Part shown: piece by piece, positions 1 to 64,000 of the stretch
Layout of the letters: every line of letters starts with the position of its first letter
Position numbering within the stretch: the first letter of the stretch is position 1
DNA from: Escherichia coli
Lineage (GTDB): Bacteria; Pseudomonadota; Gammaproteobacteria; Enterobacterales; Enterobacteriaceae
Assembly: GCF_030384885.1 (NCBI RefSeq)
Contig: NZ_CP128613.1
Strand: one strand, 5' to 3'
Length of the DNA: 64,000 nt
The notes under the pieces: generated by a model
What the model was told of the DNA's origin: nothing
Seen by the model: only the letters and a program-made list of their open reading frames with translations
Database searches by the model: none
Position numbers and translations under genes: made by a program

Positions 1-1082
1 TTAACCATAAATCGAAGCCCGGAGGCGTCCGGGTTAGCCAGTGTGGTCAGAATAATCCCTTTGACACCACCATCAGGATTGGCTTTCGCAAGAATATACA
101 TAGCGGCTAATCGCATTGGGAATACATCCTGTGATAATCCCCATTCTGCCAGTTTTAAAATATTGGCATCATGAATGGAGTCCAGCCCGTATAAAGCTGC
201 CCGGCGCTGTGAGGGAGTATATTCAGTCGAGGTGACAACATGACGCCAGAATTGCACAACATCCATGACGTCATTAAGCATGTTTTTAGCGCGTAGACGG
301 ATCAACATATTGTTATCCAGCAGTAATGCGCTGTACAACGCCGGAGGAATTTCTATAGCTCGGTCAGTAAGGCTAAACAACGTTGCTTGTCGAATACGCG
401 GCCAGCGGTCTTTTAACAGACGAGTTAATACCGCTTCGCTTAACGGTAATTGTTGACGCAGCCAGTGGGTGACCGCCAGCATTCGTAAACCTTCGTCGGG
501 CTGCTTGAGTATTAAAAGCAGCGAAGATTCATCATTAAAGTAGCCATATTCAATCAGCGTTTGTAATACTGCGCGGGAGAGTTTTTTATCAGGGCAAGTA
601 AGCCAACACGTTAATTGTGGACGGCTATTTTCTGTCAATAAAAATCTAAGTATCTCGTCTACAAATGCACGGTGATCGTAACGCTGGCATTGGAGAAGGT
701 TACGTATCAAGGGAAGATTAACGGCAAATGCCGCTGCATTCTTATCCTTCTTTAAATGACGTAACGCTATGGTTGCAGCAAGGCGAACCTCTTTTACCCA
801 GTCATTAGCTGCAAGTAATAATTCTTCTATAGCTGCAACATCCTCTTTTTGTCCCAGACATTGCACGGCCTTTTCTCGTATATATCCATTGTGGTGATGG
901 GTAAGCTGGCAAAGAACCAGAGTATCGTTGAGATCACAATCATGCGCTATATAATTGCCTGGATCGGCTATCATCGACTGGAGTTGTTGCTGGATAAGAA
1001 ATAATTCACAGTCAACAGAATTATTCATTTCGACGTTAAACAAAACCCTGCGTGTAAATAATGTACGCAATCCTTTGAGCAT
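1..1082 (-). CDS. Hypothetical HEAT/ARM-like repeat protein, N-terminal ~360 aa; gene runs off the left edge of the window
   Basis: Manual reverse-complement translation from ATG at 1082 (RBS-like AAGGA about 5 nt upstream) gives a stop-free frame to position 1, beginning MLKGLRTLFTRRVLFNVEMNNSVDCELF. Repeated helical motifs such as AAIEELLLAANDWVKEVRLAATIALRHL look HEAT-like. Absent from the ORF track, presumably because no stop lies in the window. Sequence appears more AT-rich than the neighbouring core genes. Confidence 0.5.
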   Translation of the reverse strand, partial: MLKGLRTLFTRRVLFNVEMNNSVDCELFLIQQQLQSMIADPGNYIAHDCDLNDTLVLCQLTHHHNGYIREKAVQCLGQKEDVAAIEELLLAANDWVKEVRLAATIALRHLKKDKNAAAFAVNLPLIRNLLQCQRYDHRAFVDEILRFLLTENSRPQLTCWLTCPDKKLSRAVLQTLIEYGYFNDESSLLLILKQPDEGLRMLAVTHWLRQQLPLSEAVLTRLLKDRWPRIRQATLFSLTDRAIEIPPALYSALLLDNNMLIRLRAKNMLNDVMDVVQFWRHVVTSTEYTPSQRRAALYGLDSIHDANILKLAEWGLSQDVFPMRLAAMYILAKANPDGGVKGIILTTLANPDASGLRFMV

Positions 1083-1204
1083 AATTTTCCTTATCAGTTA
1101 TGAGGAGAAAACTCATTTCATGATTAATAATTTCCTGAGGGATAGTAACTCTGTGATGAGAGAAAATAAAGCCGGACGCCAACAACCTACGCCCGGCATC
1201 GTAA

Positions 1205-1537
1205 TTACGTATTGTCTTTCACCGTCTGGCTTGTGCCATTGGCTTTAACGGAGGCAATTCCGGTTTCACGAGATTGCGCGGTGGCGTACATCTGGCTGGA
1301 GCCGATAATTTGATGATTGGCGGCTTTCAGATTGAAATAGAATTTGCCGTTGCTTGCTGTTTTTTTCTCATAGCGTTCTTCTTGTGGGCTGTTGCTACGC
1401 ACTGACGCGATGCCCTTTTCCGCAGAGGCTTTTGAGGTATACAGCTCGCTGGTGAGGATAGTCTCACCATTGCCCGCTTTTAGCACAAACCGGAATTGAT
1501 TATCACTGCTCCTACTGAGTTCAAACCAACCAGCCAT
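1205..1537 (-). CDS. yegP: YegP, DUF1508 family protein (110 aa)
   Basis: Track ORF 1205..1576(-) contains MAGWFELSRSSDNQFRFVLKAGNGETILTSELYTSKASAEKGIAS, matching K-12 YegP as recalled. Start set at the internal ATG at 1537 to give 110 aa. Lies downstream of baeR as in K-12. Confidence 0.85.
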   Translation of the reverse strand: MAGWFELSRSSDNQFRFVLKAGNGETILTSELYTSKASAEKGIASVRSNSPQEERYEKKTASNGKFYFNLKAANHQIIGSSQMYATAQSRETGIASVKANGTSQTVKDNT

Positions 1538-1716
1538 AATGACTCCTTGATTGAAATTGCGTATCGAAAACAGCATCTAAAAGGACTGTTTGCCGATTAA
1601 AGTATGAGCGATTTTCAGGTGCTTGCCAGGGCGGAGAGATAATGTCAGATAGCCGACAATGCGCGGGATAATGCTGCCGGATGTGGCGTGAATGCCTTCT
1701 CCGGCAGGTAAAAATG

Positions 1717-2439
1717 TTAAACGATGCGGCAGGCGTCGGCTTCCCAGCGATAACCGACACCGTAGACGGCGCGGATAAAAGACTGCTCTTCGTCCAGAGC
1801 TTCCAGCTTGCGACGCAGGTTTTTAATGTGGCTGTCGATGGTGCGGTCAGTTACTACGCGGTAGTCGTCATAAAGATGATTGAGCAATTGCTCGCGGGAG
1901 AACACTTTTCCTGGTTCATGAGAGAGTGTTTTCAGCAGACGAAATTCCGCAGGCGTCAGGTCAAGCATTTTACCGCGCCATGAAGCCTGAAAACGACCTT
2001 CGTCGATAATCAACGGGCTTTCAGCATCCTGTTGCTGCAACTCACGCTGCGGTTTGCAACGGCGCAAAATGGTTTTGACGCGTGCTACCACTTCCCGTGG
2101 GCTGTACGGCTTGCAGATATAATCATCTGCGCCAATCTCCAGCCCGAGCAGGCGGTCGATCTCTTCGATTTTTGCTGTCACCATCACGATCGGAATGTCA
2201 GAAAAACGACGAATCTCCCGACACAACGTCAGGCCATCGGTGCCGGGGAGCATCAGATCCAACAGGATCAGATCCGGTGGTGTCTGGCGCACATATGGCA
2301 GTACCTGATCGCCGTGGCTGATAAGCGTCGGCGCATAGCTCGCAGCACGCAGATAATCAATAAGCAACTGCCCCAGCTTCGGTTCATCTTCCACGATCAA
2401 AATACGTGGCGTGTTTTCGTCGATTGGTAACTCGGTCAT
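1717..2439 (-). CDS. baeR: Two-component response regulator BaeR (OmpR family)
   Basis: 240 aa ORF with receiver domain ([28 protein letters not shown]) and winged-helix C-terminus. 4-bp overlap with upstream baeS. Confidence 0.95.
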
Positions 2440-3839
2440 ACTTCTCTCTGTAAATCCCGTTCCAGCGGTAACTCTACTGTAATGCTTACCCCGCCAAAAG
2501 GCGAATGAGCGGCAACAATGCGACCATTATGTGCTTCAACAATGTTAAGACAAATCGCCAGCCCCAGGCCGGAACCGCCGCTGGCACGGTTGCGGGAACC
2601 TTCGGTGCGATAAAAACGCTCAAACAATTTTTGCAGTTGATCGTCACTAACGCCCGGTGCACTGTCGGCAAAGGTCAGGCGCACCGTTTTGTCATGTTGC
2701 TCGGCAGAGATATGCAGGCTGCCGCCGCTGTCGGTATAGCGCAGGCTGTTTTCCAGTAAGTTATTGAACAACTGCATTAAACGATCGCGATCGCCAAATA
2801 CGGTAATGCTGTCTGGCAGGGAAAATTTCAGTTTCAGCCCGCGGCTGGCGAAACGCTCACGAAATGCGCCACCCGCGACTTCCAGTAGCGGGATCAGATC
2901 CACCGACGATTTCTGGTAGGCGAGAGCGCCTTCATCAGACATCGACAATTGATGAAGATCATCCACCAGTTTGGTCAGTGTACCGACCTCTGCCTGTAAA
3001 GAAGCCACCGTCTCCGGCGTGAATTTACGCACGCCATCCTGAATAGCTTCCAGTTCGCCGCGCAGTACCGCTAAAGGCGTGCGCAGCTCGTGGGAGATAT
3101 CGGCCATAAAATCGCGGCGCATCTGTTGGTTTTTCTCCAGCGTGCTGGCGAGCTGGTTGAAGTCTTGCGCCAGTTTGCCCAATTCATCTTCACTGGTGGG
3201 CGTCACGCGAGTAGTGAAATCGCCCGCTGCCAGTTTGTGTGTACCGTCCACCAGTCGTTTGACCGGAGCCAGCAAACCGCGCGCCAGTGGGAATGTCGCC
3301 AGCGCCGCTAACAAGGTAGATAAAGCGACAATCAGCCAACTGGTTTGCCTCTGTTGTCTGTCAAAATTGATGTCGGTATTGCGGGTCAGTCGTTCAACAG
3401 GGGAGGCGATCACCGCACCCACTTCCGCCCCATTGACCATAATGGGCCGCCGTGTGCCGTCTGGTGGAATCGGTGCTCGCGGGCCAACCAGCACTTTGTT
3501 GTTTTGATCAACCACCCAGAATTGCGTGCGCCAACCGTGTGGCGGCATACCGGGGCCGGGCTTATCTTCGTTGTTATCATGCTCCAGCGAACGTAGGATC
3601 TGAAATACAAAGCGATCGTTATTACGCAGGAAGCGCCAGTTCCCGTGCTGGGCGTACTGCTCACCAAGCGCATCGCCGAGCATTTGCAGCCGTTGTTCAT
3701 TTCCATGCTTGATGTAATCGATAAAGCCGCGCTCAAAACTGATACGTACCGCCCAGTGCATCGTGATCAATAAGACAATGCAGGTGGCGAAAATCGCCAG
3801 AAACAGTTTGCCGGTAATACCGGGTCGCCAGAATTTCAT
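2436..3839 (-). CDS. baeS: Sensor histidine kinase BaeS
   Basis: 467 aa ORF; N-terminal TM segment, HAMP region, H-box [12 protein letters not shown], ATPase G-box GGSGLGLAI. Position matches the mdtABCD-baeSR operon. Confidence 0.95.
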
Positions 3840-5251
3840 TGCGCGCTCCTTTTTCGCCGCGAAATAGCGACATTTTGATGCGTATCGTTCGGCACTCTGG
3901 CAAAGATAAACGCCGGAAGGGCGATGATAAACGCCATGCTAAGCCAGGTGTACATAAAGACGGTTTGTGTGGTGCTGCTGTCTACACTGACATGCTGTGA
4001 ACCAAAAAGCCCCAGCAACAGCCCGGCGATGGTGACGCCGATACTCATCGATAATTGCATAATCATCGACAGCAGGCTGTTGCCGCTGCTCGCCAGATTG
4101 TCTGGTAGATCTTTCAGCGTCAGGGTGTTCATGGAGGAGAAACGTGTCGAGTTGACCATTCCTTGTAAAAACAGGACGAACGGCAAAACGTAGTACCAGC
4201 CCAGCAGCGCGGTAGTCATAAACAGCAGGGTGACCAGCGACAGGCCCAGCGTGGTCGCCACCAGTACCCGACGATAACCAAAGCGATTCACTACCTGCAC
4301 TACAACTCGCTTCATTCCCATGCTGCCGAGCACCATCGGGATCATCATCAATCCGGCATGAAACGGCGAGAAACCGAGGCCAATCTGTAAGAAAACCGGT
4401 GTCATAAAGGGCAACATGCCACTGCCGATACGTCCGGCAAAGCTCCCCGCCAGGCCCAGCGAAAAGGTACGAGTGCGGAACAGTTTCAGACTGAACAGGG
4501 CGCGGTTGTTATTTCTGGCGTGCAGCAGATAAAGCACCAGTGCCACCACGCCAATCGCTGCCAGTCCGGCAATCGCCAGCGGCGATAAACCTGTACCTTT
4601 ACTGCCATCCAGCGCCAGCGTTAATACCGCCATGCCGACTGCCAGCAATAAAAAACCGGAGAGATCGAAACGCCGCGTCTGCATGGTGTAGTTTGGCATT
4701 AACATCAGCGTGGCGATCGCACCGATAATCCCTACCGGAATGTTGATCAAAAAGATCCAGTGCCAGGACGCGTATTCCACCAGCAGGCCGCCGAGCGCCG
4801 GACCAAGCAGCGGACCGACTTGCCCGGGCAGCGTAACAAAGGTCATCGCCGCCATATATTGCTCGCGCGGTACAATTTTCATCACCGTCAACCTGCCAAC
4901 CGGCACCATCATCGCGCCGCCAACGCCCTGTAACGCGCGTGCCAGCAACAGTTCGTTTAGCGTGCCGGAAAGCGCGCAAAACAGTGAACCGAGAGTAAAC
5001 AGTACGATGGCGGTAAAGAAAATATTGCGCACGCCGACTTTGTCCGCCAGCCAGCCGCTGGCGGGCAGCATCACCGCCACGGTCAGTACATAAGAGACAA
5101 TGACCATGTGCATATGCAACGGACTTTCCCCAAGGCTTTGCGCCATTGAGGGAAGGGCGGTGTTTACGATGGTGGTGTCCAGCGACTGCATAAAGAAGCC
5201 GAAAGCCACAATCCACAATTGCCAGCGGGTGCTGTCGGGAAGATCTGTCAT
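3836..5251 (-). CDS. mdtD: MFS transporter MdtD
   Basis: 471 aa hydrophobic multi-TM ORF, N-terminus [34 protein letters not shown]; follows mdtC and precedes baeS. Confidence 0.93.
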
Positions 5252-8200
5252 TTACTCAGTTACCGTTTGTTTAGGTTTACGCGAAAAACGCAGCCGCAGA
5301 CGGTCAAAAAAGAGATACACCACCGGCGTGGTATACAGCGTCAGGAGCTGGCTCATTACCAGACCGCCGACAATGGTGATCCCCAGGGGTTGGCGCAGCT
5401 CCGAGCCGTCACCGCCCGACAATACCAGCGGCAGCGCACCAAACAGCGCCGCCAGGGTAGTCATCATAATCGGGCGAAAACGCAGCAGACAGGCCTGGAA
5501 AATAGCTTCCTGCGGCGTCAGGTTACCGTGCCGTTGGGCTTCGAGCGCAAAATCGACCATCATAATGGCGTTTTTCTTCACGATGCCGATTAATAGCATG
5601 ATCCCTATCAGGGCGATTAGGCTGAACGGGGCATTGAACAGCTCCAGCGCCAACAGCGCTCCAACGCCCGCCGAGGGCAGGGTGGAGAGAATCGTCAGTG
5701 GATGCACGTAACTCTCGTAAAGGATACCCAGCACGATATACACCGTGGCGATGGCTGCGATAATCAGGATCACCTGCGAGTTCATCGTCTCCTGGAATAC
5801 CTGCGCTGTTCCGGCAAAACTGCCGCGCACCGTCGAAGGCACACCTAGCTGGGTCATTGCGCGGTCAATCGCCGCACTGGCGTCCGAGAGCGATTTTCCG
5901 GTCGGCAAGTTGAACGAGATGGTCGAGGCCGCCGATAATCCCTGATGATTCACCGACAGCGGGGCATTCGCCGGTTGCCATTTAGCGAAATATGACAGAG
6001 GGATCGCTTTTCCTTCGTTATTAATGACAAACATTTTTTCCAGTGCACTGATGTCCTGGGTATAGCGCGGATCCACTTCCATCACCACTTTATACTGGTT
6101 CATGGGCTGGTAAATGGTCGAGATTTGCCGCTGACCGAAGGCGTTATTCAACAGGCTGTTGGCGGCCTGCACGTCGATTCCCAGCCGTGCCATGGTATCG
6201 CGGTCGTAAACCAGATTCATCTCCGCGCCGTTATCCTGCTGGTCGGAATTCACGTCCGCCAGTTCCGGCAATGTCGCCAGTTTTTTGCGGATTTTCGGCT
6301 CCCATTCGCGCAGCGCCGCCAGGTCGTCGGAGAGCAACGTATACTGGTAACTGGCGTTCGACTGACGTCCGCCAACGCGAATATCCTGTACCGCCATCAG
6401 GAACAGATTCGCCCCCGGTTCTTTCGCCAGCTTCACCCGCAGACGGTCGATAATTTGCTGCGCCGTTTCGCTGCGCTCGTCGCGCGGTTTGAGAGTGATA
6501 AACATCATCCCACTGTTCACCCGCGAGCCACCGGTAAAGCCGGTGACATTATCCACTGCCGGATCGTCACGGATAATTTTCATAAAATCCTGCAACTTAC
6601 CACGCATCGCCTGAAACGAAATACTCTGATCCGCCTGTATCCCGCCCATCAACACGCCGGTGTCCTGCTCCGGGAAGAAGGTTTTCGGGATCGAGATATA
6701 CAGCCAGATATTCAAAGCAATGGTGCCAAGCAGCACCACGCCCACCAGACGGGTATGATTAAGCACCCATTTCAGTGACTTGCCGTAGCTTTGTTGCAGG
6801 GCTACCAACATGCGACCAAAACCACGCAGACGCTTTTGCTCGCGCGGCTTGCTGGCTTTTAGCATCCAGCCGCACATCATCGGCGTTAACGTCAGGGAAA
6901 CCAGCAACGAAATACCAATGGCGACAGAAAGCGTCACGGCAAATTCGCGTAACAGTCGGCCCGGCAATCCGCCCATCAACAGCAGCGGCAGGAACACCGC
7001 CACCAGTGACAGACTCATCGACAGTACCGTAAAGCCGACTTCGCGAGTACCTTGCAGCGCGGCCTGTAGCGGTTTCATCCCCGCTTCCAGATGACGGGCA
7101 ATGTTTTCCAGCACTACGATGGCGTCATCCACCACGAAACCAGTAGCGATGGTGAGCGCCATTAACGAAAGATTATTGAGACTGAAACCGCACAGGTACA
7201 TCGCCGCAAACGTACCAATCAGCGAAACCGGCACCGCAACGGCGGGAATAATTGTGGCGCGACCCGAGCGCAGGAATAAAAAGACCACCAGAATCACCAG
7301 TGCCACCGAGATAATCAGCGTTTGCTCGACTTCTTCCAGCGAGGCGCAAATGGTGGGGGAGCGATCCTGGGCAATTTGCAGATCAATCGCCGCCGGAATG
7401 GTCTCCTGCAACTCCGGTAATTTTGCCCGGATGCTGTCAACCGTCTGGATAATATTGGCTTCCGGCAGCTTGCGGATCATCAGCAAAATAGCCGGTTTGG
7501 CGTTGGTCATCCCGGCGTTGCGCACATCCTGCACTGAGTCGGTCACCGTCGCTACATCGCCCAGACGAACCGCGCCGCCGTTGTTGTAATGAATAATCAG
7601 CGGCTGATATTCAGCGGCGGTTTTCAGTTCATCGTTAGTCTGGATCTGCCAGCGGTGAGTGCCATCTTCCAGCGCCCCCTGCGGTTTACGCACGTTGGCA
7701 TTGCTGATGGCAGTGCGTACGTCGTCCAGCGACACGCCCTGATTAAATAGCGCCTGCGGGTTCAGCCCAACGCGCACAGCGGGCAACGAGCTGCCGCCGA
7801 CATCGACATCACCGACACCGTCGATTTGCGAAATTGTCGGAGCCAGTTGCGTCGAGGCGAAATCGTACAGTTCACCCTGCGAATAAGTATCGGATGTCAG
7901 CGTCAGGATCATAATTGGCGCATCCGAAGGATTCGCTTTGCGATAGGTCGGACGGCTTGGCATTCCGCTGGGCAGCAAACTTTGCGCGGCGTTGATCGCC
8001 GCCTGCACATCGCGCGCCGCGCCGTTGATATCCCGGTCAAAATCAAACTGCAAAATAATACGCGTGCTGCCAAGCGAACTGCTGGAGGTCATTTCACTGA
8101 CCCCGGCGATGCGCCCAAGTGAGCGCTCCAGCGGCGTGGCGACGGAAGACGCCATTGTCTCCGGCGATGCACCGGGCAGCGAGGCGCTGACCATGATCAC

Positions 8201-8329
8201 CGGAAAATCGACCTGCGGCAGCGGGGCGACCGGCAGCATACGGAAGCCCAGTATGCCGCACAGGGTAATGGCAACCGACAGTAAAATCGTCGCCACCGGG
8301 CGGTAAATGAAGAGGGCAAAAAACTTCAC
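5252..8329 (-). CDS. mdtC: RND multidrug efflux pump subunit MdtC
   Basis: 1025 aa ORF, RND/AcrB-like, N-terminus [29 protein letters not shown]; length matches K-12 MdtC. Confidence 0.95.
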
Positions 8330-11300
8330 TTACGCCTCCTCTTCATGACGAGCAAAGCGGCTTTTGGTCCACAATGCCAGGCGGTCGAACAGCAAATAAA
8401 TCACCGGCGTGGTAAACAGCGTCAGCACCTGGCTGACTATCAGACCGCCGACCATGCCGATACCTAACGGACGACGCAGTTCCGCGCCGACCCCGGTACT
8501 TAACATCAGCGGCAACGCGCCAAGCAGAGCCGCCAGAGTGGTCATCAGGATCGGACGAAAACGCAACAGACAGGCCTGGTAAATTGCATCGCGCGGCGAC
8601 ATGCCTTGCTCGCGCTCGGCAGCCAGCGCGAAGTCGATCATCATGATGGCGTTTTTCTTCACAATACCGATCAGCAAAATAATGCCGATGATGGCGATCA
8701 CATCCAGCTCACTTCCGGCAATCATTAGCGCCAGCAGTGCGCCAACACCTGCCGTTGGCAACGTCGAGAGAATGGTGATCGGGTGGATAAAGCTCTCGTA
8801 CAGAATGCCGAGCACGATATACATCGCCACCACCGCTGCGACAATCAGCCAGACAGTGCTGCCCAATGCCGACTGGAAGGCGAGGGTGCTGCCCTGGAAT
8901 TGTGTGGTGATATCCACCGGCAGATTCAGCGTCTTTTCGGTGTCCATAATCGCCTGCACCGCATCACCGAGAGAATAGTTATCCGGCACGTTAAAGGAGA
9001 TGGTCGTTACCGGGAACTGATCCAGATGGTTGATGGAGAGCGGCGCAAAACGCTGCTCAATTTTGGCAATTGAGCTTAGCGGCACCACGCCACCGTCGCT
9101 GCTGGTCAGGCGGATAGTATCCAGCGCCGCGAGGCCTGGGGTATTTTCGGTATTGTGCTCCAGCACCACGCGATACTGGTTAGCCTGAGTATAAATGGTG
9201 GAAATCAGTCGCTGACCAAACGCGTTGTACAGGGCGTTATCGACGTCCGCCATGCTGATCCCCAGACGGCTGGCGCTGTCGCGATCAACGTTGACATACG
9301 CCACCAGCCCTTGGTCCTGCCAGTCGCTGGAGACATCAGAAAGCTGTGGCAGCTGCTGGAGTTTTTCCACGAGTTGCGGCACCCAGGTGCTGAGCGCATC
9401 CAGCGATGTGGCCTGCAAGGTAAACTGGTACTGGGTGCGGCTGACCTGAGTATCGATAGTCAGATCCTGCGTTGGTTGAAGGAAGAGATCGACACCCGGC
9501 ACTTTATCTACTGCCGTTTGCAAACGGGCGATGACTTTTTGCACCCGATCATCACGTTCATCCAACGGTTTGAGGTTGATCTGTAAACGCGCACTGTTCA
9601 GCGACGGGTTAGTACCATCAACGCCAACAAATGAGGTCAGGCTTTGCACCGCCGGGTCCTGCAAAATCACATCAGCGACCTGACGTTGCCGCTGGGCCAT
9701 ATTGGCAAAGGAGCTGGATTGCGGTGCCTGCAAGGTGCCCTGAATAATGCCGTTGTCCTGTACCGGGAAGAAACCTTTCGGAATGAACACCCATAAGAGA
9801 ACGCTAAGCAGCAGCGTGCTGAGCGCTACGCTTAAAGTCAGCCACGGATGATTCAGCACTTTCGCCAGTCCACGACCATAGGCGGCAATTATCCTGTCGA
9901 ACATTTTTTCCGAGGCCCGGGAGAAGCGGTTCTGTTTACGCAGCGACTCCTGGCTGAGCATCCGCGCGCACATCATCGGTGTCAGGGTCAGCGACACCAC
10001 GGCTGAGATCAAAATCGCTACCGCCAGGGTAATGGCAAATTCGCGGAACAGTCGCCCGACGATATCGCCCATAAACAGCAGCGGGATCAGCACTGCAATC
10101 AGAGAGAAAGTCAGTGAGATAATGGTAAAACCGATTTCACCTGCGCCCTTGAGCGCCGCTGCCAGTGGTTTTTCGCCTTTTTCGATATAGCGGGAAATGT
10201 TTTCGATCACCACGATGGCGTCGTCGACAACGAATCCGGTGGCGATGGTTAACGCCATCAGCGTCAGGTTATTGATCGAAAAATCGAGAAACACCATGAC
10301 CGCGAAGGTGCCGATTAACGACAGCGGCACGGCGACGCCAGGAATGATGGTCGCCGGAATATTGCGCAGAAACAGGTAGATAATCATGACTACCAGCGCG
10401 ATAGCCATCATCAGTTCAAACTGGGTATCGTCGACTGATGCGCGGATATTGGTAGTGCGATCGGAAAGTACCGTCACTTTTACCGATTTCGGCAGACTCT
10501 CGGTAAGCTGTGGCAGCATCTGCCGAATGCTGTCGGCGGTAGAGATAATGTTAGCACCGGGCTGGCGCTGAACATTCATCACAATGGCCTGTTCTTTGTT
10601 CGCCCATGCGCCAAGCCAATTGTTTTCTGCGCCTTGTTCAACGGTTGCGACATCACCAAGACGAATCGGCGCGCCGTTCTGGTAGGCGATAATCAACTGG
10701 CGATATTCATCCGCAGATTGCATCTGGTCGTTCGCGGAAAGCGTGACCGCGCGGGAAGGGCCGTCGAGGCTACCTTTAGCCGAGTTAACGTTAGCGCCGG
10801 TAATGGCGGTGCGCACGGTTTCGCTGGTCAGGCCGAGGGCGGCAATCGCCTGGGCGTTAAGTTTGACGCGAACAGCCGGACGCTGACCGCCGGAAAGCGT
10901 CACCAGCCCGACGCCGGAAATCTGCGAGATCTTCTGCGCGACGCGGGTTTCCACCATATCTTCCACTTGGGTCATCGGCATGGCGGTTGAGGTGACGGCA
11001 AGCGTCATGATTGGCGGATCTGCCGGGTTCACTTTGCTGTAAACCGGCGGGTTAGGCAGATCGCTCGGCAACAAGTTGGTCGCAGCGTTAATCGCGGCCT
11101 GCACTTCCTGCTCGGCGACATCCAGCGGTAATGTTAGCTGGAACTGCAAAGTGATAACTGACGCGCCGCCGGAACTTTGCGACGACATCTGTTTCAGGCC
11201 GGACATCTGCCCGAACTGGCGTTCGAGCGGTGCGGTAACGGCAGAGGTCATGACATCCGGGCTGGCACCTGGGTAGAGGGTGACCACCTGAATGGTTGGA

Positions 11301-11452
11301 TAGTCCACTTCCGGCAGCGCCGAAACGGGCAGGGCACGATAACCGATAATCCCGGCGAGTAAGATCGCCACCATCAGCAGCGTAGTGGCGACAGGACGCA
11401 TAATAAACAGGCGCGACGGGCCGCCTGTGCTGCTCGGGGGTAACACCTGCAT
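8330..11452 (-). CDS. mdtB: RND multidrug efflux pump subunit MdtB
   Basis: 1040 aa RND-family ORF; stop overlaps the mdtA start and it abuts mdtC, typical of coupled mdtABC. Confidence 0.95.
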
Positions 11453-12699
11453 CAGGAGCGTGCTCCTTTTTTCGCGTATTCGCGGCTGGTGGCTTTCTCT
11501 TCCGAAGTGGTGGCGCTTTGAGCTTCAACCACTTCCACTTTCGCCCCTTCGGTCAGACGATCAATGCCATCCGTCACTACGCGGTCGCCTGCAGAAATAC
11601 CTGCGCGGATCACCACTTTCTGACTGTCCTGAATGCCCGGCGTCACCAGATGTTTGCTGACCTTGTTTTCGCTATTCAGCACCCAGACAAAATGGCCTTC
11701 GTTGCCCATTTGCAGGGCGGCGGTGGGGATCACCACGGCGTTTTGTTCGGTGTCGACTAACATGCGCGCGTTAACAAACTGATTGGGAAACAGCGCATCA
11801 TCCTGATTATTAAAGCGTGCTTTCACTTTAATCGTACCGGTAGTGGCATCGATTTGGTTATCGAGACTTAACAGCGTGCCTTCACTTAATTTCTTCGAGT
11901 TGGTGCGATCCCAGGCTTCAACAACCAGCGGTTTTCCGGCTTTTTGCGCCTGTACTACGGTAGCGATATCGCTTTCCGGCAGGGTAAAGAGCAAATCGAT
12001 AGGATGCGTCTGGGTGATCACCACAATCCCGGTGGTATCACCACTGGAGATTTGGTTACCAACATCAACCTGCTTGAGACCAACGCGACCATCGACTGGT
12101 GCGGTGATGCGGCTCCAGTCGAGTTGCAGCTGTGCGCTGGCGACGCTCGCTTCATCAGCCTTAATGGTACCTTCGGTTTCACTGACCAGCGCCTGTTGGG
12201 CATCCAATTCCTGACGGGAGACGAGATTGGTTTTTGCCAGTTGCTGATAACGCGCTAAATCACGGCGGGCGTTGGCTAGTGTGGCTTTATCTTTTGCCAG
12301 TTGCCCCTGAGCTTGTGCTAATGCAACTTTGAACTGGCTGGGGTCAATTTCTGCCAGTAAATCGCCTGCTTTGACCTGCTGACCCTCCTGGAAATGTAAT
12401 GCCATCAGTTGACCATCTACGCGACTGCGCACCGTAACGGTGTTAGCAGCGGTAATCGTACCAAGCCCGGTGAGGTAACGCGGAACCGCCTGTTCCACGG
12501 CAGTTGCTGCCTGAACCGGGGCCAATGGGCCGGAACGCATACCACGGCGGCCACCGGCTGGCGACTGCTGTGCTTGCTTCGTCGCACCTGGCGCTGCGCT
12601 CTGGGATTCATTGCGGCCTTGCCAGAACCAGAAAGCGGCGATGGCGGCGATAACCACCACGATTACGATTACCCAACGGGATTTATAACTGCCTTTCAT
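11452..12699 (-). CDS. mdtA: Membrane fusion (periplasmic adaptor) protein MdtA
   Basis: Track ORF 11452..12846(-) is 464 aa; start trimmed to the internal ATG at 12699 ([16 protein letters not shown]) to give the 415 aa K-12 length. HlyD/AcrA-like coiled-coil and barrel region. Confidence 0.9.
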
Positions 12700-12752
12700 C
12701 GTTAAGAGTTTCTCTTCCTGAAACGTTTCGCGGAATGATACTAGTGTAGCCA

Positions 12753-12771
12753 GCCAATAAGGGAGAAAAAT
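12753..12771 (-). promoter_or_regulatory. Candidate BaeR box upstream of mdtA
   Basis: Minus-strand sequence TTTTTCTCCCTTATTGGC about 55-70 nt upstream of the mdtA start resembles the BaeR consensus TTTTTCTCCATDATTGGC as recalled. Confidence 0.45.
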
Positions 12772-12929
12772 GGAGGAATTATGAAACACTGTCGGGAATC
12801 GTCTGAATGACGGGCACTTTTGCGAGCACGCATCCAGTAATAACACAGGAAACTATTTTATCTACGCGTTAGCGATAGACTGCATTCAGGGCAAAAGGAG
12901 GTAGGCCGACGATTTCAGCGGGACGCTGA

Positions 12930-13080
12930 AACGGGAAAGCCCCTCCCGAGGAAGGGGCCTTAAATAAGGAAAGGGTCATGATGAAGATACTCATCATCGT
13001 GGTGCTCTTAGTCGTTAGCTACCCAGCTTACTAAGACTACCAGGGCGGGGAAAACCCCGCTCTACCCTCACTCCTGAAAA
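12930..13080 (-). ncRNA. sibB: Sib-family antisense sRNA (antitoxin) fully overlapping the ibs ORF
   Basis: In K-12 each ibs is covered by a ~140-nt antisense Sib RNA. On the minus strand the hairpin GCCCCTTCCTCGGGAGGGGC followed by TTTCCCGTTT sits just upstream of the ibs start, consistent with a Sib terminator. Ends are approximate. Confidence 0.5.
12978..13034 (+). CDS. ibsB: Ibs-family type I toxin, 18 aa hydrophobic peptide (MMKILIIVVLLVVSYPAY)
   Basis: ATG ATG AAG start with SD-like AAGGAAAGGG upstream; peptide matches the Ibs pattern MMK-hydrophobic run-S-F/Y-P-A-Y. Symbol assigned only by synteny (copy nearest mdtA) and is uncertain. Confidence 0.7.
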   Translation: MMKILIIVVLLVVSYPAY

Positions 13081-13257
13081 TATGCCTTCACGGTCAGAAT
13101 GTCAATCCGCAGGCTTTGCAGTCTGCGATCCTGCCAGCAAATATTCTTTGCGAGTCGTTACGCAATAATCACAGATGAAACTATTTTATCTACGCGTTAG
13201 CGATAGACTGCATTCAGGGCGAAAGGAGGTAAGCCGATGATTTCAGCGGGACGCTGA

Positions 13258-13408
13258 AACGGGAAAGCCCCTCCCGAGGAAGGGGCCTTAAATAAGGAAA
13301 GGGTCATGATGAAGTGGATCATCATCGTGGTGCTCTTAGTCATTAGCTTACCGGCTTACTAAGACTACCAGGGCGGGGGAAACCCCGCTCAACCCTCACT
13401 CCTGAAAG
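13258..13408 (-). ncRNA. Sib-family antisense sRNA, middle copy
   Basis: Same hairpin plus T-tract arrangement as copy 1 (hairpin at 13267..13286); approximate ends. Confidence 0.45.
13306..13362 (+). CDS. Ibs-family type I toxin, 18 aa (MMKWIIIVVLLVISLPAY), middle copy
   Basis: Same architecture as the first copy within the second repeat unit; the peptide differs at a few positions. Confidence 0.65.
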   Translation: MMKWIIIVVLLVISLPAY

Positions 13409-13585
13409 TATGCCTTCACAATCAGATTGTCAATCCGCAGGCTTTGTAGTCTGCGATCCTGCCAGCAAATATTCTTTGCGAGACGTTACGCAATAATCAC
13501 ATGTGAAACTATTTTATCTGCAAGTTAGCGATAGACTGCTTGCATGGCGAAAGGAGGTAGGCCGCCGATTTCAGCGGGACGCTGA

Positions 13586-13736
13586 AACGGGAAAGCCCCT
13601 TCCGAGGAAGGGGCCTTAAATAAGGAAAGGGTCATGATGAAGCTACTCATCATCGTGGTGCTCTTAGTTATTAGCTGGCCAGCTTACTAAGACTACCAGG
13701 GCGGGGGAAACCCCGCTCTACCCTCACTCCTGAAGT
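13586..13736 (-). ncRNA. sibA: Sib-family antisense sRNA, third copy
   Basis: Hairpin GCCCCTTCCGAGGAAGGGGC at 13595..13614 with T-rich tail on the minus strand; approximate ends. Confidence 0.45.
13634..13690 (+). CDS. ibsA: Ibs-family type I toxin, 18 aa (MMKLLIIVVLLVISWPAY)
   Basis: Third repeat unit, same architecture. Symbol by synteny only (copy nearest yegL), uncertain. Confidence 0.65.
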   Translation: MMKLLIIVVLLVISWPAY

Positions 13737-13907
13737 TATGTTACTCCACCCTTATTGTCAATCTGTAAGTCCACGTTCTTGCGGGGCGAATAGCAAAACC
13801 CTCTGCGCTTATGGGCCGAATTCTGAAAGTTGCTTTGCCTGCTCTTATTTCATTATTGCAGTCGGTATGATACCGGACCTCAATAATTCTCTAAGAAAGG
13901 ATTTCTT

Positions 13908-14567
13908 ATGAGCGAACAAATCACGTTTGCCACCAGCGATTTTGCCAGTAACCCGGAACCACGTTGCCCCTGCATTTTGCTGTTGGATGTTTCTGGTTCG
14001 ATGAGTGGTAGACCTATTAATGAACTTAACGCCGGATTGGTTACCTTTCGCGATGAGCTGCTTGCCGATTCGCTGGCCTTAAAAAGAGTGGAACTCGGTA
14101 TTGTGACGTTCGGCCCGGTGCATGTGGAACAACCATTTACCAGCGCCGCTAATTTTTTCCCGCCCATCCTGTTTGCCCAGGGAGATACACCAATGGGGGC
14201 CGCCATTACCAAAGCCCTGAATATGGTTGAGGAGCGCAAACGTGAGTATCGCGCCAATGGTATTTCCTATTATCGTCCGTGGATTTTCATGATCACTGAT
14301 GGTGCACCAACCGATGAGTGGCAGGCTGCTGCCAACAAGGTGTTTCAGGGGGAAGAAGATAAGAAGTTTGCCTTCTTTTCCATCGGTGTTCAGGGGGCGG
14401 ATATGAAGACGCTGGCCCAAATCAGCGTTCGTCAGCCTTTGCCTCTTCAAGGATTACAATTCCGCGAACTGTTTAGCTGGTTATCCAGTTCGCTGCGTTC
14501 GGTTTCCCGCTCCACGCCGGGAACGGAAGTTGTACTGGAAGCGCCAAAAGGCTGGACGTCAGTGTGA
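13908..14567 (+). CDS. yegL: YegL, von Willebrand factor A (vWA) domain protein, TerY-like
   Basis: 219 aa; MIDAS motif DVSGSMSG near the N-terminus and downstream TDG; 4-bp overlap with yegK. Confidence 0.9.
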
Positions 14568-15325
14568 GCTGGCGTCTGGTCTATGCATCAGCCGTTGGAA
14601 CGTCGCACATCAGCGCTGACTTGTCTTGCCAGGATGCCTGCCAGATGCAGGTTGCCTGGCTAGAAGACCAGCAGCCATTATTGTCGGTATTTGTCGCTGA
14701 TGGCGCAGGCAGCGTCTCGCAGGGAGGCGAAGGTGCGAAGCTTGCCGTCAATGAAGCGATGGCTTATATATCGCAAAAAGTGCAGGGTGGGGAATTGGAG
14801 CTTAATGATGTCCTCGCCACGGATATTGTACTGACTATTCGTCAGCGACTTTTTGCCGAGGCAGAGGCCAAAGAATTAGCGGTTCGCGATTTTGCCTGCA
14901 CATTTCTGGGACTGATTTCATCGCCTAACGGCACATTGATTATGCAGATTGGCGATGGTGGCGTGGTCGTAGATTTGGGGCACGGTTTGCAATTGCCGCT
15001 CACGCCGATGGTGGGTGAATATGCCAACATGACGCATTTCATTACCGATGAAGATGCCGTTTCCAGACTGGAAATTTTCACCAGCACTGAGCGTGCGCAT
15101 AGAGTTGCAGCATTTACGGATGGTATTCAGAGACTGGCGTTAAATATGCTGGATAATTCTCCGCATGTGCCTTTCTTTACCCCGTTTTTCAATGGACTGG
15201 CGTCAGCAACGCAGGAACAACTCGATTTATTACCTGAATTGTTAAAGCAGTTTTTGTCCAGCCCAGCGGTAAACGAGCGTACCGATGATGATAAAACGTT
15301 AGCACTGGCTATGTGGACAGAATAA
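14564..15325 (+). CDS. yegK: YegK (PphC), PP2C-like Ser/Thr protein phosphatase
   Basis: 253 aa; PP2C-type metal-binding motifs VADGAGS and FTDG; translationally coupled to yegL. Confidence 0.88.
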
Positions 15326-15389
15326 ACATCGCATGGCGGTTGAAGACAACGGTTCAACCGCCAGTTTAAGCAATCAATATAATGGCTGG

Positions 15390-15851
15390 CTAGCGAACTA
15401 ATTTTGCTCTTAGCTCGTCGGCTTCTTCTTTTGGATAGGTGACCAATAAAGGATCAATGGTATAACCACCGTAAATTTTATCCCCGCGCGTATACATCCA
15501 GTCTGAAATATCTTCTTTCTTGATTTTCCACTCCTGGCCATATTCTACGTTTGTAACAATACCAGGGTCATTGCTTATTATACCAATAAACATGCCGTTA
15601 GAATAAGTGACATCCGTGAGCCAGAAATGCTCGGTTTCTCCGCGATCGGTTATCGGGGCTTTGACTGCGAAAGTATCAGCATCTTTTTTATTCATAACTT
15701 CGATGAATTGATCGGTTTCTTTCCGCGCATGTTGAATGGCGTCAGACATCGCCTTTTTATCATAACCTCCTGTCACTAACGTATCCGAAATCTCACAATA
15801 GCTTGCGGTAGTAAAAAATAGCAGACACAACATAAGTAATATCTTTTTCAT
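15390..15851 (-). CDS. yegJ: YegJ, DUF2314 family protein with N-terminal signal peptide
   Basis: 153 aa; N-terminus MKKILLMLCLLFFTTASYC is signal-peptide-like; encoded on the opposite strand between yegK and yegI. Confidence 0.8.
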   Translation of the reverse strand: MKKILLMLCLLFFTTASYCEISDTLVTGGYDKKAMSDAIQHARKETDQFIEVMNKKDADTFAVKAPITDRGETEHFWLTDVTYSNGMFIGIISNDPGIVTNVEYGQEWKIKKEDISDWMYTRGDKIYGGYTIDPLLVTYPKEEADELRAKLVR

Positions 15852-16051
15852 TTTTTCTCCAGAATCCCTGTGTAGTAAAAGTTAGCAAAAAACCTGTGGA
15901 AGTGAATCATTATCAGGTTGGAATTGAATTGTATCCTGATGAAATTGCATTATCATTTTTATTCTTGAGTGGGACTCTTCCAATATAGAAATAATTATAA
16001 TGGGCAGTGTTATTATTCATTGAAATATAATATGACTGCCCTTGAAACATT

Positions 16052-17998
16052 ATGAAGACAAATATAAAAGTATTTACATCGACAGGTGAATTGACCACTC
16101 TCGGGCGTGAACTGGGCAAAGGCGGCGAAGGCGCGGTTTATGATATCGAGGAGTTTGTCGATAGCGTTGCCAAGATTTATCACACGCCGCCACCCGCCTT
16201 AAAACAGGACAAACTTGCCTTTATGGCTGCGACAGCTGACGCGCAGTTGCTGAATTATGTCGCCTGGCCGCAAGCAACGCTTCATAGTGGACGAGGTGGG
16301 AAGGTTATCGGTTTTATGATGCCAAAAGTTTCTGGTAAAGAACCGATTCATATGATCTATAGCCCGGCACATCGTCGCCAGAGTTACCCTCATTGTGCGT
16401 GGGATTTTCTCCTCTATGTTGCGCGCAATATTGCTTCATCTTTTGCTACGGTTCATGAGCACGGGCATGTCGTGGGTGACGTAAACCAGAACAGCTTTAT
16501 GGTAGGCCGTGACAGCAAAGTGGCGTTGATTGATAGCGACTCCTTTCAGATTAACGCCAATGGCACACTGCATTTATGCGAAGTCGGCGTGTCGCATTTT
16601 ACGCCGCCAGAGCTGCAAACCTTGTCGTCATTTGTTGGCTTTGAACGCACAGAAAATCACGATAATTTTGGCCTTGCGTTGCTGATATTTCACGTCTTGT
16701 TTGGTGGGCGGCATCCTTATTCTGGTGTGCCGCTTATCTCTGATGCGGGTAATGCGCTGGAGACGGATATTGCCCATTTTCGTTATGCCTACGCGTCAGA
16801 CAATCAGAGACGTGGCTTAAAACCGCCGCCACGATCGATTCCGCTATCGATGTTACCGGGTGATGTTGCAGCCATGTTTCAGCAGGCATTCACGGAAAGT
16901 GGCGTGGCAACCGGGCGTCCGACGGCAAAAGCGTGGGTTGCGGCACTTGATTTACTACGCCAACAATTAAAGAAATGTACCGTTTCAGCAATGCATGTTT
17001 ACCCTTGTCATTTAACCGACTGCCCGTGGTGTGCGCTGGATAATCAAGGCGTTATCTATTTTATTGATCTCGGCGAAGAGGTGATTACCACCGTCGGTGA
17101 TTTTGTGCTGGCGAAAGTCTGGGCGATGGTGATGGCGTCAGTAGCACCACCAGCATTACAGTTACCATTACCCGATCATTTCCAACCAGCTGGCAGGCCG
17201 CTTCCTTTAGGCCTGTTACGGCGTGAATACATTATTCTGATTGAGATCACACTGTCAGCGTTATCGCTGTTGCTTTGCGGTCTTCAGGCAGAACCGCGTT
17301 ATATTATTTTGGTGCCTGTGCTGGCGGCTATCTGGATTATTGGCAGTCTGACAAGCAAAGCTTACAAAGCAGAAGTCCAGCACCGTCGTGAGGTATTTAA
17401 TCGTGCGAAAATGGACTATGACCATTTAGTCAGCCAGATCCAACAGTTGGGCGGGTTGGAAGGTTTTATCGCCAAACGGACGATGCTTGAAAAAATGAAG
17501 GACGAAATTCTTGGGTTACCGGAAGAAGAAAAGCGCGATCTGGCAGCACTTCAGGACAACGCAAGGGAACGGCAGAAGCAGAAGTTTCTGGAGGGATTTT
17601 TTATTGATGCTGCCTCTATTCCCGGCGTTGGCCCTGCGCGTAAAGCGGCGTTACGGTCTTTTGGTATTGAAACAGCAGCAGATGTTACCCGTCGTGGTGT
17701 TAAGCAAGTGAAAGGGTTTGGTGATCATCTGACCCAGGCGGTTATCGACTGGAAAGCGAGTTGCGAACGCCGTTTTGTGTTCAGGCCGAATGAAGCGGTA
17801 ACGCCAGCAGACAGACAAGCGGTAATGGCGAAAATGACCGCCAAACGACATCGGCTGGAATCGGCACTGATTGTCGGCGCGACAGAGTTGCAGCGATTCC
17901 GCCTTCATGCTCCTGCACGGACCATGCCGTTGATGGAACCATTACGTCAGGCAGCGGAGAAACTGGCTCAGGCGCAGGCTGATTTAAGCCGCTGCTGA
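16052..17998 (+). CDS. yegI: YegI, eukaryotic-like Ser/Thr protein kinase with TM and coiled-coil C-terminal region
   Basis: 648 aa; Gly-rich loop LGKGGEGAVYDI, VAIK-like VAKIYH, catalytic-loop-like HGHVVGDVNQNSF, DFG-like IDSDSF; hydrophobic segments near residues 350-430. Confidence 0.9.
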   Translation: MKTNIKVFTSTGELTTLGRELGKGGEGAVYDIEEFVDSVAKIYHTPPPALKQDKLAFMAATADAQLLNYVAWPQATLHSGRGGKVIGFMMPKVSGKEPIHMIYSPAHRRQSYPHCAWDFLLYVARNIASSFATVHEHGHVVGDVNQNSFMVGRDSKVALIDSDSFQINANGTLHLCEVGVSHFTPPELQTLSSFVGFERTENHDNFGLALLIFHVLFGGRHPYSGVPLISDAGNALETDIAHFRYAYASDNQRRGLKPPPRSIPLSMLPGDVAAMFQQAFTESGVATGRPTAKAWVAALDLLRQQLKKCTVSAMHVYPCHLTDCPWCALDNQGVIYFIDLGEEVITTVGDFVLAKVWAMVMASVAPPALQLPLPDHFQPAGRPLPLGLLRREYIILIEITLSALSLLLCGLQAEPRYIILVPVLAAIWIIGSLTSKAYKAEVQHRREVFNRAKMDYDHLVSQIQQLGGLEGFIAKRTMLEKMKDEILGLPEEEKRDLAALQDNARERQKQKFLEGFFIDAASIPGVGPARKAALRSFGIETAADVTRRGVKQVKGFGDHLTQAVIDWKASCERRFVFRPNEAVTPADRQAVMAKMTAKRHRLESALIVGATELQRFRLHAPARTMPLMEPLRQAAEKLAQAQADLSRC

Positions 17999-18010
17999 GC
18001 CATTTTTCAA

Positions 18011-19363
18011 TTAACGAAACACCACTTCTGCCCAACGTGCCAGCCCGGCGGTGACGGAGCCAAAGTCATCGCCGCCTGCAATCGGAATGCCCGGCAACTG
18101 TTCTGCCAGCGCTTTTTTAATCAGCGGCGATCGGGCGCTACCACCAGTCAGATAGATGACATCCGGTTTTTCCTGGGCGTTATCCAGCGCCAGTTGCACC
18201 TGTTCCAGAATTCGCGCCAGCGGCTGACTGAGGGCGTTTTCCAGTCCTTGTTGGCTAATCAGTGTTGCCAGTTCATCGCTGATAAACGGCAGCGATGCAC
18301 GAGTTTCTGCTGCGCTGGAAAGGGCGATTTTGCTCTCTTCCGCGCTGCGTACCAGCCGATAACTTAAACGCTGACGCCAGACTTTCTGTAACAGGGCCAC
18401 TTTCTCCGGTTCGCGGGCGTCGCGTACCAGGTCGTTAAGCAGACGACCGTTAGCACTACTGTAGAAATCACTCTGCGCTGGTACATCGTTGATGGCAACC
18501 GCATTCCACCACGGCAGGATCGGCAGGGCGATGCCTTTTTCAGTTTCGCCACCCATGCCCAGTAATGGCATCAGATTTTTAAACGCCAGTGCGATATCCA
18601 GATCGTTACCGCCAATACGGCAACCACTGTGACCCAGCAGGCTGGCTTCACGATCGAGGCGCGAACGCCACTGTGGCCCCATTAGCAGTAAAGAACAGTC
18701 AGTCGTACCACCGCCGATATCCACCACCAGTACGCGTTTTTCTTCCTGCAAGGTGGCTTCGTAATCCAGCCCAGCCGCCACCGGCTCGTACTGGAATACC
18801 ACGTCCTTAAACCCGGCACGCTTCGCTGCGCGCTCCAGAATCCCTTGTGCCTGGGCGTTTGCCTCATCGCCGCCCAGCCCCTGGAAGTTGATCGGGCGAC
18901 CAATCACCGCCTGGGTAATCGCTTCTGGCAGCTGTGTCTGGGCCTGCTTGCGAATGTGCAACATCATTGCGCAGACCAGATCCTCAAACAGTGCTACCTG
19001 CTGCGGTTTTAAGCCGCTGGCACCGAGGAACGATTTTGGTGATTTCACAAACCACACTTCTTCTGGATCATCAATGTACTGTGCCAATGAGGAAAGACCG
19101 AACTGCACGCTTTTCGCCGTAACATCAATATCTTCTTCGCGGTTATAACGAATCGCCCGACGCAGCAGCGCCTGCGTTTCATCGTCGTCTGCCGGAACAT
19201 CATGATGGCGGTACAGCCATTCGCTTACGGCTTCACGCGTTGGCGCGCAAAGCATTGAAGGCAGCAGCGTGCTGTCGTTTTCCATTTTCAGTAATTGCGG
19301 TTTACCGTCACGCATGACCGCGACTGAACAGTTTGCTGTACCGTAATCAAAACCAATAAACAC
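18011..19363 (-). CDS. yegD: YegD, Hsp70/actin-like ATPase family protein
   Basis: Track ORF 18011..19426(-); start moved to GTG at 19363 (FIGFDYGTANCSVAV) for the 450 aa K-12 length. DIGGGTTD and GGSARSP motifs typical of the Hsp70/sugar-kinase fold. Confidence 0.85.
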   Translation of the reverse strand: MFIGFDYGTANCSVAVMRDGKPQLLKMENDSTLLPSMLCAPTREAVSEWLYRHHDVPADDDETQALLRRAIRYNREEDIDVTAKSVQFGLSSLAQYIDDPEEVWFVKSPKSFLGASGLKPQQVALFEDLVCAMMLHIRKQAQTQLPEAITQAVIGRPINFQGLGGDEANAQAQGILERAAKRAGFKDVVFQYEPVAAGLDYEATLQEEKRVLVVDIGGGTTDCSLLLMGPQWRSRLDREASLLGHSGCRIGGNDLDIALAFKNLMPLLGMGGETEKGIALPILPWWNAVAINDVPAQSDFYSSANGRLLNDLVRDAREPEKVALLQKVWRQRLSYRLVRSAEESKIALSSAAETRASLPFISDELATLISQQGLENALSQPLARILEQVQLALDNAQEKPDVIYLTGGSARSPLIKKALAEQLPGIPIAGGDDFGSVTAGLARWAEVVFR

Positions 19364-19429
19364 GAAATAATCCCCATGCCGGTGAAGAAGGGGCGTGACT
19401 TTAGCGAAATGTTGCCGTCGCGACAACCG

Positions 19430-19452
19430 GAATATGAAAGCAAAGCGCAGCG
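19430..19452 (+). promoter_or_regulatory. Candidate Ada box in the alkA promoter
   Basis: GAATATGAAAGCAAAGCGCAGCG lies about 45-65 nt upstream of the alkA start, resembling the methylated-Ada binding site AAAGCGCA as recalled. Confidence 0.45.
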
Positions 19453-19496
19453 TCTGAATAACGTTTATGCTGAAAGCGGATTAACAAGGAGATGCG

Positions 19497-20345
19497 ATGT
19501 ATACCCTGAACTGGCAGCCGCCATATGACTGGTCGTGGATGTTGGGATTTCTCGCCGCCCGTGCGGTGAGCGGTGTTGAAACGGTTGCGGACGATTATTA
19601 TGCCCGTAGTCTGGCGGTGGGTGAACATCGTGGCGTGGTGACTGCTATTCCGGATATAGCCAGCCATACTCTGCACATAAATTTAAGTGCAGGTTTAGAA
19701 CCTGTTGCCGCTGAGTGTCTGGCGAAAATGAGCCGCCTGTTTGATCTGCAATGTCACCCGCAGATTGTTAACGGTGCGTTGGGCAAGTTAGGCGCGGCGC
19801 GGCCCGGATTGCGTTTACCTGGTTGTGTTGATGCTTTTGAGCAGGGCGTGCGGGCGATTTTAGGCCAACTGGTGAGCGTGGCGATGGCAGCAAAATTGAC
19901 CGCCAGAGTGGCACTGCTTTATGGCGAACGGCTGGATGATTTTCCGGATTATGTCTGCTTCCCCACGCCTCAGCGGCTGGCTGCAGCCGACCCGCAGTCA
20001 TTAAAAGCGTTAGGTATGCCGTTGAAACGGGCAGAGGCACTGATTCATCTGGCAAATGCGGCGCTGGAGGGCACCTTACCAATGACAATACCGGGCGACG
20101 TAGAACAAGCGATGAAAACGCTGCAAACTTTTCCGGGTATCGGGCGCTGGACGGCGAATTATTTCGCCTTACGTGGTTGGCAGGCGAAAGATGTTTTCCT
20201 GCCGGATGATTATCTGATTAAACAGCGATTTCCGGGAATGACACCGGCACAAATCCGCCGTTATGCCGAACGCTGGAAGCCCTGGCGTTCTTATGCGCTG
20301 TTGCATATCTGGTATACGGAAGGCTGGCAACCAGACGAAGCATGA
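19497..20345 (+). CDS. alkA: 3-methyladenine DNA glycosylase II AlkA
   Basis: 282 aa; N-terminus MYTLNWQPPYDWSWMLGFLAARAVSGVE; HhH-GPD region with GIGRWTANYFALRG. Confidence 0.95.
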   Translation: MYTLNWQPPYDWSWMLGFLAARAVSGVETVADDYYARSLAVGEHRGVVTAIPDIASHTLHINLSAGLEPVAAECLAKMSRLFDLQCHPQIVNGALGKLGAARPGLRLPGCVDAFEQGVRAILGQLVSVAMAAKLTARVALLYGERLDDFPDYVCFPTPQRLAAADPQSLKALGMPLKRAEALIHLANAALEGTLPMTIPGDVEQAMKTLQTFPGIGRWTANYFALRGWQAKDVFLPDDYLIKQRFPGMTPAQIRRYAERWKPWRSYALLHIWYTEGWQPDEA

Positions 20346-20454
20346 CGTTGGTCGCCGGATGTGGTGCGAGCGCCTTATCCGGCCTGGGGAATGAGCGATT
20401 TGTAGGCATGATAAGACGCGTTAGCGTCGCATCAGGCAATGGGCAAACGCTCCC
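20346..20454. repeat. REP/BIME palindromic elements between alkA and dgcE
   Basis: GCCGGATGTGGTGCGAGCGCCTTATCCGGCC and GCATGATAAGACGCGTTAGCGTCGCATCAGGCA are classic REP sequences in a convergent intergenic gap. Confidence 0.8.
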
Positions 20455-23400
20455 TCAGTTAATCGCGAAATAACTGTTATTCACCAGCAAATCCAACGGT
20501 TGGGCATCGGCAATCACATCACCATAAATCAGATCAACGCCGATGCCAGAAAGCGTATCCATCACTAAGGGTAAAACAACTGGCCCGGCGATAGTCTTCA
20601 CCCCGAGTCGCTGAGCGTGCCCCTGAATAATCGTAATCAGCATCTCATCCATCAAATTACCCTGCACGCTGGCGCATAGCTCACCGTCAAGTAGCAGGTA
20701 ATCTGCCATATTCGCTTTCAGCGTGTTGAAAATTTGCAGATCGCGACCCACCTGGCTGAGCACTATCCGACATCCCGCCAGCCGCAGTTTTTGCACGCTT
20801 TCTGCGTGATCGAAAACCGCTTCTGCCGGAATAATCAGATGTAATAACCGTGGTGGTAGAGGGTTATTTTCCAGTTGCTCAAGCAGTTCATTCACCAGCG
20901 AGGCGCTACTCAAACCGGCAACAGAAAGGGGGAGGGCGATGCTTAAGCCTTTACTGGCAATCGCTTTTGCGGTCTGCTGGAAAAATTCATGGAGTACCCG
21001 GCGGTCAAGAGCATGGTTAAGCGCCGGATCACCGAAGCTACGACGAAATGTTTGTTCATCAACAATCTCGCCTTCGCAACCCCAGAGTTTTAGTGATATC
21101 AACCACAAATTACGCGCTTCCGGGATCCGTGGCGAAGCGACGCCGTGGGCGATCATCATCAACTGATTCTCTTTAATCATCCGCCACTGTTCATCAATCG
21201 ACATCGCCGCCCGTTCGATATGTGCGTCAGCTTGCTGCGGTTCGTAAACTGTCACCCGGCCGCGGCCACCATTTTTGGAGGCATAACAGGCGATGTCAGC
21301 CTGCGACATCACTTCAACCGCCTGATGATTGTTGTCATCAATCAAGGTAATCCCGGCACTGGCACCTACCCGATGTACACGTCCTTCCCATATAAAGTGA
21401 TAGTCATTCACGGCGCTGATAATGCGTGTAGCGATAAAACGCGCACTTTCGACATTACAATCTGGCAGCAGCAGACCAAATTCATCGCCACCGAGTCGCG
21501 CCAGCACGTCGCTGGAGCGCAGCATACTCAGCATCAATGACGCCAGTTCGCGCAACAAAGCGTCGCCAGCGGCGTGTCCGGCGCTGTCATTCACCGCTTT
21601 AAAGCGATCAAGATCGATAAACACCAGGGCATGTCGCTGATGTGTACTGTTTACCGTTTGCAGCAGGATGCGTAGTTGCTTCTCAAAACTGGCGCGATTG
21701 GCGAGATGCGTCAGTGCATCATGGGAGGCGCTGTAGCTCAGCTGCCGTAACATTTTGCGTGATTCGGTGACGTCCTGAATCACCAGAACCGAACCAATAT
21801 TGCTGCCATCCAGAGTACTTAGCGGTGTAATACTGTAATGCACGTCGTAGCTGCCGCCGCTCCGGCAGTGCAACACCACATCTTGTTCAATCGCAGAACG
21901 TGAGGTGTCGGCACTGTAAATGTTCTCCATTAATGGCCCGTTGTCGCCAAAAGTAATATGCAACACCGTCAGGAGCGGAACACCTAACGCTTCTTCCTGC
22001 GTCCAGCCGCTCATCTTCTCCGCCACCGGATTCATAAAGGTAATTTTCATTGCCATATCAATACAGACCACGGCTTCGCCGATGGAATCCAGCGTAATGT
22101 GCAGGCGCTCTTTTTCCTGAAACAATGCCTCGTTAAGCTGTTTCACTTCGGTCATATCCATATTAATGCCGAGCAGGCGTTCGACTTCGCCTTCTTTATT
22201 CAGTACCCGGTTGGCGAGGGCGCGGATATGGCGAATACCGTCTTTCACGGTAATGCGAAATTCCAGTTTAAAGGGCGAGCGTGATTGCAACGAATCGCGA
22301 ATCACTTTTTCGGCGTGTGCGCGATCTTCCGGCAATACACACTCGTACCACACCTGCCAGTTCGGTTTGATATGCGGAGGAATTTCATACAACTCAAACA
22401 TCCGCTTATCCCAACTAAAAATATTCGGCTTCAGCTCCCACTCCCAGATGCCAATCCCGCCAGCTTCGTTAGCCAGCGTGATGCGCTCCATCAGTTGCTG
22501 GTTCACCTGTTCGGTGCGTTTTAGCTCGTTAATGTCTTCAATCTGAGCGATAAAATAGAGCGGCGTACCATCGGTGTGGTGCACCAGTGAGACGGCAAGC
22601 AACGCCCAGACAACATCGCCATTGCGGTTGTAGTAGCGTTTTTCCATTGAATAGGTGTTTATTTCACCGCTGATCAGCTTTTCAACCTGTTGGAGATCTT
22701 TATTGAGATCCTCCGGCCAGGTCAGTTGCTGAAAGGTAAGTCCGCGCAGTTCTTCCTGACTGTAACCGAGAAACTGGCAGAGCGCTTTGTTGGATTGCAG
22801 CCATTGCCCCTCGGTGCCCACTAATGCCATGCCGATGGCGGAATATTCCATCGCGTTCCGAAAGCGGGTTTCGCTTTCGGAAATGTGTTTGCGTTCCGCA
22901 CGAAAGGCATACATCACCATCGTCATGATGTTGGCGGGCAGCAGGATCAGCAAAAACGGTAGCCACGGCATATGGCTCATCAGGTATGTACGCGGCGTAG
23001 CAAGCAGGGAGGGATCAGCGGCCATCATCAGTGACACCATCATCACCGTGGTAAGGAAGATCAAAAAGGCTTCCATTCGTGGCAGGCGCACGGCGCTCCA
23101 CATCAACAGCACAATAATGAAAGTAAAAGGCCACGGCAGATACAGCATCGAAAGCCAGCTTAACGTCAGTGTGATGGCTAACGTGAGCAGCGACTCAAAA
23201 AGCAACCTTGGGTTGCGATGGCGCAGCAGATAGTGTGGTTTAAATAACAATCCCAGCGGCACCAGTGCCAGGGCGCCGATGGATTCTGACAGTACCCATA
23301 TCAAAAATGCCCTGAGAGGATCGTCTCCGGGCGTCAGCAGGATAACCAGAACACCCCCTAACAGAGGTGGAACAATGGCGCTGCCGAGTGCCAGACGCAG

Positions 23401-23772
23401 CCAGTCAGCCAGATTTTGCAAGGGGTTATACCACGGCAGCAATTTACGCAGTAGCACTGCCCCGACCACGGCTTCAACAATATTGATGGTTGTCCAGGTC
23501 ATGTTCAGCGAGCTGGTGGAAAAAAGCAGGATGGATGCGGCGATATTTCCCAGCGAGCAGCTCAGCGCAATCCCCGGCCACATGCGCCCGGCATGGCGAT
23601 AAAACGCCACCATCATGATGGACGTCGGGAACCACAATGGGGCGAGTTGGGTGCCAAACTGCGAAAGCTCAAGCGAGAAAAGGGTAAAGATAAACGAGAC
23701 TAAACCTAAACTGACCAGGTGAAACAGCGGGTGGGGCAGGGCAATTAATACATGCTGTGATTGTTTGCTCAT
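20455..23772 (-). CDS. dgcE: Diguanylate cyclase DgcE (YegE), multidomain membrane sensor with GGDEF domain
   Basis: 1105 aa; hydrophobic N-terminal sensor domain, PAS-like regions, RLGGDEFGLL (GGDEF) and a C-terminal EAL-like region; length matches K-12 DgcE. Confidence 0.9.
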   Translation of the reverse strand: MSKQSQHVLIALPHPLFHLVSLGLVSFIFTLFSLELSQFGTQLAPLWFPTSIMMVAFYRHAGRMWPGIALSCSLGNIAASILLFSTSSLNMTWTTINIVEAVVGAVLLRKLLPWYNPLQNLADWLRLALGSAIVPPLLGGVLVILLTPGDDPLRAFLIWVLSESIGALALVPLGLLFKPHYLLRHRNPRLLFESLLTLAITLTLSWLSMLYLPWPFTFIIVLLMWSAVRLPRMEAFLIFLTTVMMVSLMMAADPSLLATPRTYLMSHMPWLPFLLILLPANIMTMVMYAFRAERKHISESETRFRNAMEYSAIGMALVGTEGQWLQSNKALCQFLGYSQEELRGLTFQQLTWPEDLNKDLQQVEKLISGEINTYSMEKRYYNRNGDVVWALLAVSLVHHTDGTPLYFIAQIEDINELKRTEQVNQQLMERITLANEAGGIGIWEWELKPNIFSWDKRMFELYEIPPHIKPNWQVWYECVLPEDRAHAEKVIRDSLQSRSPFKLEFRITVKDGIRHIRALANRVLNKEGEVERLLGINMDMTEVKQLNEALFQEKERLHITLDSIGEAVVCIDMAMKITFMNPVAEKMSGWTQEEALGVPLLTVLHITFGDNGPLMENIYSADTSRSAIEQDVVLHCRSGGSYDVHYSITPLSTLDGSNIGSVLVIQDVTESRKMLRQLSYSASHDALTHLANRASFEKQLRILLQTVNSTHQRHALVFIDLDRFKAVNDSAGHAAGDALLRELASLMLSMLRSSDVLARLGGDEFGLLLPDCNVESARFIATRIISAVNDYHFIWEGRVHRVGASAGITLIDDNNHQAVEVMSQADIACYASKNGGRGRVTVYEPQQADAHIERAAMSIDEQWRMIKENQLMMIAHGVASPRIPEARNLWLISLKLWGCEGEIVDEQTFRRSFGDPALNHALDRRVLHEFFQQTAKAIASKGLSIALPLSVAGLSSASLVNELLEQLENNPLPPRLLHLIIPAEAVFDHAESVQKLRLAGCRIVLSQVGRDLQIFNTLKANMADYLLLDGELCASVQGNLMDEMLITIIQGHAQRLGVKTIAGPVVLPLVMDTLSGIGVDLIYGDVIADAQPLDLLVNNSYFAIN

Positions 23773-24088
23773 TACCGCTTTATCCGCAAGACCAGGTCGC
23801 CAGTATTCGTTTCTGTGTTTATGCTAGTACAAAAGTTTTACATTTTATATGCGAATTGCTCATAAAGTGACGTAAAGGCGGATAATTTGCGCAACTGCGT
23901 ATAACATTTTTTACCTTACATAAAACTGAACAACGTAATTTGCCACCGGGAATTCTTCGTCAACAATTACTCTGAGCGCGCGGCAACGCTATTCGACTGG
24001 TATCAGGCGGATGAAATCCCTATAATTGCCGCGTTTGGCGCTTCGTCGCCCCCTTCCTAACATCCAGGTTAATCAGGTCGCTAAATAT

Positions 24089-24730
24089 ATGACTGATCAG
24101 TCTCATCAGTGCGTCATTATCGGTATCGCTGGCGCATCGGCTTCCGGCAAGAGTCTTATTGCCAGTACCCTTTATCGTGAATTACGTGAGCAAGTCGGTG
24201 ATGAACACATCGGCGTAATTCCCGAAGACTGCTATTACAAAGATCAAAGCCATCTGTCGATGGAAGAACGCGTTAAGACCAACTACGACCATCCCAGCGC
24301 GATGGATCACAGCCTGCTGCTTGAGCATTTACAAGCATTGAAACGCGGCTCGGCAATTGACCTGCCGGTTTACAGCTATGTTGAACATACGCGAATGAAA
24401 GAAACGGTGACGGTTGAGCCGAAGAAAGTCATCATTCTCGAAGGCATTTTGCTGCTGACGGATGCGCGTTTGCGTGACGAACTTAACTTCTCAATTTTCG
24501 TTGATACCCCGCTGGATATCTGCTTGATGCGCCGCATCAAGCGTGATGTTAACGAGCGTGGGCGTTCAATGGATTCAGTGATGGCGCAATATCAAAAAAC
24601 TGTGCGCCCGATGTTCCTGCAATTCATTGAGCCATCTAAACAATATGCGGACATTATCGTGCCGCGCGGCGGGAAAAACCGCATCGCCATCGATATATTG
24701 AAAGCGAAAATAAGTCAGTTCTTTGAATAA
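24089..24730 (+). CDS. udk: Uridine/cytidine kinase
   Basis: Track ORF 24026..24730; start set at [22 protein letters not shown] (P-loop) to give 213 aa. Confidence 0.93.
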
Positions 24731-24821
24731 GCTTGATAAATTGTGTACCGTTCAGTGATAACCTGGTATGCCCTTGACGTAATTGGCGTTAAGGGAGTGA
24801 TGCGCGAAAGGAGAAAATGCC

Positions 24822-25403
24822 ATGCGTCTGTGTGACCGAGATATTGAAGCCTGGCTTGATGAAGGCCGTTTGTCGATCAACCCACGTCCGCCAGTGGAGC
24901 GTATTAATGGCGCGACGGTGGATGTGCGCCTGGGCAATAAATTTCGTACCTTCCGTGGTCACACGGCAGCGTTTATCGATCTGAGCGGTCCCAAAGATGA
25001 AGTGAGCGCCGCGCTCGATCGAGTGATGAGCGATGAAATCGTGCTCGACGAGGGCGAGGCGTTTTATCTCCATCCGGGAGAGCTGGCGCTGGCGGTGACG
25101 CTGGAGTCGGTGACGCTGCCAGCCGATCTGGTGGGATGGCTGGACGGTCGTTCCTCACTGGCGCGTCTGGGGCTTATGGTGCACGTCACCGCGCACCGTA
25201 TCGATCCGGGCTGGTCTGGCTGCATTGTGCTGGAGTTCTACAACTCCGGTAAGCTGCCGCTGGCGCTGCGTCCGGGCATGTTAATTGGTGCGCTGAGCTT
25301 TGAGCCGCTTTCCGGCCCGGCGGCGCGACCTTACAACCGCCGTGAAGATGCGAAATATCGCAACCAGCAGGGCGCGGTAGCCAGCCGAATCGATAAAGAC
25401 TAA
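24822..25403 (+). CDS. dcd: dCTP deaminase
   Basis: 193 aa; N-terminus [23 protein letters not shown]; conserved udk-dcd adjacency. Confidence 0.95.
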
Positions 25404-25424
25404 TTCAGGCCCATTGAGGATACC

Positions 25425-27278
25425 ATGAGACGATTTCTGACGACGCTGATGATACTCCTGGTCGTGCTGGTGGCCGGGTTATCTGCGTTAGTGTTGCTGG
25501 TGAATCCGAATGATTTCCGCGACTATATGGTCAAGCAAGTTGCTGCACGTAGCGGTTATCAATTGCAGCTCGACGGGCCACTGCGTTGGCACGTCTGGCC
25601 GCAACTTAGTATCCTCTCCGGGCGAATGTCTCTCACTGCCCAGGGCGCGAGCCAGCCACTGGTTCGCGCAGACAACATGCGTCTGGACGTGGCGCTTTTA
25701 CCACTGCTGAGTCATCAACTGAGCGTTAAGCAGGTGATGCTAAAAGGGGCAGTGATCCAACTGACGCCGCAGACGGAAGCGGTACGCAGCGAAGATGCCC
25801 CGGTTGCACCGCGCGACAATACCTTGCCGGATCTGTCAGACGATCGCGGATGGTCGTTTGATATATCCAGTCTTAAGGTGGCGGACAGCGTGCTGGTGTT
25901 CCAGCATGAAGATGACGAGCAGGTGACAATCCGTAATATCCGCCTGCAAATGGAACAAGATCCCCAACATCGTGGTTCATTTGAGTTCTCCGGGCGGGTT
26001 AATCGCGATCAGCGCGATCTCACGATATCCCTTAACGGTACGGTAGATGCTTCTGATTATCCGCATGATTTAACGGCGGCTATTGAACAAATTAACTGGC
26101 AGTTGCAGGGTGCCGATTTACCAAAACAAGGTATTCAGGGGCAGGGGAGTTTCCAGGCCCAGTGGCAGGAGTCACATAAACGCCTTTCATTTAACCAAAT
26201 TAGTTTGACCGCCAATGACAGTACGCTGAGCGGGCAAGCACAGGTCACGCTGACAGAGAAACCGGAATGGCAGCTGAGACTGCAATTCCCGCAACTGAAT
26301 CTTGACAACCTCATCCCGCTTAAAGAAACAGCGAACGGTGAAAACGGTGCCGCGCAGCAGGGGCAGAGCCAATCAACATTGCCGCGCCCGGTCATTTCTT
26401 CGCGTATTGATGAACCCGCGTATCAGGGGCTGAAAGGCTTTGCGGCAGATATTTTGTTGCAGGCCAGTAACGTGCGCTGGCGCGGAATGAATTTTACAGA
26501 TGTTGCCACGCAAATGACCAACAAGTCGGGTTTGCTGGAAATTACTCAACTGCAGGGCAAGCTTAACGGTGGACAGGTTTCGCTGCCGGGCACGCTGGAC
26601 GCGACATCAATAAATCCGCGGATAATCTTCCAGCCACGGTTGGAAAACGTTGAGATTGGCACCATTCTGAAGGCGTTTAACTATCCGATTTCGTTGACCG
26701 GAAAGATGTCACTTGCGGGTGATTTCTCCGGTGCTGACATAGATGCCGACGCATTCCGCCACAACTGGCAAGGACAGGCGCATGTCGAAATGACGGACAC
26801 ACGTATGGAAGGGATGAACTTCCAGCAGATGATTCAGCAAGCGGTAGAGCGTAATGGTGGTGATGTGAAGGCCGCTGAAAACTTCGATAACGTGACGCGT
26901 CTTGACCGCTTTACCACCGATTTGACGTTGAAGGATGGCGTCGTGACGTTAAACGATATGCAAGGTCAATCGCCTGTGCTGGCGCTGACAGGGGAAGGCA
27001 TGTTGAATTTGGCAGATCAAACCTGCGACACCCAGTTTGATATTCGGGTCGTGGGTGGCTGGAACGGGGAAAGCAAACTGATTGATTTCCTCAAAGAAAC
27101 GCCAGTACCGCTGCGGGTTTATGGCAACTGGCAGCAACTTAATTACAGCCTGCAAGTGGACCAGCTGCTACGCAAACATCTCCAGGACGAAGCGAAACGT
27201 CGCCTGAATGACTGGGCAGAGCGGAATAAAGATTCCCGCAATGGCAAAGATGTGAAGAAGTTGCTGGAGAAGATGTAA
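25425..27278 (+). CDS. asmA: AsmA, outer-membrane assembly protein
   Basis: 617 aa; N-terminal signal-anchor MRRFLTTLMILLVVLVAGLSALVLLV; length and position as in K-12. Confidence 0.93.
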   Translation: MRRFLTTLMILLVVLVAGLSALVLLVNPNDFRDYMVKQVAARSGYQLQLDGPLRWHVWPQLSILSGRMSLTAQGASQPLVRADNMRLDVALLPLLSHQLSVKQVMLKGAVIQLTPQTEAVRSEDAPVAPRDNTLPDLSDDRGWSFDISSLKVADSVLVFQHEDDEQVTIRNIRLQMEQDPQHRGSFEFSGRVNRDQRDLTISLNGTVDASDYPHDLTAAIEQINWQLQGADLPKQGIQGQGSFQAQWQESHKRLSFNQISLTANDSTLSGQAQVTLTEKPEWQLRLQFPQLNLDNLIPLKETANGENGAAQQGQSQSTLPRPVISSRIDEPAYQGLKGFAADILLQASNVRWRGMNFTDVATQMTNKSGLLEITQLQGKLNGGQVSLPGTLDATSINPRIIFQPRLENVEIGTILKAFNYPISLTGKMSLAGDFSGADIDADAFRHNWQGQAHVEMTDTRMEGMNFQQMIQQAVERNGGDVKAAENFDNVTRLDRFTTDLTLKDGVVTLNDMQGQSPVLALTGEGMLNLADQTCDTQFDIRVVGGWNGESKLIDFLKETPVPLRVYGNWQQLNYSLQVDQLLRKHLQDEAKRRLNDWAERNKDSRNGKDVKKLLEKM

Positions 27279-27289
27279 GTCATCCAGAT

Positions 27290-27735
27290 GACATATGCTG
27301 TAGGCCTGATAAGACGCGTAAGCGTCGCATCAGGCAATCACGTAGATTACTTTCAGCAAATATGAATCATCTGTATAAGTAAGATACTTCAGCGAGGGTG
27401 TTGGTCCGGCTGTAAATCGCCGAATCGTTTCCTGTAGGCCGGGGCAGCCCACATGGATGTGGGCTGAGGGCGCGTTTTACAGGGATGTTACCTCGCGCCC
27501 GTACCCGATAGCCGAAAGGAATAAGATGAGGGGACCGCGCTAGCGGCGATTTACCGCCGGGAGCCCGGGTTGCCAGGGTGGTGGCGATTGAGCCACCCTG
27601 GCACGTTCACCGGCTTGAGCGTTCCAAAGTAGCGAGGAACATAAAGTGAACGGAACAGCCTCTAATGTCACATACTCTCCCGGTTGAATGAAACGCCTGA
27701 TGCGACGCTTACGCGTCTTATCAGGCCTACATGCC
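27290..27735. repeat. Inverted REP pair flanking a ~350-bp structured non-coding segment
   Basis: REP copy TGTAGGCCTGATAAGACGCGTAAGCGTCGCATCAGGCA near 27300..27337 and its inverted copy near 27690..27730; the interior carries long hairpins such as CCAGGGTGGTGGCGATTGAGCCACCCTGG. Confidence 0.7.
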
Positions 27736-27736
27736 A

Positions 27737-29320
27737 TCACACCTCGTACTCCATCTCGCCATCCTTACGCAGCGGAATAATCTGCACCTTCTGCACGCGA
27801 TGGCTTTCCACCTGCAACGTTTTAAGCAAATAATCCCCCACCTGAACTTCTTCGCCAGGTTTTGGAATACGCTGCAAATATTCCATCAACAGCCCGGCAA
27901 TGGTGTGATATTCACGTTTTTCATCCAGCGGCAGCGGCACATATTGCACCAGATCTTCCAGCGGCATATGACCATTCGCTGTCCATGAACCGTCGGCATT
28001 TTTCTGAATATCATGACGGGCATCGATCTCTTCCACTTCGTTTGGCAAGTTACCTGCAATGGTTTCAGTGACGTCACTTAATGTCACAATCCCTTCCACC
28101 GAGCCAAACTCATCCACCACAAAAGCAAAGTGTGTGCGGGCATTACGGAACTGCTCCAGGGCAGGTAACAACGGTAAAGTTTCCGGGAACACCAGCGGCT
28201 GGCGAATCAACACCCGCAGGTTGAGCGGTTCGCCGCGCAGTGACTGTTGTAACAGGTCGATAACGTGAACAACACCGAGCAAATCTTCTGCATCATCGCC
28301 GTCGGTAACGACCAGACGCGTGTGCTGATTTCGCTCCAGCAGCTGGCGGATCTCCTCTTCCGGCGCGTTGAGATCGATATGCTCAATATCGTGGCGCGAC
28401 GTCATAATGCTGCTGACAGTACGCTGGTTAAGATTAAGTACCCGCTCAATCATCCGCCGTTCCTGCGGATTAAAGATCTGCTGGTTACCATGATCCACCA
28501 GCATGGACGCGGTTTCGGCATCCAGTTCCGCATCTTCTTTTTGCCCGCTTAACAAGCGCATTACCGCTTCGGTAGTCCGCTGGCGCAGCGTCTGGTTAGC
28601 GGAAAGAAAACGTCGCCGGTTAAAGATAGCCAGTTGATTGAGCGCCTCGATCATCACCGAGAAACCAATGGCAGCGTACAGGTAGCCTTTCGGAATGACG
28701 AAGCCGAAACCTTCCGCCACCAGGCTAAAGCCAATCATCAACAGGAAGCTTAGGCAGAGAATAACGATGGTCGGGTGGCTATTAACGAACTGGGTTAACG
28801 GCTTGCTTGCCATCAGCATCAGGCTGATCGCGATAACCACGGCGGCCATCATGACCAGTAAATGGTCGACCATCCCGACGGCGGTAATCACCGAGTCAAG
28901 TGAGAAGATGGCGTCCAGCACCACAATTTGCGTCACCACGCCCCAGAACTTCGCACCTTTGCGTTGTGTGGGGTTATTGCTGTCTTTCCCCTCCAGCCGT
29001 TCGTTCAACTCCATCGTGGCTTTGAACAGCAGGAAGAAACCACCAAACAGCATGATTAAGTCGCGGGCACTAAAGGTAAACGAGCGGAAGCTGAACAGCG
29101 GTTGAGTCAGGGTGACCAGCCAGGAGATTGACGCCAGCAGTAACAGGCGCATTAACATCGCCAGCAGCAGCCCGGTAACCCGTGCGCGGTCGCGCTGCTT
29201 CGGCGGTAGTTTTTCGGCGAGGATGGCAATAAAGACCAGGTTATCAATGCCGAGGACCAGTTCGATCACAATCAGCGTGATTAACCCGGCCCAGATAGAC
29301 GGATCGGCAATCCATTCCAT
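27737..29320 (-). CDS. yegH: YegH, TerC/CBS/CorC-domain inner membrane protein
   Basis: Track ORF 27737..29386(-); start set at [18 protein letters not shown] for 527 aa. TerC-like TM region followed by CBS pair and CorC/TransAssoc C-terminal domain. Confidence 0.88.
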
Positions 29321-29761
29321 AGTAAGTACAAAACCTATTCGTTGTATGACAAATGTCACAATTCGATCATGGATAAATCGGGGCAAAAATGCAATGTTGC
29401 AGCACTATTTATCTCATATAATTTGAGGGTTATAACCTCACATTATCCCTGAATTAAAAGTGGCAATAATAAAACATTATTTAAGAAATATCGCATATGG
29501 AGACACTATATTAATTATTGTCAACCTAAAGAAAGTCCTAAAAAACATATTGATTGACACTTAATATAATTCTTAAAAATAGCCAATTGCCGAATTGTTA
29601 CCTTGCCTGCTATTCCGTTAGCTGTAACACTTCCTCCTGCATTATTGGAAGCCAATATTCAATTACCATAATGCCACCTTATATCTGGAAAATTAATTCA
29701 CGGAATAACGCTTTTTCATAATCGACTGCATGATGAAAGAGTTAGAAAATCTAAACTAAAT

Positions 29762-29800
29762 CAGTGTATTGGTAGCTAAAAAGCCAGGGGCGGTAGCGTG
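29762..29800 (+). promoter_or_regulatory. JUMPstart element with ops (RfaH-dependent antitermination) in the wza leader
   Basis: CAGTGTATTGGTAGCTAAAAAGCCAGGGGCGGTAGCGTG contains the ops core GGCGGTAGCGTG about 180 nt upstream of wza. Confidence 0.85.
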
Positions 29801-29978
29801 TCTGGATGCCTGAAAGACCAGTCTGAATTATTCTGTCAATAGCCTGCGGATGAAATCAATTTTTTTAGGACTGATGCCAGTTAAATTTTTGTTCAATTAA
29901 CTGCAAGGTAAATGTGCATGGCGACATTGCTATTAATAGTGCACAGGATAATTACTCTGCCAAAGTGATAAATAAACA

Positions 29979-31118
29979 ATGATGAAATCCAAAATGAAAT
30001 TGATGCCATTATTGGTGTCAGTAACCTTGATAAGCGGTTGCACAGTACTTCCGGGCAGCAATATGTCGACGATGGGTAAAGACGTCATCAAACAGCAGGA
30101 TGCTGATTTCGATCTCGACAAAATGGTGAATGTTTATCCGCTGACCCCGCGCCTGATTGATCAATTACGCCCACGCCCGAACGTCGCGCGCCCCAATATG
30201 ACGCTGGAAAGCGAGATTGCCAATTATCAATATCGTGTCGGGCCGGGCGACGTTCTTAATGTCACCGTCTGGGATCACCCGGAACTCACCACGCCAGCTG
30301 GTCAGTACCGCAGCTCCAGCGACACCGGCAACTGGGTACAGCCTGACGGCACCATGTTCTACCCGTATATCGGCAAGGTTCACGTAGTGGGGAAAACGCT
30401 CGCTGAAATCCGCAGTGATATTACCGGGCGCTTAGCGACGTACATCGCTGACCCGCAGGTGGACGTTAATATCGCCGCCTTCCGCTCGCAAAAAGCGTAT
30501 ATCTCAGGTCAGGTGAATAAATCCGGTCAACAGGCGATCACCAACGTACCATTGACCATTCTCGACGCCATTAACGCCGCAGGTGGCCTGACCGATACCG
30601 CTGACTGGCGCAACGTGGTGCTAACACACAATGGTCGTGAAGAACGCATTTCTTTGCAGGCGCTGATGCAAAACGGCGACCTCAATCAGAACCGACTGCT
30701 TTATCCTGGCGATATTCTCTACGTGCCGCGTAATGATGATCTGAAAGTATTTGTGATGGGTGAAGTGAAAAAACAGAGCACCCTGAAAATGGACTTTAGC
30801 GGTATGACCCTGACTGAAGCCCTGGGCAATGCTGAAGGCATCGACATGACCACCTCCAACGCCAGCGGCATCTTTGTCATTCGTCCGCTGAAAGGCGAGG
30901 GTGGGCGTAACGGCAAGATCGCCAATATCTACCAACTGGATATGTCCGATGCCACGTCGCTGGTGATGGCGACAGAATTCCGCCTGCAGCCTTATGACGT
31001 GGTGTATGTCACCACCGCCCCGGTTTCCCGCTGGAACCGTCTGATCAATCAGTTGCTGCCAACTATTAGCGGTGTCCGTTACATGACGGATACAGCCAGC
31101 GACATTCATAACTGGTAA
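29979..31118 (+). CDS. wza: Outer membrane polysaccharide export lipoprotein Wza
   Basis: 379 aa; lipoprotein signal [25 protein letters not shown]; first gene of the colanic acid cluster. Confidence 0.95.
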
Positions 31119-31123
31119 TCGTC

Positions 31124-31567
31124 ATGTTTAACAACATCTTAGTTGTCTGTGTCGGCAATATTTGCCGTTCCCCGACGGCGGAACGCTTACTGCAACGTTA
31201 TCACCCGGAGCTGAAAGTGGAGTCCGCTGGACTCGGCGCGCTGGTTGGTAAGGGCGCTGATCCTACCGCTATCAGCGTCGCCGCAGAACATCAACTGTCT
31301 CTGGAAGGTCACTGTGCCCGTCAAATCAGCCGCAGCCTGTGTCGCAACTACGACCTGATTTTGACCATGGAAAAGCGCCATATCGAACGCTTATGCGAGA
31401 TGGCACCTGAGATGCGCGGCAAAGTGATGCTGTTTGGTCACTGGGATAACGAATGTGAAATCCCCGATCCGTATCGCAAAAGCCGGGAAACGTTTGCAGC
31501 GGTGTACACATTACTTGAACGGTCTGCCCGCCAGTGGGCGCAGGCATTGAACGCAGAGCAGGTATAA
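31124..31567 (+). CDS. wzb: Low-molecular-weight protein-tyrosine phosphatase Wzb
   Basis: 147 aa; active-site P-loop CVGNICRSP. Confidence 0.95.
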   Translation: MFNNILVVCVGNICRSPTAERLLQRYHPELKVESAGLGALVGKGADPTAISVAAEHQLSLEGHCARQISRSLCRNYDLILTMEKRHIERLCEMAPEMRGKVMLFGHWDNECEIPDPYRKSRETFAAVYTLLERSARQWAQALNAEQV

Positions 31568-31569
31568 CA

Positions 31570-33732
31570 ATGACAGAAAAAGTAAAACAACATGCCGCTC
31601 CGGTAACGGGCAGTGATGAAATCGATATTGGTCGCCTGGTCGGCACCGTCATTGAAGCGCGCTGGTGGGTAATTGGCATCACCGCCGTATTCGCCCTCTG
31701 TGCCGTGATTTACACCTTCTTCGCTACGCCGATATACAGCGCCGACGCACTGGTACAAATTGAGCAAAGCAGCGGCAATTCGTTAGTGCAGGATATCGGC
31801 TCTGCGTTAGCCAACAAGCCGCCAGCATCGGACGCTGAGATCCAGTTGATTCGCTCGCGTCTGGTGCTCGGTAAAACGGTGGACGATCTTGACCTCGATA
31901 TTGCGGTGAGCAAAAACACGTTCCCGATTTTCGGTGCGGGCTGGGATCGCCTGATGGGACGTCAGAACGAGACAGTAAAAGTGACCACCTTTAACCGTCC
32001 AAAAGAGATGGTGGATCAGGTGTTTACGCTTAATGTGCTTGATGACAAAAACTACACCCTGAGCAGTGATGGCGGCTTTAGCGCCCGTGGGCAAGCGGGC
32101 CAGATGCTGAAAAAAGAAGGCGTCACGCTGATGGTTGAAGCCATTCACGCCAGCCCGGGCAGTGAGTTTACCGTCACTAAATACTCCACGCTGGGGATGA
32201 TCAATCAACTGCAAAACAGCCTGACGGTAACAGAGAATGGCAAAGACGCTGGCGTACTGAGCCTGACTTATACCGGTGAAGATCGCGAACAGATCCGCGA
32301 CATTCTTAACAGTATCGCCCGTAACTATCAGGAACAAAATATTGAGCGCAAATCGGCGGAAGCGTCGAAAAGCCTCGCCTTCCTCGCGCAACAGTTACCA
32401 GAAGTACGCAGCCGCCTTGATGTTGCTGAAAACAAACTGAATGCCTTCCGTCAGGATAAAGATTCTGTTGATCTGCCGCTGGAAGCGAAAGCGGTGCTCG
32501 ATTCGATGGTGAACATCGACGCGCAGTTGAACGAACTGACCTTTAAAGAGGCGGAAATCTCCAAGCTGTACACCAAAGTTCACCCGGCGTACCGCACGCT
32601 GCTGGAGAAACGTCAGGCGCTGGAAGAAGAGAAAGCCAAACTTAATGGTCGCGTAACGGCGATGCCGAAAACCCAGCAGGAAATTGTCCGTCTGACCCGC
32701 GATGTCGAGTCTGGTCAACAGGTCTATATGCAACTGCTGAATAAAGAGCAGGAGCTGAAAATCACCGAAGCCAGCACCGTCGGCGATGTGCGTATTGTTG
32801 ACTCGGCAATCACCCAGCCTGGCGTGCTGAAACCGAAGAAAGGGCTGATTATTCTCGGCGCAATCATCCTCGGCCTGATGCTTTCTATTGTGGGTGTGCT
32901 GCTGCGCTCGTTGTTCAATCGCGGCATTGAAAGCCCGCAGGTGCTGGAAGAACACGGCATCAGCGTCTATGCCAGCATCCCGCTGTCGGAATGGCAAAAA
33001 GCGCGCGATAGCGTCAAAACCATCAAAGGGGTTAAACGCTATAAACAGAGCCAGCTACTGGCGGTGGGGAATCCAACCGATCTGGCGATTGAAGCCATCC
33101 GTAGTCTGCGTACCAGTTTGCACTTCGCGATGATGCAGGCACAGAACAATGTGTTGATGATGACGGGGGTTAGCCCGTCAATCGGTAAAACCTTTGTCTG
33201 CGCCAACCTGGCGGCGGTCATTAGCCAGACCAATAAACGGGTGTTGTTGATCGACTGTGATATGCGCAAAGGCTACACCCACGAGCTGTTGGGCACCAAT
33301 AATGTCAATGGCCTGTCGGAAATTCTGATTGGTCAGGGCGACATTACTACCGCTGCTAAACCGACCTCTATTGCCAAATTTGACCTGATCCCGCGCGGTC
33401 AGGTACCGCCAAATCCTTCTGAACTGTTGATGAGCGAACGCTTTGCCGAACTGGTGAACTGGGCGAGTAAAAACTACGACCTGGTGTTGATTGATACGCC
33501 GCCGATTCTGGCAGTGACCGATGCGGCAATTGTTGGTCGTCATGTCGGAACCACATTAATGGTGGCGCGTTATGCGGTCAACACCTTGAAAGAAGTGGAA
33601 ACCAGTCTGAGCCGCTTTGAGCAAAACGGAATTCCGGTGAAAGGGGTGATTCTTAACTCCATCTTCCGCCGCGCCAGCGCGTATCAGGATTATGGCTATT
33701 ACGAATACGAATATAAGTCGGATGCGAAATAA
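31570..33732 (+). CDS. wzc: Tyrosine autokinase / polysaccharide co-polymerase Wzc
   Basis: Track ORF from 31534; start at MTEKVKQHAAP gives 720 aa. Walker A GVSPSIGKT and C-terminal Tyr-rich tail YGYYEYEYKSD. Confidence 0.95.
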   Translation: MTEKVKQHAAPVTGSDEIDIGRLVGTVIEARWWVIGITAVFALCAVIYTFFATPIYSADALVQIEQSSGNSLVQDIGSALANKPPASDAEIQLIRSRLVLGKTVDDLDLDIAVSKNTFPIFGAGWDRLMGRQNETVKVTTFNRPKEMVDQVFTLNVLDDKNYTLSSDGGFSARGQAGQMLKKEGVTLMVEAIHASPGSEFTVTKYSTLGMINQLQNSLTVTENGKDAGVLSLTYTGEDREQIRDILNSIARNYQEQNIERKSAEASKSLAFLAQQLPEVRSRLDVAENKLNAFRQDKDSVDLPLEAKAVLDSMVNIDAQLNELTFKEAEISKLYTKVHPAYRTLLEKRQALEEEKAKLNGRVTAMPKTQQEIVRLTRDVESGQQVYMQLLNKEQELKITEASTVGDVRIVDSAITQPGVLKPKKGLIILGAIILGLMLSIVGVLLRSLFNRGIESPQVLEEHGISVYASIPLSEWQKARDSVKTIKGVKRYKQSQLLAVGNPTDLAIEAIRSLRTSLHFAMMQAQNNVLMMTGVSPSIGKTFVCANLAAVISQTNKRVLLIDCDMRKGYTHELLGTNNVNGLSEILIGQGDITTAAKPTSIAKFDLIPRGQVPPNPSELLMSERFAELVNWASKNYDLVLIDTPPILAVTDAAIVGRHVGTTLMVARYAVNTLKEVETSLSRFEQNGIPVKGVILNSIFRRASAYQDYGYYEYEYKSDAK

Positions 33733-33739
33733 CGAGATC

Positions 33740-33810
33740 CGCTGTCGGATGCGATGCTGACGCATCTTATCCGACCTACGTTCACGCCGCATCCGGCAAC
33801 AGAACCTGTA
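33740..33810. repeat. REP-like palindromic element downstream of wzc
   Basis: CGGATGCGATGCTGACGCATCTTATCCGACCTACG plus GCCGCATCCGGCA; REP-like imperfect palindromes. Confidence 0.6.
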
Positions 33811-33860
33811 AACCAGCTTATAAACCGGCAGAACATCTCGATACTCCGGGAGAACAACCT

Positions 33861-34700
33861 ATGAAAGACAATCCGCTGATCTCAATCTATATGCCGACCT
33901 GGAACCGCCAACAACTGGCGATTCGGGCGATAAAATCGGTCCTGCGCCAGGACTACAGCAACTGGGAGATGATCATCGTGGATGATTGCTCCACCTCCTG
34001 GGAACAACTGCAACAGTACGTCACCGCCCTCAACGACTCGCGTATTACGTACATTCACAACGACATTAACAGCGGGGCGTGTGCGGTACGTAACCAGGCG
34101 ATTATGCTGGCACAAGGGGAATACATCACCGGGATCGATGACGATGATGAATGGACACCCAACCGCCTGAGCGTCTTCCTCGCCCATAAACAGCAACTGG
34201 TCACACATGCGTTCTTGTACGCCAACGACTACGTTTGCCAGGGGGAAGTCTATTCCCAACCGGCAAGCTTGCCGCTGTATCCCAAATCGCCGTATTCACG
34301 CCGCCTGTTCTACAAACGCAATATCATTGGTAATCAGGTATTTAGCTGGGCGTGGCGTTTCAAAGAGTGCTTGTTCGATACCGAACTGAAAGCGGCACAG
34401 GATTACGACATCTTCCTGCGAATGGTGGTGGAGTACGGCGAACCGTGGAAAGTGGAAGAGGCGACGCAGATCCTGCATATCAATCACGGCGAAATGCAGA
34501 TCACCTCGTCACCGAAAAAATTCTCCGGGTACTTCCACTTTTATCGTAAGCACAAAGACAAATTCGACCGCGCCAGCAAAAAATATCAGTTGTTTACCCT
34601 CTACCAGATCCGCAATAAACGCATGACATGGCGCACTTTGTTGACGTTGCTGTCGGTGCGTAACGGCAAACGTCTGGCTGATGGAATTCGGGGGCGCTAA
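33861..34700 (+). CDS. wcaA: Colanic acid biosynthesis glycosyltransferase WcaA (GT2)
   Basis: 279 aa; GT2 signature ISIYMPTWNR...IIVDDCS...DDDDEW. Confidence 0.92.
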   Translation: MKDNPLISIYMPTWNRQQLAIRAIKSVLRQDYSNWEMIIVDDCSTSWEQLQQYVTALNDSRITYIHNDINSGACAVRNQAIMLAQGEYITGIDDDDEWTPNRLSVFLAHKQQLVTHAFLYANDYVCQGEVYSQPASLPLYPKSPYSRRLFYKRNIIGNQVFSWAWRFKECLFDTELKAAQDYDIFLRMVVEYGEPWKVEEATQILHINHGEMQITSSPKKFSGYFHFYRKHKDKFDRASKKYQLFTLYQIRNKRMTWRTLLTLLSVRNGKRLADGIRGR

Positions 34701-34702
34701 AG

Positions 34703-35191
34703 ATGCTGGAAGATCTGCGCGCCAACAGCTGGAGTTTACGCCCGTGCTGCATGGTTCTTGCCTATCGCGTTGCTCATTTTTGTTCAGTGTGGCGCAAAAA
34801 AAACGTCCTCAACAATCTGTGGGCGGCCCCGCTGTTGGTGCTGTATCGCATTATCACCGAATGCTTTTTCGGTTATGAAATCCAGGCCGCCGCGACCATT
34901 GGCCGACGCTTTACTATCCATCACGGCTATGCCGTAGTGATCAATAAAAACGTGGTCGCGGGGGATGATTTCACCATTCGCCACGGCGTCACTATCGGCA
35001 ATCGTGGTGCCGATAACATGGCATGTCCACACATTGGCAACGGCGTCGAACTTGGTGCCAACGTCATTATCCTTGGCGATATCACGATTGGTAACAACGT
35101 CACCGTGGGGGCGGGCAGCGTGGTGCTCGACGCAATCCCGGACAACGCGCTGGTGGTGGGAGAAAAAGCGCGAGTGAAGGTAATTAAATGA
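34703..35191 (+). CDS. wcaB: Colanic acid acetyltransferase WcaB (hexapeptide-repeat family)
   Basis: 162 aa; left-handed beta-helix hexapeptide repeats (IGNGVELGANVIILGDITIGNNVTVGAGSVV). Confidence 0.92.
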   Translation: MLEDLRANSWSLRPCCMVLAYRVAHFCSVWRKKNVLNNLWAAPLLVLYRIITECFFGYEIQAAATIGRRFTIHHGYAVVINKNVVAGDDFTIRHGVTIGNRGADNMACPHIGNGVELGANVIILGDITIGNNVTVGAGSVVLDAIPDNALVVGEKARVKVIK

Positions 35192-36405
35192 ATATTCTGC
35201 AATTTAATGTGCGACTGGCGGAAGGCGGGGCGGCAGGTGTGGCGTTAGATCTCCACCAGCGCGCGCTGCAACAGGGGCTGGCGTCACATTTTGTCTACGG
35301 CTACGGCAAAGGCGGCAAAGAGAGCGTCAGCCATCAGAACTATCCGCAGGTCATCAAACATACGCCGCGGATGACCGCGATGGCGAACATTGCCCTGTTT
35401 CGTCTGTTTAATCGCGATCTGTTCGGCAATTTCAATGAGTTATATCGCACCATTACTCGCACACCGGGACCGGTAGTCCTGCATTTTCATGTGCTGCACA
35501 GCTACTGGTTGAATCTTAAGAGCGTGGTGCGCTTTTGCGAAAAGGTGAAAAACCACAAACCGGATATCACTTTGGTCTGGACGCTGCACGATCACTGGAG
35601 CGTTACCGGACGCTGCGCCTTTACCGACGGATGCGAAGGCTGGAAAACGGGCTGTCAAAAATGCCCGACCTTAAATAACTATCCGCCGGTGAAGATTGAT
35701 CGCGCGCATCAGCTGGTGGCGGGCAAACGGCAGTTATTTCGCGAGATGCTGGCGCTGGGCTGTCAGTTTATTTCCCCCAGCCAGCATGTAGCTGATGCTT
35801 TCAATAGCCTGTACGGTCCAGGGCGTTGTCGGATTATCAATAACGGTATTGATATGGCAACCGAAGCGATTCTGGCGGACCTGCCTCCGGTGCGTGAAAC
35901 CCAGGGCAAGCCGAAAATCGCGGTGGTGGCGCATGACCTGCGTTACGACGGCAAAACTAACCAGCAACTGGTGCGCGAGATGATGGAGCTGGGTGACAAA
36001 ATAGAACTGCATACCTTTGGTAAGTTCTCGCCGTTCACCGCTGGTAACGTGGTTAATCACGGCTTTGAAACTGACAAGCGCAAGTTGATGAGCGCGCTTA
36101 ATCAGATGGATGCGCTGGTGTTCAGTTCTCGCGTCGATAACTACCCGCTGATTTTGTGTGAGGCGTTATCAATTGGTGTGCCGGTGATTGCCACCCATAG
36201 CGATGCGGCGCGGGAAGTGCTGCAAAAATCCGGCGGTAAAACCGTCAGCGAAGAAGAGGTGCTGCAACTGGTGCAGTTAAGCAAACCGGAAATCGCGCAG
36301 GCGATATTTGGTACCACGCTGGCTGAGTTCAGCCAGCGCAGCCGCGCCGCCTACAGTGGACAACAGATGCTGGAGGAGTATGTCAACTTCTATCAGAATC
36401 TGTAG
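35188..36405 (+). CDS. wcaC: Colanic acid glycosyltransferase WcaC (GT1/GT4)
   Basis: 405 aa; position and length as in K-12; overlaps wcaB by 4 bp. Confidence 0.92.
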   Translation: MNILQFNVRLAEGGAAGVALDLHQRALQQGLASHFVYGYGKGGKESVSHQNYPQVIKHTPRMTAMANIALFRLFNRDLFGNFNELYRTITRTPGPVVLHFHVLHSYWLNLKSVVRFCEKVKNHKPDITLVWTLHDHWSVTGRCAFTDGCEGWKTGCQKCPTLNNYPPVKIDRAHQLVAGKRQLFREMLALGCQFISPSQHVADAFNSLYGPGRCRIINNGIDMATEAILADLPPVRETQGKPKIAVVAHDLRYDGKTNQQLVREMMELGDKIELHTFGKFSPFTAGNVVNHGFETDKRKLMSALNQMDALVFSSRVDNYPLILCEALSIGVPVIATHSDAAREVLQKSGGKTVSEEEVLQLVQLSKPEIAQAIFGTTLAEFSQRSRAAYSGQQMLEEYVNFYQNL

Positions 36406-37600
36406 CTACCTGCTGCTGCCGCTGATTTACCTGCTGGTTAACGTCAAAATCGCCCAGCTTGGCGAAAGTTTCCCCATCACCATCGTCACTTTTTTACCTG
36501 TCTTGTTACTGCTGTTTTTAGAGCGCATCAGCGTTAAAAAATTGATGATTGCCTTAGGGATTGGTGCGGGACTCACGGCGTTTAACTACTTGTTTGGTCA
36601 GTCGTTGGATGCCAGTAAATACGTCACTTCAACCATGCTGTTTGTCTATATTGTGATCATTATTGGCATGGTGTGGAGTATTCGCTTTAAAACGATTTCG
36701 CCACACAACCATCGCAAGATATTACGTTTCTTTTATCTGGTGGTGGGGCTGGTGGTGGCGCTGGCGGCGGTGGAGATGGCGCAAATTATCCTCACTGGCG
36801 GCAGCAGTATTATGGAGTCGATTTCGAAATATCTGATTTACAGCAACAGTTATGTGCTGAATTTCATTAAATTCGGCGGCAAGCGCACGACAGCACTTTA
36901 TTTCGAACCGGCATTTTTCGCTCTGGCATTAATCTCAATTTGGCTCAGCATTAAACAGTTTGGTATCAAAACGCCTAAAACCGATGCTATGATTCTCGCA
37001 GGGATAATATTATCCGGATCGTTTTCAGGGGTTATGACCTTTATCCTGTTTTATTTGTTGGAGTGGGCGTTTCAATATCTGAACAAAGAGGCGATTAAGA
37101 AAAAGTTACCGTTAGCATTGATTTCTCTGGCTGTATTCCTGGTTGGTGTGGTAATCGCGTTTCCTTATATTTCCACCCGCTTGGGCGATTTAGGTACGGA
37201 AGGATCGTCATCGTATTATCGCATTGTCGGTCCACTGGTGATGGTCGGTTATTCTTTGAGCCATATTGACGGTGTAGTCAGATTTGGCTCACTTTATGAA
37301 TATGTCGCATCATTCGGAATATTTAACGGTGCGGATGTCGGAAAAACCATAGACAATGGTTTGTATCTGCTGATTATTTATTTTTCCTGGTTCGCAGTGC
37401 TTTTATCACTGTGGTACATGGGGAAAGTGATAAAAATGATGATCAACGCTTTTGGTGATAATCGCAATTTTCGTGTGCAGCTCTATCTTTTTACTCCGGT
37501 GTCGCTGTTTTTTACCGGTTCGATATTTAGCCCGGAATATGCATTTTTAATCGTCTGTCCATTTATTTTGCGAAAAGCGTTAAATATACACCCTAAATAA
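36380..37600 (+). CDS. wcaD: Colanic acid polymerase WcaD (Wzy-like)
   Basis: Track ORF from 36308; start set at MSTSIRICSYLLLPLIYLLVNV (~406 aa), multi-TM. Exact start uncertain by a few codons. Confidence 0.85.
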   Translation: MSTSIRICSYLLLPLIYLLVNVKIAQLGESFPITIVTFLPVLLLLFLERISVKKLMIALGIGAGLTAFNYLFGQSLDASKYVTSTMLFVYIVIIIGMVWSIRFKTISPHNHRKILRFFYLVVGLVVALAAVEMAQIILTGGSSIMESISKYLIYSNSYVLNFIKFGGKRTTALYFEPAFFALALISIWLSIKQFGIKTPKTDAMILAGIILSGSFSGVMTFILFYLLEWAFQYLNKEAIKKKLPLALISLAVFLVGVVIAFPYISTRLGDLGTEGSSSYYRIVGPLVMVGYSLSHIDGVVRFGSLYEYVASFGIFNGADVGKTIDNGLYLLIIYFSWFAVLLSLWYMGKVIKMMINAFGDNRNFRVQLYLFTPVSLFFTGSIFSPEYAFLIVCPFILRKALNIHPK

Positions 37601-37602
37601 TT

Positions 37603-37715
<113 letters not shown>

Positions 37716-37726
37716 GAGGTAAGAAC

Positions 37727-38473
37727 ATGTTGCTTAGCATAATCACCGTTGCGTTTCGTAACCTCGAAGGGATAGTCAAAACACACGCCTCGCTGGCGCA
37801 TCTGGCGCAGGCTGACGATATCAGCTTCGAATGGATAGTTGTCGATGGCGGTTCCAATGACGGCACCCGTGAGTATCTGGAAAATCTCAATGGTATCTAT
37901 AACCTACGCTTTGTCAGTGAACCAGATAAGGGCATCTACGACGCCATGAACAAAGGCATTGCGATGGCACAAGGCAAGTTTGCGCTGTTTCTCAACTCGG
38001 GCGATATTTTTCATCAGGATGCCGCAAATTTTGTCCGTAAGTTAAAAATGCAAAAAGATAACGTGATGATCACCGGCGATGCGCTGCTGGATTTTGGCGA
38101 CGGGCATAAAATTAAACGTCGCGCTAAACCTGGCTGGTATATTTATCACAGCCTGCCCGCCAGCCATCAGGCGATATTTTTCCCGGTATCCGGCTTGAAA
38201 AAATGGCGTTATGATCTGGAATATAAAGTTTCTTCCGATTACGCGCTGGCGGCCAAAATGTATAAAGCAGGTTATGCATTTAAAAAACTCAATGGCCTGG
38301 TGTCTGAATTTTCTATGGGTGGGGTATCTACCACCAATAATATGGAATTGTGCGCGGACGCGAAAAAAGTCCAACGGCAAATATTACATGTGCCTGGCTT
38401 CTGGGCTGAATTATCCTGGCATTTACGCCAGCGCACGACGGGTAAGACTAAAGCCTTATATAACAAAGTCTGA
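37727..38473 (+). CDS. wcaE: Colanic acid glycosyltransferase WcaE (GT2)
   Basis: 248 aa; GT2 motif [10 protein letters not shown]. Confidence 0.92.
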
Positions 38474-38488
38474 ATATAAGGAATACCA

Positions 38489-39037
38489 ATGCAAGATTTA
38501 AGCGGTTTCTCGGTGCCGAAAGGGTTCCGGGGCGGCAACGCTATTAAAGTGCAATTGTGGTGGGCAGTACAGGCAACAATATTTGCCTGGTCGCCACAAG
38601 TATTGTATCGCTGGCGGGCATTTTTATTACGTTTATTCGGCGCAAAAATAGGAAAAAACGTAGTTATTCGTCCGTCAGTAAAAATTACCTATCCGTGGAA
38701 ATTAACCTTAGGTGATTACGCGTGGGTCGGCGATGAGGTCAATTTATATACCCTCGGTGAAATAACCATTGGCGCACATTCGGTGATATCGCAAAAAAGT
38801 TATTTATGCACCGGGAGCCACGACCATGCAAGTCGACATTTCACCATAAACGCCACGCCCATTGTGATTGGCGAGAAATGCTGGCTGGCAACCGATGTTT
38901 TTGTTGCTCCTGGCGTCACGATCGGCGACGGCACCGTCGTGGGTGCGCGAAGCAGTGTTTTTAAATCGCTTCCGGCAAATAGAGTTTGCCGGGGGAATCC
39001 CGCAGTGGTGATACGCGAACGCGTTGAAACTGAATAA
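38489..39037 (+). CDS. wcaF: Colanic acid acetyltransferase WcaF (hexapeptide-repeat family)
   Basis: 182 aa; hexapeptide-repeat region (GVTIGDGTVVGARSSV). Confidence 0.92.
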   Translation: MQDLSGFSVPKGFRGGNAIKVQLWWAVQATIFAWSPQVLYRWRAFLLRLFGAKIGKNVVIRPSVKITYPWKLTLGDYAWVGDEVNLYTLGEITIGAHSVISQKSYLCTGSHDHASRHFTINATPIVIGEKCWLATDVFVAPGVTIGDGTVVGARSSVFKSLPANRVCRGNPAVVIRERVETE

Positions 39038-39063
39038 ATTCAAAAAATACAGAGGAATAAGAC

Positions 39064-40185
39064 ATGTCAAAAGTCGCTCTCATCACCGGTGTAACCGGAC
39101 AAGACGGTTCTTACCTGGCAGAGTTTCTGCTGGAAAAAGGTTACGAGGTGCATGGTATTAAGCGTCGTGCATCGTCATTCAACACCGAGCGCGTGGATCA
39201 CATTTATCAGGATCCGCATACCTGTAACCCGAAATTCCATCTGCATTATGGCGACCTGAGTGATACCTCCAACCTGACGCGCATTTTGCGTGAAGTGCAG
39301 CCGGATGAAGTGTACAACCTGGGGGCAATGAGCCACGTTGCGGTTTCTTTTGAGTCACCGGAATATACCGCAGACGTTGATGCGATGGGCACACTGCGTC
39401 TGCTGGAGGCGATCCGCTTCCTTGGTCTGGAAAAGAAAACCCGTTTCTATCAGGCTTCCACTTCTGAACTGTACGGTCTGGTGCAGGAAATTCCGCAGAA
39501 AGAAACCACGCCGTTCTATCCGCGATCTCCATATGCGGTCGCCAAGCTGTATGCCTACTGGATCACCGTTAACTACCGCGAATCCTACGGCATGTACGCC
39601 TGTAACGGCATTCTCTTCAACCATGAATCCCCGCGCCGCGGCGAAACCTTCGTGACCCGCAAAATTACCCGCGCAATCGCCAACATCGCCCAGGGGCTGG
39701 AGTCGTGCCTGTACCTCGGCAATATGGACTCCCTGCGTGACTGGGGCCATGCCAAAGACTACGTAAAAATGCAGTGGATGATGCTGCAACAGGAACAGCC
39801 AGAAGATTTCGTTATTGCCACCGGCGTTCAGTACTCCGTGCGTCAGTTCGTGGAAATGGCGGCAGCACAGCTGGGCATCAAACTGCGCTTTGAAGGCACG
39901 GGCGTTGAAGAGAAGGGCATTGTGGTTTCCGTCACCGGGCATGACGCGCCGGGCGTTAAACCGGGCGATGTGATTATCGCCGTTGACCCGCGTTACTTCC
40001 GTCCTGCTGAAGTAGAAACGCTGCTCGGCGACCCGACCAAAGCGCACGAAAAACTGGGCTGGAAACCGGAAATCACCCTCAGAGAGATGGTATCTGAAAT
40101 GGTGGCTAATGACCTCGAAGCGGCGAAAAAACACTCTCTGCTGAAATCTCACGGCTACGACGTGGCGATCGCGCTGGAGTCATAA
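39064..40185 (+). CDS. gmd: GDP-mannose 4,6-dehydratase
   Basis: 373 aa; Rossmann GxxGxxG ([17 protein letters not shown]) and SDR YxxxK signature. Confidence 0.96.
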
Positions 40186-40187
40186 GC

Positions 40188-41153
40188 ATGAGTAAACAAC
40201 GTATTTTTATCGCTGGCCATCGCGGGATGGTCGGTTCTGCCATCAAGCGACAGCTCGAACAGCGCGGTGATGTGGAACTGGTATTACGCACCCGCGACGA
40301 ACTGAACCTGCTGGACAGCCGCGCGGTGCATGATTTCTTTGCCAGCGAGCGCATTGACCAGGTCTATCTGGCGGCGGCGAAAGTGGGCGGGATTGTCGCC
40401 AACAACACGTATCCGGCGGATTTCATCTACCAGAATATGATGATTGAGAGCAACATCATTCACGCTGCGCATCAGAACGACGTGAACAAACTGCTGTTTC
40501 TCGGATCGTCCTGCATCTACCCAAAACTGGCAAAACAGCCGATGGCAGAAGGCGAGCTGTTACAGGGCACGCTGGAGCCGACCAACGAGCCATACGCCAT
40601 TGCCAAAATCGCCGGGATCAAACTGTGCGAATCTTACAACCGCCAGTATGGACGCGATTACCGCTCTGTCATGCCGACCAACCTGTACGGGCCGCACGAC
40701 AACTTCCATCCAAGTAATTCGCATGTGATCCCCGCATTGCTGCGCCGCTTCCACGAGGCGACGGCACAGAATGCACCGGACGTGGTGGTGTGGGGCAGCG
40801 GTACGCCGATGCGCGAATTTCTGCACGTCGATGATATGGCGGCGGCAAGCATTCATGTCATGGAGCTGGCGCACGAAGTCTGGCTGGAAAACACCCAGCC
40901 GATGCTGTCGCACATTAACGTCGGCACGGGCGTTGACTGCACTATCCGCGAGCTGGCGCAAACCATCGCCAAAGTGGTGGGTTACAAAGGCCGGGTGGTT
41001 TTTGATGCCAGTAAACCGGATGGCACACCGCGCAAACTGCTGGATGTGACGCGCCTGCATCAGCTTGGCTGGTATCACGAAATCTCACTGGAAGCGGGGC
41101 TTGCCAGCACTTACCAGTGGTTCCTTGAGAATCAAGACCGCTTTCGGGGGTAA
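40188..41153 (+). CDS. fcl: GDP-L-fucose synthase (GDP-4-keto-6-deoxymannose epimerase/reductase)
   Basis: 321 aa; N-terminal NAD(P)-binding [14 protein letters not shown]; follows gmd. Confidence 0.95.
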
Positions 41154-41155
41154 TG

Positions 41156-41635
41156 ATGTTTTTACGTCAGGAAGACTTTGCCACGGTAGTGCGCTCCACA
41201 CCGCTTGTCTCTCTCGACTTTATTGTCGAGAACAGTCGCGGCGAGTTTCTGCTTGGCAAAAGAACCAACCGCCCGGCGCAGGGTTACTGGTTTGTGCCGG
41301 GAGGGCGCGTGCAGAAGGACGAAACGCTGGAAGCCGCATTTGAGCGGCTGACGATGGCGGAACTGGGGCTGCGTCTGCCGATAACAGCGGGTCAGTTTTA
41401 CGGTGTCTGGCAGCACTTTTATGACGATAACTTCTCCGGCTCGGATTTTACCACGCACTATGTGGTGCTCGGTTTTCGCATCAGAGTAGCGGAAGAAGAG
41501 CTGTTACTGCCGGATGAGCAACATGACGATTACCGCTGGCTGACGCCGGACGCGTTGCTCGCCAGTGACAATGTTCACGCTAACAGCCGCGCCTATTTTC
41601 TCGCTGAGAAGCGTGCCGGAGTACCCGGATTATGA
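41156..41635 (+). CDS. gmm: GDP-mannose mannosyl hydrolase (Nudix)
   Basis: 159 aa from the second Met ([12 protein letters not shown]); Nudix-family fold. Confidence 0.9.
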
Positions 41636-42855
41636 AAATACTGGTCTACGGCATTAACTACTCGCCGGAGTTAACCGGCATCGGCAAATACACCGGCGAG
41701 ATGGTGGAATGGCTGGCAGCACAAGGTCATGAGGTGCGGGTAATTACCGCACCGCCTTACTACCCGCAGTGGCAGGTGGGCGAGAAATATTCCGCCTGGC
41801 GGTACAAACGAGAAGAGGGGGCCGCTACGGTGTGGCGCTGCCCGCTGTATGTGCCAAAACAGCCGAGCACCCTGAAACGCCTGTTGCATCTCGGCAGTTT
41901 TGCCGTCAGCAGTTTTTTCCCGTTGATGGCGCAACGTCGCTGGAAGCCGGATCGCATTATCGGCGTAGTACCAACGCTGTTTTGCACGCCGGGAATGCGC
42001 CTGCTGGCGAAACTCTCTGGTGCGCGTACTGTGCTGCATATTCAGGATTACGAAGTGGATGCCATGCTGGGGCTGGGCCTTGCCGGAAAAGGTAAAGCCG
42101 GCAAAGTGGCACAGCTGGCGACAGCCTTCGAACGTAGCGGACTGCATAACGTCGATAACGTCTCCACGATTTCGCGTTCGATGATGAATAAAGCTGTCGA
42201 AAAAGGTGTGGCGGCGGAAAACGTCATCTTCTTCCCCAACTGGTCGGAAATTGCTCGTTTTCAGCATGTCGCAGACGCCGATGTTGCTGCCCTTCGTAAC
42301 CAACTTGGCCTGCCGGATAACAAAAAAATCATTCTTTACTCCGGCAATATTGGTGAAAAGCAGGGGCTGGAAAACGTTATTGAAGCTGCCGATCGCCTGC
42401 GCGATGAACCGCTGATTTTTGCCATTGTCGGGCAGGGCGGCGGCAAAGCGCGGCTGGAAAAAATGGCGCAGCAGCGCGGACTGCGCAATATGCAATTTTT
42501 CCCGCTGCAATCGTATGACGCTTTACCCGCACTGCTGAAGATGGGCGATTGCCATCTGGTGGTGCAAAAACGCGGTGCGGCAGATGCCGTATTGCCGTCG
42601 AAACTGACCAATATTCTGGCGGTAGGCGGTAACGCGGTGATTACCGCAGAAGCCCACACAGAACTGTGGCAGCTTTGCGAAACCTTTCCGGGCATTGCGG
42701 TTTGCGTAGAACCGGAATCGGTCGAGGCGCTGGTGGAGGGGATTCGTCAGGCGCTCCTGCTGCCCAAACACAACACGGTGGCACGTGAATATGCCGAACG
42801 CACGCTCGATAAAGAGAACGTGTTACGTCAATTTATACATGATATTCGGGGATAA
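41632..42855 (+). CDS. wcaI: Colanic acid glycosyltransferase WcaI (GT1)
   Basis: 407 aa; N-terminus [24 protein letters not shown]; GT1/GT4 family. Confidence 0.92.
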
Positions 42856-42857
42856 TT

Positions 42858-44294
42858 ATGTCGCAGTCGAAACTCTATCCAGTTGTGATGGCAGGTGGCT
42901 CCGGTAGCCGCTTATGGCCGCTTTCCCGCGTACTTTATCCCAAGCAGTTTTTATGCCTGAAAGGCGATCTTACCATGCTGCAAACCACCATCTGCCGCCT
43001 GAACGGCGTGGAGTGCGAAAGCCCGGTGGTGATTTGCAATGAGCAGCACCGCTTTATTGTCGCGGAACAGCTGCGTCAACTGAACAAACTCACCGAGAAC
43101 ATTATTCTCGAACCGGCAGGGCGTAACACTGCACCTGCCATTGCGTTGGCGGCGCTGGCGGCAGAACGTCATAGCCCGGACAGCGATCCGTTAATGTTGG
43201 TCCTGGCGGCAGATCATGTGATTGCCGACGAAGACGCGTTCCGCGCCGCCGTGCGTAATGCCATGCCGTATGCCGAAGCGGGCAAGCTGGTGACCTTCGG
43301 CATTGTGCCGGATCTACCTGAAACCGGATATGGCTATATTCGTCGCGGTGAAGTGTCGGCGGGTGAGCAGGATACGGTGGCCTTTGAAGTGGCGCAGTTT
43401 GTCGAAAAACCGAATCTGGAAACCGCTCAGGCCTATGTGGCAAGCGGCGAATATTACTGGAACAGCGGCATGTTCCTGTTCCGCGCCGGACGTTATCTCG
43501 AAGAACTGAAAAAATATCGCCCGGATATTCTCGACGCCTGCGAAAAAGCGATGAGCGCCGTCGATCCGGATCTCGATTTTATTCGCGTGGATGAAGAAGC
43601 GTTTCTCGCCTGCCCGGAAGAGTCGGTGGATTACGCGGTCATGGAACGTACGGCAGATGCCGTTGTGGTGCCGATGGATGCGGGCTGGAGCGATGTCGGT
43701 TCCTGGTCCTCTTTATGGGAGATCAGCGCCCACACCGCGGAAGGCAACGTTTGCCACGGCGATGTGATTAATCACAAAACCGAAAACAGCTACGTGTATG
43801 CCGAATCTGGCCTGGTCACCACCGTCGGGGTAAAAGATCTGGTAGTGGTGCAGACCAAAGACGCGGTGCTGATTGCCGACCGTAACGCGGTGCAGGATGT
43901 GAAAAAAGTGGTCGAGCAGATCAAAGCCGATGGTCGCCATGAGCATCGGGTGCATCGCGAAGTGTATCGCCCGTGGGGCAAATATGACTCTATCGACGCG
44001 GGCGACCGCTACCAGGTGAAACGCATCACCGTGAAACCGGGCGAGGGCTTGTCGGTACAGATGCACCATCACCGCGCGGAACATTGGGTAGTGGTCGCGG
44101 GAACGGCAAAAGTCACCATTGACGGTGATATCAAACTGCTTGGTGAAAACGAGTCCATTTATATTCCGCTGGGGGCAAAACACTGCCTGGAAAACCCCGG
44201 GAAAATTCCCCTCGATTTAATTGAAGTGCGCTCCGGCTCTTATCTCGAAGAGGATGATGTGGTGCGCTTCGCGGATCGCTACGGACGGGTGTAG
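42858..44294 (+). CDS. cpsB: Mannose-1-phosphate guanylyltransferase (colanic acid copy)
   Basis: 478 aa; N-terminal nucleotidyltransferase motif [16 protein letters not shown] and C-terminal cupin domain. Confidence 0.95.
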
Positions 44295-44395
44295 TAGTTG
44301 AATAATCAACCGGAATAAATCTCCGGTAAATAACGACAAAAACAAAATTGGCCGTTTCGGTCAGGGCCAATTATTGCCTGAAAAAGGGTAACGAT

Positions 44396-45766
44396 ATGAA
44401 AAAATTAACCTGCTTTAAAGCCTATGATATTCGCGGAAAATTAGGCGAAGAACTGAATGAAGATATCGCCTGGCGTATTGGGCGTGCTTATGGCGAATTT
44501 CTCAAACCGAAAACCATTGTGTTAGGCGGTGACGTCCGTCTCACCAGCGAAACCTTAAAACTGGCGCTGGCAAAAGGGTTACAGGATGCGGGCGTTGACG
44601 TGCTGGATATCGGCATGTCCGGCACCGAAGAGATCTATTTCGCCACGTTCCATCTCGGCGTGGATGGCGGCATCGAAGTTACCGCCAGCCATAATCCGAT
44701 GGATTACAACGGCATGAAACTGGTGCGCGAAGGGGCTCGCCCGATCAGCGGTGATACCGGACTGCGCGACGTCCAGCGTCTGGCAGAAGCCAACGATTTT
44801 CCTCCCGTCGATGAAACCAAACGCGGTCGCTATCAGCAAATCAACCTGCGCGACGCTTACGTTGATCATCTGTTCGGTTATATCAACGTCAAAAACCTTA
44901 CGCCGCTCAAGCTGGTGATCAACTCCGGGAACGGTGCGGCGGGTCCGGTGGTGGACGCCATCGAAGCCCGCTTTAAAGCCCTCGGCGCACCCGTGGAATT
45001 GATCAAAGTACACAACACGCCGGACGGCAATTTCCCCAACGGTATTCCTAATCCATTGCTGCCGGAATGCCGCGACGATACCCGCAATGCGGTCATTAAA
45101 CACGGCGCGGATATGGGTATTGCCTTTGATGGCGATTTTGACCGCTGTTTCCTGTTTGACGAAAAAGGACAGTTTATCGAGGGCTACTACATTGTCGGCC
45201 TGCTGGCAGAAGCGTTCCTCGAAAAAAATCCCGGCGCGAAGATCATCCACGATCCACGTCTTTCCTGGAACACCGTTGATGTAGTGACTGCCGCAGGCGG
45301 CACCCCGGTGATGTCAAAAACCGGACACGCCTTTATTAAAGAACGTATGCGCAAGGAAGACGCCATCTATGGTGGCGAAATGAGCGCCCACCATTACTTC
45401 CGTGATTTCGCTTACTGCGACAGCGGCATGATCCCGTGGCTGCTGGTCGCCGAACTGGTGTGCATGAAAGGGAAAACGCTGGGCGAACTGGTGCGCGACC
45501 GCATGGCGGCATTCCCGGCAAGCGGTGAGATCAACAGCAAACTGGCGCACCCCGGTGAGGCGATTAATCGCGTCGAACAGCATTTTAGCCGCGAGGCGCT
45601 GGCGGTGGATCGCACCGATGGTATCAGCATGACCTTTGCCGACTGGCGCTTTAACCTGCGCTCCTCCAACACCGAACCGGTGGTACGCCTGAATGTGGAA
45701 TCGCGCGGTGATGTGCCGCTGATGGAAGCGCGAACGCGAACTCTGCTGACGTTGCTGAACGAGTAA
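44396..45766 (+). CDS. cpsG: Phosphomannomutase (colanic acid copy)
   Basis: Start at [17 protein letters not shown] gives 456 aa; active-site TASHNP and metal-binding DGDFDR. Confidence 0.95.
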
Positions 45767-45820
45767 TGTCGGATCTTCCCTTACCCCATTGCGGGTAAGG
45801 GGCTAATAACAGGAACAACG

Positions 45821-47215
45821 ATGACAAATCTAAAAAAGCGCGAGCGAGCGAAAACCAATGCATCGTTAATCTCTATGGTGCAACGCTTTTCAGATATCAC
45901 CATCATGTTTGCCGGGCTATGGCTGGTTTGCGAAGTCAGCGGACTGTCATTCCTCTACATGCACCTGTTGGTGGCGCTGATTACGCTGGTGGTGTTCCAG
46001 ATGTTGGGCGGCATCACCGATTTTTATCGCTCATGGCGAGGTGTTCGGGCAACGACAGAATTTGCCCTGCTGCTGCAAAACTGGACCTTAAGCGTGATTT
46101 TTAGCGCCGGACTGGTGGCGTTCAACAATGATTTCGACACGCAACTGAAAATCTGGCTGGCGTGGTATGGGCTGACCAGCATCGGGTTGGTGGCGTGTCG
46201 TTCGTGTATTCGCATTGGTGCGGGCTGGTTGCGTAATCATGGCTATAACAAGCGTATGGTTGCCGTGGCGGGGGATTTAGCTGCCGGGCAAATGCTGATG
46301 GAGAGCTTCCGTAATCAGCCGTGGTTAGGGTTTGAAGTGGTGGGCGTTTACCACGACCCAAAACCGGGCGGCGTTTCTAACGACTGGGCGGGCAATCTGC
46401 AACAGCTGGTCGAGGATGCAAAAGCGGGCAAGATTCACAACGTCTATATCGCGATGCAAATGTGCGACGGCGCACGAGTGAAAAAACTGGTCCATCAACT
46501 GGCGGACACCACCTGTTCGGTGCTGCTGATCCCCGACGTCTTTACCTTCAACATTCTCCATTCACGCCTCGAAGAGATGAACGGCGTTCCGGTGGTGCCG
46601 CTGTACGACACGCCACTTTCCGGGGTTAACCGCCTGATAAAACGTGCGGAAGACATTGTGCTGGCAACGCTGATCTTGCTGCTGATCTCCCCGGTGCTGT
46701 GCTGTATTGCGCTGGCGGTGAAATTCAGTTCACCAGGGCCGGTTATTTTCCGCCAGACTCGCTACGGCATGGATGGCAAGCCGATCAAAGTGTGGAAGTT
46801 CCGTTCCATGAAAGTGATGGAGAACGACAAAGTAGTGACCCAGGCGACGCAGAACGATCCGCGCGTCACCAAAGTGGGGAACTTTCTGCGCCGCACCTCG
46901 CTGGATGAATTGCCGCAGTTTATCAATGTGCTGACCGGGGGGATGTCGATTGTGGGGCCACGTCCGCACGCGGTGGCGCATAACGAACAATATCGCCAGC
47001 TCATTGAAGGCTACATGCTGCGCCACAAAGTGAAACCGGGCATTACCGGTTGGGCGCAGATTAACGGCTGGCGCGGCGAAACCGACACGCTCGAGAAAAT
47101 GGAAAAACGCGTCGAGTTCGACCTTGAGTACATCCGCGAATGGAGCGTCTGGTTCGATATCAAAATCGTTTTCCTGACGGTATTCAAAGGCTTCGTTAAC
47201 AAAGCGGCATATTGA
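45821..47215 (+). CDS. wcaJ: Undecaprenyl-phosphate glucose-1-phosphate transferase WcaJ
   Basis: 464 aa; N-terminal TM segments and C-terminal sugar-transferase domain (PGPVIFRQTRYGMDGKPIKVWKFRSM). Confidence 0.95.
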   Translation: MTNLKKRERAKTNASLISMVQRFSDITIMFAGLWLVCEVSGLSFLYMHLLVALITLVVFQMLGGITDFYRSWRGVRATTEFALLLQNWTLSVIFSAGLVAFNNDFDTQLKIWLAWYGLTSIGLVACRSCIRIGAGWLRNHGYNKRMVAVAGDLAAGQMLMESFRNQPWLGFEVVGVYHDPKPGGVSNDWAGNLQQLVEDAKAGKIHNVYIAMQMCDGARVKKLVHQLADTTCSVLLIPDVFTFNILHSRLEEMNGVPVVPLYDTPLSGVNRLIKRAEDIVLATLILLLISPVLCCIALAVKFSSPGPVIFRQTRYGMDGKPIKVWKFRSMKVMENDKVVTQATQNDPRVTKVGNFLRRTSLDELPQFINVLTGGMSIVGPRPHAVAHNEQYRQLIEGYMLRHKVKPGITGWAQINGWRGETDTLEKMEKRVEFDLEYIREWSVWFDIKIVFLTVFKGFVNKAAY

Positions 47216-47216
47216 T

Positions 47217-48695
47217 ATGAGCTTACGTGAAAAAACCATCAGCGGCGCGAAGTGGTCGGCGATTGCCACAGTAATCATCATCGGCCTCGGGCTGGTGCAG
47301 ATGACCGTGCTGGCGCGGATTATCGACAACCACCAGTTCGGTTTGCTTACCGTTTCGCTGGTGATTATCGCGCTGGCAGATACGCTTTCTGACTTCGGTA
47401 TCGCTAACTCGATTATTCAGCGAAAAGAAATCAGCCATCTTGAACTCACCACGCTGTACTGGCTGAACGTCGGGCTGGGGCTTGTGGTGTGTGTGGCGGT
47501 GTTTTTGTTGAGTGATGCCATTGGCGACGTGCTGAATAACCCGGACCTGGCACCGTTGATTAAAACATTGTCGCTGGCGTTTGTGGTGATCCCCCACGGG
47601 CAACAGTTCCGCGCGTTGATGCAAAAGGAGCTGGAGTTCAACAAAATCGGCATGATCGAAACCAGCGCGGTGCTGGCGGGCTTTACTTTTACGGTGGTTA
47701 GCGCCCATTTCTGGCCGCTGGCGATGACCGCGATCCTCGGTTATCTGGTCAATAGTGCGGTGAGAACGCTGCTGTTTGGCTACTTTGGCCGCAAAATTTA
47801 TCGCCCCGGTCTACATTTCTCGCTGGCGTCGGTGGCACCGAACTTACGCTTTGGTGCCTGGCTGACGGCGGACAGCATCATCAACTATCTCAACTCCAAC
47901 CTTTCAACGCTGGTGCTGGCGCGTATTCTCGGTGCGGGCGTAGCAGGGGGGTACAACCTGGCGTACAACGTGGCCGTTGTGCCGCCGATGAAACTGAACC
48001 CGATCATCACCCGCGTGTTGTTTCCGGCGTTTGCCAAAATTCAGGACGACACCGAAAAGCTGCGCGTTAACTTCTACAAGCTGCTGTCGGTGGTGGGGAT
48101 TATCAATTTTCCGGCGCTGCTGGGGCTGATGGTGGTGTCGAATAACTTTGTACCGCTGGTCTTTGGTGAGAAGTGGAACAGCATTATTCCGGTGCTGCAA
48201 TTGCTGTGTGTGGTGGGTCTGCTGCGTTCGGTGGGTAACCCGATTGGTTCGCTGCTGATGGCGAAAGCGCGGGTGGATATCAGCTTTAAATTCAATGTAT
48301 TCAAAACCTTTCTGTTTATTCCGGCGATTGTTATTGGCGGGCAGATGGCGGGTGCAATCGGCGTCACGCTTGGTTTCCTGCTGGTGCAGATTATCAACAC
48401 CATTCTGAGTTATTTCGTGATGATTAAACCGGTGCTCGGTTCCAGTTATCGCCAGTACATCCTGAGTTTATGGCTGCCGTTTTATCTCTCGCTGCCGACG
48501 CTGGTGGTTAGTTATGCGCTGGGCATTGTGCTGAAAGGGCAACTGGTGCTGGGGATGCTGCTGGCGGTGCAAATTATCGCAGGCGTGCTGGCGTTTGTGG
48601 TGATGATCGTGTTGTCGCGCCATCCGCTGGTGGTGGAAGTGAAGCGTCAGTTTTGTCGCAGCGAAAAAATGAAAATGCTTTTACGGGCGGGGTGA
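47217..48695 (+). CDS. wzxC: Colanic acid repeat-unit flippase WzxC
   Basis: 492 aa multi-TM polysaccharide-transporter-family ORF immediately after wcaJ. Confidence 0.93.
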   Translation: MSLREKTISGAKWSAIATVIIIGLGLVQMTVLARIIDNHQFGLLTVSLVIIALADTLSDFGIANSIIQRKEISHLELTTLYWLNVGLGLVVCVAVFLLSDAIGDVLNNPDLAPLIKTLSLAFVVIPHGQQFRALMQKELEFNKIGMIETSAVLAGFTFTVVSAHFWPLAMTAILGYLVNSAVRTLLFGYFGRKIYRPGLHFSLASVAPNLRFGAWLTADSIINYLNSNLSTLVLARILGAGVAGGYNLAYNVAVVPPMKLNPIITRVLFPAFAKIQDDTEKLRVNFYKLLSVVGIINFPALLGLMVVSNNFVPLVFGEKWNSIIPVLQLLCVVGLLRSVGNPIGSLLMAKARVDISFKFNVFKTFLFIPAIVIGGQMAGAIGVTLGFLLVQIINTILSYFVMIKPVLGSSYRQYILSLWLPFYLSLPTLVVSYALGIVLKGQLVLGMLLAVQIIAGVLAFVVMIVLSRHPLVVEVKRQFCRSEKMKMLLRAG

Positions 48696-48767
48696 ATAGT
48701 TGTTTTCGGTTCCGGCAACGAACACAACAAACACAGCCTCACCTGGCATCAAATTTATGAGGAAAAA

Positions 48768-50048
48768 ATGAAATTACTGATTCTGGGCAACCACACTTGC
48801 GGCAATCGCGGCGACAGTGCCATCTTGCGCGGCTTACTTGATGCCATCAATATCCTCAATCCACACGCCGAAGTGGACGTAATGAGCCGCTATCCGGTCA
48901 GTTCTTCCTGGCTGCTCAACCGTCCGGTAATGGGCGATCCGCTGTTCCTGCAAATGAAACAACACAACAGCGCGGCGGGTGTTGTCGGGCGCGTAAAAAA
49001 AGTCCTCCGTCGCCGCTATCAACACCAGGTACTGCTCTCACGCGTTACCGATACTGGCAAGCTGCGTAATATCGCCATCGCCCAGGGATTCACCGACTTT
49101 GTGCGCCTGCTGTCAGGTTACGATGCCATTATCCAGGTCGGCGGTTCGTTTTTTGTTGATCTCTACGGCGTGCCGCAGTTTGAACACGCGCTTTGCACTT
49201 TCATGGCGAAAAAGCCGCTGTTTATGATTGGTCACAGCGTCGGCCCGTTCCAGGATGAGCAATTTAACCAACTGGCAAACTACGTATTCGGGCACTGCGA
49301 CGCGCTGATCCTGCGCGAATCGGTCAGCCTGGATCTAATGAAACGCAGCAATATCACTACCGCAAAAGTTGAACATGGCGTCGATACCGCGTGGCTGGTC
49401 GATCACCACACCGAAGACTTCACCGCCAGCTATGCTGTTCAACACTGGCTGGACGTAGCCGCACAGCAGAAAACGGTGGCCATTACCCTGCGCGAACTGG
49501 CACCGTTCGACAAACGTCTCGGCACCACTCAACAAGCGTATGAAAAAGCCTTTGCCGGGGTGGTCAATCGCATTCTCGATGAAGGGTATCAGGTGATTGC
49601 GCTCTCCACCTGTACGGGCATCGACAGCTATAACAAAGACGACCGCATGGTGGCGCTCAACCTGCGTCAGCACATCAGCGATCCTGCCCGTTATCACGTG
49701 GTGATGGATGAACTCAACGATCTGGAAATGGGCAAAATCCTCGGTACCTGTGAACTCACCGTCGGTACGCGCCTGCACTCTGCCATTATCTCGATGAATT
49801 TCTCCACTCCGGCAATTGCCATCAACTACGAACATAAATCCGCCGGGATTATGCAGCAGCTGGGGCTGCAAGAGATGGCGATTGATATTCGCCATTTACT
49901 GGACGGCAGCCTGCAAGCGATGGTTGCGGATACCTTAGGCCAGCTTCCGGAGCTGAATACACGACTTAACGAAGCCGTCAGTCGCGAGCGCCAGGCAGGA
50001 ATGCAGATGGTGCAATCTGTGCTTGAGCGCATCGGGGAGGCGAAATGA
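48768..50048 (+). CDS. wcaK: Colanic acid pyruvyl transferase WcaK
   Basis: 426 aa; length and position as in K-12. Confidence 0.9.
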   Translation: MKLLILGNHTCGNRGDSAILRGLLDAINILNPHAEVDVMSRYPVSSSWLLNRPVMGDPLFLQMKQHNSAAGVVGRVKKVLRRRYQHQVLLSRVTDTGKLRNIAIAQGFTDFVRLLSGYDAIIQVGGSFFVDLYGVPQFEHALCTFMAKKPLFMIGHSVGPFQDEQFNQLANYVFGHCDALILRESVSLDLMKRSNITTAKVEHGVDTAWLVDHHTEDFTASYAVQHWLDVAAQQKTVAITLRELAPFDKRLGTTQQAYEKAFAGVVNRILDEGYQVIALSTCTGIDSYNKDDRMVALNLRQHISDPARYHVVMDELNDLEMGKILGTCELTVGTRLHSAIISMNFSTPAIAINYEHKSAGIMQQLGLQEMAIDIRHLLDGSLQAMVADTLGQLPELNTRLNEAVSRERQAGMQMVQSVLERIGEAK

Positions 50049-51265
50049 AGGTCGGCTTCTTTTTACTGAAATTTCCGCTGTCGTCGGAAACCTTCGTTCT
50101 CAACCAAATCACTGCGTTTATTGATATGGGCTTTGAGGTGGAGATTGTCGCGCTGCAAAAAGGCGATACGCAAAACACCCACGCGGCATGGACGAAATAT
50201 ACCCTTGCCGCCAGAACTCGCTGGTTACAGGACGAACCACAAGGCAAAGTGGCGAAACTGCGCCACCGCGCCAGCCAGACCTTACGCGGCATTCATCGTA
50301 AAAATACCTGGCAGGCGCTCAACCTCAAACGCTATGGTGCTGAGTCGCGGAACCTGATTTTGTCTGCCATTTGCGGCCAGGTCGCAACACCGTTTCATGC
50401 TGATGTGTTTATCGCACATTTTGGCCCAGCGGGGGTAACCGCAGCAAAACTACGGGAACTGGGTGTCATTCGCGGCAAAATCGCCACTATCTTCCACGGT
50501 ATTGATATCTCCAGTCGGGAAGTGCTCAACCATTACACTCCCGAATATCAACAACTGTTTCGCCGTGGCGACCTGATGTTACCGATTAGCGATCTGTGGG
50601 CCGGAAGGCTGCAAAAAATGGGCTGCCCGAGGGAAAAAATTGCCGTATCGCGCATGGGTGTAGACATGACGCGCTTTAGCCCGCGTCCGGTGAAAGCGCC
50701 CGCAACACCGCTGGAAATCATTTCCGTCGCACGCTTAACCGAGAAAAAAGGCCTGCATGTGGCGATCGAAGCCTGCCGTCAGTTGAAAGAGCAGGGCGTG
50801 GCATTTCGCTATCGCATCCTCGGCATTGGCCCGTGGGAACGACGCCTGCGCACCCTCATCGAACAATATCAACTGGAAGATGTGGTAGAGATGCCGGGCT
50901 TTAAACCGAGCCACGAAGTGAAGGCGATGCTCGACGACGCGGATGTCTTTCTGTTGCCATCGGTAACGGGTGCTGACGGCGATATGGAAGGCATTCCGGT
51001 GGCGCTGATGGAAGCGATGGCGGTCGGCATTCCGGTGGTTTCTACTCTGCATAGCGGAATACCGGAACTGGTGGAGGCCGATAAATCCGGCTGGCTGGTG
51101 CCTGAGAACGATGCTCGCGCACTGGCGCAACGACTGGCGGCGTTTAGCCAACTGGACACCGACGAACTTACTACGGTTGTCAAACGTGCGCGCGAAAAAG
51201 TCGAACACGATTTTAACCAGCAGGTGATTAACCGAGAACTCGCCAGCTTGTTGCAGGCTTTATAG
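50045..51265 (+). CDS. wcaL: Colanic acid glycosyltransferase WcaL (GT1)
   Basis: 406 aa; GT1 family; 4-bp overlap with wcaK. Confidence 0.92.
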
Positions 51266-51275
51266 AGGAGAACGC

Positions 51276-52670
51276 ATGCCATTTAAAAAACTCTCCCGAC
51301 GCACCTTCCTGACGGCAAGCTCGGTGCTTGCCTTCCTCCATACCCCTTTCGCCCGTGCAATTCCCGCTCAACAAAGCGTTAACATTAACGACTACAATCC
51401 ACATGACTGGATCGCTTCATTTAAACAAGCCTTCAGCGAAGGGCAAACGGTCGTCGTGCCTGGCGGATTGGTTTGCGACAATATCAACACCGGCATCTTC
51501 ATCCCCCCTGGCAAAACGTTACACATCCTGGGAAGCCTGCGCGGCAACGGCAGAGGGCGATTTGTCTTACAGGACGGCAGCCAGGTGACAGGGGAGAAGG
51601 GCGGCAGTATGCATAACATCACCCTGGATGTGCGCGGCTCTGACTGCACCATTAAAGGGCTGGCCATGAGCGGCTTTGGCCCGGTAACGCAGATTTATAT
51701 TGGCGGCAAAAACAAACGCGTCATGCGCAACCTGACCATCGATAACCTCACCGTTAGCCATGCTAACTACGCTATCTTACGGCAGGGATTTCATAATCAG
51801 ATTATTGGTGCCAACATCACCAACTGTAAGTTCAGCGACTTACAGGGCGACGCTATTGAATGGAACGTGGCGATTAACGACAGTGATATTTTGATATCCG
51901 ACCATCTCATTGAGCGCATTAACTGTACCAACGGCAAAATCAACTGGGGCATCGGCATAGGCCTTGCGGGAAGTACCTACGATAATAATTATCCGGAAAA
52001 CCAGGCAGTGAAAAACTTTGTCGTTGCGAATATCACGGGATCAGATTGTCGGCAACTGATCCATGTTGAAAATGGTAAACATTTTGTTATTCGTAATATC
52101 AAAGCCCGCAATATCACGCCGGATTTCAGTAAGAAAGCAGGCATTGATAACGCGACAGTTGCTATTTACGGTTGTGACAATTTCGTGATTGATAATATTG
52201 AAATGATTAATAGCGCCGGGATGTTAATCGGTTATGGGGTAATTAAAGGCAAATATCTCTCGATACCGCAGAATTTCCGAGTGAATAATATTCAACTGGA
52301 TAATACCCACCTTGCTTACAAATTGCGCGGCATCCAAATCTCCGCCGGGAATGCCGTCTCCTTTGTGGCACTGACTAACATTGAGATGAAGCGTGCCTCG
52401 CTGGAGCTTCACAATAAACCGCAACACCTTTTTATGCGCAATATCAAGGTGATGCAGGAATCCTCTGTTGGACCTGCATTGAGCATGAACTTCGACATGC
52501 GCAAAGACGTTCGTGGCGTGTATATGGCGAAAAAAGAAACACTGCTGTCTCTTGCAAATGTTCATGCGGTGAATGAAAGAGGGCAAAGCTCCGTCGATAT
52601 CGACAGGATTAATCACCATATTGTTAATGTGGAAAAGATTAACTTTAGATTGCCGGAACGGAGGGAGTAG
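51276..52670 (+). CDS. wcaM: Colanic acid biosynthesis protein WcaM (predicted secreted, pectate-lyase-like fold)
   Basis: 464 aa; signal-peptide-like N-terminus [21 protein letters not shown] (Tat-like RRTFL); last gene of the wca operon. Confidence 0.9.
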
Positions 52671-52844
52671 ATTTGCGACCATTCCTGGAAAAATGGAGCC
52701 ATACTTAGGAACAATGCTACTGCAATCCACAACGAAGCGGCGTAACATCACAAGTAATTCAGTAATCAATTCAGGGTAATTGATGCTGGCGAAAAAAATC
52801 GAACAAGCTATAATTCAGCAACCATTTTACAGGTGGATGAAATA

Positions 52845-53738
52845 ATGACGAATTTAAAAGCAGTTATTCCTGTAGCGGGTCTTGGGATGCATATGTTGCC
52901 TGCCACTAAGGCGATTCCCAAAGAGATGCTACCGATCGTCGACAAGCCAATGATTCAGTACATTGTTGACGAGATTGTGGCTGCAGGGATCAAAGAAATC
53001 CTCCTGGTAACTCACGCGTCCAAGAACGCGGTCGAAAACCACTTCGACACCTCTTATGAATTAGAATCTCTCCTTGAACAGCGCGTGAAGCGTCAACTGC
53101 TGGCGGAAGTGCAGTCTATCTGTCCGCCGGGCGTGACCATTATGAACGTGCGTCAGGGCGAACCTTTAGGTTTAGGCCACTCCATTTTGTGTGCACGACC
53201 CGCCATTGGTGACAACCCATTTGTTGTGGTATTGCCGGACGTTGTGATCGACGACGCCAGTGCCGACCCGCTGCGCTACAACCTTGCTGCCATGATTGCG
53301 CGCTTCAACGAAACGGGCCGCAGCCAGGTGCTGGCAAAACGTATGCCGGGTGACCTCTCTGAATACTCCGTCATCCAGACCAAAGAGCCGCTGGACCGCG
53401 AAGGTAAAGTCAGCCGCATTGTTGAATTTATCGAAAAACCGGATCAGCCACAGACGCTGGACTCAGACATCATGGCCGTAGGTCGCTATGTGCTTTCTGC
53501 CGATATTTGGCCGGAACTTGAACGAACTCAACCTGGCGCATGGGGACGTATTCAACTGACTGATGCCATTGCTGAACTGGCGAAAAAACAGTCCGTTGAT
53601 GCCATGCTGATGACTGGTGACAGCTACGACTGCGGTAAAAAAATGGGTTATATGCAGGCATTTGTGAAGTATGGACTACGCAACCTGAAAGAAGGGCCAA
53701 AGTTCCGTAAGAGCATTGAGAAGTTGCTCGGGGAATAG
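52845..53738 (+). CDS. galF: UTP-glucose-1-phosphate uridylyltransferase-like regulatory subunit GalF
   Basis: Start at [39 protein letters not shown] gives 297 aa. Confidence 0.95.
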
Positions 53739-53992
53739 ATCCAAGCCAATGTAACAATAATTTAGATAAATAGCGGCAGCTAACATCCCGGCGTCTATGC
53801 TTTAAACAAAGGAATGTTACTGTCGTTTTTCTTTTTAAAACAAAGAATAACAACGAGTTAACCTACTAAGTTTAATCTATTTTTTGTTGGATTTATCCTT
53901 GTTTCTGACAGCATTTGGTAAGACAATTGGCGTTTGAATTTAAGATAGCTTTGCGATAGCTAGCGGGGCGGAGTACATCTTTGGCATTTTGC

Positions 53993-54031
53993 TAGTGCAC
54001 TGGTAGCTGTTAAGCCAGGGGCGGTAGCGTG
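53993..54031 (+). promoter_or_regulatory. JUMPstart element with ops preceding the O-antigen cluster
   Basis: CTAGTGCACTGGTAGCTGTTAAGCCAGGGGCGGTAGCGTG, ops core GGCGGTAGCGTG, about 100 nt upstream of the first O-antigen gene. Confidence 0.85.
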
Positions 54032-54130
54032 GTAAGATTGTGTTTATATGATGCGTTCTCAAAATAAGAAATAATAATCCTGACTATCTTTATACTATTG
54101 ATAATATCTGAAATAAACTTAAGAGCAAAC

Positions 54131-55135
54131 ATGAAAGTAATTGTAAATAATTTTTTTGATGGTATTTTGAAAAGAGGAATACCGATCTATACTTCTGAAC
54201 TTGTGCAAAAGTTAAGAGACAATAATGTTCAGGTTATTTATGTTGCATGTCCAAAAGCATTCCATAAGCTGCCTTCATGGTTTCTGAATGTTCTTTTTAT
54301 AATAGTAGAGCAGCTTTTAATACCAATTATGGGTATATTTTATAGAACTAAGTATAATATATATCCCTATAATAGTAGTTCCATCATTGACTTGTTATTA
54401 GGTAAGGCAATTGTTATAATTCATGACTTCATTAGTCTTAAGAAAAATAAACGAAACCTTGCTGCCATTTATGTGAAAGTCTGTATTTATTTTTCATCTT
54501 TTTTAGCAAAGAAAGTAATATTTATTTCTCAAAGCACTCAGCGAGTATCTAAGAGAATATCGCTATTTAAGCGTATAGAATCTATCCTGCTCCCAAATCC
54601 ATTTTTCTCATTTGAGAAAATTGCTAATGTTACCGAAATAAAAGATCTTGGATATTTACTTCTAGTTTCAGGTTTAGGGGATAATAAGGATCTAGGCACA
54701 GCTCTGGACTATTATTTTTCAATCCCAAGGGAAGAAAGAATACCATTAAAAATATTAGGTTGTGGGAATGGTATTAGCAAGGTTAACGACTTAATTGATG
54801 GGCGGGATACAGATAAAGAAATTGAAATTATTGGTTTTGTTTCTTTAGAGGAAGTCGTCAAACTATATTGTAATTCTAAAATTGTTTGGGCTCATTCGCT
54901 TGCCGAGGGGTATGGCAGGACTTTAGCTGAAGCAAAACTCACATGCAAAAATGTTATATGCACACGGATCTCTGCTTTCCGCGAACAAAAGGATTCGAAT
55001 ATTTTCTTTTATACTTACTATTCTGAGTATTATGAAGTCTATTCATACTTGGTAGATAATTCACCCAGTGTCGAAAGGAAAGCTCTGCATGAACATATTT
55101 TATTTGAAAATGAATTGAGAAAGATTTATGAGTAA
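54131..55135 (+). CDS. O-antigen glycosyltransferase (GT1/GT4-like, possible mannosyltransferase)
   Basis: Track ORF 54098..55135 starts on a non-ATG codon; ATG at 54131 (MKVIVNNFFDG) is the likely start. C-terminal EX7E-like motif HSLAEGYGRTLAEA. Very AT-rich. Confidence 0.75.
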   Translation: MKVIVNNFFDGILKRGIPIYTSELVQKLRDNNVQVIYVACPKAFHKLPSWFLNVLFIIVEQLLIPIMGIFYRTKYNIYPYNSSSIIDLLLGKAIVIIHDFISLKKNKRNLAAIYVKVCIYFSSFLAKKVIFISQSTQRVSKRISLFKRIESILLPNPFFSFEKIANVTEIKDLGYLLLVSGLGDNKDLGTALDYYFSIPREERIPLKILGCGNGISKVNDLIDGRDTDKEIEIIGFVSLEEVVKLYCNSKIVWAHSLAEGYGRTLAEAKLTCKNVICTRISAFREQKDSNIFFYTYYSEYYEVYSYLVDNSPSVERKALHEHILFENELRKIYE

Positions 55136-56330
55136 TATTGATATAAATAAGAAACAGATATTAGTTTTGACTCCACGGTTCCCATTTCCTGTCATTGGTG
55201 GGGATCGATTACGTATCTATAAGATCTGTAAAGAACTGTCTAAGCATTATGATCTTACGTTGCTGAGTCTGTGTGATAAACGCGAAGAGCTCAACTATGA
55301 ATATGATCGTGAAGTTTTTAGTAGTGTTCACAGAGTATATCTTTCAAAGAAAAAATCTGTTTTAAATGTCATATTCTCTTTGTTTTCAAATACACCCCTA
55401 CAGATTGGGTATTATAAATCTAAAGAATTTGAAGATAAACTTAAGCAGTTATTACCTGAACATTCTGCAACTCTTTCACATTTGATAAGGGTTGGTGATT
55501 ATGTGAAAGAGAATAAAGATATAAATTTTTTAGAGATGACCGATGCCATTTCACTTAATTATAAACGAGTAAAGGAAAAAGCATCTTTATTGAGTTTAAA
55601 AACATTTGTATATTCTTTTGAACAAAAAAGACTCGAACGATATGAGCGAACTATAAATAACAAGTTCAGCTTGACTACTTTGGTATCACAGGTTGACTCC
55701 GATTATTTATATCCAGAGCGTCCGAATAATGTATTAGTTTGTGGAAATGGTGTTGATGCCGTTAGCTTACCTTTTTCAGAACGAAAAATAGCTAAAGATA
55801 AAAAGATAACCCTTGTATTTATAGGTAATTTATATTCTTTGCAAAATATGGATGGTGTGAGATGGTTCACCAAGGAAGTTTTACCATTTCTGAACAAGCA
55901 TGGTAATTTTGAATTTAAGGTCATCGGACGTATTACAGATAAAGATAAGAGTTGGTTAGAAAGCCAGCCTGGCGTTGTTGTCACAGGTGAAGTTGATAGC
56001 ATAACTTATGCAGCAGCTGATGGGCATATTGGTGTGTGTCCTATTAGATTAGGGGCAGGTATCCAAAATAAGGTACTTGAATATATGGCGTTGGGATTAC
56101 CTTGTATATCTTCTACTGTAGGCTTTGAAGGCTTGGGAGCAGAGGAGGGTAAGGAGATTTATGTTGCCAATACAAAAGAAGAATATTTACGTGTATTAAA
56201 TTATTTTATAACAAATCTGGATAAATATACCGAAACAGCATTAGTTGCGAAAAAGTTTATCGATGAGAATTTTTCATGGGAAGCTAAATTGAGCCCATAT
56301 ATCCAGAAAATTAAGGAGTCTGTTAAATAA
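55128..56330 (+). CDS. O-antigen glycosyltransferase (GT1/GT4 family)
   Basis: 400 aa; N-terminus [21 protein letters not shown] and C-terminal GT1 domain; AT-rich; overlaps the preceding gene by 8 bp. Confidence 0.8.
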
Positions 56331-56331
56331 A

Positions 56332-57747
56332 ATGATTATCCCAATTATTATGGCCGGTGGTTCTGGGACTCGCTTATGGCCTCTTTCGCGTTCGTTATAC
56401 CCGAAACAATTTTTATCATTGACTAATGAAAATAGTTTGCTCCAGGAAACGTTGAAGCGACTTGATGGATTAAATTGTTTGCCTCCTGTCATTGTTAGCA
56501 ATAATGAGCATAGATTTATTGTTGCTGAACAATTGCGACAGTTCGGTGTGGATGACTTCCAGATTATTCTAGAACCTGTAGGTAGAAATACTGCGCCCGC
56601 CGTTGCGCTGGCTGCTCTAAAGGCTCTGGAACTCCATGGCGATCATCATATGCTGGTTCTTGCTGCTGACCATGCTATTCAGGATATTGAAGCCTTCCAT
56701 GCAGCTGTTTTAGCTGCAGAACAAGAGTCCGTTGACAATAAGTTAGTGACTTTTGGCATCGTCCCGACCAAACCTGAAACTGGGTATGGCTATATTAAAA
56801 AGGGCGAACAAGTTAAAAACTCCGTATTTAAAGTAAATTCTTTCGTCGAAAAACCTGATTTAGAAACGGCTAAAAATTATCTCGAACAAAAATGCTATTT
56901 GTGGAATAGTGGTATGTTCATGTTCAAGGCGAGCGTATATTTAGATGAATTGAAAAAATTTCGCCCTGATATTTTAGCAGCGTGTAAAGAGTCGCTTTCC
57001 AGTGCTAGTACTGATCTAGATTTTATCAGATTAAATTCTGATGTCTTTGCAGAATGTCCCGATGAGTCAATTGATTATGCGGTAATGGAAAAAACTCAGG
57101 ATTGTGTAGTTATTCCACTTGATGCTGACTGGAGTGACATCGGATCATGGACATCACTTTGGGAAATATCAGAGAAAGATGAACATGAAAACGTATCGCA
57201 TGGTGATGTAATTAACTATAACAGCAGGAACAACTACATTTACTCTGAAGGTTCACTGATCAGCACTGTTGGAGTTAATAACCTTATTATAGTTCAAACT
57301 AAAGATGCGCTCCTGGTAGCACAGCAAGACAACGTACAAGACATAAAGAAAATTGTCGAAATTCTTAAAAAACAAAAACGTAGCGAACATATATCCCATC
57401 GCGAAGTCTATCGTCCTTGGGGACGTTATGATTCTGTAGAACGTGGCGACCGTTATCAGGTAAAACGTATTACCGTTAAGCCTGGTGAATGTCTCTCAAC
57501 ACAAATGCATCATCATCGAGCTGAGCATTGGGTGGTTGTCGCTGGTACTGCAAAGGTGACTTGCGGCGAACGCACTTATTTCGTCACTGAAAATGAGTCA
57601 ACTTTCATACCAATTGGCACAGTTCATACCTTGGAAAATCCAGGAAAGATACCATTAGAAGTAATTGAGATTCAGTCGGGTGTATATCTAGGTGATGATG
57701 ATATTGTGCGCCTAAGTGATAAATATGGTCGTGTTGAGGATAAATAA
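56332..57747 (+). CDS. manC: Mannose-1-phosphate guanylyltransferase (O-antigen copy)
   Basis: 471 aa; [16 protein letters not shown] nucleotidyltransferase motif and cupin C-terminus; paralogous to cpsB but with divergent AT-rich DNA. Confidence 0.93.
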
Positions 57748-57751
57748 TTAT

Positions 57752-59173
57752 ATGAATATTACCAATGATGTAATTAAAAATAGCGGAATTGCATTTGGTA
57801 CAAGTGGTGCTCGTGGATTAGTGAAAGATTTTACACCCAACGTGTGTGCTGCATTCACTTATGCTTTTATCGATGTAATGATGAAGGATTTTTCTTTTAA
57901 AGAGGTTGCGCTCGCAATAGATAATCGCCCAAGCAGCTATGCTATGGCACAAGCTTGCGCAGCAGCATTGTTGGAATGTAGTATTAAACCTATTTACTAC
58001 GGTGTAATTCCAACTCCAGCTTTGGCAAATCAAGCGATTGCCGATGGGATTCCTGCAATAATGGTTACTGGAAGTCATATTCCATTTGATAGAAATGGTT
58101 TGAAATTCTATCGTCCAGACGGGGAAATTTCAAAAGAAAATGAGAACAGCATTATACATGCTGAAAAAGAATATCCTGATGTAACTGTATTGCCAGAATT
58201 ACAATGTTCAAAGCGTGCCGCTGATACTTATATCGAGAGAAACACTTCAATTTTTTCAAATATATTTAAAGGTAAACGTATCGGGATTTATGAACATTCA
58301 AGTGCGGGACGGGATCTTTATCCAGAAATATTCAGTAAGCTTGGTGCTGAAGTTGTAAGTATTGGTAGAAGTGATGAGTTTGTGCCTATTGATACTGAAG
58401 CAGTATCAAAAGAAGATGAAGAAAAAGCTTTACACTGGTCATCTGAGTATGACCTCGATATGATTTTTTCTACCGATGGTGATGGCGATCGTCCTTTGGT
58501 TGCTGACGAAAATGGCGTTTGGTTACGGGGTGATATATTAGGACTATTTTGCTCAAAGGCAATGAATATTGAAGCGGTAGCTGTACCTGTAAGTTGTAAT
58601 ACGGTTATTCAGACCTGCGGGTGGTTTAATCATGTAACGCTGACTAAAATTGGTTCACCATACGTCATTTCAGCGTTTGATTCTCTGAATAATAGTTTTG
58701 ATAGTGTTGCAGGGTTTGAGGCTAACGGTGGGTATCTTTTAGGTAGCGATGTAAATTATAACAGCGGTATGATTAAAGCGCTTCCAACAAGAGATGCTGT
58801 TTTGCCTGCTTTAATGGTACTGGCACTGGCTATAAAAAATAATGTGACTATTTCAAAACTTTTGGCGGAGTTGCCACCACGATTTACCTATTCAAATAGA
58901 GTTCAAAATTTTGCAACAAGCAAAAGCAAAAGCATTATCGCGTCAGCTCAAGAAAATCCTCAAGAATTTATCGAAAGAATAGGCTTTGTCGACCTTCATG
59001 TACAATCGGTGGATACAATTGACGGGTTAAGATTGACACTAAGTGATGGTTCAATAATCCATTTGCGACCGTCAGGCAACGCACCTGAATTGCGATGCTA
59101 TGCAGAAGCAGATAACATAATAAAAGCTGAGAAATTAGTGTTAGAAATTTTGCATAAAGTTACTCTTTTGTAA
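57752..59173 (+). CDS. manB: Phosphomannomutase (O-antigen copy, PMM/PGM family)
   Basis: Track ORF from 57716; ATG at 57752 ([22 protein letters not shown]) is the likely start. Motifs [11 protein letters not shown] and DGDGDR. Confidence 0.88.
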
Positions 59174-59356
59174 AAAAATATAAACTTTTTTCTACTCTTG
59201 AGCGGTTTGTCATTGAACCGCTCAGTAATAGATTATTTTTAACTTGTTTATATTTAGCATTGGTGTTTTTATTTGCGTTCATCCCGAATAAGAGATTGTA
59301 AAATTAACTGTTTCTTGTTTTTCAAATGAGTTACTTCACTAGCAAAGCTAATTACT

Positions 59357-60688
59357 ATGCATAAGCAATATTATTCATTATTGTGCAATAAAATACAGTT
59401 TAAACATCTGGCTATATATTTTTCTGTATTTCTTTCACTATCCTCATGTTTCTTGTGGGGAGGGGCGGATACATTTGTATCGCAAGTGTATATTGATATT
59501 TTAGCCACTATATCTACAGCTCTATTAGTTATTTTGATGTTCTATTATTATATTAATAGAGTTCGCTATTTATCACTAACCTTACTTTTTGCATTCGTTT
59601 TTTCTTTGATTATTGGTTTGCCATCGATTTATCTTTACTATTTTAAAAACGCAAATCATGGGTTTGAAATAATTTGTATCTGGGGGATGTTGATCAATTC
59701 CATCCTTTACTTGCAAACAACAGAGACTGTCATAAAAGAAGAAAAAAGATATTTAACTAGTTTATTTTATATTTTGTTTTCTATTGTTGCACTGTGTCAA
59801 TTATGCAAAATATTAATTTATCTTATGTTTATATTGAATTCAGGAGAAGGGCATTTAGCAATTTATACTGAAAGCGAAGAATTGCTATCCCAAGTTCCAT
59901 TTTTTATTCGTGCTATTAGTGGTTTTGCAGTTGTAATGTCATTGTCCACTTTTTATTTTAAAACACCGACCTACATTAAAGTTATTGCATTTATTTTACT
60001 TGCATCTGATTTAGCTATTGGAATACGTAATAAGTTTTTCTTTTCAGTGATTTGTATTTTTATACTATATATGTACTCTAATGAGTATAGAGTAAGGAAT
60101 TTATTTAAGCAGCTCTCAAAACCAATATTTCTCATCGCGGGTTTTTTATGCTTCTCGATGGTATCGTATTTCCGTGAAGGGTACCAAATCGATTTTATGA
60201 ATTATATTGGCATTGTTTTAGATTCGCTATCCTCTACTCTTGGGGGGATGCAGAATTTGTTTGATATGCAATCATCAGGATGGGATCAACTTCATCCCGC
60301 TGTGGTATTCACACAAGTATTACCGCTAAGCGGTCTTGGTTTTCTTGATGATCAACAAATCGCAAAAGATTTTTCAATAATTGTTTTAGGTGATGTATCC
60401 TCTGGTATTGCGTTGTCATCTTCAGGATTGTTAGAGTCATCGTTGCTGAGTCTAAATTTGGGAGTGATTATTTATTTACTGTATTTATCAGGGGTGATGC
60501 TATTTATTAAATGGGGACTAAATAATCAACGGATAATAATAAACTTTGTTGCCATCTCCATGATATCTGGATTTTTTTATGCTGTTCGTGGTGAACTGAT
60601 TTTGCCATTGGCTTTTCTTCTAAAATCATTGCCGATTGTTCTTATATCTCCATTACTTGTTAAAAATAAAATTTATCATGGTCAGTAA
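59357..60688 (+). CDS. wzy: O-antigen polymerase Wzy (putative)
   Basis: 443 aa, highly hydrophobic multi-TM protein, very AT-rich, no recognisable enzymatic motif; start codon uncertain. Confidence 0.7.
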   Translation: MHKQYYSLLCNKIQFKHLAIYFSVFLSLSSCFLWGGADTFVSQVYIDILATISTALLVILMFYYYINRVRYLSLTLLFAFVFSLIIGLPSIYLYYFKNANHGFEIICIWGMLINSILYLQTTETVIKEEKRYLTSLFYILFSIVALCQLCKILIYLMFILNSGEGHLAIYTESEELLSQVPFFIRAISGFAVVMSLSTFYFKTPTYIKVIAFILLASDLAIGIRNKFFFSVICIFILYMYSNEYRVRNLFKQLSKPIFLIAGFLCFSMVSYFREGYQIDFMNYIGIVLDSLSSTLGGMQNLFDMQSSGWDQLHPAVVFTQVLPLSGLGFLDDQQIAKDFSIIVLGDVSSGIALSSSGLLESSLLSLNLGVIIYLLYLSGVMLFIKWGLNNQRIIINFVAISMISGFFYAVRGELILPLAFLLKSLPIVLISPLLVKNKIYHGQ

Positions 60689-60729
60689 GTGGTTTATTTT
60701 TCGACCAGGATCTCACCAGTAGGCATGAC

Positions 60730-61965
60730 ATGATCAAAGAAATTTTCTCCGATGGCATTTTTTCGCTATTTAATAAAATATGTTACTTCGGTTTTAAAAC
60801 ACTTGCAATAATTCTGATTACTCGTTCCTTAGGAGAAGATGTAGGCGGAGAGTTCATTTTTTTAGTTGGTTTTCTCGAAGTCCTTCGGGTGGTTACTGAT
60901 TTTGGTGTGGATCTGTTTGTTATAAAAAAATATAATGATTCTACAGATAAAATAAAACTATTAAATGTAACGTTTGCACAAAAAATTCTTTCTGGAGTAA
61001 TTGTTTCACTACTGTTTTGTTTGTATTCTTTTGTTCATGGTTATCAATATAATGTCTATATTCCTATTGTGTTAGCCTTACCTGTTGCTTTATTTTTTAA
61101 TTTCTCAAATAGCTATTTTCAATCTCTCAATTCCAATAAATCCCTCACGTTTCCGATCGCAATTGCATCTATTGCAACGTGTACGATCTTCGCTATTCAG
61201 TATTTTTTAAACGTTAAATTTAACGCATGGGATTACCTGTGTGTTGAACTATTATTCGTATCGCTGGTTACACTAAAACTATTCGTTAGTGTCAAGTTTA
61301 GGTTTATTAGAACGTCAGCTTTTGATGTGCTAATGTCAATTCTTTCTTTATATAAATATACATTAAGTATAGGTCTTACAGCTGTTGTTGTAATTATTTA
61401 TAGCCGTGTAGATAATTTTTATCTCAAGACATTTGCCCCAGGGGATCTTGCAGCATATGGCCAGATATTTAGGATGGTTGATCCACTGGTTATGGTTTCT
61501 TCTGTATTTTCTACAGTTGCCTATGCAAGATTTTGCCGAATTAACTTACAAGAAAAAAATGCTTTTACTAAGGTGTTTCAGTTCCTGTTATGTATTGTGG
61601 CATATGGCGTGCTGAGTTCATTAGTTTATTTCTTTATAATAAAATACCTGGGTCATTTTGTGTTGATTTCTAATGTTAATAATGATTTCTTGATAATGAT
61701 GTTCTTGATTGTTGCATGTGTGAAATGTATCAATGGTGGTACAACTGCAATAATTCAGTCACAGGGGTTTTATAAAGTGGGTTTGTATGTTTCGTATGTT
61801 TGCATTTTGACATCGATACCAACTATGTATTTCTTAATAATGAAGTACGGTGTTAAAGGTGCTGCTATGACGATTCTGCTTGTAGAGTGTATTAGTTTCA
61901 TATTACTTCTCTGCAGCTTTTTTATGATAAAAAAGATGCGTCCTAAAAAAACATTCGAAATGTAA
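60730..61965 (+). CDS. wzx: O-antigen flippase Wzx (putative)
   Basis: 411 aa multi-TM protein; N-terminal region ILITRSLGEDVGGEFIFLVGFLEVLRVVTDFGVD resembles the PST-family flippase N-terminus. Confidence 0.7.
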   Translation: MIKEIFSDGIFSLFNKICYFGFKTLAIILITRSLGEDVGGEFIFLVGFLEVLRVVTDFGVDLFVIKKYNDSTDKIKLLNVTFAQKILSGVIVSLLFCLYSFVHGYQYNVYIPIVLALPVALFFNFSNSYFQSLNSNKSLTFPIAIASIATCTIFAIQYFLNVKFNAWDYLCVELLFVSLVTLKLFVSVKFRFIRTSAFDVLMSILSLYKYTLSIGLTAVVVIIYSRVDNFYLKTFAPGDLAAYGQIFRMVDPLVMVSSVFSTVAYARFCRINLQEKNAFTKVFQFLLCIVAYGVLSSLVYFFIIKYLGHFVLISNVNNDFLIMMFLIVACVKCINGGTTAIIQSQGFYKVGLYVSYVCILTSIPTMYFLIMKYGVKGAAMTILLVECISFILLLCSFFMIKKMRPKKTFEM

Positions 61966-62117
61966 TCAATGAGTCCTCTTTGAATAGAATTAGTTTGTTC
62001 TATTTATGAACACTTAGCTTGAGTAAGTTCTAACATAGATTACTAATTGTTTGATACTATCTGCTTTACAAGCATAACCGCGTATGTCGCGGTGACCACA
62101 CCTGACAGGAGTATGTA

Positions 62118-63524
62118 ATGTCCAAGCAACAGATCGGCGTCGTCGGTATGGCAGTGATGGGGCGCAACCTGGCGCTCAACATCGAAAGCCGTGGTTATAC
62201 CGTCTCCGTCTTCAACCGCTCCCGCGAAAAAACTGAAGAAGTTGTTGCCGAGAACCCGGGTAAGAAACTGGTTCCTTATTACACGGTGAAAGAGTTTGTC
62301 GAGTCTCTTGAAACCCCACGTCGCATCCTGTTAATGGTGAAAGCAGGTGCAGGCACGGATGCTGCTATTGATTCCCTCAAGCCATACCTCGATAAAGGTG
62401 ACATCATCATTGATGGTGGTAATACCTTCTTCCAGGACACCATTCGTCGTAACCGTGAGCTTTCTGCAGAAGGCTTTAACTTCATCGGTACCGGTGTTTC
62501 CGGCGGTGAAGAAGGTGCGCTGAAAGGACCTTCCATTATGCCTGGTGGGCAGAAAGAAGCCTATGAACTGGTTGCGCCGATCCTGACCAAAATCGCCGCC
62601 GTTGCTGAAGATGGCGAACCGTGCGTTACCTATATCGGTGCTGATGGCGCAGGCCATTATGTGAAGATGGTTCACAACGGTATTGAATACGGTGATATGC
62701 AACTGATTGCTGAAGCCTATTCTCTCCTGAAAGGCGGCCTGAATCTCTCTAACGAAGAACTGGCACAGACCTTTACCGAGTGGAATAACGGTGAACTAAG
62801 CAGCTACCTGATCGACATCACCAAAGACATCTTCACTAAAAAAGATGAAGACGGTAACTACCTGGTTGATGTGATCCTGGATGAAGCGGCTAACAAAGGT
62901 ACTGGTAAATGGACCAGCCAGAGCGCGCTGGATCTCGGCGAACCGCTGTCACTGATTACCGAGTCTGTGTTTGCCCGTTATATCTCTTCTCTGAAAGATC
63001 AGCGCGTTGCCGCGTCTAAAGTTCTCACTGGCCCGAAAGCGCAGCCAGCAGGCGATAAGGCTGAGTTTATCGAGAAAGTTCGTCGTGCGCTGTATCTGGG
63101 CAAAATCGTTTCTTACGCTCAGGGCTTCTCTCAGCTACGCGCCGCGTCTGAAGAGTACAACTGGGATCTGAACTACGGCGAAATCGCGAAGATTTTCCGT
63201 GCTGGCTGCATCATCCGTGCGCAGTTCCTGCAGAAAATCACCGATGCATACGCCGAAAATCCGCAGATCGCTAACCTGCTGCTGGCTCCGTACTTCAAGC
63301 AAATTGCCGATGACTACCAGCAGGCGCTGCGTGATGTCGTTGCTTATGCTATACAGAACGGTATCCCGGTTCCGACCTTCGCCGCTGCGGTTGCCTATTA
63401 TGACAGCTACCGTGCCGCTGTTCTGCCTGCAAACCTGATCCAGGCACAGCGTGACTATTTCGGTGCGCATACTTATAAGCGCATTGATAAAGAAGGTGTG
63501 TTCCATACTGAATGGCTGGATTAA
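62118..63524 (+). CDS. gnd: 6-phosphogluconate dehydrogenase, decarboxylating
   Basis: 468 aa; N-terminal NADP-binding [16 protein letters not shown]. Confidence 0.97.
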
Positions 63525-63550
63525 TCTGATTTAACCAACAATAAAATTGA

Positions 63551-63583
63551 GGCCCGGCGTATATTGCACCGGGCTTTTTTTTT
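63551..63583 (+). terminator. Rho-independent terminator downstream of gnd
   Basis: Stem GCCCGG...CCGGGC followed by a run of nine T. Confidence 0.8.
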
Positions 63584-63764
63584 GCCAAATATCTTATAGA
63601 CTAAATTTCACTGCTTAATATTAACTTAATAAATATCAGCTATTCTTATAAAGAAAATCTGAATTGTTTTTCGTTGCGTTGACCATCTGACAACGTAGCG
63701 TTAAAACTTTTAACTCTTATCAGGATGCTAAAAACATCATGATTCACAGTTAAGTTAATTCTGA

Positions 63765-64000
<236 letters not shown>

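Follow-up and report, generated by a model that had tools for sequence, protein, structure and literature searches.

We asked what occupies the junction between yegP and yegQ in this E. coli strain, in which a HEAT-repeat gene appears at the position where the gene order of K-12 predicts yegQ, and what the encoded protein might do. The window, by which we mean the whole 64,000-nucleotide stretch of DNA analysed, begins within this gene. Translation of positions 1–1082 on the minus strand gave 360 codons free of stops, with the N-terminus MLKGLRTLF, a start codon (ATG) at 1082–1080 and an AAGGA Shine-Dalgarno sequence at 1092–1088. This agrees with the original prediction, which had described a minus-strand frame on the scale of >360 codons starting at 1082 with a good ribosome-binding site, and neither the stop codon nor the frameshift which it had allowed for appeared on re-translation. 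The two motifs it quoted are present in the translated frame, EVRLAATIALRHL at residues 98–110 and RIRQATLFSL at residues 229–238.

The remainder of the gene lies outside the window, as had been expected, and could be read from E. coli 2013C-4282 (L001), which is identical to the window over the first 1,200 bases and differs at 3 positions in 21,200 bases. In this genome the complete gene is 1,401 bp long (L001 19682–21082), encodes 466 amino acids and is named “HEAT repeat domain-containing protein” in RefSeq (WP_000911984.1). The window contains the first 360 of the 466 codons, or the N-terminal 77% of the protein, and the remaining 106 codons and the stop codon are found 1–318 bases past its left edge on the same strand. 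The gene order in 2013C-4282 is mdtABCD-baeSR-yegP-[HEAT]-yegQ. The core gene yegP, which serves here as upstream context, lies at 1205–1537 on the minus strand according to both the 2013C-4282 annotation and the list of open reading frames, and the HEAT gene does follow it as claimed; yegQ (also called trhP) has not been replaced, as it is located approximately 200 bp past the 3′ end of the HEAT gene, just outside the window. Any partner genes had also been placed beyond the window edge. A conserved partner is absent in E. coli, where the HEAT cassette holds a single gene and is followed by yegQ.

The HEAT gene has a GC content of 0.440 and a GC3 of 0.407, compared to GC3 values of 0.53–0.68 in yegP, baeR, baeS, mdtD, mdtC and yegQ. 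The suggestion that this DNA is AT-rich therefore stands against the flanking genes but not across the whole 64 kb, in which the region is no outlier and ranks 117th lowest of 630 windows of 1,082 bp. From approximately 53200 to beyond 55200 the window has a GC content of 32–34%, which is far richer in AT than the HEAT gene. Two further features were seen in the window using the annotation of 2013C-4282: three tandem Ibs-family type I toxin genes upstream of mdtA (approximately 12978–13690), and pphC, a PP2C phosphatase gene which is annotated as a pseudogene with an internal stop (14564–15325).

Alignment of different E. coli genomes showed that the gene is carried by a single-gene cassette of 1,601 bp (L001 19570–21170, corresponding to window positions −430 to 1170), in place of which K-12 has approximately 21 bp. 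Sites of the K-12 type (L004), the ParDE type (E. coli W, L005) and the HEAT type share identical boundaries. The right boundary (L001 21170, window 1170) lies against the hairpin of the yegP terminator, which the terminator scan placed at 1197–1171 on the minus strand (gccgggcgtagg-ttgt-tggcgtccggc), and it is at this hairpin, which is core-genome sequence, that the alignment of K-12 and ParDE-type genomes to the HEAT-type genome resumes. The T-run which completes the terminator (1170–1161) is supplied by the cassette and belongs to its AT-rich 5′ region of 88 bp (1083–1170, minus strand); positions 1083–1204 have a GC content of 0.39. A scan of L001 19400–21700 detected no consensus sigma-70 promoter on the minus strand within the 88 bp which separate the HEAT start codon from the yegP terminator.

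The cassette is rare in E. coli. Any part of it was found in 96 of 5,426 complete genomes and at least 80% of it in only 39, which is far from the conserved core gene at yegP–yegQ in most E. coli that had been named as the finding that would count against horizontal acquisition. The HEAT gene was split into two CDSs in at least 8 of the 39 near-full copies, and 57 further genomes had retained only remnants, either truncated or interrupted by IS1. Many strains have ParDE in the slot, and approximately 21 genomes carry a HEAT allele of 92.5% identity followed by a ParD gene. A phage origin was rejected because neither the 50,697 phage records nor the viral contigs which were searched contained a HEAT relative. 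Plasmid carriage was also rejected, as the plasmid matches consisted of megaplasmid or chromid copies in other genera and a single E. coli “plasmid” of chromosomal DNA. The latter record (L035; NZ_CP083887.1, a 43-kb “plasmid” of E. coli NDM2) contains yegD, IS1, part of the HEAT gene (a 3′ fragment), ParD and P2-like prophage genes, and could represent an excised circle or an assembly error.

Homologues with 36–94% identity are found just after baeR in at least five lineages, and these make up the whole clade nearest to the E. coli protein. They include an Escherichia sp. (L016, 94% identity, in which the HEAT gene and its neighbour are both split), one non-E. coli species which was sampled twice (L002, 60%, and L003, 84–85%) and a further genus (L017, L030 and L039–L041, 36–41%) in which a TacA-TacT pair follows the HEAT gene. 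In L002, L003, L016 and L037 a gene for a secreted (periplasmic) protein of 230 amino acids lies upstream of the HEAT gene in the place of yegP; it is absent at the window's locus, and no conserved partner gene was found in E. coli. The contents of the yegP/baeR–yegQ slot were 21 bp (K-12), ParDE, HEAT or HEAT with ParD, and elsewhere HEAT with TacA-TacT (another genus) or the secreted 230-amino-acid gene with HEAT (further species).

The divergence of the HEAT alleles does not match that of their surroundings. Between L002 and L003 the flanks have 97–99% DNA identity, with baeR, mdtD and yegQ 100% identical at the protein level and dS values of 0.03–0.18, whereas the two-gene cassettes encoding the periplasmic protein and the HEAT protein (L002 9310–11407, L003 9271–11398) are only approximately 68% identical and the HEAT alleles have a dS of approximately 2.4. 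Between E. coli and L003 the reverse was found, with a dS of 0.29 for the HEAT gene and 0.6–1.5 for the flanks. These values indicate that old alleles have been swapped across species through conserved flanks and, judged by sequence comparison, the L002 and L003 cassettes are ancient alleles which have been kept or swapped at one locus. It is firmly established that the accessory gene is real and, in the lineage of this strain, mostly intact; equally firm are its horizontal exchange into a defined hotspot, its rarity in E. coli and its frequent decay there. The horizontal acquisition which was originally suggested is therefore upheld, in the form of a rare accessory cassette whose alleles are exchanged through conserved flanks.

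The scarcity of the gene, its split and remnant copies and the lack of a consensus promoter mean that E. coli may express it poorly or be able to do without it. It could even be a functionless passenger, recombined in from a related Escherichia or enterobacterial lineage, poorly expressed behind the yegP terminator and heading for loss; the counts of near-full, split and remnant copies given above, the promoter scan and an AT-rich composition typical of foreign DNA would all fit this. On the other hand, dN/dS between lineages was 0.12–0.33 for the HEAT gene and 0.03–0.12 for the flanking genes, which indicates purifying selection with faster evolution than the flanks. Intact alleles of three distinct groups are still found in E. 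coli, and the gene has a good ribosome-binding site and a conserved N-terminus. We consider it unlikely that the gene is only a passenger, and it should be noted that this account concerns its present status and is compatible with a biochemical function.

The position of the gene might instead suggest an accessory role in the BaeSR envelope-stress and efflux response, in which it would be co-expressed with mdtABCD-baeSR. The nearest clade is always found just after baeR, across the at least five lineages and the full range of identities described above, and in some of these lineages it is paired with the secreted 230-amino-acid protein. In L030 the sole separator between baeR and the likely HEAT start codon is a GC-rich hairpin without a T-run. 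The public gene call at L030 7001–7090 overlaps the HEAT start with the baeR stop, but the conserved HEAT N-terminus (MDIK...) lies 85 bp downstream of the called start, and the overlap is probably an artefact of an over-extended gene call. Against such a role, no linkage to bae or mdt genes is seen in the wider family, the E. coli gene is separated from them by yegP and an intrinsic terminator, and its product lacks a signal peptide and any membrane segment. ParDE and TacAT are also found in this slot, and a cargo hotspot is the simpler account of the position of the gene. A part in the BaeSR response is very unlikely.

The encoded protein could be characterised more firmly than its role. A structural model (AF2) consists of approximately 11 PBS-type HEAT repeats followed by a conserved C-terminal cap (pLDDT 93.8), with tandem antiparallel helix pairs arranged as an alpha-solenoid. 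The repeat period is 31 residues, as the best autocorrelation lags were 31 and 62 (−0.48; shuffled mean −0.65, sd 0.05), and the signature D..(V/I)R..A..AL is legible in 9 of the 11 repeats. HEAT_2 was the only Pfam family recognised (i-E 8e−5, residues 57–108). It is firmly established that the gene encodes a PBS-type HEAT solenoid, which confirms the HEAT/ARM-like repeats originally noticed in the translation; the protein is cytoplasmic, basic and all-helical, with no signal peptide or membrane segment in its sequence. The gene was already annotated and the HEAT fold is well known, while the family to which the protein belongs is uncharacterised. A profile of this family matched alphaRep (1.6e−47), CpcE (6e−11) and YibA (5e−7), and no informative match to the HEAT protein was found in NCBIfam or PHROGs.

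Among the defence-system models of PADLOC the protein matched HEAT-ARM_XIII (1.2e−7, 27.5 bits), a model of the accessory protein found in type XIII retrons (PMC7736814). The gene could be a component of an anti-phage defence system, such as a relative of this accessory, and its location in a variable hotspot and the Schlafen-like helicase or ARPP-2 adjoining some relatives are consistent with this. The match is a weak one, however, which covers profile positions 582–769 (188 of 1,972). There was no second PADLOC match at E ≤ 0.01 (BrxF was found at E = 0.034), no PHROG match and no relative in phages or viral contigs, and the annotation of the 20 kb to each side contains no reverse transcriptase, retron ncRNA or SWIM-domain gene. 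Membership of a type XIII retron was rejected on the grounds of this partial, repeat-level match and the missing neighbours, and a defence function of any kind is hardly to be expected.

The family is large. A full HMMER search of 1.84 billion representatives recovered 1,714 proteins at E ≤ 1e−3 and 572 at E ≤ 1e−10; a word-indexed search returned close relatives only. The members span many bacterial phyla, and most of them are 430–560 amino acids long and align over residues ~57–450. In 119 diverse members the conserved positions are mostly the canonical structural Asp, Arg and Ala of HEAT repeats, to which are added the family-specific residues W95, R134, H137, W401, W426 and Q441; W401 lies within the C-terminal cap motif NKW...W...FN.SG.QP..Q. 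As the conserved residues are structural and no catalytic-domain match was found using Pfam, the protein is more readily seen as a scaffold than as an enzyme, and the latter was rejected, most of the invariant Asp and Arg being structural HEAT positions. A zinc-binding C-terminus was also rejected, as the CxxC pairs C363/C366 and C389/C392 are not kept in a relative with 60% identity, and so was an AlkD-like DNA glycosylase (DNA_alkylation, PF08713), for which the Pfam E value was 0.11 and there was no structural match. No RNA-binding domain was recognised by Pfam, structure or profile comparison. The family has a median pI of 9.21, with 96% of members above 7.5 and the query at 8.71; this is as expected for a nucleic-acid binder, although the charge is owed partly to the structural arginines of the repeats.

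No universal partner was found for the family, but one arrangement recurs, in which the HEAT gene lies immediately behind RNA-repair genes, in the same orientation and 11–38 bp away. It was found as rtcR / rtcB-rlaP-HEAT in Buttiauxella (L009) and Pectobacterium polonicum (L020), as rtcR / rtcB-HEAT in P. zantedeschiae (L023) and as HTH-rlaP-HEAT in a metagenomic lineage (L013–15). The island of the latter also encodes RtcB, an RF-1/PrfH-like protein, an RNA ligase, an HD+AAA_33 kinase, Tpt1, an ADP-ribosylglycohydrolase, NADAR, NUDIX and Band_7 proteins. The rlaP-linked members have approximately 26% mutual identity and belong to separate clades of the family tree, indicating that the linkage is ancient or has arisen more than once. 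In the rtcB-rlaP operons the HEAT gene occupies the 3′ position, which is that of rtcA in the rtcB-rlaP-rtcA operons of Pseudomonas (PMC12776372). RtcB or RlaP was present in approximately 3–4 of approximately 20 independent contexts, a small sample which reflects the few loci (14 in the genome scan and 12 in the metagenome scan) obtained with the one peptide pattern usable as a query. We found no description of this linkage in the papers which we read.

Other members are found in different surroundings. These include Macro and PARG genes, a CdiA toxin with its own immunity gene (DUF6911) in Serratia, a Schlafen-like helicase in Affinibrenneria and, for many members, plain housekeeping or unrelated genes. 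Upstream of the HEAT gene, Pleionea and one metagenome share a conserved pair of genes (L027 2936–5531 and L046 2749–5350), which encode a protein of 480 amino acids with a vWA-like MIDAS (DRSxSMWGS) and no Pfam match, and ARPP-2 (PF22549); the pairs have identities of 62% and 57% when L027 is compared to L046. ARPP is known from predicted ADP-ribose conflict systems (PMC9503650). In P. betavasculorum (L022 2018–5663) the HEAT gene and its downstream neighbours are in place when compared to L020 and L023, and the upstream rtcR/rtcB(-rlaP) genes have been replaced by a MoeB-like gene, a family 2A encapsulin and a cysteine desulfurase cargo gene.

Based on these results we tentatively favour, at somewhat less than an even chance, a reading in which the protein is a non-enzymatic binding scaffold in the RNA-damage response, present in E. 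coli as a solo and often decaying gene. The solenoid would bind damaged tRNA or rRNA, or the repair enzymes RtcB and RlaP, and this binding would help the recognition or repair of RNA cut by ribotoxins, as Ro/Rsr serves rtc operons; damaged tRNA or rRNA might be presented to RlaP and RtcB by the HEAT protein. RlaP adds 1–2 nucleotides to damaged RNA 3′ ends and is required for heavily damaged tRNA to regain its function (PMC12776372), and Ro is a ring-shaped HEAT-repeat RNA binder which is the commonest extra gene in rtc operons (PMC3854526). In E. coli the solo copy would be recombined through conserved flanks and kept in <1% of strains. Besides the HEAT genes placed after rtcB and rlaP, the ADP-ribose-related neighbours (Macro with PARG, and ARPP-2) are points in favour of this reading. 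It should be noted that the window's gene is a homologue, with 22–33% identity, of the rtcB/rlaP-linked proteins and is itself outside such an operon: its neighbours are yegP and yegQ, with no RNA-repair gene adjacent. Further points against an RNA-repair role are that few contexts (the approximately 3–4 of 20 given above) include RtcB or RlaP, that many members stand alone among unrelated genes, that P. betavasculorum has kept the HEAT gene with the upstream rtc genes replaced, and that no similarity to Ro/TROVE was found by Pfam, structure or profile comparison, for which reason homology to Ro was rejected. Any binding of RNA or repair enzymes, and any role in E. coli, is what we infer.

The main rival to the scaffold is a role in immunity, as an orphan protein of the Imm-HEAT type: the solenoid would bind and neutralise a CDI, Rhs/T6SS or colicin toxin, possibly an RNase, and the gene would be kept or lost with the competitors met. 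In its favour are the ancient alleles, the hotspot shared with toxin-antitoxin modules and the Serratia lineage, which adjoins a CdiA toxin locus, but that toxin already has its own immunity gene, and neither the E. coli gene nor most of its relatives adjoin a toxin gene. Inhibitors of nucleases are as a rule acidic, whereas this family is uniformly basic. Its fixed full-length architecture and residues invariant across phyla are also unlike fast-diverging, toxin-specific immunity families, and the matches to YibA and CdiI are at the generic repeat level. Overall, immunity seems to us a rather unlikely function.

Taken alone, the locus is an ordinary part of the accessory genome of E. coli, already annotated as encoding a HEAT-repeat protein. 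Its junction is a precise cargo slot, holding nothing, ParDE, TacAT or HEAT, in which very old alleles are exchanged between species. Of wider interest is that a large uncharacterised HEAT family is found repeatedly behind rtcB and rlaP, making the HEAT scaffold a concrete and testable RNA-repair candidate; the activity of RlaP on damaged tRNA was described only recently, and little is known of the partners which steer bacterial RNA repair to its substrates. In a broader form of the scaffold reading, which is possible but doubtful, the whole family would be an unrecognised RNA-repair accessory: a Ro-like solenoid, binding RNA or enzymes, whose gene would take the 3′-terminal place of rtcA in rtcB-rlaP operons. 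As a solo gene, such as the one in this E. coli, it would also circulate as a balanced polymorphism and protect against ribotoxins.

Of the known systems, the best sequence and structure matches are the PBS-type HEAT proteins (HEAT_2/HEAT_PBS; alphaRep, the CpcE/F bilin lyases, deoxyhypusine hydroxylase and YibA), with which the family shares 31-residue helix-turn-helix repeats and the signature D....(V/I)R..A..AL. It differs from these in its fixed architecture, an atypical third repeat (R134-x-D-H137) and a C-terminal cap (NKW, W426 and Q441); the His-Glu metal sites of deoxyhypusine hydroxylase and the lyase partner of CpcE/F are both absent. Type XIII retron HEAT/ARM proteins resemble the family only through weak repeat-level profile similarity, since their model has approximately 1,970 positions and is accompanied by a reverse transcriptase and a SWIM-domain protein (PMC7736814), neither of which is encoded at the window's locus. 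Imm-HEAT proteins share a HEAT solenoid, a patchy distribution and diverged alleles, and in one lineage a place next to a CDI toxin locus (PMC3482391), but the present family is basic and conserved across phyla and has no cognate toxin directly upstream in E. coli (yegP, yegQ) or in most relatives. Ro60/Rsr differs in having a TROVE module and a C-terminal vWA domain with a MIDAS, whereas all 466 amino acids of the HEAT protein form helical repeat plus cap. The likeness to Ro60/Rsr lies in the genomic setting, since in both cases a HEAT-repeat protein is the product of an additional gene, on the same strand, in RNA-repair operons controlled by sigma-54/RtcR (rtcR-ro-rtcBA for Ro; PMC3854526), and it is Ro/Rsr that we propose as the working analogy for this family.

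Follow-up and report, generated by a model that had tools for sequence, protein, structure and literature searches.

The BaeR operator of the mdtABCD-baeSR promoter and the adjoining Sib/Ibs repeat array of variable size in Escherichia coli

The mdtA gene of Escherichia coli is preceded by a close match to the BaeR consensus and, a short distance farther upstream, by a tandem array of Sib/Ibs units. This arrangement raises the question of whether the consensus match is a genuine operator and whether the size of the array bears on BaeR-dependent induction of the efflux pump. The window analyzed here is a stretch of 64,000 nucleotides from contig NZ_CP128613.1 (assembly GCF_030384885.1), in which mdtA lies on the minus strand. 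Over the tested 1.7 kb, the window matches strain 2013C-4282 at 100% identity, and the RefSeq annotation was taken from that strain. The locus is ordinary and already known, consisting of a textbook operator and a well-described repeat family. As a whole, it is very probably explained by a BaeR operator in a compact promoter, with Sib/Ibs as a separate system and an operator context that is unaffected by copy number. The features of the promoter are as follows; mdtB is the next gene leftwards from mdtA.

11452-12699, minus strand: mdtA CDS, membrane-fusion subunit of the MdtABC efflux pump, first gene of mdtABCD-baeSR (ORF list and RefSeq annotation)
12700-12737, minus strand: mdtA leader (putative 5'UTR of ~31 nt) with the conserved GTTTCAGGAAGAGA ribosome-binding region (77-sequence stack; ChIP-exo peak_6)
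12738-12753, minus strand: conserved -10 block CTGGCTACACTAGTAT (majority conservation 0.94, 71 non-Escherichia species)
12753-12770, minus strand (mdtA-sense): the flagged 18-mer TTTTTCTCCCTTATTGGC, canonical BaeR box of the mdtA promoter (consensus match and MG1655 ChIP-exo)
12766-12787, minus strand: upstream conserved element GTTTCATAATTCCTCCATTTTT with phased CTNCA-type half-sites (cross-genus stack; mostly under ChIP-exo peak_5)
12788-12809, minus strand: block A CATTCAGACGATTCCCGACAGT, distal promoter element, moderately conserved (0.73 identity, 71 species)

The 18-mer is located 54-71 nt upstream of the mdtA ATG (12699), and the same spacing is found in MG1655. It agrees at 17 of 18 positions (one mismatch) with the BaeR consensus TTTTTCTCCATDATTGGC (Nishino et al., 2005, as quoted in PMC3799227 and PMC3915751), although this match is partly circular because the published consensus was built from the mdtA, spy, and acrD boxes. 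For the same reason, the 18-mer is the founding mdtA BaeR box and not a new "box-like" site. The mdtA box of MG1655 (2153945-2153962) has the same letters as TTTTTCTCCCTTATTGGC, and its sister boxes are TTTTTCTCCATAATTGGC in the spy promoter and TTTTTCTCCACGATTGGC in the acrD promoter of that strain. Within the 64-kb window, TTTTTCTCCCTTATTGGC is the sole consensus match with two or fewer mismatches. It lies on the sense strand in the promoter of a BaeR-regulon gene, directly upstream of the conserved -10 block. A weak match with three mismatches, ATGTTCTCCATTAATGGC at 21920-21937 (plus strand), was rejected as a second BaeR site, since it is at chance level (0.23 expected per window).

Occupancy of the box by BaeR has been published for the identical K-12 sequence. 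ChIP-exo in MG1655 gave peaks at 2153931-2153967 (peak_5) and 2153972-2153998 (peak_6) (PMC7657598 Data Set S2). When the coordinates were transferred by setting the MG1655 mdtA ATG (2154016) equal to window position 12699, peak_5 fell on 12748-12784, enclosing the box and ~14 bp upstream of it, and peak_6 fell on 12717-12743, spanning the -10 and start region. Expression depends on BaeR as well, with mdtA 16-fold down (log2 -4.0) in a K-12 baeR knockout under ethanol (PMC7657598). In other species, a plasmid-borne mdtA-lacZ fusion in Salmonella is BaeR-dependent, and Klebsiella mdtA is BaeS-controlled according to a baeS mutant (PMC13059784). Compared with the BaeR box of K-12 mdtABCD-baeSR, the window has the same downstream gene and nothing differs at the site itself, the first 100 bp upstream of the mdtA ATG being identical. 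Thus, the 18-mer at 12753-12770 (minus strand) is the established and already known BaeR operator of the mdtABCD-baeSR promoter. The earlier note had reported a consensus match on the mdtA-sense strand and called it "BaeR-box-like"; the match is real and its identity as a BaeR box holds, while the wording understates what is the founding mdtA box. That note had also named a BaeR footprint at another position as what would speak against the site; the published MG1655 peaks map onto it.

The -10 block contains two candidate hexamers, TAGTAT (12743-12738) and TACACT (12748-12743). Inspection and scanning of the promoter sequence upstream of this block gave no recognizable good -35 hexamer, as is expected of an activator-dependent promoter. 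Transcription of mdtA probably starts near 12731; the Cappable-seq and SMRT-Cappable-seq supplements contain no start-site entries for the mdtA locus. Three candidate half-sites, GTTTCATAA (12787-12779), CCTCCATTT (12776-12768), and TCTCCCTTA (12766-12758, within the 18-mer), follow one another with a phasing of 11 and 10 bp. Regulators of the OmpR/PhoB family usually bind tandem repeats, and at pho boxes the direct repeats replace the -35 element. The layout at mdtA resembles pho-box-type activation in that the half-sites are phased at 10-11 bp and end ~8-13 bp upstream of the -10 block with no recognizable -35 hexamer. It differs from other OmpR/PhoB systems in having CTNCA-type, BaeR-specific half-sites, and the geometry is deduced from sequence only. 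This layout agrees with tandem-repeat binding by OmpR/PhoB-family regulators and with the BaeR direct repeat TCTNCANAA (Yamamoto et al., 2008, as quoted in PMC3799227). A scan with the TCTNCANAA 9-mer recovered the phased matches, but its rate of 1.4 matches per 100 nt per strand at two or fewer mismatches makes it weakly discriminating, and it was rejected as standalone evidence because the motif is too degenerate. The spy and acrD promoters of E. coli are organized alike, with CTCC or TTTACAT upstream, then a T-run, and then TCTCCA..ATTGGC.

Two other candidates in the promoter region were set aside. The promoter-like sequence TTCAGA-18-CATAAT (12807-12778, minus strand), a weak match overlapping block A and the upstream element, is not favored as the mdtA promoter because of the invariant -10 block at 12738-12753. 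A 30-aa ORF overlapping the promoter (12741-12833, minus strand) was rejected as a gene; the DNA of its 5' third is not conserved across genera.

The mdtA loci of 80 species representatives were retrieved, and 77 upstream sequences were stacked ungapped, with the -10 block as the anchor. Conservation holds from the mdtA ATG as far as ~12809, beyond which it falls to background. The identities to the window among the 71 non-Escherichia sequences are as follows.

12752-12738: -10 block, 0.86
12787-12766: upstream element GTTTCATAATTCCTCCATTTTT, 0.91
12809-12788: block A, 0.73
beyond 12809: further upstream, 0.28-0.33 (background)

The 118 bp of unique DNA that separate the mdtA ATG from the repeat edge are almost entirely taken up by the conserved part (12700-12809), and, as judged from this stack, the mdtA promoter is a compact, self-contained module of ~110 bp. 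Of 5417 E. coli records, 5291 carry an identical copy of its 56-bp core (12735-12790), which is likewise conserved in 71 further Enterobacteriaceae species, including many without Sib. The 18-mer itself is unevenly conserved. Its six 5' bases (TTTTTC) have an identity of 0.94 across genera, whereas the twelve 3' bases TCCCTTATTGGC reach only 0.46 and are not conserved outside Escherichia and Citrobacter. This pattern suggests that the upstream element may be at least as important for BaeR as the flagged 18-mer, and the share of the twelve 3' bases in BaeR binding is uncertain. In a modest reading of the same data, the true conserved BaeR core at mdtA would be GTTTCATAATTCCTCCATTTTT, and the 18-mer consensus would be mis-centered by ~10 bp for regulon prediction elsewhere. 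The conservation of the upstream element, and not of the 3' two-thirds of the published 18-mer, is relevant to the prediction of BaeR regulons in Klebsiella and Enterobacter.

Block A has a genus consensus of GTCTG-N5-GTCTG on the plus strand, a 10-bp direct repeat with response-regulator geometry, and a second response regulator, either CpxR or further BaeR, may bind there. RegulonDB places mdtA under CpxR. The CpxR consensus GTAAA-N5-GTAAA has no match with two or fewer mismatches in 12700-13146, and a weaker or different CpxR site may be present at mdtA, possibly block A. The consensus scan was dropped as uninformative, the window-wide count of 73 matches against 55 +/- 8 expected being near chance.

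The most probable mode of activation starts from a ~30-bp run (12757-12787) in which half-sites recur at intervals of 10-11 bp. The 18-mer would form the promoter-proximal portion of this run, and the run would occupy the -35 position. Phosphorylated BaeR, a member of the OmpR/PhoB family, would bind the run and recruit sigma-70 RNA polymerase to the -10 block (12738-12748), thereby inducing the pump and, through autoregulation, baeSR. For the identical K-12 sequence, both the binding of BaeR and the dependence of expression on it have been shown (PMC7657598), and the class-II geometry, the assignment of TAGTAT or TACACT as the -10 hexamer, the start near 12731, and the ~31-nt leader are predictions. 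Nothing in the sequence data requires Sib/Ibs for the control of mdtA.

The array upstream of the promoter has the following features.

12818-13146, no strand: unit 1, mdtA-proximal (unit alignment, repeat family D1)
12934-13069, minus strand: unit 1 Sib antitoxin sRNA (sibB position), directed toward mdtA (transferred from MG1655 sibB, 2153646-2153781)
12978-13034, plus strand: unit 1 ibs toxin ORF MMKILIIVVLLVVSYPAY (annotated Ibs family toxin)
13147-13474, no strand: unit 2, with Sib match 13291-13433 (minus strand) and ibs 13306-13362 (plus strand) MMKWIIIVVLLVISLPAY
13475-13802, no strand: unit 3, yegL-proximal, with Sib match 13619-13761 (minus strand) and ibs 13634-13690 (plus strand) MMKLLIIVVLLVISWPAY
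13908-14567, plus strand: yegL (vWA-domain protein), far edge of the intergenic region of the array (ORF list and RefSeq annotation)

The three units form a direct repeat (D1) with a 328-bp period, the other copies being 91% and 84% identical to the first. Each contains a full-length minus-strand match to SIB_RNA (RF00113; gathering score, 56) that scores 137-139 bits (in unit 1, 12963-13105 with 137.4 bits), and an ORF for a hydrophobic Ibs peptide of 18 aa lies antisense within each match. In unit 1, a promoter-like TTGACA-17-TATTTT (13105-13077) is directed toward mdtA, and the Sib terminator consists of a strong hairpin (12936-12961; fold z = -4.4) followed by UUUCCCGUUU, a short and interrupted U-tract. 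A generic terminator scan called no terminator here, its T-run rule being stricter than the Sib terminator. The ibs gene is oriented away from mdtA, and we infer that its promoter and a long 5'UTR lie within about 12849-12977; the ibsC and ibsD mRNAs are ~160 nt (PMC2943612). For K-12 homologues, Ibs has been shown to be toxic and to be repressed by its cognate Sib (PMC2943612; PMC4147584). Sib/Ibs pairs are independent type I toxin-antitoxin genes, in which Sib has its own promoter and terminator.

The array corresponds to SibA/SibB-IbsA/IbsB (QUAD1a/1b) in the yegL-mdtA region of K-12 (Fozo et al., 2008, as cited in PMC2887945, PMC4147584, and PMC2943612), with which it has the intergenic region, orientation, unit structure, and family RF00113 in common. 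Sib/Ibs pairs are known to duplicate in tandem within a single intergenic region. The window strain differs in carrying three units upstream of mdtA where K-12 has two, and in the yegL-proximal unit, which encodes the 18-aa Ibs MMKLLIIVVLLVISWPAY in place of the 19-aa IbsA. This peptide (13634-13690; compared with L002, 2404-2463) is identical to that of the single copy of the soil isolate SC434, and the arrays of K-12, O157:H7, and a 5-copy strain all end with the 19-aa IbsA. The last-unit Ibs thus differs between lineages, indicating that arrays vary in unit type as well as in number.

A sequence resembling the CpxR consensus, GTAACGNCTCGCAAA (two mismatches), was observed in the spacers between Sib units at 13147-13161 and 13475-13489 (minus strand), a few tens of bp upstream of the putative ibs promoter region. 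The mdtA-proximal copy (12819-12833) is degenerate in E. coli and intact (GTAACGCCTCGCAAA) in Citrobacter. These CpxR-like sequences may be coincidental, as the window-wide matches are near chance.

Among the loci compared, Sib lies upstream of mdtA in the same orientation in Escherichia, Citrobacter, Pseudocitrobacter, and Kluyvera, at a nearly equal offset in the first three and a shifted one in Kluyvera. It is absent from this position in Enterobacter, Klebsiella, Raoultella, Lelliottia, Atlantibacter, Cedecea, Buttiauxella, and others. A failure of blastn to recognize diverged copies in the latter genera was ruled out by an Rfam scan of 20 representative loci, which found none. Whether or not a genus has Sib, promoter conservation ends at the same boundary. 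In Enterobacter spp. (L039, L043, L051, and L054), a REP-like element GTAGGCCGGGTAAGGCGAAGCCGCCACCCGGC adjoins the conserved promoter ~110-145 bp upstream of mdtA, the same boundary at which the Sib repeat starts in E. coli, and in other species a terminator-like hairpin takes this position.

The variation of the array was surveyed by using the flanks only (1.5 kb of mdtA/mdtB and 1.5 kb of yegL/pphC) as a query against 5426 complete E. coli genomes. In 60 records evenly spaced down the ranking, a ranking-spaced sample and no census, 1, 2, 3, 4, and 5 copies were found in 1, 24, 23, 8, and 1 records, respectively, and the flanks did not join in 3 of the 60. The interval classes of ~552-559, 880-888, 1208-1217, 1543-1544, and 1871 bp correspond to 1, 2, 3, 4, and 5 units. 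Every class was confirmed in annotated genomes, two copies being the state of K-12 and three that of the window strain and O157:H7. The mdtA side of the array is constant. The distance from the mdtA ATG to the first ibs ATG is 279-280 nt in the checked strains with 1, 2, 3, 4, and 5 copies, and on the yegL side the distance takes one of two values, 274 or 280 nt, according to which type of unit comes last. Strains with 1, 2, 3, and 4 copies are collinear over the first 350 bp upstream of mdtA, with 98% identity and without indels between K-12 and the window. A single copy of the 171-bp segment running from the mdtA start to the repeat edge (12690-12860) is present, at 95% identity or more, in 5416 of 5426 genomes. 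Most simply, units would be gained and lost internally by unequal recombination between units that are 84-91% identical. The array changes in size by whole 328-bp units with the proximal unit and the junction untouched, so that the context of the BaeR site is the same for at least 280 bp and extra units add DNA only at least 400 bp upstream. In the yegL flank of the window, pphC (PP2C serine/threonine phosphatase; 14564-15325, plus strand) is an annotated pseudogene with an internal stop and is intact in K-12.

The earlier note had proposed that the short mdtA promoter is squeezed against a strain-variable array beginning within about 80 bp of the box, and that array size could therefore modulate BaeR-dependent induction. 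Much of this description is accurate. Copy number does vary, from 1 to 5 in annotated genomes. The distance is fair for repeated DNA, since on the mdtA side the repeat sets in 48 bp from the box if the weak homology from 12818 (TTTTGCGAG) is counted and 79 bp from it if the strong homology from 12849 is taken (unit alignment). "Squeezed" is apt, the promoter module ending ~9 bp before 12818. In addition, every unit has a Sib promoter directed toward mdtA. The functional parts of unit 1 are farther away, with the mapped Sib RNA 3' end (12934, transferred from the MG1655 annotation) 164 bp from the box and the ibs ATG at 12978. The proposed effect itself is unsupported, and the fixed junction and the conservation of the promoter across genera argue against it. 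Added units are distant, each Sib has its own terminator hairpin, genera without the array have the same core promoter, and BaeR dependence has been reported in E. coli K-12, Salmonella, and Klebsiella, where the contexts differ. Since the DNA flanking the operator is fixed in population data, copy number is unlikely to matter for pump regulation, and we regard modulation by array size as highly improbable. Long-range effects through supercoiling (extra divergent or convergent promoters), summed Sib read-through, or binding of nucleoid proteins are conceivable. Weak long-range array effects, Sib read-through over the U-poor terminator, and cross-talk with the ibs promoter are each unlikely.

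A different possibility is that the proximal unit is coupled to the mdtA promoter whatever the copy number, through a shared regulator or through Sib read-through. BaeR or another regulator bound at 12757-12809 could also influence the divergent ibs promoter ~100 bp away, or read-through could supply basal transcription of mdtA. The ~150-bp divergent region between the ibs and mdtA starts contains the BaeR half-sites and the block A direct repeat, so that a conserved block stands between the two promoters; the Sib terminator has a weak U-tract; and Sib is found upstream of mdtA in the same orientation in the four genera named above. The conserved synteny is accounted for by vertical inheritance, though, and many genera keep the mdtA promoter and block A without Sib, which indicates that block A is not Sib-specific. 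Furthermore, insertions in this region are tolerated in natural E. coli variants, namely a prophage within unit 1 and an IS element at 12791. Coupling of this kind is accordingly very doubtful. If it were true, envelope-stress regulators could co-control a membrane-depolarizing toxin and an efflux pump, and Sib read-through could set the basal expression of mdtA. We likewise give little credence to the joint proposition, drawn from comparative sequence data, that the proximal unit would be a conserved partner of the BaeR promoter or, more modestly, that the 18-mer consensus is mis-centered. The weakest reading, that the 18-mer is a functionless chance resemblance, appeals to the general unreliability of short-motif matches alone and has next to no probability, being already refuted by the ChIP-exo mapping to the same position in K-12 and by conservation (a core invariant in E. 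coli and partly conserved across genera), with only ~3e-4 consensus matches of one or fewer mismatches expected by chance.

Beyond the operator, which is best read as part of a self-contained promoter with Sib/Ibs as its separate neighbor, the mdtA-yegL region is a hotspot of structural change in E. coli, with 1-5 units, IS insertions, and a prophage, and the promoter is almost never reached. The mdtA and yegL flanks are not within 2 kb of each other in 274 of 5423 records (about 5%). In E. coli 2014C-3011 (L092, 5998-7611), the DNA 344 bp upstream of mdtA holds a prophage with a tyrosine integrase and an excisionase. The match to the window breaks off at 12973, within unit 1 and just before the ibs ATG, which suggests that the sib/ibs unit is a phage attachment site. 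In E. coli WWCOL-315 (L007, 2600-2654), the IS66-family element ISCro1 is inserted at 12791/12792 and displaces the whole Sib/Ibs array; it lies ~4 bp upstream of the conserved BaeR element (12766-12787) and 21 bp from the 18-mer. This strain offers a natural comparison for judging whether induction depends on block A or the array.

Follow-up and report, generated by a model that had tools for sequence, protein, structure and literature searches.

A tandem array of three predicted IbsB/SibB-type toxin-antitoxin modules between mdtA and yegL in Escherichia coli

In Escherichia coli K-12 the interval between mdtA and yegL holds two ibs/sib units: ibsB/sibB (b4668/b4437), encoding the 18-residue IbsB (MMKLLIIVVLLVISFPAY) and adjoining mdtA, and ibsA/sibA (b4667/b4436), encoding the 19-residue IbsA (MMKHVIILVILLVISFQAY) and adjoining yegL, a position that the A unit also occupies in O157 and most other strains. 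Seven Ibs genes have been reported for O157 Sakai versus five for K-12, and lineage-specific duplications have been discussed (Fozo et al., 2010; PMC2887945). The experimentally dissected member of the family is SibC/ibsC, which lies at fau-serA, encodes a 19-residue toxin and adopts the common family fold P1-P7, in which the P5 loop contains TRD1, and the single-stranded J1/7 segment facing the translation-initiation region contains TRD2; K-12 SibB and SibC differ at about 59 aligned positions. SibC starts with A at +1 and is NAD-capped, whereas the G-starting SibA and SibB are not (PMC12956327). The ldr/rdl and zor/orz systems, unrelated to ibs/sib in sequence, likewise combine a small hydrophobic toxin with an RNA antitoxin, repeated in one intergenic region with strain-variable copy number (PMC2887945; PMC11264685). 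Compared with their antitoxins, Sib stands out in that it spans the whole toxin ORF together with the translation-initiation region.

Here we describe the mdtA-yegL interval in a 64,000-nucleotide stretch of E. coli DNA (the window), which is 100% identical to strain 2013C-4282 (NZ_CP027579.1), from human stool. The locus resembles K-12 ibsB/sibB in its position next to mdtA, its 18-codon ORFs, its 136-nt Sibs starting with G, their fold and the promoter layout. It differs in that three B units, which vary in the toxin, TRD1 and the P6 loop, stand where K-12 has a single one; in TRD2 there is one difference from K-12 (TTTATGG against TTTAAGG). The ibsA/sibA unit is missing. The promoter and flank of unit 3 are of the SibA type. 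The same 328-bp unit occurs at this locus in O157 (B,B,A), strains 167 and JSWP006 (B,B,B,A), ST131/R12 (B,B) and XJ5.2 (B,B,B,B), where arrays are written from mdtA to yegL, and these arrays share with the window a limited repertoire of alleles at codons 4-5 and in TRD1. We consider it very probable that the array consists of three intact type I toxin-antitoxin modules in tandem, all belonging to the IbsB/SibB subtype and operating by the mechanism outlined below. The family, the locus, the tandem layout and the variation in copy number between strains have all been published or annotated before, and the rarities are limited to the all-B composition and a private unit-2 allele.

Three units and their predicted products

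Using Tandem Repeats Finder we detected a repeat at 12838-13734 with a period of 328 bp, 2.7 copies, 92% matches and a score of 1542, and alignment of the three repeat units with MAFFT gave a mean column identity of 92%. The units begin at 12838, 13166 and 13494, and the third ends at its own Sib -35 box. The three units of about 330 bp reported in the initial annotation are confirmed by these analyses, by three matches to the Rfam SIB_RNA family, by alignment with the five K-12 units and by the RefSeq annotation of 2013C-4282, in which three CDSs named "type I toxin-antitoxin system Ibs family toxin" occupy the mdtA-yegL interval. The downstream spacer of unit 3 diverges past approximately 13740 in the unit alignment and the rest is homologous; with an ORF, a Sib and a Sib promoter of its own, this unit is predicted to be functionally complete. 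The features of the locus are as follows.

11452..12699, minus strand: mdtA, left flanking gene
12838..13761, no strand assigned: whole array of three tandem ibs/sib units (Tandem Repeats Finder, unit alignment, Rfam)
12978..13034, plus strand: ibs ORF of unit 1, 18 residues, MMKILIIVVLLVVSYPAY, WP_100249771.1 (RefSeq, translation)
13306..13362, plus strand: ibs ORF of unit 2, 18 residues, MMKWIIIVVLLVISLPAY, WP_106907789.1 (RefSeq, translation)
13634..13690, plus strand: ibs ORF of unit 3, 18 residues, MMKLLIIVVLLVISWPAY, WP_100249772.1 (RefSeq, translation)
12934..13069, minus strand: predicted Sib RNA of unit 1, 136 nt, +1 = G (Rfam, K-12 sibB homology, fold)
13262..13397, minus strand: predicted Sib RNA of unit 2, 136 nt, +1 = G (Rfam, K-12 sibB homology, fold)
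13590..13725, minus strand: predicted Sib RNA of unit 3, 136 nt, +1 = G (Rfam, K-12 sibB homology, fold)
12934-13028, minus strand: parts of the unit 1 Sib, namely TRD1 at about 13006-13028, P6 loop at about 12985-12992, TRD2 at about 12959-12978, terminator hairpin with UUUCC at 12934-12961
13077..13105, minus strand: predicted Sib-1 promoter, TTGACA, 17-nt spacer, TATTTT, 7 nt to +1 (promoter scan)
13405..13433, minus strand: predicted Sib-2 promoter, TTGACA, 17-nt spacer, TACTTT (the K-12 sibB -10 box), 7 nt to +1
13733..13761, minus strand: predicted Sib-3 promoter, TTGACA, 17-nt spacer, TAACTT, 7 nt to +1
13908..14567, plus strand: yegL, right flanking gene, vWA-domain protein

The three peptides are exactly those given in the initial annotation, and each ORF is directly preceded by the Shine-Dalgarno sequence AAGGAAAGGG. 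They align with K-12 IbsB and vary among themselves at residues 4, 5, 13 (V/I/I) and 15, all exchanges being hydrophobic or aromatic; positions 4-5 and 15 had been recognized at the outset, and residue 13 had been overlooked. All three display the features that we took to define the Ibs family (18-19 hydrophobic residues, an N-terminal MM(K/R) with a basic residue 3, a central Leu and a C-terminal S-x-x-x-Y), and in the alignment with K-12 IbsA-E each carries K3 and L10. Alanine substitutions in Salmonella IbsA are inactivating at two positions only and are tolerated elsewhere (bioRxiv 10.1101/2025.05.26.656083). Since these two positions correspond to K3 and the central Leu, which every unit keeps, the three peptides have probably retained their toxicity.

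As for the subtype, each unit has an 18-residue peptide (with a helix one residue shorter), a 136-nt Sib starting with G and at least 90% identity to K-12 sibB, the properties by which we assigned units to IbsB/SibB. Compared with K-12 SibB, the window Sibs show 9-11 differences in 136 positions; compared with SibA, they show differences at 42-45 aligned positions. A unit orthologous to ibsA/sibA, sought as a 19-residue MMKHV... peptide with SibA sequence in the yegL-proximal position, is absent from the array, and all three ORFs are of the 18-residue B type. The comparison with both K-12 pairs that had been proposed initially thus upholds the units as ibs/sib modules and assigns all three to B, leaving ibsA/sibA without a counterpart here.

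The minus strand of the array matches the full Rfam model RF00113 (SIB_RNA) three times, with 137.3, 137.4 and 139.0 bits against a gathering score of 56 bits. With E values of 1e-29 to 5e-30, as compared to only 21-25 bits on the plus strand, these matches are far beyond chance, and the Rfam scan of the 64-kb window returned no Sib copies beyond the three of the array. The ends of the RNAs were transferred by alignment from the annotated K-12 sibB (NC_000913.3), which places a G at +1, as in K-12 SibA and SibB. The unit 1 Sib spans all of the ORF at 12978-13034 plus 44 nt upstream of it, and the offsets are equal in units 2 and 3. Minimum free energy folds of the three RNAs share one architecture of about -61 kcal/mol (z = -4.5 to -5.6), consisting of a P1 closing stem, a P2 hairpin, a P4/P5 hairpin whose loop region is TRD1, a P6 hairpin (AUGAUGA...UCAUCAU), the single-stranded CCUUAUUUAA, which is TRD2 and faces the Shine-Dalgarno sequence, and a terminator hairpin of 11 pairs with UUUCC after it. 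In the consensus fold of the window Sibs with K-12 SibA-E, eight of the 39 pairs show compensatory changes. The opposite-strand hairpin described initially is therefore present as the 11-pair stem in all three folds, terminating at the annotated K-12 sibB end, and the T-tract that accompanied it in that description is just UUU in the RNA, then CC. Because the U-tract is this short, a generic terminator scan called no Sib terminator in the array, and the terminator was located from the fold and the K-12 annotation.

A consensus scan of the plus strand yielded no promoter for ibs. At the position homologous to the ibsC promoter we found weak -10-like hexamers (GACGAT, GATGAT and GCCGAT). The mapped ibsC start site leaves an 18-nt 5' overhang past the Sib 3' end (PMC2943612), and by homology with it the ibs transcripts would start near 12916, 13244 and 13572 from these hexamers. 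For unit 1, the alignment with ibsC suggests that a weak candidate promoter may lie near 12883-12911, from which transcription would begin near 12916-12919. We also observed a second conserved hairpin, TTTCAGCG-GGA-CGCTGAAA, at 12911-12932 and at the equivalent positions in units 2 and 3 (+328 and +656), directly beyond the Sib 3' end. It coincides with the 5' end that we infer for the ibs mRNA, recurs in partly conserved form in the K-12 ibsC, ibsD and ibsE units, and could act as a stabilizing 5' stem of the ibs mRNA or as a back-up Sib terminator.

By homology with the K-12 systems, the plus strand of each unit would provide, through its Shine-Dalgarno sequence and 18-codon ORF, a hydrophobic Ibs peptide, and a near-consensus sigma-70 promoter on the minus strand would drive constitutive production of the 136-nt Sib, antisense to the ibs translation-initiation region and ORF. 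Contact with the ibs mRNA would be made by the TRD1 loop, opposite codons 10-17, and by the single-stranded TRD2, opposite the Shine-Dalgarno sequence and start codon; extension of the duplex would then block translation and lead to degradation of the mRNA. Any Ibs produced would be expected to insert into the inner membrane, collapsing membrane potential and ATP and arresting growth.

Further along the window, pphC (14564-15325, a PP2C phosphatase gene downstream of yegL) is a RefSeq pseudogene with an internal stop in 2013C-4282, and it is directly followed by yegJ (from about 15390, minus strand), the protein-kinase gene yegI being absent. In O157, R12 and AR_0089 yegI follows pphC, and the layout lacking yegI also occurs in 2020CK-00188, M160133, R32_14_1F, strain 789 and WCHEC035148. 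JUMPstart (ops) elements at 29762-29800 and 53993-54031 and an algC RNA motif at 44342-44391, all on the plus strand and above their Rfam gathering scores, would fit candidate colanic-acid and O-antigen gene clusters in that part of the window.

Specificity of repression within the array

The recognition domains described by Han et al. (2010) were mapped onto the window Sibs from SibC, in which TRD1 spans +46..+68 (ORF) and TRD2 +99..+115 (translation-initiation region). Either domain alone suffices for repression, and a 25-bp TRD2 match is by itself enough to redirect SibC to the non-cognate ibsD mRNA (Han et al., 2010; PMC2943612). In the array, four nucleotides of TRD1 (codons 12-16) differ in each pair of units, the P6 loop (codons 4-5) has four variable positions and the remaining Sib sequence three scattered ones. 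TRD2, by comparison, is free of mismatches among the three units, and non-cognate pairs share an uninterrupted identity of 41-52 nt across it. The identity of TRD2, taken together with the results of Han et al. (2010), leads us to predict that each Sib represses all three ibs mRNAs, so that the Sibs of the array would act as a mutual back-up. This prediction builds on SibC/SibD chimeras rather than on SibB-type RNAs, and the P6 loop, which TRD2 needs, varies here.

The opposite possibility is that the units have diverged to the point where each Sib represses its own ibs mRNA only. Such one-to-one specificity would be in agreement with the behavior of the K-12 Sibs, which repress only their cognate ibs mRNAs, apart from ibsA, and with the requirement of TRD2 activity for P6-loop sequence (Han et al., 2010; PMC2943612). 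The 4-nt differences that the units show in TRD1, and again in the P6 loop, also speak for it, as does the clustering of variable sites in precisely these two regions: when 26 distinct B-type units of 13 strains are compared, TRD1 and the P6 loop vary at 11 of their 31 positions and the remainder of the Sib at 7 of 105 (odds ratio 7.7; Fisher p = 2e-4, a value that is only indicative given that the units are related). However, the K-12 pairs reported to discriminate carry 3-11 mismatches in TRD2, and both TRD2 and its target are identical in all units of the array, with the 41-52 nt of unbroken identity noted above; in SibC, a 25-bp TRD2 match was already enough for repression of a non-cognate ibs mRNA. 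Strict one-to-one specificity is for these reasons unlikely. The initial annotation had further held that a continued match between every toxin and the antisense RNA of its own unit would be required; this matching is automatic in a cis-antisense pair, because both members are read from the same base pairs, and the claim is not sustained by TRD2 sequences that are the same in every unit.

Array composition and history across E. coli

Across the 5,426 complete E. coli genomes, mdtA-yegL arrays comprise from one to at least four units. In a sample of 60 evenly spaced records from 5,425 matching ones, one unit was found in three records, two in 25, three in 24 and four in seven, with no array match in one further record of the sample. 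The array classes were verified on fetched loci, and examples of each are listed below.

A: WCHEC035148
B + IS: A21
B,A: K-12
B,B: R12, AR_0089 (the same array as in ST131-labelled records), 10035004-3, 789
B,B,A: O157
B,B,B: 2013C-4282 and relatives
B,B,B,A: strain 167, JSWP006
B,B,B,B: XJ5.2

The sibA sequence is present in 4,492 of the 5,426 genomes, approximately 17% being without it. B-type Sib matches occur at 9,890 places in 5,336 genomes, with a median of two and a maximum of six; in a 60-row sample, 18 records had one such match, 29 had two, 11 had three and two had four. Three B units without A were found in nine records, at 96.7-100% identity, a search in which more diverged, lower-ranked records may be missed, and the other 59 sampled rows contained no B,B,B array lacking A. 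The 136-nt allele of unit 2 is private to 2013C-4282 among the 5,426 genomes (next best match 98.5%), while 197 records match unit 1 and 408 match unit 3 at 99% identity or more. As separate observations, XJ5.2 (NZ_CP074354.1) carries four B-type ibs units and no ibsA at 1919-2956, in an assembly that frameshifts in mdtA, mdtB and yegL suggest to be noisy, and one genome of the collection accounts for the six B-type Sib matches.

Three units at this locus are ordinary strain polymorphism, neither unusual for the species nor new, and the rarer feature is the B,B,B composition without ibsA/sibA. The initial annotation was right that K-12 has two units at this position, IbsB and IbsA, so that its copy-number point is valid relative to K-12, but its wording of copy-number expansion is not supported, given that three units are among the two commonest states (24/60, versus 25/60 with two) and are also found in O157. 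It is improbable that a two-unit array like that of K-12 has recently expanded in this lineage. This reading could appeal to the two units of K-12 and to the fact that most genomes lacking sibA have two B units (ST131, R12, strain 789), so that three could be a gain within that class, but the second unit of K-12 is IbsA, which is missing here. Moreover, unit 2 copies neither of its neighbors, being 93% identical to unit 1, showing 10 differences from unit 3 in the 136 positions of the Sib and having a TRD1 of its own; units 1-3 are 98% identical to the first three units of four-unit arrays; and nine genomes from varied hosts share a common three-unit haplotype with flanks 97-100% identical, which is neither recent nor private. 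That the repeats are decayed, non-functional relics is very improbable, as the weakness of the ibs promoter, or the failure of the consensus scan to find it, stands against start and stop codons, a Shine-Dalgarno sequence and a perfect -35 box at 17-nt spacing in all three units, a terminator hairpin and complete Sib fold kept in each, and Rfam scores equal to those of full-length family members.

Over units 1-3, the most similar array is that of strain 167, a four-unit B,B,B,A array, at 97.9% identity. Up to 13740, unit 3 agrees with its counterpart in strain 167 at 245 of 247 positions, and past this point it matches the sequence that comes after the ibsA unit in other strains, including the SibA-type promoter. 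Unit 3 therefore joins a B-type body, in register, to a promoter and flank of the SibA type, as unequal crossing-over involving a B unit and an A unit would be expected to produce. The same junction, free of indels, recurs in R12 and AR_0089, whose arrays have two units and lack A. More generally, the number of units very probably changes by unequal recombination among the 328-bp repeats, a mechanism supported by the existence of B,A, B,B,A, B,B,B,A, B,B, B,B,B,B and A arrays.

In contrast to the common flank haplotype of the nine B,B,B genomes, the flanks of K-12, O157 and R12-type (B,B) strains are only 94-95% identical to those of the B,B,B group. This divergence, seen at 11640-12837 and 13908-15300 (the 5' part of mdtA and yegL-pphC), is unusually high for E. 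coli core genes; it suggests a distinct haplotype of the locus, possibly tied to the nearby capsule/O-antigen recombination hotspot. Loss of A from a B,B,B,A parent and gain of a unit within the A-less class would both be compatible with the flank comparison.

Exchange between units may also have occurred on a smaller scale. The 4-nt codon 4-5 patch in the P6 loop has three main alleles (ATAC, TGGA and CTAC), which assort freely with the TRD1 alleles. Between 2013C-4282 and 2020CK-00188, whose arrays are 98.8% identical, the patches of units 1 and 2 (12987-12990 and 13315-13318) are swapped together with the linked sites 13051, 13063, 13221-13238 and 13391, while the TRD1 alleles have not moved. 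Such a mosaic pattern suggests gene conversion of short tracts between units of the array. We also considered the P6 loop as an invertible segment between its ATGATGA/TCATCAT arms, and rejected this because the alleles are not reverse complements. In 10 of the 11 multi-B arrays examined, every unit has a different patch allele. One may go further and picture the IbsB/SibB units as a set of recombining cassettes, in which gene conversion shuffles the P6-loop/codon 4-5 and TRD1/codon 12-16 patches, selection favors distinguishable units and the shared TRD2 serves as a mutual back-up. The swapped patches, the distinct alleles within arrays and the 7.7-fold enrichment of variable sites in TRD1 and the P6 loop would agree with it. 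We regard this picture as speculative and rather doubtful, and shared ancestry of the arrays together with the small sample could explain the pattern without selection.

Regarding the organism as a whole, K-12 is a poor reference at this locus, since half of the complete E. coli genomes have three or four units and approximately 17% lack ibsA/sibA. For the family, all-B arrays with identical TRD2 would offer a natural test of how much sequence difference Sibs need in order to discriminate between ibs mRNAs.

What the first reader, a model, noticed from the sequence alone, without database searches (positions are those of the whole stretch)
27279..27736. Inverted REP pair flanking a ~350-bp structured segment between asmA and yegH
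Nearly identical REP sequences in inverted orientation (TGTAGGCCTGATAAGACGCGTAAGCGTCGCATCAGGCA and its complement) bracket a GC-rich segment with several long perfect hairpins (for example CCAGGGTGGTGGCGATTGAGCCACCCTGG and GGCCGGGGCAGCCCACATGGATGTGGGCTGAGGGCGCG). The only ORFs here are short, overlap the REPs and look spurious. This could be a MITE-like REP-bounded insertion or an unannotated structured RNA between two convergent genes.
Basis: seen in the sequence. Interest (0 to 1): 0.4.

Follow-up and report, generated by a model that had tools for sequence, protein, structure and literature searches.

The report
Flipped TRIP1/RRS-like repeat between two REPs
The asmA-yegH spacer of this E. 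coli strain holds an uncatalogued, G-quadruplex-less relative of the known TRIP1 / 'replication risk sequence' repeat, a tightly folded ~275-base element. It lies between two identical inverted REP units and points the opposite way from the copy in most other strains, so it is a rare old variant of a known kind of element and not a new mobile element.

Summary
A perfect 37-nt inverted REP pair (27299-27335 / 27695-27731) brackets 359 bp in the convergent asmA-yegH spacer.

The interior is not REP-bounded mobile DNA. Its ~275-nt core (27386-27660) is a divergent copy of the E. coli TRIP1 repeat family. Two TRIP1 copies are the experimentally studied RRS elements. This locus is absent from the published TRIP1 catalogue, and this copy lacks the RRS G-quadruplex.

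The fold is kept by compensatory changes in 48 copies from at least 7 enterobacterial genera. Its 5' two-thirds has the architecture of Rfam TwoAYGGAY, but scores below threshold. Both hairpin loops carry a near-invariant CsrA-type GGA.

The two-REP arrangement occurs in 41 of 5,426 complete E. coli genomes and in two other Escherichia lineages. About 1,400 genomes carry the same core in the opposite orientation with one REP. Most others, including K-12, have lost its 5' half.

No near-identical flipped form exists, so there is no sign of a working switch. The two REPs evolve in concert.

Whether the element acts as RNA or as single-stranded DNA is unresolved. I lean to RNA at about 40%.

The parts
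25425..27278 (+). asmA coding sequence (context; upstream convergent gene)
   Evidence: ORF list; PGAP annotation of the identical record.
27299..27335 (+). REP-L, an ordinary REP unit 20 nt after the asmA stop codon. It is present in all haplotypes of the locus.
   Evidence: I1, I6; naRNA4 REP hairpin. IS621 is inserted exactly here (TGTAG|IS|AGGCC) in strain 2017-02-2CC.
27336..27385 (+). Haplotype-specific leader between REP-L and the core. It contains a TTCAGCAA box (27352-27359) that recurs about 45 nt upstream of other copies.
   Evidence: Upstream comparison. It is only weakly alignable with the other haplotype. The scan found no sigma-70 promoter here.
27386..27660 (+). Core of the TRIP1/RRS-like element (divergent sub-type). 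It folds on one strand into a closed multi-helix structure.
   Evidence: nhmmer, full length, 287.6 bits. 85.7% identity over 189 nt and 76% overall to K-12 TRIP1a. Structure test on 48 copies. Folds.
27406..27560 (+). TwoAYGGAY-like 5' domain. A 17-bp outer stem (27406-27422 / 27544-27560) encloses an inner stem and two adjacent hairpins.
   Evidence: I2. Rfam RF01731 match at 27439-27507, 29.1 bits against gathering score 43. Full-length sub-threshold matches in sister copies. Covariation in helices 4-6, 9, 10 and 12.
27445..27466 (+). Hairpin 1, loop ACAUGGAUGU (GGA at 27455-27457).
   Evidence: I10. Compensatory changes at 4 of 9 pairs (helix 9). GGA is present in all 48 copies although the loop was not part of the search pattern.
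27468..27500 (+). Hairpin 2, loop ACAGGGAUGU (GGA at 27483-27485). It fits the CsrA SELEX consensus RUACARGGAUGU, which I cite from my own knowledge.
   Evidence: (helices 10, 11). The loop carries GGA in 47 of 48 copies; one E. coli B-type copy has GUGA.
27571..27603 (+). 3' hairpin. [quoted passage not shown] Here it reads TGCCAGGGTGGTGGCG.
   Evidence: (I8), alignments, G4 scan (G4Hunter maximum 1.04 here against 1.84 in TRIP1a/c).
27604..27652 (+). Terminal helix CGTTCAC (27604-27610) / GUGAACG (27646-27652) with a variable insert.
   Evidence: helix 15: 96.4% of cells paired, 3 of 7 pairs with changes on both sides (CGUUCAC/GUGAACG against CGCUCC/GGAGCG).
27661..27694 (+). Haplotype-specific tail between the core and REP-R.
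   Evidence: No terminator-like site.
27695..27731 (-). REP-R, an exact inverted copy of REP-L. It is present only in the rare 'W' haplotype.
   Evidence: (I1). W1 REPs both have loop GTAAGC and W2 REPs both have GTAAAGC.
27737..29320 (-). yegH (TerC family) coding sequence (context; downstream convergent gene)
   Evidence: PGAP annotation of the identical record.

Best explanation
**What it is (shown).** The spacer is a rare structural haplotype, which I call 'W'. The locus's resident copy of an old enterobacterial repeat lies between two ordinary REP units that are exact inverted copies of each other. The repeat is known in E. coli as TRIP1, and two of its copies are the RRS 'replication risk sequences'.
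- The ~275-nt core is a divergent sub-type: 76% identical to TRIP1a, with a different 3' domain and no RRS G-quadruplex. It is not among the five published TRIP1 loci.
- On one strand it folds into a closed multi-helix structure that is kept by compensatory changes across genera.
- The 5' two-thirds has the TwoAYGGAY architecture, with two hairpin loops that carry a near-invariant GGA (all 48 copies in loop 1, 47 of 48 in loop 2).

**Origin (inferred).**
- The core points the opposite way from the copy in about 97% of the E. coli that still have it.
- The same two-REP arrangement exists in two other Escherichia lineages. So the flip is old or was exchanged by recombination, and it is not an operating switch.
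- Its breakpoints cannot be placed.
- The two REPs are kept identical by gene conversion.

**How it works (inferred; about 40% for this mode).** The core is expressed as a structured RNA that presents two GGA hairpins to a dimeric RNA-binding protein of the CsrA type. This is what was proposed for TwoAYGGAY.
- In this haplotype it would be read on the asmA strand.
- The 37-bp REP-L:REP-R duplex could then close the transcript as a processing or stabilising stalk.

I put the identity and haplotype statements at about 0.9. The overall confidence of 0.6 blends that with the much less certain mode of action.
For: **Family identity.**
- The core belongs to a dispersed family with a median of 3 places per E. 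coli genome. Copies lie at lysO-aqpZ, efeU-putP, alx-sstT and proX-ygaY.
- My hit in K-12 (915013-915284) coincides with the published TRIP1a at 915016-915281.
- TRIP1a and TRIP1c are RRS-lysO and RRS-dusC.
- The asmA-yegH locus is not among the TRIP1a-e loci.

**Structure.**
- 48 distinct copies from Escherichia, Kluyvera, Enterobacter, Pluralibacter, Pseudocitrobacter, Silvania and Huaxiibacter were aligned.
- 80.1% of cells are paired, against 38-43% when partners are slid.
- 38 pairs have changes on both sides, against 19-23 when slid.
- The covariation score is 0.174 against 0.05-0.08 when slid, and 0 of 500 shuffles reach it.
- RNAalifold independently finds 17 compensatory pairs.

**TwoAYGGAY link.**
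- Same-strand, same-register matches to RF01731 score 29.1-36.6 bits in this and sister copies.
- A head-to-head partner element in Pseudocitrobacter passes the gathering score (49.2 bits against 43). It also aligns to the family HMM and to this core along its whole length.
- A CsrA-binding role for TwoAYGGAY was proposed by Gardner and Eldai 2015 (PMC4333381).
- GGA is conserved in loop 1 of all 48 copies and loop 2 of 47, and the loops lay in the unspecified gaps of the search pattern.

**Haplotypes.**
- W is present in 41 of 5,426 genomes, in two sub-types at >=99% and about 95.7% identity.
- The opposite orientation with one REP is present in about 1,400 genomes.
- The K-12 type lacks the 5' half.
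- W orientation is seen in Escherichia sp. E1V33 and in the divergent strain SCPM-O-B-8794. The opposite orientation is seen in Escherichia sp. MOD1-EC7003.
- The core is 97.8% identical between orientations and the flanking gene ends are about 96.4% identical.

**REPs and the stalk.**
- REP concerted evolution is shown.
- The whole spacer's minimum-energy RNA fold closes with the REP-L:REP-R duplex (-226 kcal/mol, z = -9.96).

**Orientation argument.** Non-RRS TRIP1 copies, and both orientations at this locus, persist regardless of replication direction (plus K-12 map knowledge). That fits a self-contained RNA better than a lagging-strand device.
Against: **Against the RNA reading.**
- No transcript evidence is available.
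- No sigma-70 promoter or intrinsic terminator is found in the spacer, and no consistent terminator follows other copies.
- G:U pairs are no commoner than A:C in the well-aligned helices (25 against 29 of 2,536 cells). So nothing marks the strand or the molecule as RNA. The same fold is predicted for single-stranded DNA.
- The TwoAYGGAY score for this copy is below Rfam's threshold, and loop 2 is AGGGAU, not AYGGAY.
- The gene-level tables of the E. coli CsrA CLIP-seq study list no binding at neighbouring genes. These tables do not cover intergenic repeats.
- The only experiments on the family show a DNA-level effect.

**Against function at this locus.** About 73% of E. coli genomes have lost the 5' domain here, so this copy is dispensable.

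**Caveats on the alignment.**
- The three anchor motifs are invariant by construction of the search pattern.
- The tested structure came from this sequence's own fold. That inflates the 'cells paired' measure but not the counts of changes on both sides.
Confidence: 0.6

Rival explanations
1. It works like an RRS, at the DNA level. When the fork unwinds the spacer, the sense strand folds on the lagging-strand template, stalls the lagging-strand polymerase and leaves a transient post-replication gap. On this reading the W haplotype is the 'active' orientation and the common haplotype the 'silent' one.
For: - The closest characterised relatives, TRIP1a and TRIP1c (RRS-lysO and RRS-dusC), do exactly this. 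The effect depends on orientation (PMC11194060 and PMC10287960).
- The core folds very stably as single-stranded DNA (-75.6 kcal/mol, z = -7.43).
- Covariation is equally compatible with DNA hairpins, and there is no G:U excess.
- In the window the sense strand is the + strand. That strand has positive GC skew in 7 of 8 8-kb bins and is the asmA strand. So it is the lagging-strand template, as for both RRS.
Against: - The feature held responsible for polymerase arrest, the G4 GGGGGTGCAGGGGGCGGCGG, is absent. Only a weak two-tetrad candidate remains, with G4Hunter 1.04 against 1.84.
- The common haplotype is in the 'wrong' orientation, as are the efeU-putP and alx-sstT copies. Yet their sequence and fold are conserved.
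- The near-invariant GGA loops are not explained by a mere obstacle.
- Most strains have deleted half of this copy.
Confidence: 0.25
2. It is a decaying relic. The copy at this locus has no present function. The REP pair and the flip are neutral by-products of REP turnover and recombination in a region next to the colanic-acid and O-antigen recombination hot spot.
For: - About 73% of complete genomes carry only the 3' 159 nt. The rest was lost by a 178-bp deletion between AT[CT]GGGTA direct repeats.
- IS621 and IS1 insertions are tolerated in the spacer.
- At proX-ygaY the sister element is replaced outright by a two-REP BIME in K-12.
Against: - Where the core is kept, it is 97.8% identical between haplotypes whose adjoining 35-50 nt are barely alignable. 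It is 97.8-98.5% identical in Escherichia lineages whose asmA end is only 89-92% identical.
- Compensatory changes keep every helix.
Confidence: 0.3
3. It is an active invertible switch (inverton). The 37-bp inverted REPs are the crossover sites, and the segment flips within populations, reorienting the element or a promoter.
For: - The anatomy is that of an inverton: perfect 37-nt inverted repeats around 359 bp.
- Both orientations of the core exist among strains.
- The two REPs exchange sequence. The same 1-nt loop deletion is in both copies in W1 but in neither copy in W2.
Against: - A synthetic flipped-W query finds no genome above 86.7% identity at full length among 5,426.
- All 41 W genomes have the same orientation.
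- The opposite-orientation haplotype lacks the second REP and has different joining sequences.
- No recombinase gene lies within 3 kb; the neighbours are udk, dcd, asmA, yegH and wza.
Confidence: 0.05
4. It is a REP-bounded MITE or an atypical BIME. The REPs are the terminal inverted repeats of one mobile unit, or the whole is a known REP composite.
For: - Inverted REPs lie at both ends.
- REPs are mobilised by RAYT transposases (my knowledge).
- REPs and the TRIP1-like element occupy the same spacers at asmA-yegH, efeU-putP and proX-ygaY.
Against: - Family copies elsewhere have no REP ends.
- The core occurs at this locus without the second REP.
- No target-site duplication is seen.
- BIME linkers are short motifs (my knowledge), not a 359-bp conserved element.
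- The interior, not the REP pair, is the conserved unit across genera.
Confidence: 0.03

Closest known systems
TRIP1 repeats of E. coli (Rudd 1999; Li et al. 2024, PMC10888264)
   Same: - The element is 146-273 bp, GC-rich and intergenic, with a very stable predicted fold.
- The core aligns over its full length to the family HMM.
- It is 85.7% identical to TRIP1a over the 5' 189 nt and 76% overall.
- Like TRIP1a-e it sits just downstream of a membrane or transport gene.
   Different: - It is not one of the five catalogued loci.
- It belongs to a second sub-family, shared with the proX-ygaY copy and with Enterobacter, Silvania and Huaxiibacter copies. In this sub-family the 3' hairpin and terminal helix are rewritten by compensatory changes (CCAGGGUGG.../GUGAACG instead of CAGGGGGCGG.../GGAGCG).
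- It is bracketed by REPs here.
RRS, replication risk sequences (Pham et al. 2023 and 2024; PMC10287960, PMC11194060)
   Same: - It is homologous to RRS-lysO and RRS-dusC.
- In this haplotype the sense strand is on the lagging-strand template (plus synteny).
- It has a strong single-stranded DNA fold.
   Different: - It lacks the G4 motif.
- It is 76% identical, not near-identical.
- By K-12 synteny it lies about 90 kb from RRS-dusC, inside the pair, rather than being one of the dif-symmetric pair. This rests on my knowledge of the K-12 map.
- No gap-formation data exist for it.
TwoAYGGAY RNA motif, Rfam RF01731 (Weinberg et al. 2010)
   Same: - A long closing stem, an inner stem and two adjacent hairpins with GGA-containing loops separated by AG.
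- Matches on the same strand and in the same register in all copies tested.
- One enterobacterial partner element passes the gathering score.
- The proposed CsrA-binding loops.
   Different: - This copy scores 29.1 bits against 43.
- Loop 2 is AGGGAU.
- It is GC-rich.
- It carries a ~110-nt 3' extension of two further helices that is absent from the Rfam model.
- The published members are from Clostridia, the gut metagenome and Psychromonas-type gammaproteobacteria.
REP / BIME elements
   Same: The two bracketing units are standard REP palindromes. REP-L follows the asmA stop codon as REPs typically do, and it is a natural IS621 target.
   Different: The two REPs are the same type, exact copies, and 359 bp apart around an unrelated conserved element. 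That is not a BIME linker arrangement.
Invertons (e.g. fimS-type invertible segments)
   Same: Perfect inverted repeats flank a few hundred bp, and both orientations are seen among strains.
   Different: There is no recombinase nearby. No isogenic flipped form exists. The alternative orientation has different boundaries.

Membership tests
TRIP1 repeat family | Sequence similarity to TRIP1a-e over most of the element | tested here: met
   - blastn against K-12 TRIP1a: 85.7% over 189 nt, E = 1e-54. Global identity is 76%.
- The full-length nhmmer alignment is shared with TRIP1a, TRIP1c, TRIP1d and the efeU-putP copy.
TRIP1 repeat family | Located at one of the five type-specific loci (aqpZ-ybjE, putP-ycdN, yohI-yohG, alx-sstT, copA-ybaP) | tested here: not met
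   It lies between asmA and yegH. The loci are as listed in PMC10888264.
TRIP1 repeat family | GC-rich with a very stable predicted secondary structure | tested here: met
   60.4% G+C. RNA minimum free energy -132.1 kcal/mol, z = -5.05.
RRS (replication risk sequence) | G-quadruplex-forming sequence GGGGGTGCAGGGGGCGGCGG on the sense strand | tested here: not met
   The motif is absent from the window on both strands. G4Hunter maximum is 1.04, against 1.84 for TRIP1a/c.
RRS (replication risk sequence) | Sense strand is the lagging-strand template | tested here: inconclusive
   The sense strand is the window + strand. GC skew of the + strand is positive in 7 of 8 bins, and asmA is co-oriented with replication in K-12 (my knowledge of the map). 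This is consistent with the feature, but the origin and terminus are not in the window.
RRS (replication risk sequence) | One of a near-identical inverted pair about 650 kb either side of dif | not testable with these tools
   dif is not in the window. By synteny with K-12 (2.14 Mb) the locus is about 550 kb from dif. This is my calculation from remembered coordinates.
RRS (replication risk sequence) | Triggers RecA/SSB-bound post-replication gaps | not testable with these tools
   This needs ssGap-seq.
TwoAYGGAY RNA (RF01731) | Score at or above Rfam's gathering threshold (43 bits) | tested here: not met
   - This copy scores 29.1 bits.
- Sister copies score 30.6-36.6 bits.
- A head-to-head partner in Pseudocitrobacter scores 49.2 bits.
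TwoAYGGAY RNA (RF01731) | Two adjacent hairpins with AYGGAY terminal loops | tested here: inconclusive
   Loop 1 is AUGGAU and fits. Loop 2 is AGGGAU, with a purine at position 2. Loop 1 carries GGA in all 48 copies and loop 2 in 47 of 48.
TwoAYGGAY RNA (RF01731) | Closing P1 stem around the hairpin pair | tested here: met
   A 17-nt stem, 27406-27422 with 27544-27560 (I2). Pairs are kept with changes on both sides (helices 3-6).
REP / BIME | REP: imperfect palindrome of about 35-40 nt, repeated genome-wide | tested here: met
   (I6, I7), and (REP-only hits elsewhere).
REP / BIME | BIME: inverted REPs joined by a short conserved linker | tested here: not met
   The REPs are 359 bp apart and enclose a TRIP1-like element. 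For contrast, K-12 proX-ygaY has a true two-REP cluster.
MITE | All copies share the terminal inverted repeats and have target-site duplications | tested here: not met
   There are no REPs at the proX-ygaY, lysO-aqpZ or alx-sstT copies. No direct repeat is seen at the spacer junctions.
Inverton | Both orientations of the same segment between the same inverted repeats | tested here: not met
   The flipped-W query's best full-length hit is 86.7% in 5,426 genomes. Read-level data are not available.
Inverton | A dedicated recombinase encoded nearby | tested here: not met
   The neighbours within 3 kb are udk, dcd, asmA, yegH and wza.

The most novel reading that the evidence does not exclude
TRIP1/RRS elements, this copy included, are genes for an enterobacterial branch of the TwoAYGGAY RNA class. 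These RNAs would dock a CsrA dimer, or another GGA-loop-binding protein, on two invariant hairpins.

If so, the 'replication risk' phenotypes of RRS sit on top of, or are partly mediated by, an RNA function. In the W haplotype the perfect REP-L:REP-R duplex would then be a double-stranded processing stalk of the RNase III type. It would release the RNA from asmA read-through transcripts.
Probability: 0.2. Interest if true: 0.75.

Novelty: new variant of a known kind. Interest (0 to 1): 0.45.

Why it matters
**Two literatures are joined.**
- The RRS elements were recently shown to be conditionally essential and to shape chromosome topology in E. coli.
- TwoAYGGAY has been an orphan Rfam motif since 2010.
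- I found no paper in the searchable library that links them.

**If the link holds, several things follow.**
- TwoAYGGAY function becomes testable in E. coli K-12.
- Interpretation of RRS must allow for an RNA product.
- Natural variants like this one separate the conserved fold from the G4-dependent gap function. This copy has no G4, occurs in either orientation, and lies 90 kb from RRS-dusC.

**The locus also shows REP behaviour.** REP pairs undergo gene conversion and serve as IS621 targets.

**Taken on its own, the spacer is modest.** It is a rare allele of a dispensable copy of a known repeat.

Tried and rejected
1. **Searching for the old 'RSA' and 'boxC' repeat names** led nowhere. The family turned up only through a search on the flanking genes aqpZ and ybjE.

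2. **Rfam** gave no hit at gathering threshold in the spacer.

3. **Strand from wobble pairs.** G:U against A:C is 25 against 29, which is uninformative.

4. **Promoter and terminator.** No consensus sites were found in the spacer. Upstream and downstream comparison of 48 copies showed only a loose TTCAGCAA box and no terminator.

5. **Placing the inversion breakpoints.**
   - I first read the leader and tail as homologous and inverted with the core. Shuffle tests do not support this.
   - A 16-nt block in direct orientation next to the core is significant only in this sub-type (3 of 2,000 shuffles) and not in W2 or the other Escherichia lineages.
   - So neither a REP-to-REP flip nor a core-only flip is shown.

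6. **A degenerate second REP in the common haplotype.** It matches only a REP consensus that I recalled from memory, and nothing similar is in the window. I treat it as a lead only.

7. **CsrA CLIP-seq tables** (PMC5694010) list no binding at neighbouring genes, but they are gene-based.

8. **Coding potential.** The three short ORFs have no Pfam match, and the stems covary in a way that does not fit coding.

9. **Empty-site test for mobility at proX-ygaY.** The alleles are a replacement (element against BIME), not a clean insertion.
Full report
**1. Observation**

The window is E. coli, and the spacer is 100% identical to strain 2013C-4282. asmA (+) ends at 27278 and yegH (-) ends at 27737, so 27279-27736 is the whole convergent spacer.

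The inverted repeat is real. Arms 27299-27335 and 27695-27731 are 37 nt long, 100% complementary and 359 nt apart. None is expected by chance.

The arms are ordinary REPs:
- Each is an imperfect palindrome (I6 and I7).
- Each matches the REP hairpin of Rfam naRNA4 below threshold.
- A third near-copy lies at 20401-20437.

The quoted hairpins and a 17-nt long-range pair are present. The core is 60.4% G+C against 49.8% for the window. It folds far better than shuffles as RNA (z = -5.05) or as DNA (z = -7.43). The short ORFs have no Pfam match.

**2. What the interior is**

The core (27386-27660) belongs to a small dispersed family, with a median of 3 places per E. coli genome. Copies lie at lysO-aqpZ, efeU-putP, alx-sstT and proX-ygaY.

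A literature search on the flanking genes identified the family as TRIP1 (Rudd 1999; Li et al. 2024, PMC10888264). My K-12 hit at 915013-915284 coincides with the published TRIP1a coordinates. TRIP1a and TRIP1c are the RRS 'replication risk sequences' of Pham et al.:
- They trigger post-replication gaps.
- They are conditionally essential (PMC10287960, PMC11194060).

The asmA-yegH copy is not among the five catalogued TRIP1 loci. It is 85.7% identical to TRIP1a over the 5' 189 nt and 76% overall. It lacks the RRS G4, with G4Hunter 1.04 against 1.84. Together with the proX-ygaY copy and many Enterobacter, Silvania and Huaxiibacter copies, it forms a second sub-family with a rewritten 3' domain.

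**3. Conserved fold**

A pattern scan of one genome per species, followed by nhmmer, gave 48 distinct full-length copies from at least 7 enterobacterial genera. I tested the fold predicted for this sequence on that alignment:

| Measure | This fold | Partners slid |
|---|---|---|
| Cells paired | 80.1% | 38-43% |
| Pairs with changes on both sides | 38 | 19-23 |
| Covariation score | 0.174 | 0.05-0.08 |

None of 500 shuffles reaches the observed covariation score. RNAalifold independently finds 17 compensatory pairs.

Two caveats apply:
- The three anchor motifs of the search pattern are invariant by construction.
- The structure came from one member of the alignment.

The hairpin loops were in the unspecified gaps of the pattern, yet GGA is present in loop 1 of all 48 copies and in loop 2 of 47. 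Wobble pairs do not mark a strand: G:U 25 against A:C 29.

**4. Link to TwoAYGGAY**

Rfam's only non-REP match is TwoAYGGAY (RF01731). It scores 29.1 bits here and 30.6-36.6 bits, full length, in sister copies including RRS-lysO itself. All are below the gathering score of 43.

In Kluyvera, Enterobacter and Pseudocitrobacter the element often has a divergent, head-to-head partner.
- The Pseudocitrobacter partner passes the threshold at 49.2 bits.
- It aligns with this core helix for helix.

TwoAYGGAY has no known function. A CsrA-binding role was proposed from its loops (PMC4333381). The loops here, ACAUGGAUGU and ACAGGGAUGU, fit the CsrA SELEX consensus as I know it. None of the TRIP1 or RRS papers mentions TwoAYGGAY or CsrA.

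**5. Haplotypes of the spacer**

| Haplotype | Arrangement | Where found |
|---|---|---|
| W | Two inverted REPs, core co-directional with asmA | 41 of 5,426 complete E. coli genomes, in sub-types W1 (>=99%) and W2 (about 95.7%); also Escherichia sp. E1V33 and the divergent strain SCPM-O-B-8794 |
| B | One intact REP, core co-directional with yegH | About 1,400 E. coli genomes; also Escherichia sp. MOD1-EC7003 |
| K-12 type | B with a 178-bp deletion between AT[CT]GGGTA repeats that removes the TwoAYGGAY-like half | Most other E. coli genomes |

- The core is 97.8% identical between W and B, and the flanking gene ends are about 96.4% identical.
- The 35-50 nt joining the core to the REPs are barely alignable in either orientation, so the breakpoints cannot be placed.
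- A synthetic flipped-W query finds nothing above 86.7% at full length. There is therefore no sign of ongoing switching.

**6. The REP pair**

- In W1 both REPs have loop GTAAGC. In W2 both have GTAAAGC.
- In the other Escherichia lineages the two copies differ at 2-4 positions.
- This is concerted evolution by gene conversion between the inverted copies.
- As RNA, the whole spacer's minimum-energy fold closes with the REP-L:REP-R duplex. This is a prediction only.
- REP-L is a live IS621 target. In strain 2017-02-2CC the IS sits at TGTAG|IS|AGGCC.

**7. How it works**

What is shown is a strand-specific fold under selection. What is inferred is the molecule. I weigh three readings.

*RNA, about 40%.*
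- The GGA loops are near-invariant.
- The architecture resembles TwoAYGGAY.
- Copies are conserved whatever their orientation to replication or to neighbouring genes.

*RRS-like action on single-stranded DNA, about 25%.*
- This is the only mode with experiments behind it.
- In W the sense strand is the lagging-strand template (plus synteny).
- But the G4 is missing, and the common haplotype is in the silent orientation.

*A relic with no function at this locus, about 30%.*
- Most strains have deleted half of this copy.

**8. Verdict**

The MITE reading is rejected. 'Structured element' is supported, while 'RNA' is untested. The thing itself is a new variant and a new locus of a known repeat family.

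The most interesting product of the analysis concerns the family, not this spacer. It is the TRIP1/RRS-TwoAYGGAY connection, together with natural G4-less copies in either orientation.

Noticed in passing
L133 (NZ_AP027764.1) 1220-2500, equivalent to window 27303/27304: IS621 (IS110 family, the bridge-RNA recombinase model) is inserted precisely in REP-L (TGTAG|IS|AGGCC, with the AG/CT dinucleotide on both sides) in two W-haplotype genomes. Both REPs of the window carry the same ATCAGGCCTAC-type site.
   Followed up: partly
L114 775-1390; L046 1856-2445; L042, L050, L051, L053, L055, L106-L111, L115, L120: In Kluyvera, Enterobacter and Pseudocitrobacter the TRIP1-like element usually has a divergent partner element head-to-head 100-250 nt away. 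The partner is closer to canonical TwoAYGGAY (up to 49.2 bits). The spacer between them holds direct repeats such as TTAGCTGAAAACTTGCAGCAATATTGG.
   Followed up: partly
L135 3126-3316 against L004 2969-3420 (proX-ygaY spacer): At proX-ygaY some strains carry the sister TRIP1-like element. K-12 instead has a two-REP BIME at the same place. This is a replacement, not an insertion with a clean empty site.
   Followed up: partly
L106 6218-6741 and L110 90-727 against L008 2497-2766 (putP-efeU spacer): The putP-efeU copy is at the orthologous locus in Kluyvera, but it points the opposite way relative to putP and efeU compared with E. coli. This is a second case of an orientation difference at a conserved locus.
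   Followed up: no
L005 3487-3759 (K-12 asmA-yegH spacer) against L003 2920-3370: The K-12-type spacer arose by a 178-bp deletion between short direct repeats (ATCGGGTA / ATTGGGTA). It removed the two GGA hairpins and left only the 3' 159 nt of the element.
   Followed up: yes
window 20401-20437: A third REP of the same type, with 2 mismatches to the pair, lies 7 kb upstream.
   Followed up: no
L003 856-894: A JUMPstart RNA element (RF01707, 53.8 bits, above threshold) lies upstream of wza in the neighbouring colanic-acid cluster. The equivalent region of the window, upstream of wza at about 29979, was not examined.
   Followed up: no
L116 (583-nt contig labelled Bacillus sp. EB106-08-02-XG196) and L045 (MAG 'Proteobacteria bacterium'): A low-coverage 'Bacillus' contig carries an E. 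coli-type TRIP1 copy next to 38 codons 100% identical to E. coli putP, which suggests contamination. A 2.8-kb MAG contig joins a W-type core, 103 nt of yegH and a TRIP1a-like copy, which suggests a chimera.
   Followed up: no
NZ_CP073939.1 (hit H106): An IS1A insertion interrupts the W2-type spacer in poultry strain MB53.
   Followed up: no

Follow-up and report, generated by a model that had tools for sequence, protein, structure and literature searches.

The RcsAB box, the site bound by RcsA and RcsB, has the consensus TaAGaa followed by tatTCctA, and its right half has been assigned to RcsB (PMC4325325, PMC3950696). Matches were scored here against the 14-bp form TaAGaatatTCctA, in which six positions are strongly conserved (T1, A3, G4, T10, C11, and A14, called capitals below). 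Functional RcsAB boxes that match at 9 of 14 positions have been accepted only if all of the most conserved positions are kept (PMC4325325). RcsB sites usually lie just upstream of the -35 element (PMC5651002), and for RcsB heteromers at other promoters it has been proposed that the RcsB half faces the promoter (PMC3950696). The RcsB homodimer has its own box, TN(G/A)GAN4TC(T/C)NA, and a genome-wide search of Salmonella with this pattern lists matches inside wzc and wcaK and none in the wza promoter (PMC7913699).

The system closest to the one described here is the cps/wza promoter and leader of E. coli K-12, studied by Stout (1996) and by Wehland & Bernhard (2000) according to PMC2478693 and PMC9976346; it is the same locus with the same gene order. 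For wza, PMC2478693 describes a single upstream promoter with a -10, a -35, and an RcsAB box. In K-12, deletion of hns or lon and overexpression of rcsA each raise colanic acid and wza mRNA (PMC9143390). In strain CFT073, H-NS lies over the wza promoter in the wild type, and an RfaH ChIP signal appears in a delta-hns delta-stpA strain at an ops 12-mer located at -190 from wza; the transcription start site of wza is given as NA in that study (Hustmyer et al. 2022, PMC9765446). The Cappable-seq and Kim 2012 start site tables likewise have no entry near wza among the matches listed.

A second relevant system is the rcsA promoter, where two RcsAB boxes lie about 170 bp upstream of the start in AT-rich, H-NS-bound DNA, and where box1 overlaps the YdaT site TGAATTGCCATTAATATA (PMC11879457). 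A third is the class of JUMPstart/ops elements that act with RfaH (RF01707), known from the rfa, rfb, kps, hly, and tra operons.

The window analyzed in this study is a stretch of 64,000 nucleotides of E. coli DNA, in which the region of interest (Table 1) exactly fills the gap between the start codon of yegH (29320-29318, minus strand) and the ATG of wza at 29979. On the 3' side of wza lies the entire colanic-acid cluster (wza to wcaM), followed by galF and the O-antigen cluster. The region is present in 4818 of 5426 complete E. coli genomes. An 801-bp query spanning it matches 4838 of the 5426, and the flanking annotation is always yegH on one side and wza on the other. GC content is 0.27-0.385 across 29300-29999 versus 0.50-0.57 in both flanking genes, which bears out the description, in an initial annotation of the sequence, of an AT-rich stretch of about 660 bp 5' of wza. 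What the region holds is a known system, the usual and previously investigated control DNA of the colanic-acid capsule operon in E. coli. We are nearly certain of this identity taken together with the ops/RfaH component described below.

Table 1. Features of the yegH-wza region, with positions numbered from the first letter of the window.
Feature	Position	Strand	Details
yegH-wza intergenic region	29321..29978	.	658 bp, AT-rich; from the ORF map and the RefSeq annotation of strain 2013C-4282 (99.9% identical)
Candidate divergent yegH promoter	29366..29394	-	Inferred; -35 TTGCAT 29394->29389, 17-bp spacer, -10 CATGAT 29371->29366
Rcs-like box A	29482..29495	+	TAAGAAATATCGCA (TAGGAAATATCGCA in other genera); 9/14, 6/6 capitals
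Block B	29518..29545	+	TTGTCAAC, then Rcs-like box TAAAGAAAGTCCTA (box B, 29527-29540), then AAAAA; 10/14, 5/6 capitals
Block C	29560..29578	.	CTTAATATAATTCTTAAAA; box C, 29562-29575, reads TAATATAATTCTTA (+) or TAAGAATTATATTA (-); in Escherichia it contains TATAAT (29565-29570)
Block D, predicted core sigma-70 promoter	29603..29631	+	-35 TTGCCT 29603-08, 17-bp spacer, extended -10 TG 29623-24, -10 AACACT 29626-31 (AACAAT in other genera)
JUMPstart with ops	29762..29800	+ (non-template strand)	Rfam RF01707, 57.3 bits
Leader blocks E and F	29826..29885	+	E, TATTCTGTCAAT, 29826-38; F, TTTTTAGGACTGATGCCAGTTAAAT, 29862-85; 87-99% conserved
Block G	29941..29978	+	Directly 5' of the wza start (translation-initiation region); 79-99% conserved
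wza, which opens the colanic-acid operon (wza...wcaM)	29979..31118	+	379-aa ORF; annotated as Wza WP_000978094.1 in 2013C-4282

The intergenic allele in the window is rare. It is 99.9% identical to that of strain 2013C-4282 and about 96% (96-97%) identical to those of K-12 and most other E. coli strains, and only 13 of the 5426 E. coli genomes match it at 99% identity or higher. JUMPstart, block C, and block D are identical in K-12 and the window. About 20 of its differences from K-12 concentrate in a 75-bp stretch of the leader (29680-29755), where the window sides with E. whittamii and with a second divergent Escherichia genome rather than with K-12. This pattern suggests that the common E. 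coli allele is derived or that the patch was recombined. Many RefSeq genomes of E. coli (PGAP) also annotate a 49-aa hypothetical protein, WP_162829205.1, antisense over the wza promoter blocks (29521-29670, minus strand). Its ORF lacks a start codon and has an early stop in the window and so is not intact, and the annotation is probably a spurious gene call.

The RF01707 covariance model matches the leader over its full length (model positions 1-38) with an E value of 4e-12, its score standing against a gathering score of 35, and the coordinates are the same as those assigned to JUMPstart/ops in the initial annotation. The accompanying statement that the region ends in this canonical element needs amendment, as the element is present but 178 nt separate JUMPstart from the ATG. 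The ops 12-mer (GGCGGTAGCGTG) occupies 29789-29800 on the plus strand, 190 nt 5' of the ATG of wza, the first gene of the cluster, and is the same 12-mer at the same distance as in CFT073. As in the RF01707 class generally, the 12-mer (ops pattern GGCGGTAGnnTG) lies on the non-template strand, and the operon that follows its leader is long. The wza leader also shares with that class the 38/39-nt JUMPstart and its UGGU/GCCA stem, and nothing about it is unusual.

Across the alignment of the window with 79 Enterobacteriaceae wza loci, 76 of 80 sequences have an ops-like element 186-199 nt 5' of the ATG. Three related species of the Pseudescherichia group (Pseudescherichia vulneris, Escherichia sp. 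ESNIH1, and UBA7338) have lost JUMPstart/ops from the wza leader with a deletion of about 30 nt, and they keep promoter blocks B, C, and D despite this loss. Colanic-acid expression in these three may be independent of RfaH.

Other parts of the window carry additional RNA elements. A second JUMPstart/ops is located at 53993-54031 on the plus strand, between galF and the O-antigen genes (59.2 bits, with GGCGGTAGCGT at 54020-30). An algC RNA motif lies directly 5' of cpsG (44342-44391, plus strand, 73.9 bits), and three tandem Sib antitoxin RNA genes are found on the minus strand at 12963-13105, 13291-13433, and 13619-13761 (Rfam RF00113, 137-139 bits each).

For the comparative analysis, 80 wza loci were fetched from other genera, and the 79 with upstream sequence were aligned with the window over 800 nt 5' of the ATG. 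The resulting alignment of 80 Enterobacteriaceae sequences resolves into sharp conserved blocks separated by spacers that vary freely in sequence while remaining nearly constant in length. The conserved blocks are a yegH-proximal block (29345-29395, 75-94% conserved), box A, blocks B and C, block D (29601-29633), JUMPstart, and leader blocks E, F, and G.

Core promoters were sought by running a sigma-70 log-odds scan on each species and projecting the scores onto the alignment. Block D is the top promoter-like site by a wide margin, with a mean of 10.1 bits and more than 4 bits in 79 of 80 species. Its hexamers are separated by a distance within the 16-18 bp range, and its conservation (95-99%) has the shape of a promoter, including a tight -35, a looser spacer, and a tight extended -10. 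A scan of the window sequence by itself had missed this site because it allowed only stricter hexamers. The sigma-70 scan can also produce false positives on conserved elements, since ops itself scores 6.6 bits. We regard block D as the probable, predicted promoter of wza. If so, transcription would begin near 29638, the leader would be about 340 nt long, and ops would lie at about +150. Boxes A, B, and C would then be centered at about -149.5, -104.5, and -69.5, with fixed spacing. Two other promoter candidates were rejected. One, TTGGAA-16-CATAAT (29645-72), was returned by the single-sequence scan and sits in a stretch that is not conserved. The other, TTGACA at 29554-59 as a -35, arises from a substitution in the 29550-29567 stretch, where the window has TGATTG in place of the TGAATG of K-12; K-12 reads ATGACA at this position, and other genera carry unrelated sequence.

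The left end of the region appears to serve the neighboring gene. The candidate yegH promoter is the best conserved sigma-70-like site on the minus strand, with a mean of 6.4 bits and more than 4 bits in 73 of 76 species. Because this conserved minus-strand promoter is located there, the left end of the supposed wza leader is assigned to yegH. The initial annotation had treated the whole stretch as leader, a description that fits the 3' 340-400 nt, which are likely transcribed, but not the left 100 bp or so, which hold the candidate yegH promoter, or 29480-29635, which is promoter/operator DNA. A perfect palindrome, TGACAAATGTCA, is present at 29347-58 (75-91% conserved) and may be a regulator site for yegH.

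Upstream of block D, we infer three Rcs-like boxes from the alignment, an assignment that, like that of the promoter, is predicted from sequence. Box A is the only 14-mer in the region that carries all six capitals, and its positions are each 70-94% conserved, with a mean match across species of 7.1/14. Box B includes a perfect TCCTA half, which corresponds to the RcsB half of the consensus, and differs by one base from its K-12 version, TAAAGAAACTCCTA, which has C where the window has G. Within block B, TGTCAA is 92-97% and TCCTAAAA is 91-99% conserved, giving the alignment form TTGTCAAyAT-nnnn-AAAATCCTAAAA. The TGTCAA element is the reverse complement of TTGACA, and it was rejected as a minus-strand -35 because no conserved -10 follows it. 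Box B scores at least 9/14 in 72 of 80 species (mean 9.4/14), and in 71 of 77 its distance from the promoter stays constant to within 2 bp. Boxes A and B both combine a consensus match with conservation and are near-canonical in certain genera. The Atlantibacter version of box A, TGAGGATATTCCTA, matches at 12/14 positions, and the Franconibacter version of box B, TGAGGATAATCCTA, has all six capitals. In some genera, then, these two boxes drift toward the RcsAB consensus.

Box C lies in the sequence to which the initial annotation had drawn attention, a near-palindrome around 29558..29580 thought to resemble an RcsAB box. The string TTAATATAATTCTTAAAAAT is indeed found at 29561-29580, and TAATATAATTCTTA matches the consensus at 10/14 positions with 5 of 6 capitals, as does its minus-strand reading TAAGAATTATATTA. 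The symmetry is TTAA-N8-TTAA around a mirror-symmetric AT run, so that the sequence is no true palindrome. Searching the intergenic region for matches of at least 10/14 with at least 5 capitals gives 3 hits versus 0.64 expected from shuffles, which is not significant in DNA this rich in AT (p = 0.06); 2 of the 3 are box C on its two strands, and boxes A and B score as well as it does. The box is taken as real because of its conservation and not because of the match in the window alone. Block C has the consensus CTTAATATTAWTCTTAAAA in the alignment and is among the most conserved blocks (86-100% per position). At the aligned position the box scores at least 9/14 in 77 of 78 species, and the TCTTAAA of block C lies 31-32 bp 5' of the block D -35 in 77 of 77.

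The three boxes share features with each other. In each, a single strong half-site (TAAGA/TAGGA) precedes an A-tract (motif TCYTAAA), and boxes A and C are inverted near-copies 80 bp apart. Of only 8 copies of TCYTAAA in the 64 kb, 4 fall within these 657 bp (boxes A, B, and C and block F), where 0.32 would be expected; the motif was defined after the data had been seen, which makes its p-value optimistic. With respect to the RcsB homodimer box (PMC7913699), boxes A and C of the window match at 7 of the 8 specified positions and box B at 6. None of the window boxes reaches 8/8, and across species a single A-site sequence does so, with no B or C sequence among them.

A similar arrangement is apparent at rcsA, whose operator is likewise AT-rich and H-NS-silenced and has more than one Rcs box, at a spacing of about 34-35 bp. 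The K-12 sequence upstream of rcsA includes TAAGGATTATCCGA followed by AAAAA, with ATTAATATAATTCC about 34 bp further 5'. We take TAAGGATTATCCGA to be the likely rcsA box2, since it matches both the consensus and the rcsA box of Salmonella, and with its AAAAA it resembles box B of wza. The longest word common to the rcsA upstream sequence and the wza region is the 12-mer TTAATATAATTC (p about 0.065), which is found in block C and in the rcsA box1 region, and the C-like form of rcsA box1 is TTAATATWAWTC. This sharing is only marginally significant and so is suggestive, but no proof, of a relationship between rcsA box1 and block C. Counted from the promoter, the two box types come in opposite orders at wza and rcsA, and the likeness to the rcsA boxes is drawn from the K-12 sequence.

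The locations of the boxes permit another view of the promoter, wherein block C is the core promoter, with TATAAT (29565-70) as its -10, a start near 29577, and no -35. Box B, at about -43.5, would act as a class II-type RcsAB/RcsB site next to where a -35 would be, box A would lie at about -88.5, and block D would be a conserved leader element from +25 to +55. The TATAAT is perfect in Escherichia block C, the distance from B to C is fixed at 34-35 bp, and -43.5 is a classic activator position, in keeping with the usual location of RcsB sites (PMC5651002). In addition, the RcsB half of box B (TCCTA) would face the promoter as for other RcsB heteromers (PMC3950696). However, the sigma-70 score at block C is low across species (a mean of 1.8-1.9 bits versus 10.1 for block D), and most genera have TATTAA (also TATTAT) at this position, TATTAA being without the critical final T. 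A promoter at block C also gives no reason for the -35/spacer/-10 shape that conservation takes in block D, and the published wza promoter is described as having both a -10 and a -35 (PMC2478693). We therefore consider a core promoter at block C unlikely and retain block D as the predicted promoter.

A related question is which box corresponds to the one published for K-12. The transcription start of K-12 wza was reportedly mapped by Stout in 1996, and Wehland and Bernhard are said to have footprinted and printed its RcsAB box in 2000. The K-12 box may be TAAAGAAACTCCTA (box B), which lies 5' of block C and some 100 bp ahead of +1, although this placement may be biased by knowledge of the sequence. 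An RcsAB site has also been mapped at Erwinia amsG/amsH. A protein search for these genes and for rcsA promoters of other genera returned close Enterobacteriaceae or E. coli for all of the best 120 matches. Full-text searches covering the box A and box B sequences returned no relevant open paper on either one.

If the initial annotation is taken literally, box C itself would be the box footprinted in K-12. It has the best average match to TaAGaatatTCctA (10.2/14), shows stronger conservation than either A or B, has a perfect TAAGAAT on its minus strand, and carries the 12-mer common to the rcsA box1 region. Nevertheless, G4 is absent on the plus strand and C11 on the minus strand in all 78 species, such that 0 of 78 have all six capitals. 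In contrast, box A has six of six and box B has its perfect RcsB half. The argument from the six conserved positions favors box A as the putative published box. Boxes A and B each represent a tentative candidate for that box, with neither reaching an even chance, and box C is a doubtful one. Whether Rcs proteins bind box C at all is a separate matter on which we consider the chances to be about even. Most likely, it serves as an accessory Rcs-type site within an operator of several boxes rather than as the sole RcsAB box. The box assignment in the initial annotation does not hold as stated, the palindrome being one of three conserved boxes and perhaps part of the core promoter instead, but neither is it refuted, as the palindrome is highly conserved, is a near-inverted copy of box A, and has the 12-mer in common with rcsA.

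Rather unlikely, in our view, is a coincidental Rcs-box likeness of block C with conservation for another factor that recognizes AT sequence, such as IHF/Fis, a prophage regulator resembling YdaT, or H-NS nucleating there: the consensus match of box C is at chance level in AT-rich DNA, H-NS covers the wza promoter in CFT073 (PMC9765446), and the K-12 sequence near block C is close to the rcsA YdaT site, but H-NS sites seldom keep every base over as many as 78 species, the IHF consensus WATCAANNNNTTR is absent by inspection, the TGAAT part of the YdaT-like sequence is not conserved outside Escherichia, and the conserved core of block C is exactly the Rcs half-site plus A-tract common to A, B, and F. 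The YdaT likeness is an observation in its own right. K-12 has TGAATG-n6-AATATA beside block C, which almost equals TGAATT-n6-AATATA, the footprinted site of this Rac prophage regulator in the rcsA promoter.

Downstream of ops, the leader carries conserved blocks E, F, and G. Twelve nucleotides at box B (29534-29545) recur as a perfect inverted copy in block F (29861-29872), 315 nt downstream (AGTCCTAAAAAA / TTTTTTAGGACT), and both arms are conserved across genera. Block F could be a downstream Rcs half-site. RNAalifold analysis of 25 genera revealed no covariation-supported structure in the leader beyond the invariant JUMPstart stems, and at block G it called nothing beyond a 4-bp stem, which lacks compensatory changes. 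As the same analysis found no compensatory pairs, we rejected the idea of a structured riboregulator 3' of ops. A possible hairpin at 29877-29902, CAGTTAA-N12-TTAACTG, was not called by RNAalifold; it shows a compensatory CCGTTA/TAACGG in one species (locus L078) and mismatches in others.

Taken as a whole, it is quite likely that the control region of the colanic-acid operon works in the window as already described for E. coli. The AT-rich promoter region would be silenced by H-NS/StpA, as shown for the CFT073 ortholog. Upon envelope stress, phosphorylated RcsB together with RcsA, as known for K-12, would bind predicted RcsAB-type boxes 5' of the sigma-70 promoter and activate it or counter its silencing, and binding at one or more of the putative sites A, B, and C would activate promoter D. 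RNA polymerase would make a leader of about 340 nt and pause at ops. RfaH, whose binding was demonstrated in CFT073 and is predicted here from the element, would load at this site and carry transcription through the operon of more than 20 kb. The initial annotation had proposed Rcs-activated, RfaH-antiterminated capsule expression, and this agrees with published work, in which the wza ops at -190 is RfaH-bound in CFT073 in the absence of H-NS and StpA (PMC9765446).

A more speculative model, which we hold to be improbable as a complete statement, is that the wza control region forms an array of Rcs half-sites (TCYTAAA) with fixed geometry across Enterobacteriaceae. Boxes A and C would constitute an inverted pair 80 bp apart that encloses box B, block F would repeat B in inverted form about 230 nt into the leader, and block C would be the counterpart of rcsA box1. 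If this is true, an architecture of two boxes (box1/box2) would be common to RcsAB promoters and would work by wrapping or counter-silencing of H-NS, not through a single activator contact.

The region represents textbook Rcs-activated, H-NS-silenced, RfaH-dependent capsule expression, to which the window adds only a rare allele. The footprint across 80 species pins down the likely core promoter and indicates that three Rcs-like boxes, not one, are strongly constrained with fixed spacing. It gives precise targets for dissecting how RcsA and RcsB overcome H-NS at the wza promoter.

Follow-up and report, generated by a model that had tools for sequence, protein, structure and literature searches.

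The window, a 64,000-nt stretch of Escherichia coli DNA, contains two gene pairs for GDP-mannose synthesis: cpsB-cpsG in the colanic-acid operon and manC-manB in the O-antigen operon. Very probably, each operon carries its own GDP-mannose genes, the O-antigen pair was acquired laterally and has stayed unconverted, the two pairs are too divergent to recombine and the arrangement is stable.

That the colanic-acid locus and the neighbouring O-antigen locus both contain GDP-mannose genes is textbook genetics in E. coli and Salmonella, and the layout of the window (colanic-acid cluster, galF, O-antigen cluster, gnd) is the standard E. coli order. The gene annotation was taken from RefSeq record NZ_CP027579.1, which is 100% identical to the window; NCBIfam and Pfam matches agree with it. 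The two manC/manB-type pairs were originally predicted to lie within about 14 kb. Both are indeed on the + strand, with 13,474 bp between the starts of cpsB and manC.

42858–44294, + strand: cpsB, mannose-1-phosphate guanylyltransferase / mannose-6-phosphate isomerase, 478 aa (NCBIfam NF012004, 1112 bits, cutoff 859; RefSeq)
44396–45766, + strand (RefSeq start): cpsG, phosphomannomutase, 456 aa (NCBIfam NF011943, CpsG, 1053.5 bits, cutoff 801)
45821–53738, + strand: genes opening the interval, with wcaJ, wzxC, wcaK, wcaL and wcaM, which close the colanic-acid operon, and then galF at 52845–53738 (RefSeq; galF TIGR01105, 686 bits)
54131–56330, + strand: two O-antigen glycosyltransferase genes, 54131–55135 and 55128–56330, the second of the GT4 family (RefSeq)
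56332–57747, + strand: O-antigen manC, 471 aa (TIGR01479, 756.6 bits, cutoff 372.95)
57752–59173, + strand (RefSeq ATG): O-antigen manB, 473 aa (four PGM_PMM Pfam domains above gathering scores)
59357–61965, + strand: wzy (59357–60688) and wzx (60730–61965), O17/O44/O73/O77/O106 family (RefSeq product names)

In the ORF list, cpsG begins at an upstream TTG (44348) instead of the RefSeq start at 44396. The manB start given earlier, 57716, is an in-frame upstream GTG and would make the gene overlap manC.

The guanylyltransferases of the two pairs are clearly related. CpsB matched TIGR01479 over its full length (810.9 bits, cutoff 372.95), and CpsB and the O-antigen ManC share the Pfam domain order PF00483 (NTP_transferase), PF22640 (ManC beta-helix) and PF01050 (MannoseP_isomer). 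Both are members of the bifunctional ManC/CpsB family TIGR01479, with predicted GDP-mannose pyrophosphorylase activity. Their BLASTP identity was 60% over 473 aa (E = 0.0).

The mutases are much less alike: BLASTP of CpsG against the O-antigen ManB gave 24% identity over 378 aa (E = 1e-08), and a global alignment gave 25.9%. CpsG has four PGM_PMM domains (I–IV) above the Pfam gathering scores, the TASHNP active-site loop, the metal-binding loop DGDFDR and the C-terminal phosphate-binding loop. The corresponding loops of ManB are a TGSHIP serine loop, a DGDGDR metal-binding loop and a C-terminal phosphate-binding loop. ManB scored 22.1 bits with the CpsG model NF011943 (cutoff 801), and no NCBIfam equivalog model reached its cutoff for this protein. 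The solved structures closest to CpsG were 5bmn/6nn2 (E about 5e-172), followed by the 1k35 type (E 6e-56). For ManB, the 1k35 type gave an E value of only 4e-06, and the closest structure was 4hjh, deposited as 'Phosphomannomutase' (E 9e-96, residues 10–463 aligned). ManB and 4hjh, a TGSHIP-type alpha-D-phosphohexomutase, have TGSHIP, DGD(G/A)DRP, GFEANGG and SGNAPELR in common; 4hjh is a homologue with a solved structure, linked to ManB by sequence.

From these comparisons, the guanylyltransferases are homologous well beyond chance, and the homology of the mutases is real but remote: CpsG and ManB are assigned to the same alpha-D-phosphohexomutase superfamily and to different subfamilies within it. 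The description of the pairs as paralogues is overstated for the mutases. The motifs quoted for the two pairs were all present (GGSGxRLWPLSR in CpsB and ManC, TASHNP in CpsG, TGSHIP in ManB). That both pairs encode the same two enzymes, as had been proposed, is very probable, with ManB placed by homology. ManB is probably a phosphomannomutase, as suggested by its homology, the operon layout, the neighbouring manC in a mannose-containing cluster, its RefSeq name and the name of 4hjh.

The original prediction went on to treat the pairs as direct repeats whose recombination could delete the DNA between them and fuse the capsule and O-antigen loci, or produce hybrid genes. The pairs have the same orientation and are 13.5 kb apart, and the mechanism is documented in other E. 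coli (see below). A crossover between cpsB and manC would delete both O-antigen glycosyltransferase genes. At the DNA level, codon-aligned cpsB and manC were 59.9% identical, with third positions at only 33.8%, and cpsG and manB were 38.6% identical. A megablast search between the two pairs gave no match, and the best blastn stretch had 73% identity over 164 bp. No stretch longer than about 20–30 bp was found in the pairwise comparison, which by the limit named with the prediction refutes it: the longest exact match measured 12 bp, as expected by chance (10–14 bp in 200 codon and 200 mononucleotide shuffles). For RecA/RecBCD recombination in E. coli, the minimal efficient processing segment is reportedly ~23–27 bp, a value ascribed to Shen and Huang in 1986, which exceeds this match. 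Between the pairs, the best direct repeat consists of these two copies:

43284–43340, + strand: cpsB copy, 57 nt, 77% identical to the manC copy, containing the 12-bp exact match TATGGCTATATT
56740–56796, + strand: manC copy, 57 nt, the PETGYGYI-coding stretch

Because chance would also give a match of 12 bp, sequence by itself does not single this repeat out. With a manB of another subfamily and a manC that is ~60% identical in DNA, RecA-dependent recombination between the pairs is not feasible.

The longest exact repeat between the two loci lies outside manC and manB, in the leaders of the two operons:

29763–29800, + strand: JUMPStart with an exact ops site GGCGGTAGCGTG (29789–29800), 5' of wza (29979), marking where the colanic-acid transcription unit with cpsB-cpsG begins
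53994–54031, + strand: JUMPStart with an exact ops site (54020–54031), leading the O-antigen operon

The ops element GGCGGTAGnnTG is exact at both leaders, before wza and before the first O-antigen glycosyltransferase gene. The two JUMPStart copies are 87% identical over 38 nt and share a 20-bp exact run. This 20-bp core is the longest exact direct repeat joining both loci, the manC/manB repeats being shorter, and this also speaks against the gene pairs as the substrate. The JUMPStart pair itself was rejected as a recombination substrate, since 20 exact bp are below the RecA-dependent requirement. Polysaccharide operons led by JUMPStart/ops are the RfaH-dependent class; both loci fit this operon type, and their RfaH dependence is predicted from the ops sites.

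Related genomes were surveyed for hybrids or deletions by megablast of manC-manB against 5,426 complete RefSeq genomes. The pair was found in 93 of them, always at 100% coverage, and no partial, hybrid or deleted manC or manB gene occurred among these 93 genomes; deletions that also remove wzy/wzx, or rough variants unrecognisable as members of the O77 group (defined below), could escape such a search. An intact colanic-acid cluster preceded manC-manB in 93/93 genomes, and 92 of them retained 80% or more of the 17.5-kb arrangement. The 93rd genome, apparently SCU-482, is a frameshift-ridden assembly with unchanged gene order and without a deletion. Two candidate hybrids were rejected. The only partial matches, 53 bp long, fell in a gene labelled 'cpsB' in 60 genomes; this gene is the O75 O-antigen manC, which is chimeric in its own right and does not derive from the O77-group pair. 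A 537-bp 'manC' fragment of strain IH5 (96.6% identical to cpsB) lies among scrambled gene fragments and is an evident assembly artefact. With a chance-level match, mutase genes that are this dissimilar and no deletion or hybrid in 93 genomes, the proposed role of the pairs as a recombination substrate is extremely improbable.

The deletion mechanism is nevertheless genuine and published, but limited to cpsG-like manB genes at ~95% identity, as in REL606, O14 and O157. In E. coli B REL606, the ancestor of the long-term evolution experiment (LTEE), manB and cpsG are 96% identical; seven recombination deletions are described, and 10 of the 12 LTEE populations lost the region (Raeside et al. 2014, PMC4173774). 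As in the window, cpsG and the O-antigen manB of REL606 are in direct orientation, with the colanic-acid end and O-antigen genes between them. The difference lies in the copies, which recombine repeatedly in REL606 and offer no usable homology in the window (38.6% in DNA, ~25% in protein). In the O14 type strain, recombination between manB copies (manB/manB) removed the O-antigen cluster (PMC7685785). This is exactly the predicted fusion of the capsule and O-antigen loci, but it requires a cpsG-like O-antigen manB, and no equivalent deletion was seen in the 93 O77-group genomes. In O157, the O-antigen manB and part of manC were converted by cpsG/cpsB (PMC3158064).

Two further strains served as positive controls. 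The O-antigen manB was 96.6% identical to the strain's own cpsG in O80, with a 104-bp exact run, and 94.9% identical in O75, with a 170-bp exact run. O157, O80 and O75 resemble the window in that the same two enzyme genes are duplicated between adjacent loci. They differ in that their manB is 95–97% identical to cpsG, with a GC content of 0.54 and exact runs of 104–170 bp, whereas the O77-group pair is unconverted and of low GC throughout. Recombination-prone repeats of the REL606, O14 and O157 kind are marked by near-identical DNA (~95% over ~1.3 kb) and by exact runs much longer than ~25 bp, and the pairs of the window do not have these properties. Both the two-pair arrangement and recombination between near-identical copies are already known biology.

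The O75 manC raises a second alternative, in which the PETGYGYI-coding stretch (57 nt, 77%, 12 bp exact) is the site of an occasional short-homology crossover, and cpsB-cpsG could over evolutionary time replace the 3' part of the O77-group manC together with manB, as apparently happened in O75. In the 60 genomes carrying it, the O75 manC is of low GC (0.377) from nt 1 to ~440 and then 93% identical to cpsB, with a cpsG-like manB next to it. The switch falls exactly at the PETGYGYI-coding motif, where a 28-bp exact run is shared with the manC of the window. The chimera thus indicates a crossover inside manC at this conserved motif at least once, so rare short-homology events are possible. No such event was found in the 93 O77-group genomes, the 12-bp match does not stand out from chance, and the ancestral O75 manC may have resembled cpsB at the junction more than the O77-group manC does. 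For the cluster of the window, we consider such an exchange very unlikely.

The reading that the O-antigen pair is a lateral acquisition is supported by composition and by strain comparisons. The GC content was 0.402 in manC and 0.381 in manB, compared with 0.559 in cpsB and 0.551 in cpsG. The predicted AT bias was even clearer in GC3, at 0.322 and 0.262 for manC and manB vs 0.630 and 0.635 for cpsB and cpsG. The pair lies in the O17/O44/O73/O77/O106 ('O77-group') cluster of E. coli 2013C-4282; the product names of wzy and wzx fix this serogroup family. Positions 54000–62000 matched the distant strains 042 and O17_K12a at 99.3% identity, and positions 41000–53500 at only 93–97%; the core region 1171–27282 was ~95% identical to strain 042. 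Against O17_K12a and others, the cluster was 99.3% identical over 8.4 kb, above the 99% identity to O17/O44 reference strains expected of an O77-group cluster, and its gene order was identical to that of strain 042 and an O17 reference strain. The separate origin that had been suggested for the pair is supported by its low GC and GC3, the 24–26% amino acid identity of the mutases and this cross-strain pattern. The step from 99.3% in the cluster to 93–97% in the flanks shows lateral mobility, and the O-antigen cluster was very probably acquired laterally, with an origin separate from that of the colanic-acid genes.

The O77-group clusters (Wang et al. 2007), which Liu et al. review in FEMS Microbiol Rev (PMC7685785), are more than 99% identical to each other, with a common Man-Man-Man-GlcNAc backbone. 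Their gene order is the one found here: galF, two glycosyltransferases, manC, manB, wzy, wzx and gnd. Because this backbone is mannose-rich, manC and manB are needed. The allele of the window differs by ~0.7% from the nearly uniform allele of the other genomes, and the chromosome around it is more divergent.

Taken together, cpsB-cpsG are part of the native high-GC colanic-acid operon, where GDP-mannose feeds gmd and fcl towards GDP-fucose, and manC-manB are part of the low-GC O77-group operon, whose repeat unit has three mannoses. A separate JUMPStart/ops leader per operon points to independent expression of the two pairs, as the operon layout suggests. Independent expression of each operon is the accepted reason for GDP-mannose gene redundancy. 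The O-antigen pair very probably came in laterally as part of the complete cluster, from a presumed donor, and has never been overwritten by the colanic-acid copies, unlike the pairs of O157, O75 and O80 and that of the E. coli B O7 cluster.

A more speculative thought, which we hold to be unlikely, is that the O77-group cluster, owing to its divergent TGSHIP-type manB and its unconverted low-GC manC, may be 'recombination-proof' against cpsG/manB deletions, by which O antigens with a cpsG-like manB are readily lost, or, alternatively, that the PETGYGYI-coding motif may be a recurrent site of short-homology crossovers at which cpsB converts manC, as in the O75 chimera. If the cluster were 'recombination-proof', selection for O-antigen stability would help to keep the divergent type.

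Beyond correct annotation, the importance of the arrangement is small. What is of use is a specific negative result: neither naming nor typing should treat the O-antigen manB here as cpsG-like, and loss of the O-antigen through recombination of the cpsG/manB type is not expected.

The window is 100% identical to positions 390857-454856 of the E. coli 2013C-4282 chromosome (NZ_CP027579.1). Two gene starts were corrected according to RefSeq: manB begins at the ATG at 57752 rather than the GTG at 57716, and cpsG begins at 44396.

Main features of the window
left part: mdtABCD-baeSR region
from 29979 (wza) to 52670 (end of wcaM): complete colanic-acid cluster
39064-41153: gmd and fcl
42858-44294: cpsB
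44396-45766: cpsG (RefSeq start)
52845-53738: galF
3' of galF: O-antigen cluster of the O17/O44/O73/O77/O106 family (O77-group), with two glycosyltransferase genes, manC, manB, wzy and wzx
56332-57747: O-antigen manC
57752-59173: O-antigen manB (RefSeq ATG)
62118-63524: gnd; the window stops in the spacer beyond

Profile models or Pfam domains confirmed all four genes of the two manC/manB-type pairs. Against TIGR01479 (cutoff 373 bits), the cpsB product scored 811 bits and the O-antigen manC product 757 bits. Both have the same architecture (NTP_transferase, beta-helix, isomerase), 60% amino-acid identity and the expected motif GGSG(S/T)RLWPLSR. The mutase motifs quoted at the outset were also found, with TASHNP in CpsG versus TGSHIP in ManB. 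The AT bias of the O-antigen pair was evident: the GC content was 0.40 (manC) and 0.38 (manB) vs 0.56 (cpsB) and 0.55 (cpsG), and GC3 was 0.32 and 0.26 vs 0.63 and 0.635.

Both mutases contain four PGM_PMM domains. Their identity was 24% in BLASTP (E = 1e-08) and 25.9% in a global alignment, and the CpsG model gave 1053 bits for CpsG and 22 bits for O-antigen ManB. The nearest solved structures of CpsG were 5bmn/6nn2 (E about 5e-172), followed by the 1k35 type (E 6e-56). For ManB, the nearest was 4hjh (E 9e-96), deposited as 'Phosphomannomutase' and sharing TGSHIP, DGDxDRP, GFEANGG and SGNAPELR with it, and the 1k35 type reached only E 4e-06. The low identity, the gap in CpsG-model scores and the different nearest structures place them in two subfamilies of the alpha-D-phosphohexomutase superfamily that are remote relatives by sequence, and they rule out a recent duplication as the source of the two mutases. 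The ManB type is not unique to the O77-group, since ~232 further complete E. coli genomes have homologues with 63-67% nucleotide identity, annotated as phosphomannomutase. In the clinical isolate MZ1211 (locus L005, NZ_CP169035.1, 4421-7035), IS5 is inserted in the O77-group manB; this strain would either be rough or obtain its GDP-mannose through CpsG or some other mutase.

The original prediction regarded the pairs as a potential recombination substrate unless identical stretches longer than ~20-30 bp were lacking. Megablast of pair against pair gave no match, and the best blastn stretch was 73% over 164 bp. The codon-aligned identity was 59.9% for cpsB and manC (33.8% at third positions) and 38.6% for cpsG and manB. 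The longest exact match across the pairs was 12 bp (TATGGCTATATT, at 43329 and 56785), which is chance level: 200 codon and 200 mononucleotide shuffles gave longest matches of 10-14 bp. The recombination reading is refuted by the criterion of the original prediction and is wrong for this locus. Mismatch repair strongly suppresses recombination at such divergence, and efficient RecA-dependent recombination in E. coli reportedly takes ~23-27 bp of perfect identity, a figure said to go back to Shen and Huang in 1986.

The mechanism itself is genuine and already published for other loci. In REL606, manB and cpsG are 96% identical; seven independent recombination deletions were described, and 10 of 12 populations of the long-term evolution experiment (LTEE) lost the region (PMC4173774). 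In the O14 type strain, the two manB genes recombined and the O-antigen cluster was thereby lost, according to Jensen and Reeves 2004 as related in PMC7685785, and the O157 manB was converted by cpsG (PMC3158064). As positive controls, the O-antigen manB and the strain's own cpsG shared 96.6% identity and an exact run of 104 bp in an O80 strain, and 94.9% identity and an exact run of 170 bp in an O75 strain. In contrast to these near-identical genes, manB and cpsG of the window have no such run.

Among the 5,426 complete E. coli genomes surveyed, manC-manB of the O77-group type was present in 93, always at a coverage of at least 80%; the coverage was 100% in all 60 matches listed. No partial matches occurred among the 93 genomes (60 listed individually). 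At least 80% of the 17.5-kb wcaI-wzy stretch was present in 92 of the 93. The exception is apparently SCU-482, which gave the weakest match of all 93; its assembly is frameshift-ridden, but the gene order is unchanged. The deletions or hybrids of the pairs to be looked for in related genomes were found in none of these 93 complete genomes. The 'complete' genome of IH5 (locus L006, NZ_CP168949.1) holds a 28-kb patchwork of truncated gene fragments that derive from all parts of the chromosome; one of them is a 552-bp piece of cpsB under the name manC. The patchwork appears to be an assembly artefact, and artefacts of this kind could mislead hybrid-gene surveys.

In 60 complete genomes, the first ~440 nt of the O75 O-antigen manC have a low GC content (0.377); beyond this point, the gene matches cpsB at 93% identity, and a cpsG-like manB comes next. 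An example is strain HKUOPY1 (locus L010, NZ_CP019961.1, 26437-29314), whose manB and cpsG gave the O75 control values of 94.9% and 170 bp and where RefSeq names the genes cpsB and cpsG, though both are within the O-antigen cluster. The switch point lies in the PETGYGYI-coding stretch, which is also the best cpsB/manC repeat in the window (57 nt, 77% identity, 43284-43340 and 56740-56796). As the O75 manC is chimeric, judging by its sequence, crossovers within manC have happened in evolution, but none was found in the 93 O77-group genomes.

The separate origin of the O-antigen pair was supported. Positions 54000-62000 were ~99.3% identical to strain 042 (O44) and an O17 strain, while the identity to both was 93-97% in the colanic-acid genes (41000-53500) and dropped to 92.6% in gnd (62500-63000). 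The core region from mdtABCD-baeSR to asmA (1171-27282) was ~95% identical to 042. Since flanks and core are lower, the cluster including manC and manB has been transferred laterally as one unit, with breakpoints near JUMPStart and within gnd, outside manC and manB.

The chromosomal backbone at 1171-27282 is unusually divergent. In 5,182 of the 5,426 complete E. coli genomes, the identity to the mdt-bae segment was only 90-95%; the best match reached 98.3%. The host may be a divergent Escherichia lineage, e.g. a cryptic clade. Upstream of 1171, the window did not align with 042; positions 1-1082 encode a HEAT-repeat domain protein in the place where 042 holds yegQ and its neighbours. The stretches 12978-13690 and 14564-15325 cover three Ibs-family type I toxin genes in tandem in the mdtA-yegL interval, and pphC, which the annotation treats as a pseudogene carrying an internal stop. 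For the cpsB-cpsG allele (42858-45766), the best listed match in other complete genomes was ~96%, and none of these genomes was at least 99% identical. The cpsB-cpsG spacer is 101 bp, compared with ~192 bp in O17_K12a and other strains. Such longer spacers probably carry REP elements of the kind described in PMC3158064.

The pairs sit in two separate operons. An exact ops element within JUMPStart precedes each cluster: GGCGGTAGCGTG occurs at 29789-29800 upstream of wza and again at 54020-54031 upstream of the first O-antigen glycosyltransferase gene. The JUMPStart copies (29763-29800 and 53994-54031) are direct repeats of 38 nt with 87% identity and lie 24.2 kb apart. Their 20-bp core is the longest exact direct repeat linking both loci and exceeds any in the man genes. 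Overall, the observation of two pairs and their separate origin hold, and the proposed recombination substrate at the O77-group locus does not; the arrangement is ordinary and already well described. In colanic acid synthesis, GDP-mannose is the precursor of GDP-fucose via gmd and fcl, and the operon is under Rcs control, with little expression at 37 C. The accepted reason for a second pair is that the O antigen needs GDP-mannose constitutively while the colanic-acid operon is mostly silent. The O77-group O antigen has this need because its repeat unit holds the backbone Man-Man-Man-GlcNAc (PMC7685785).
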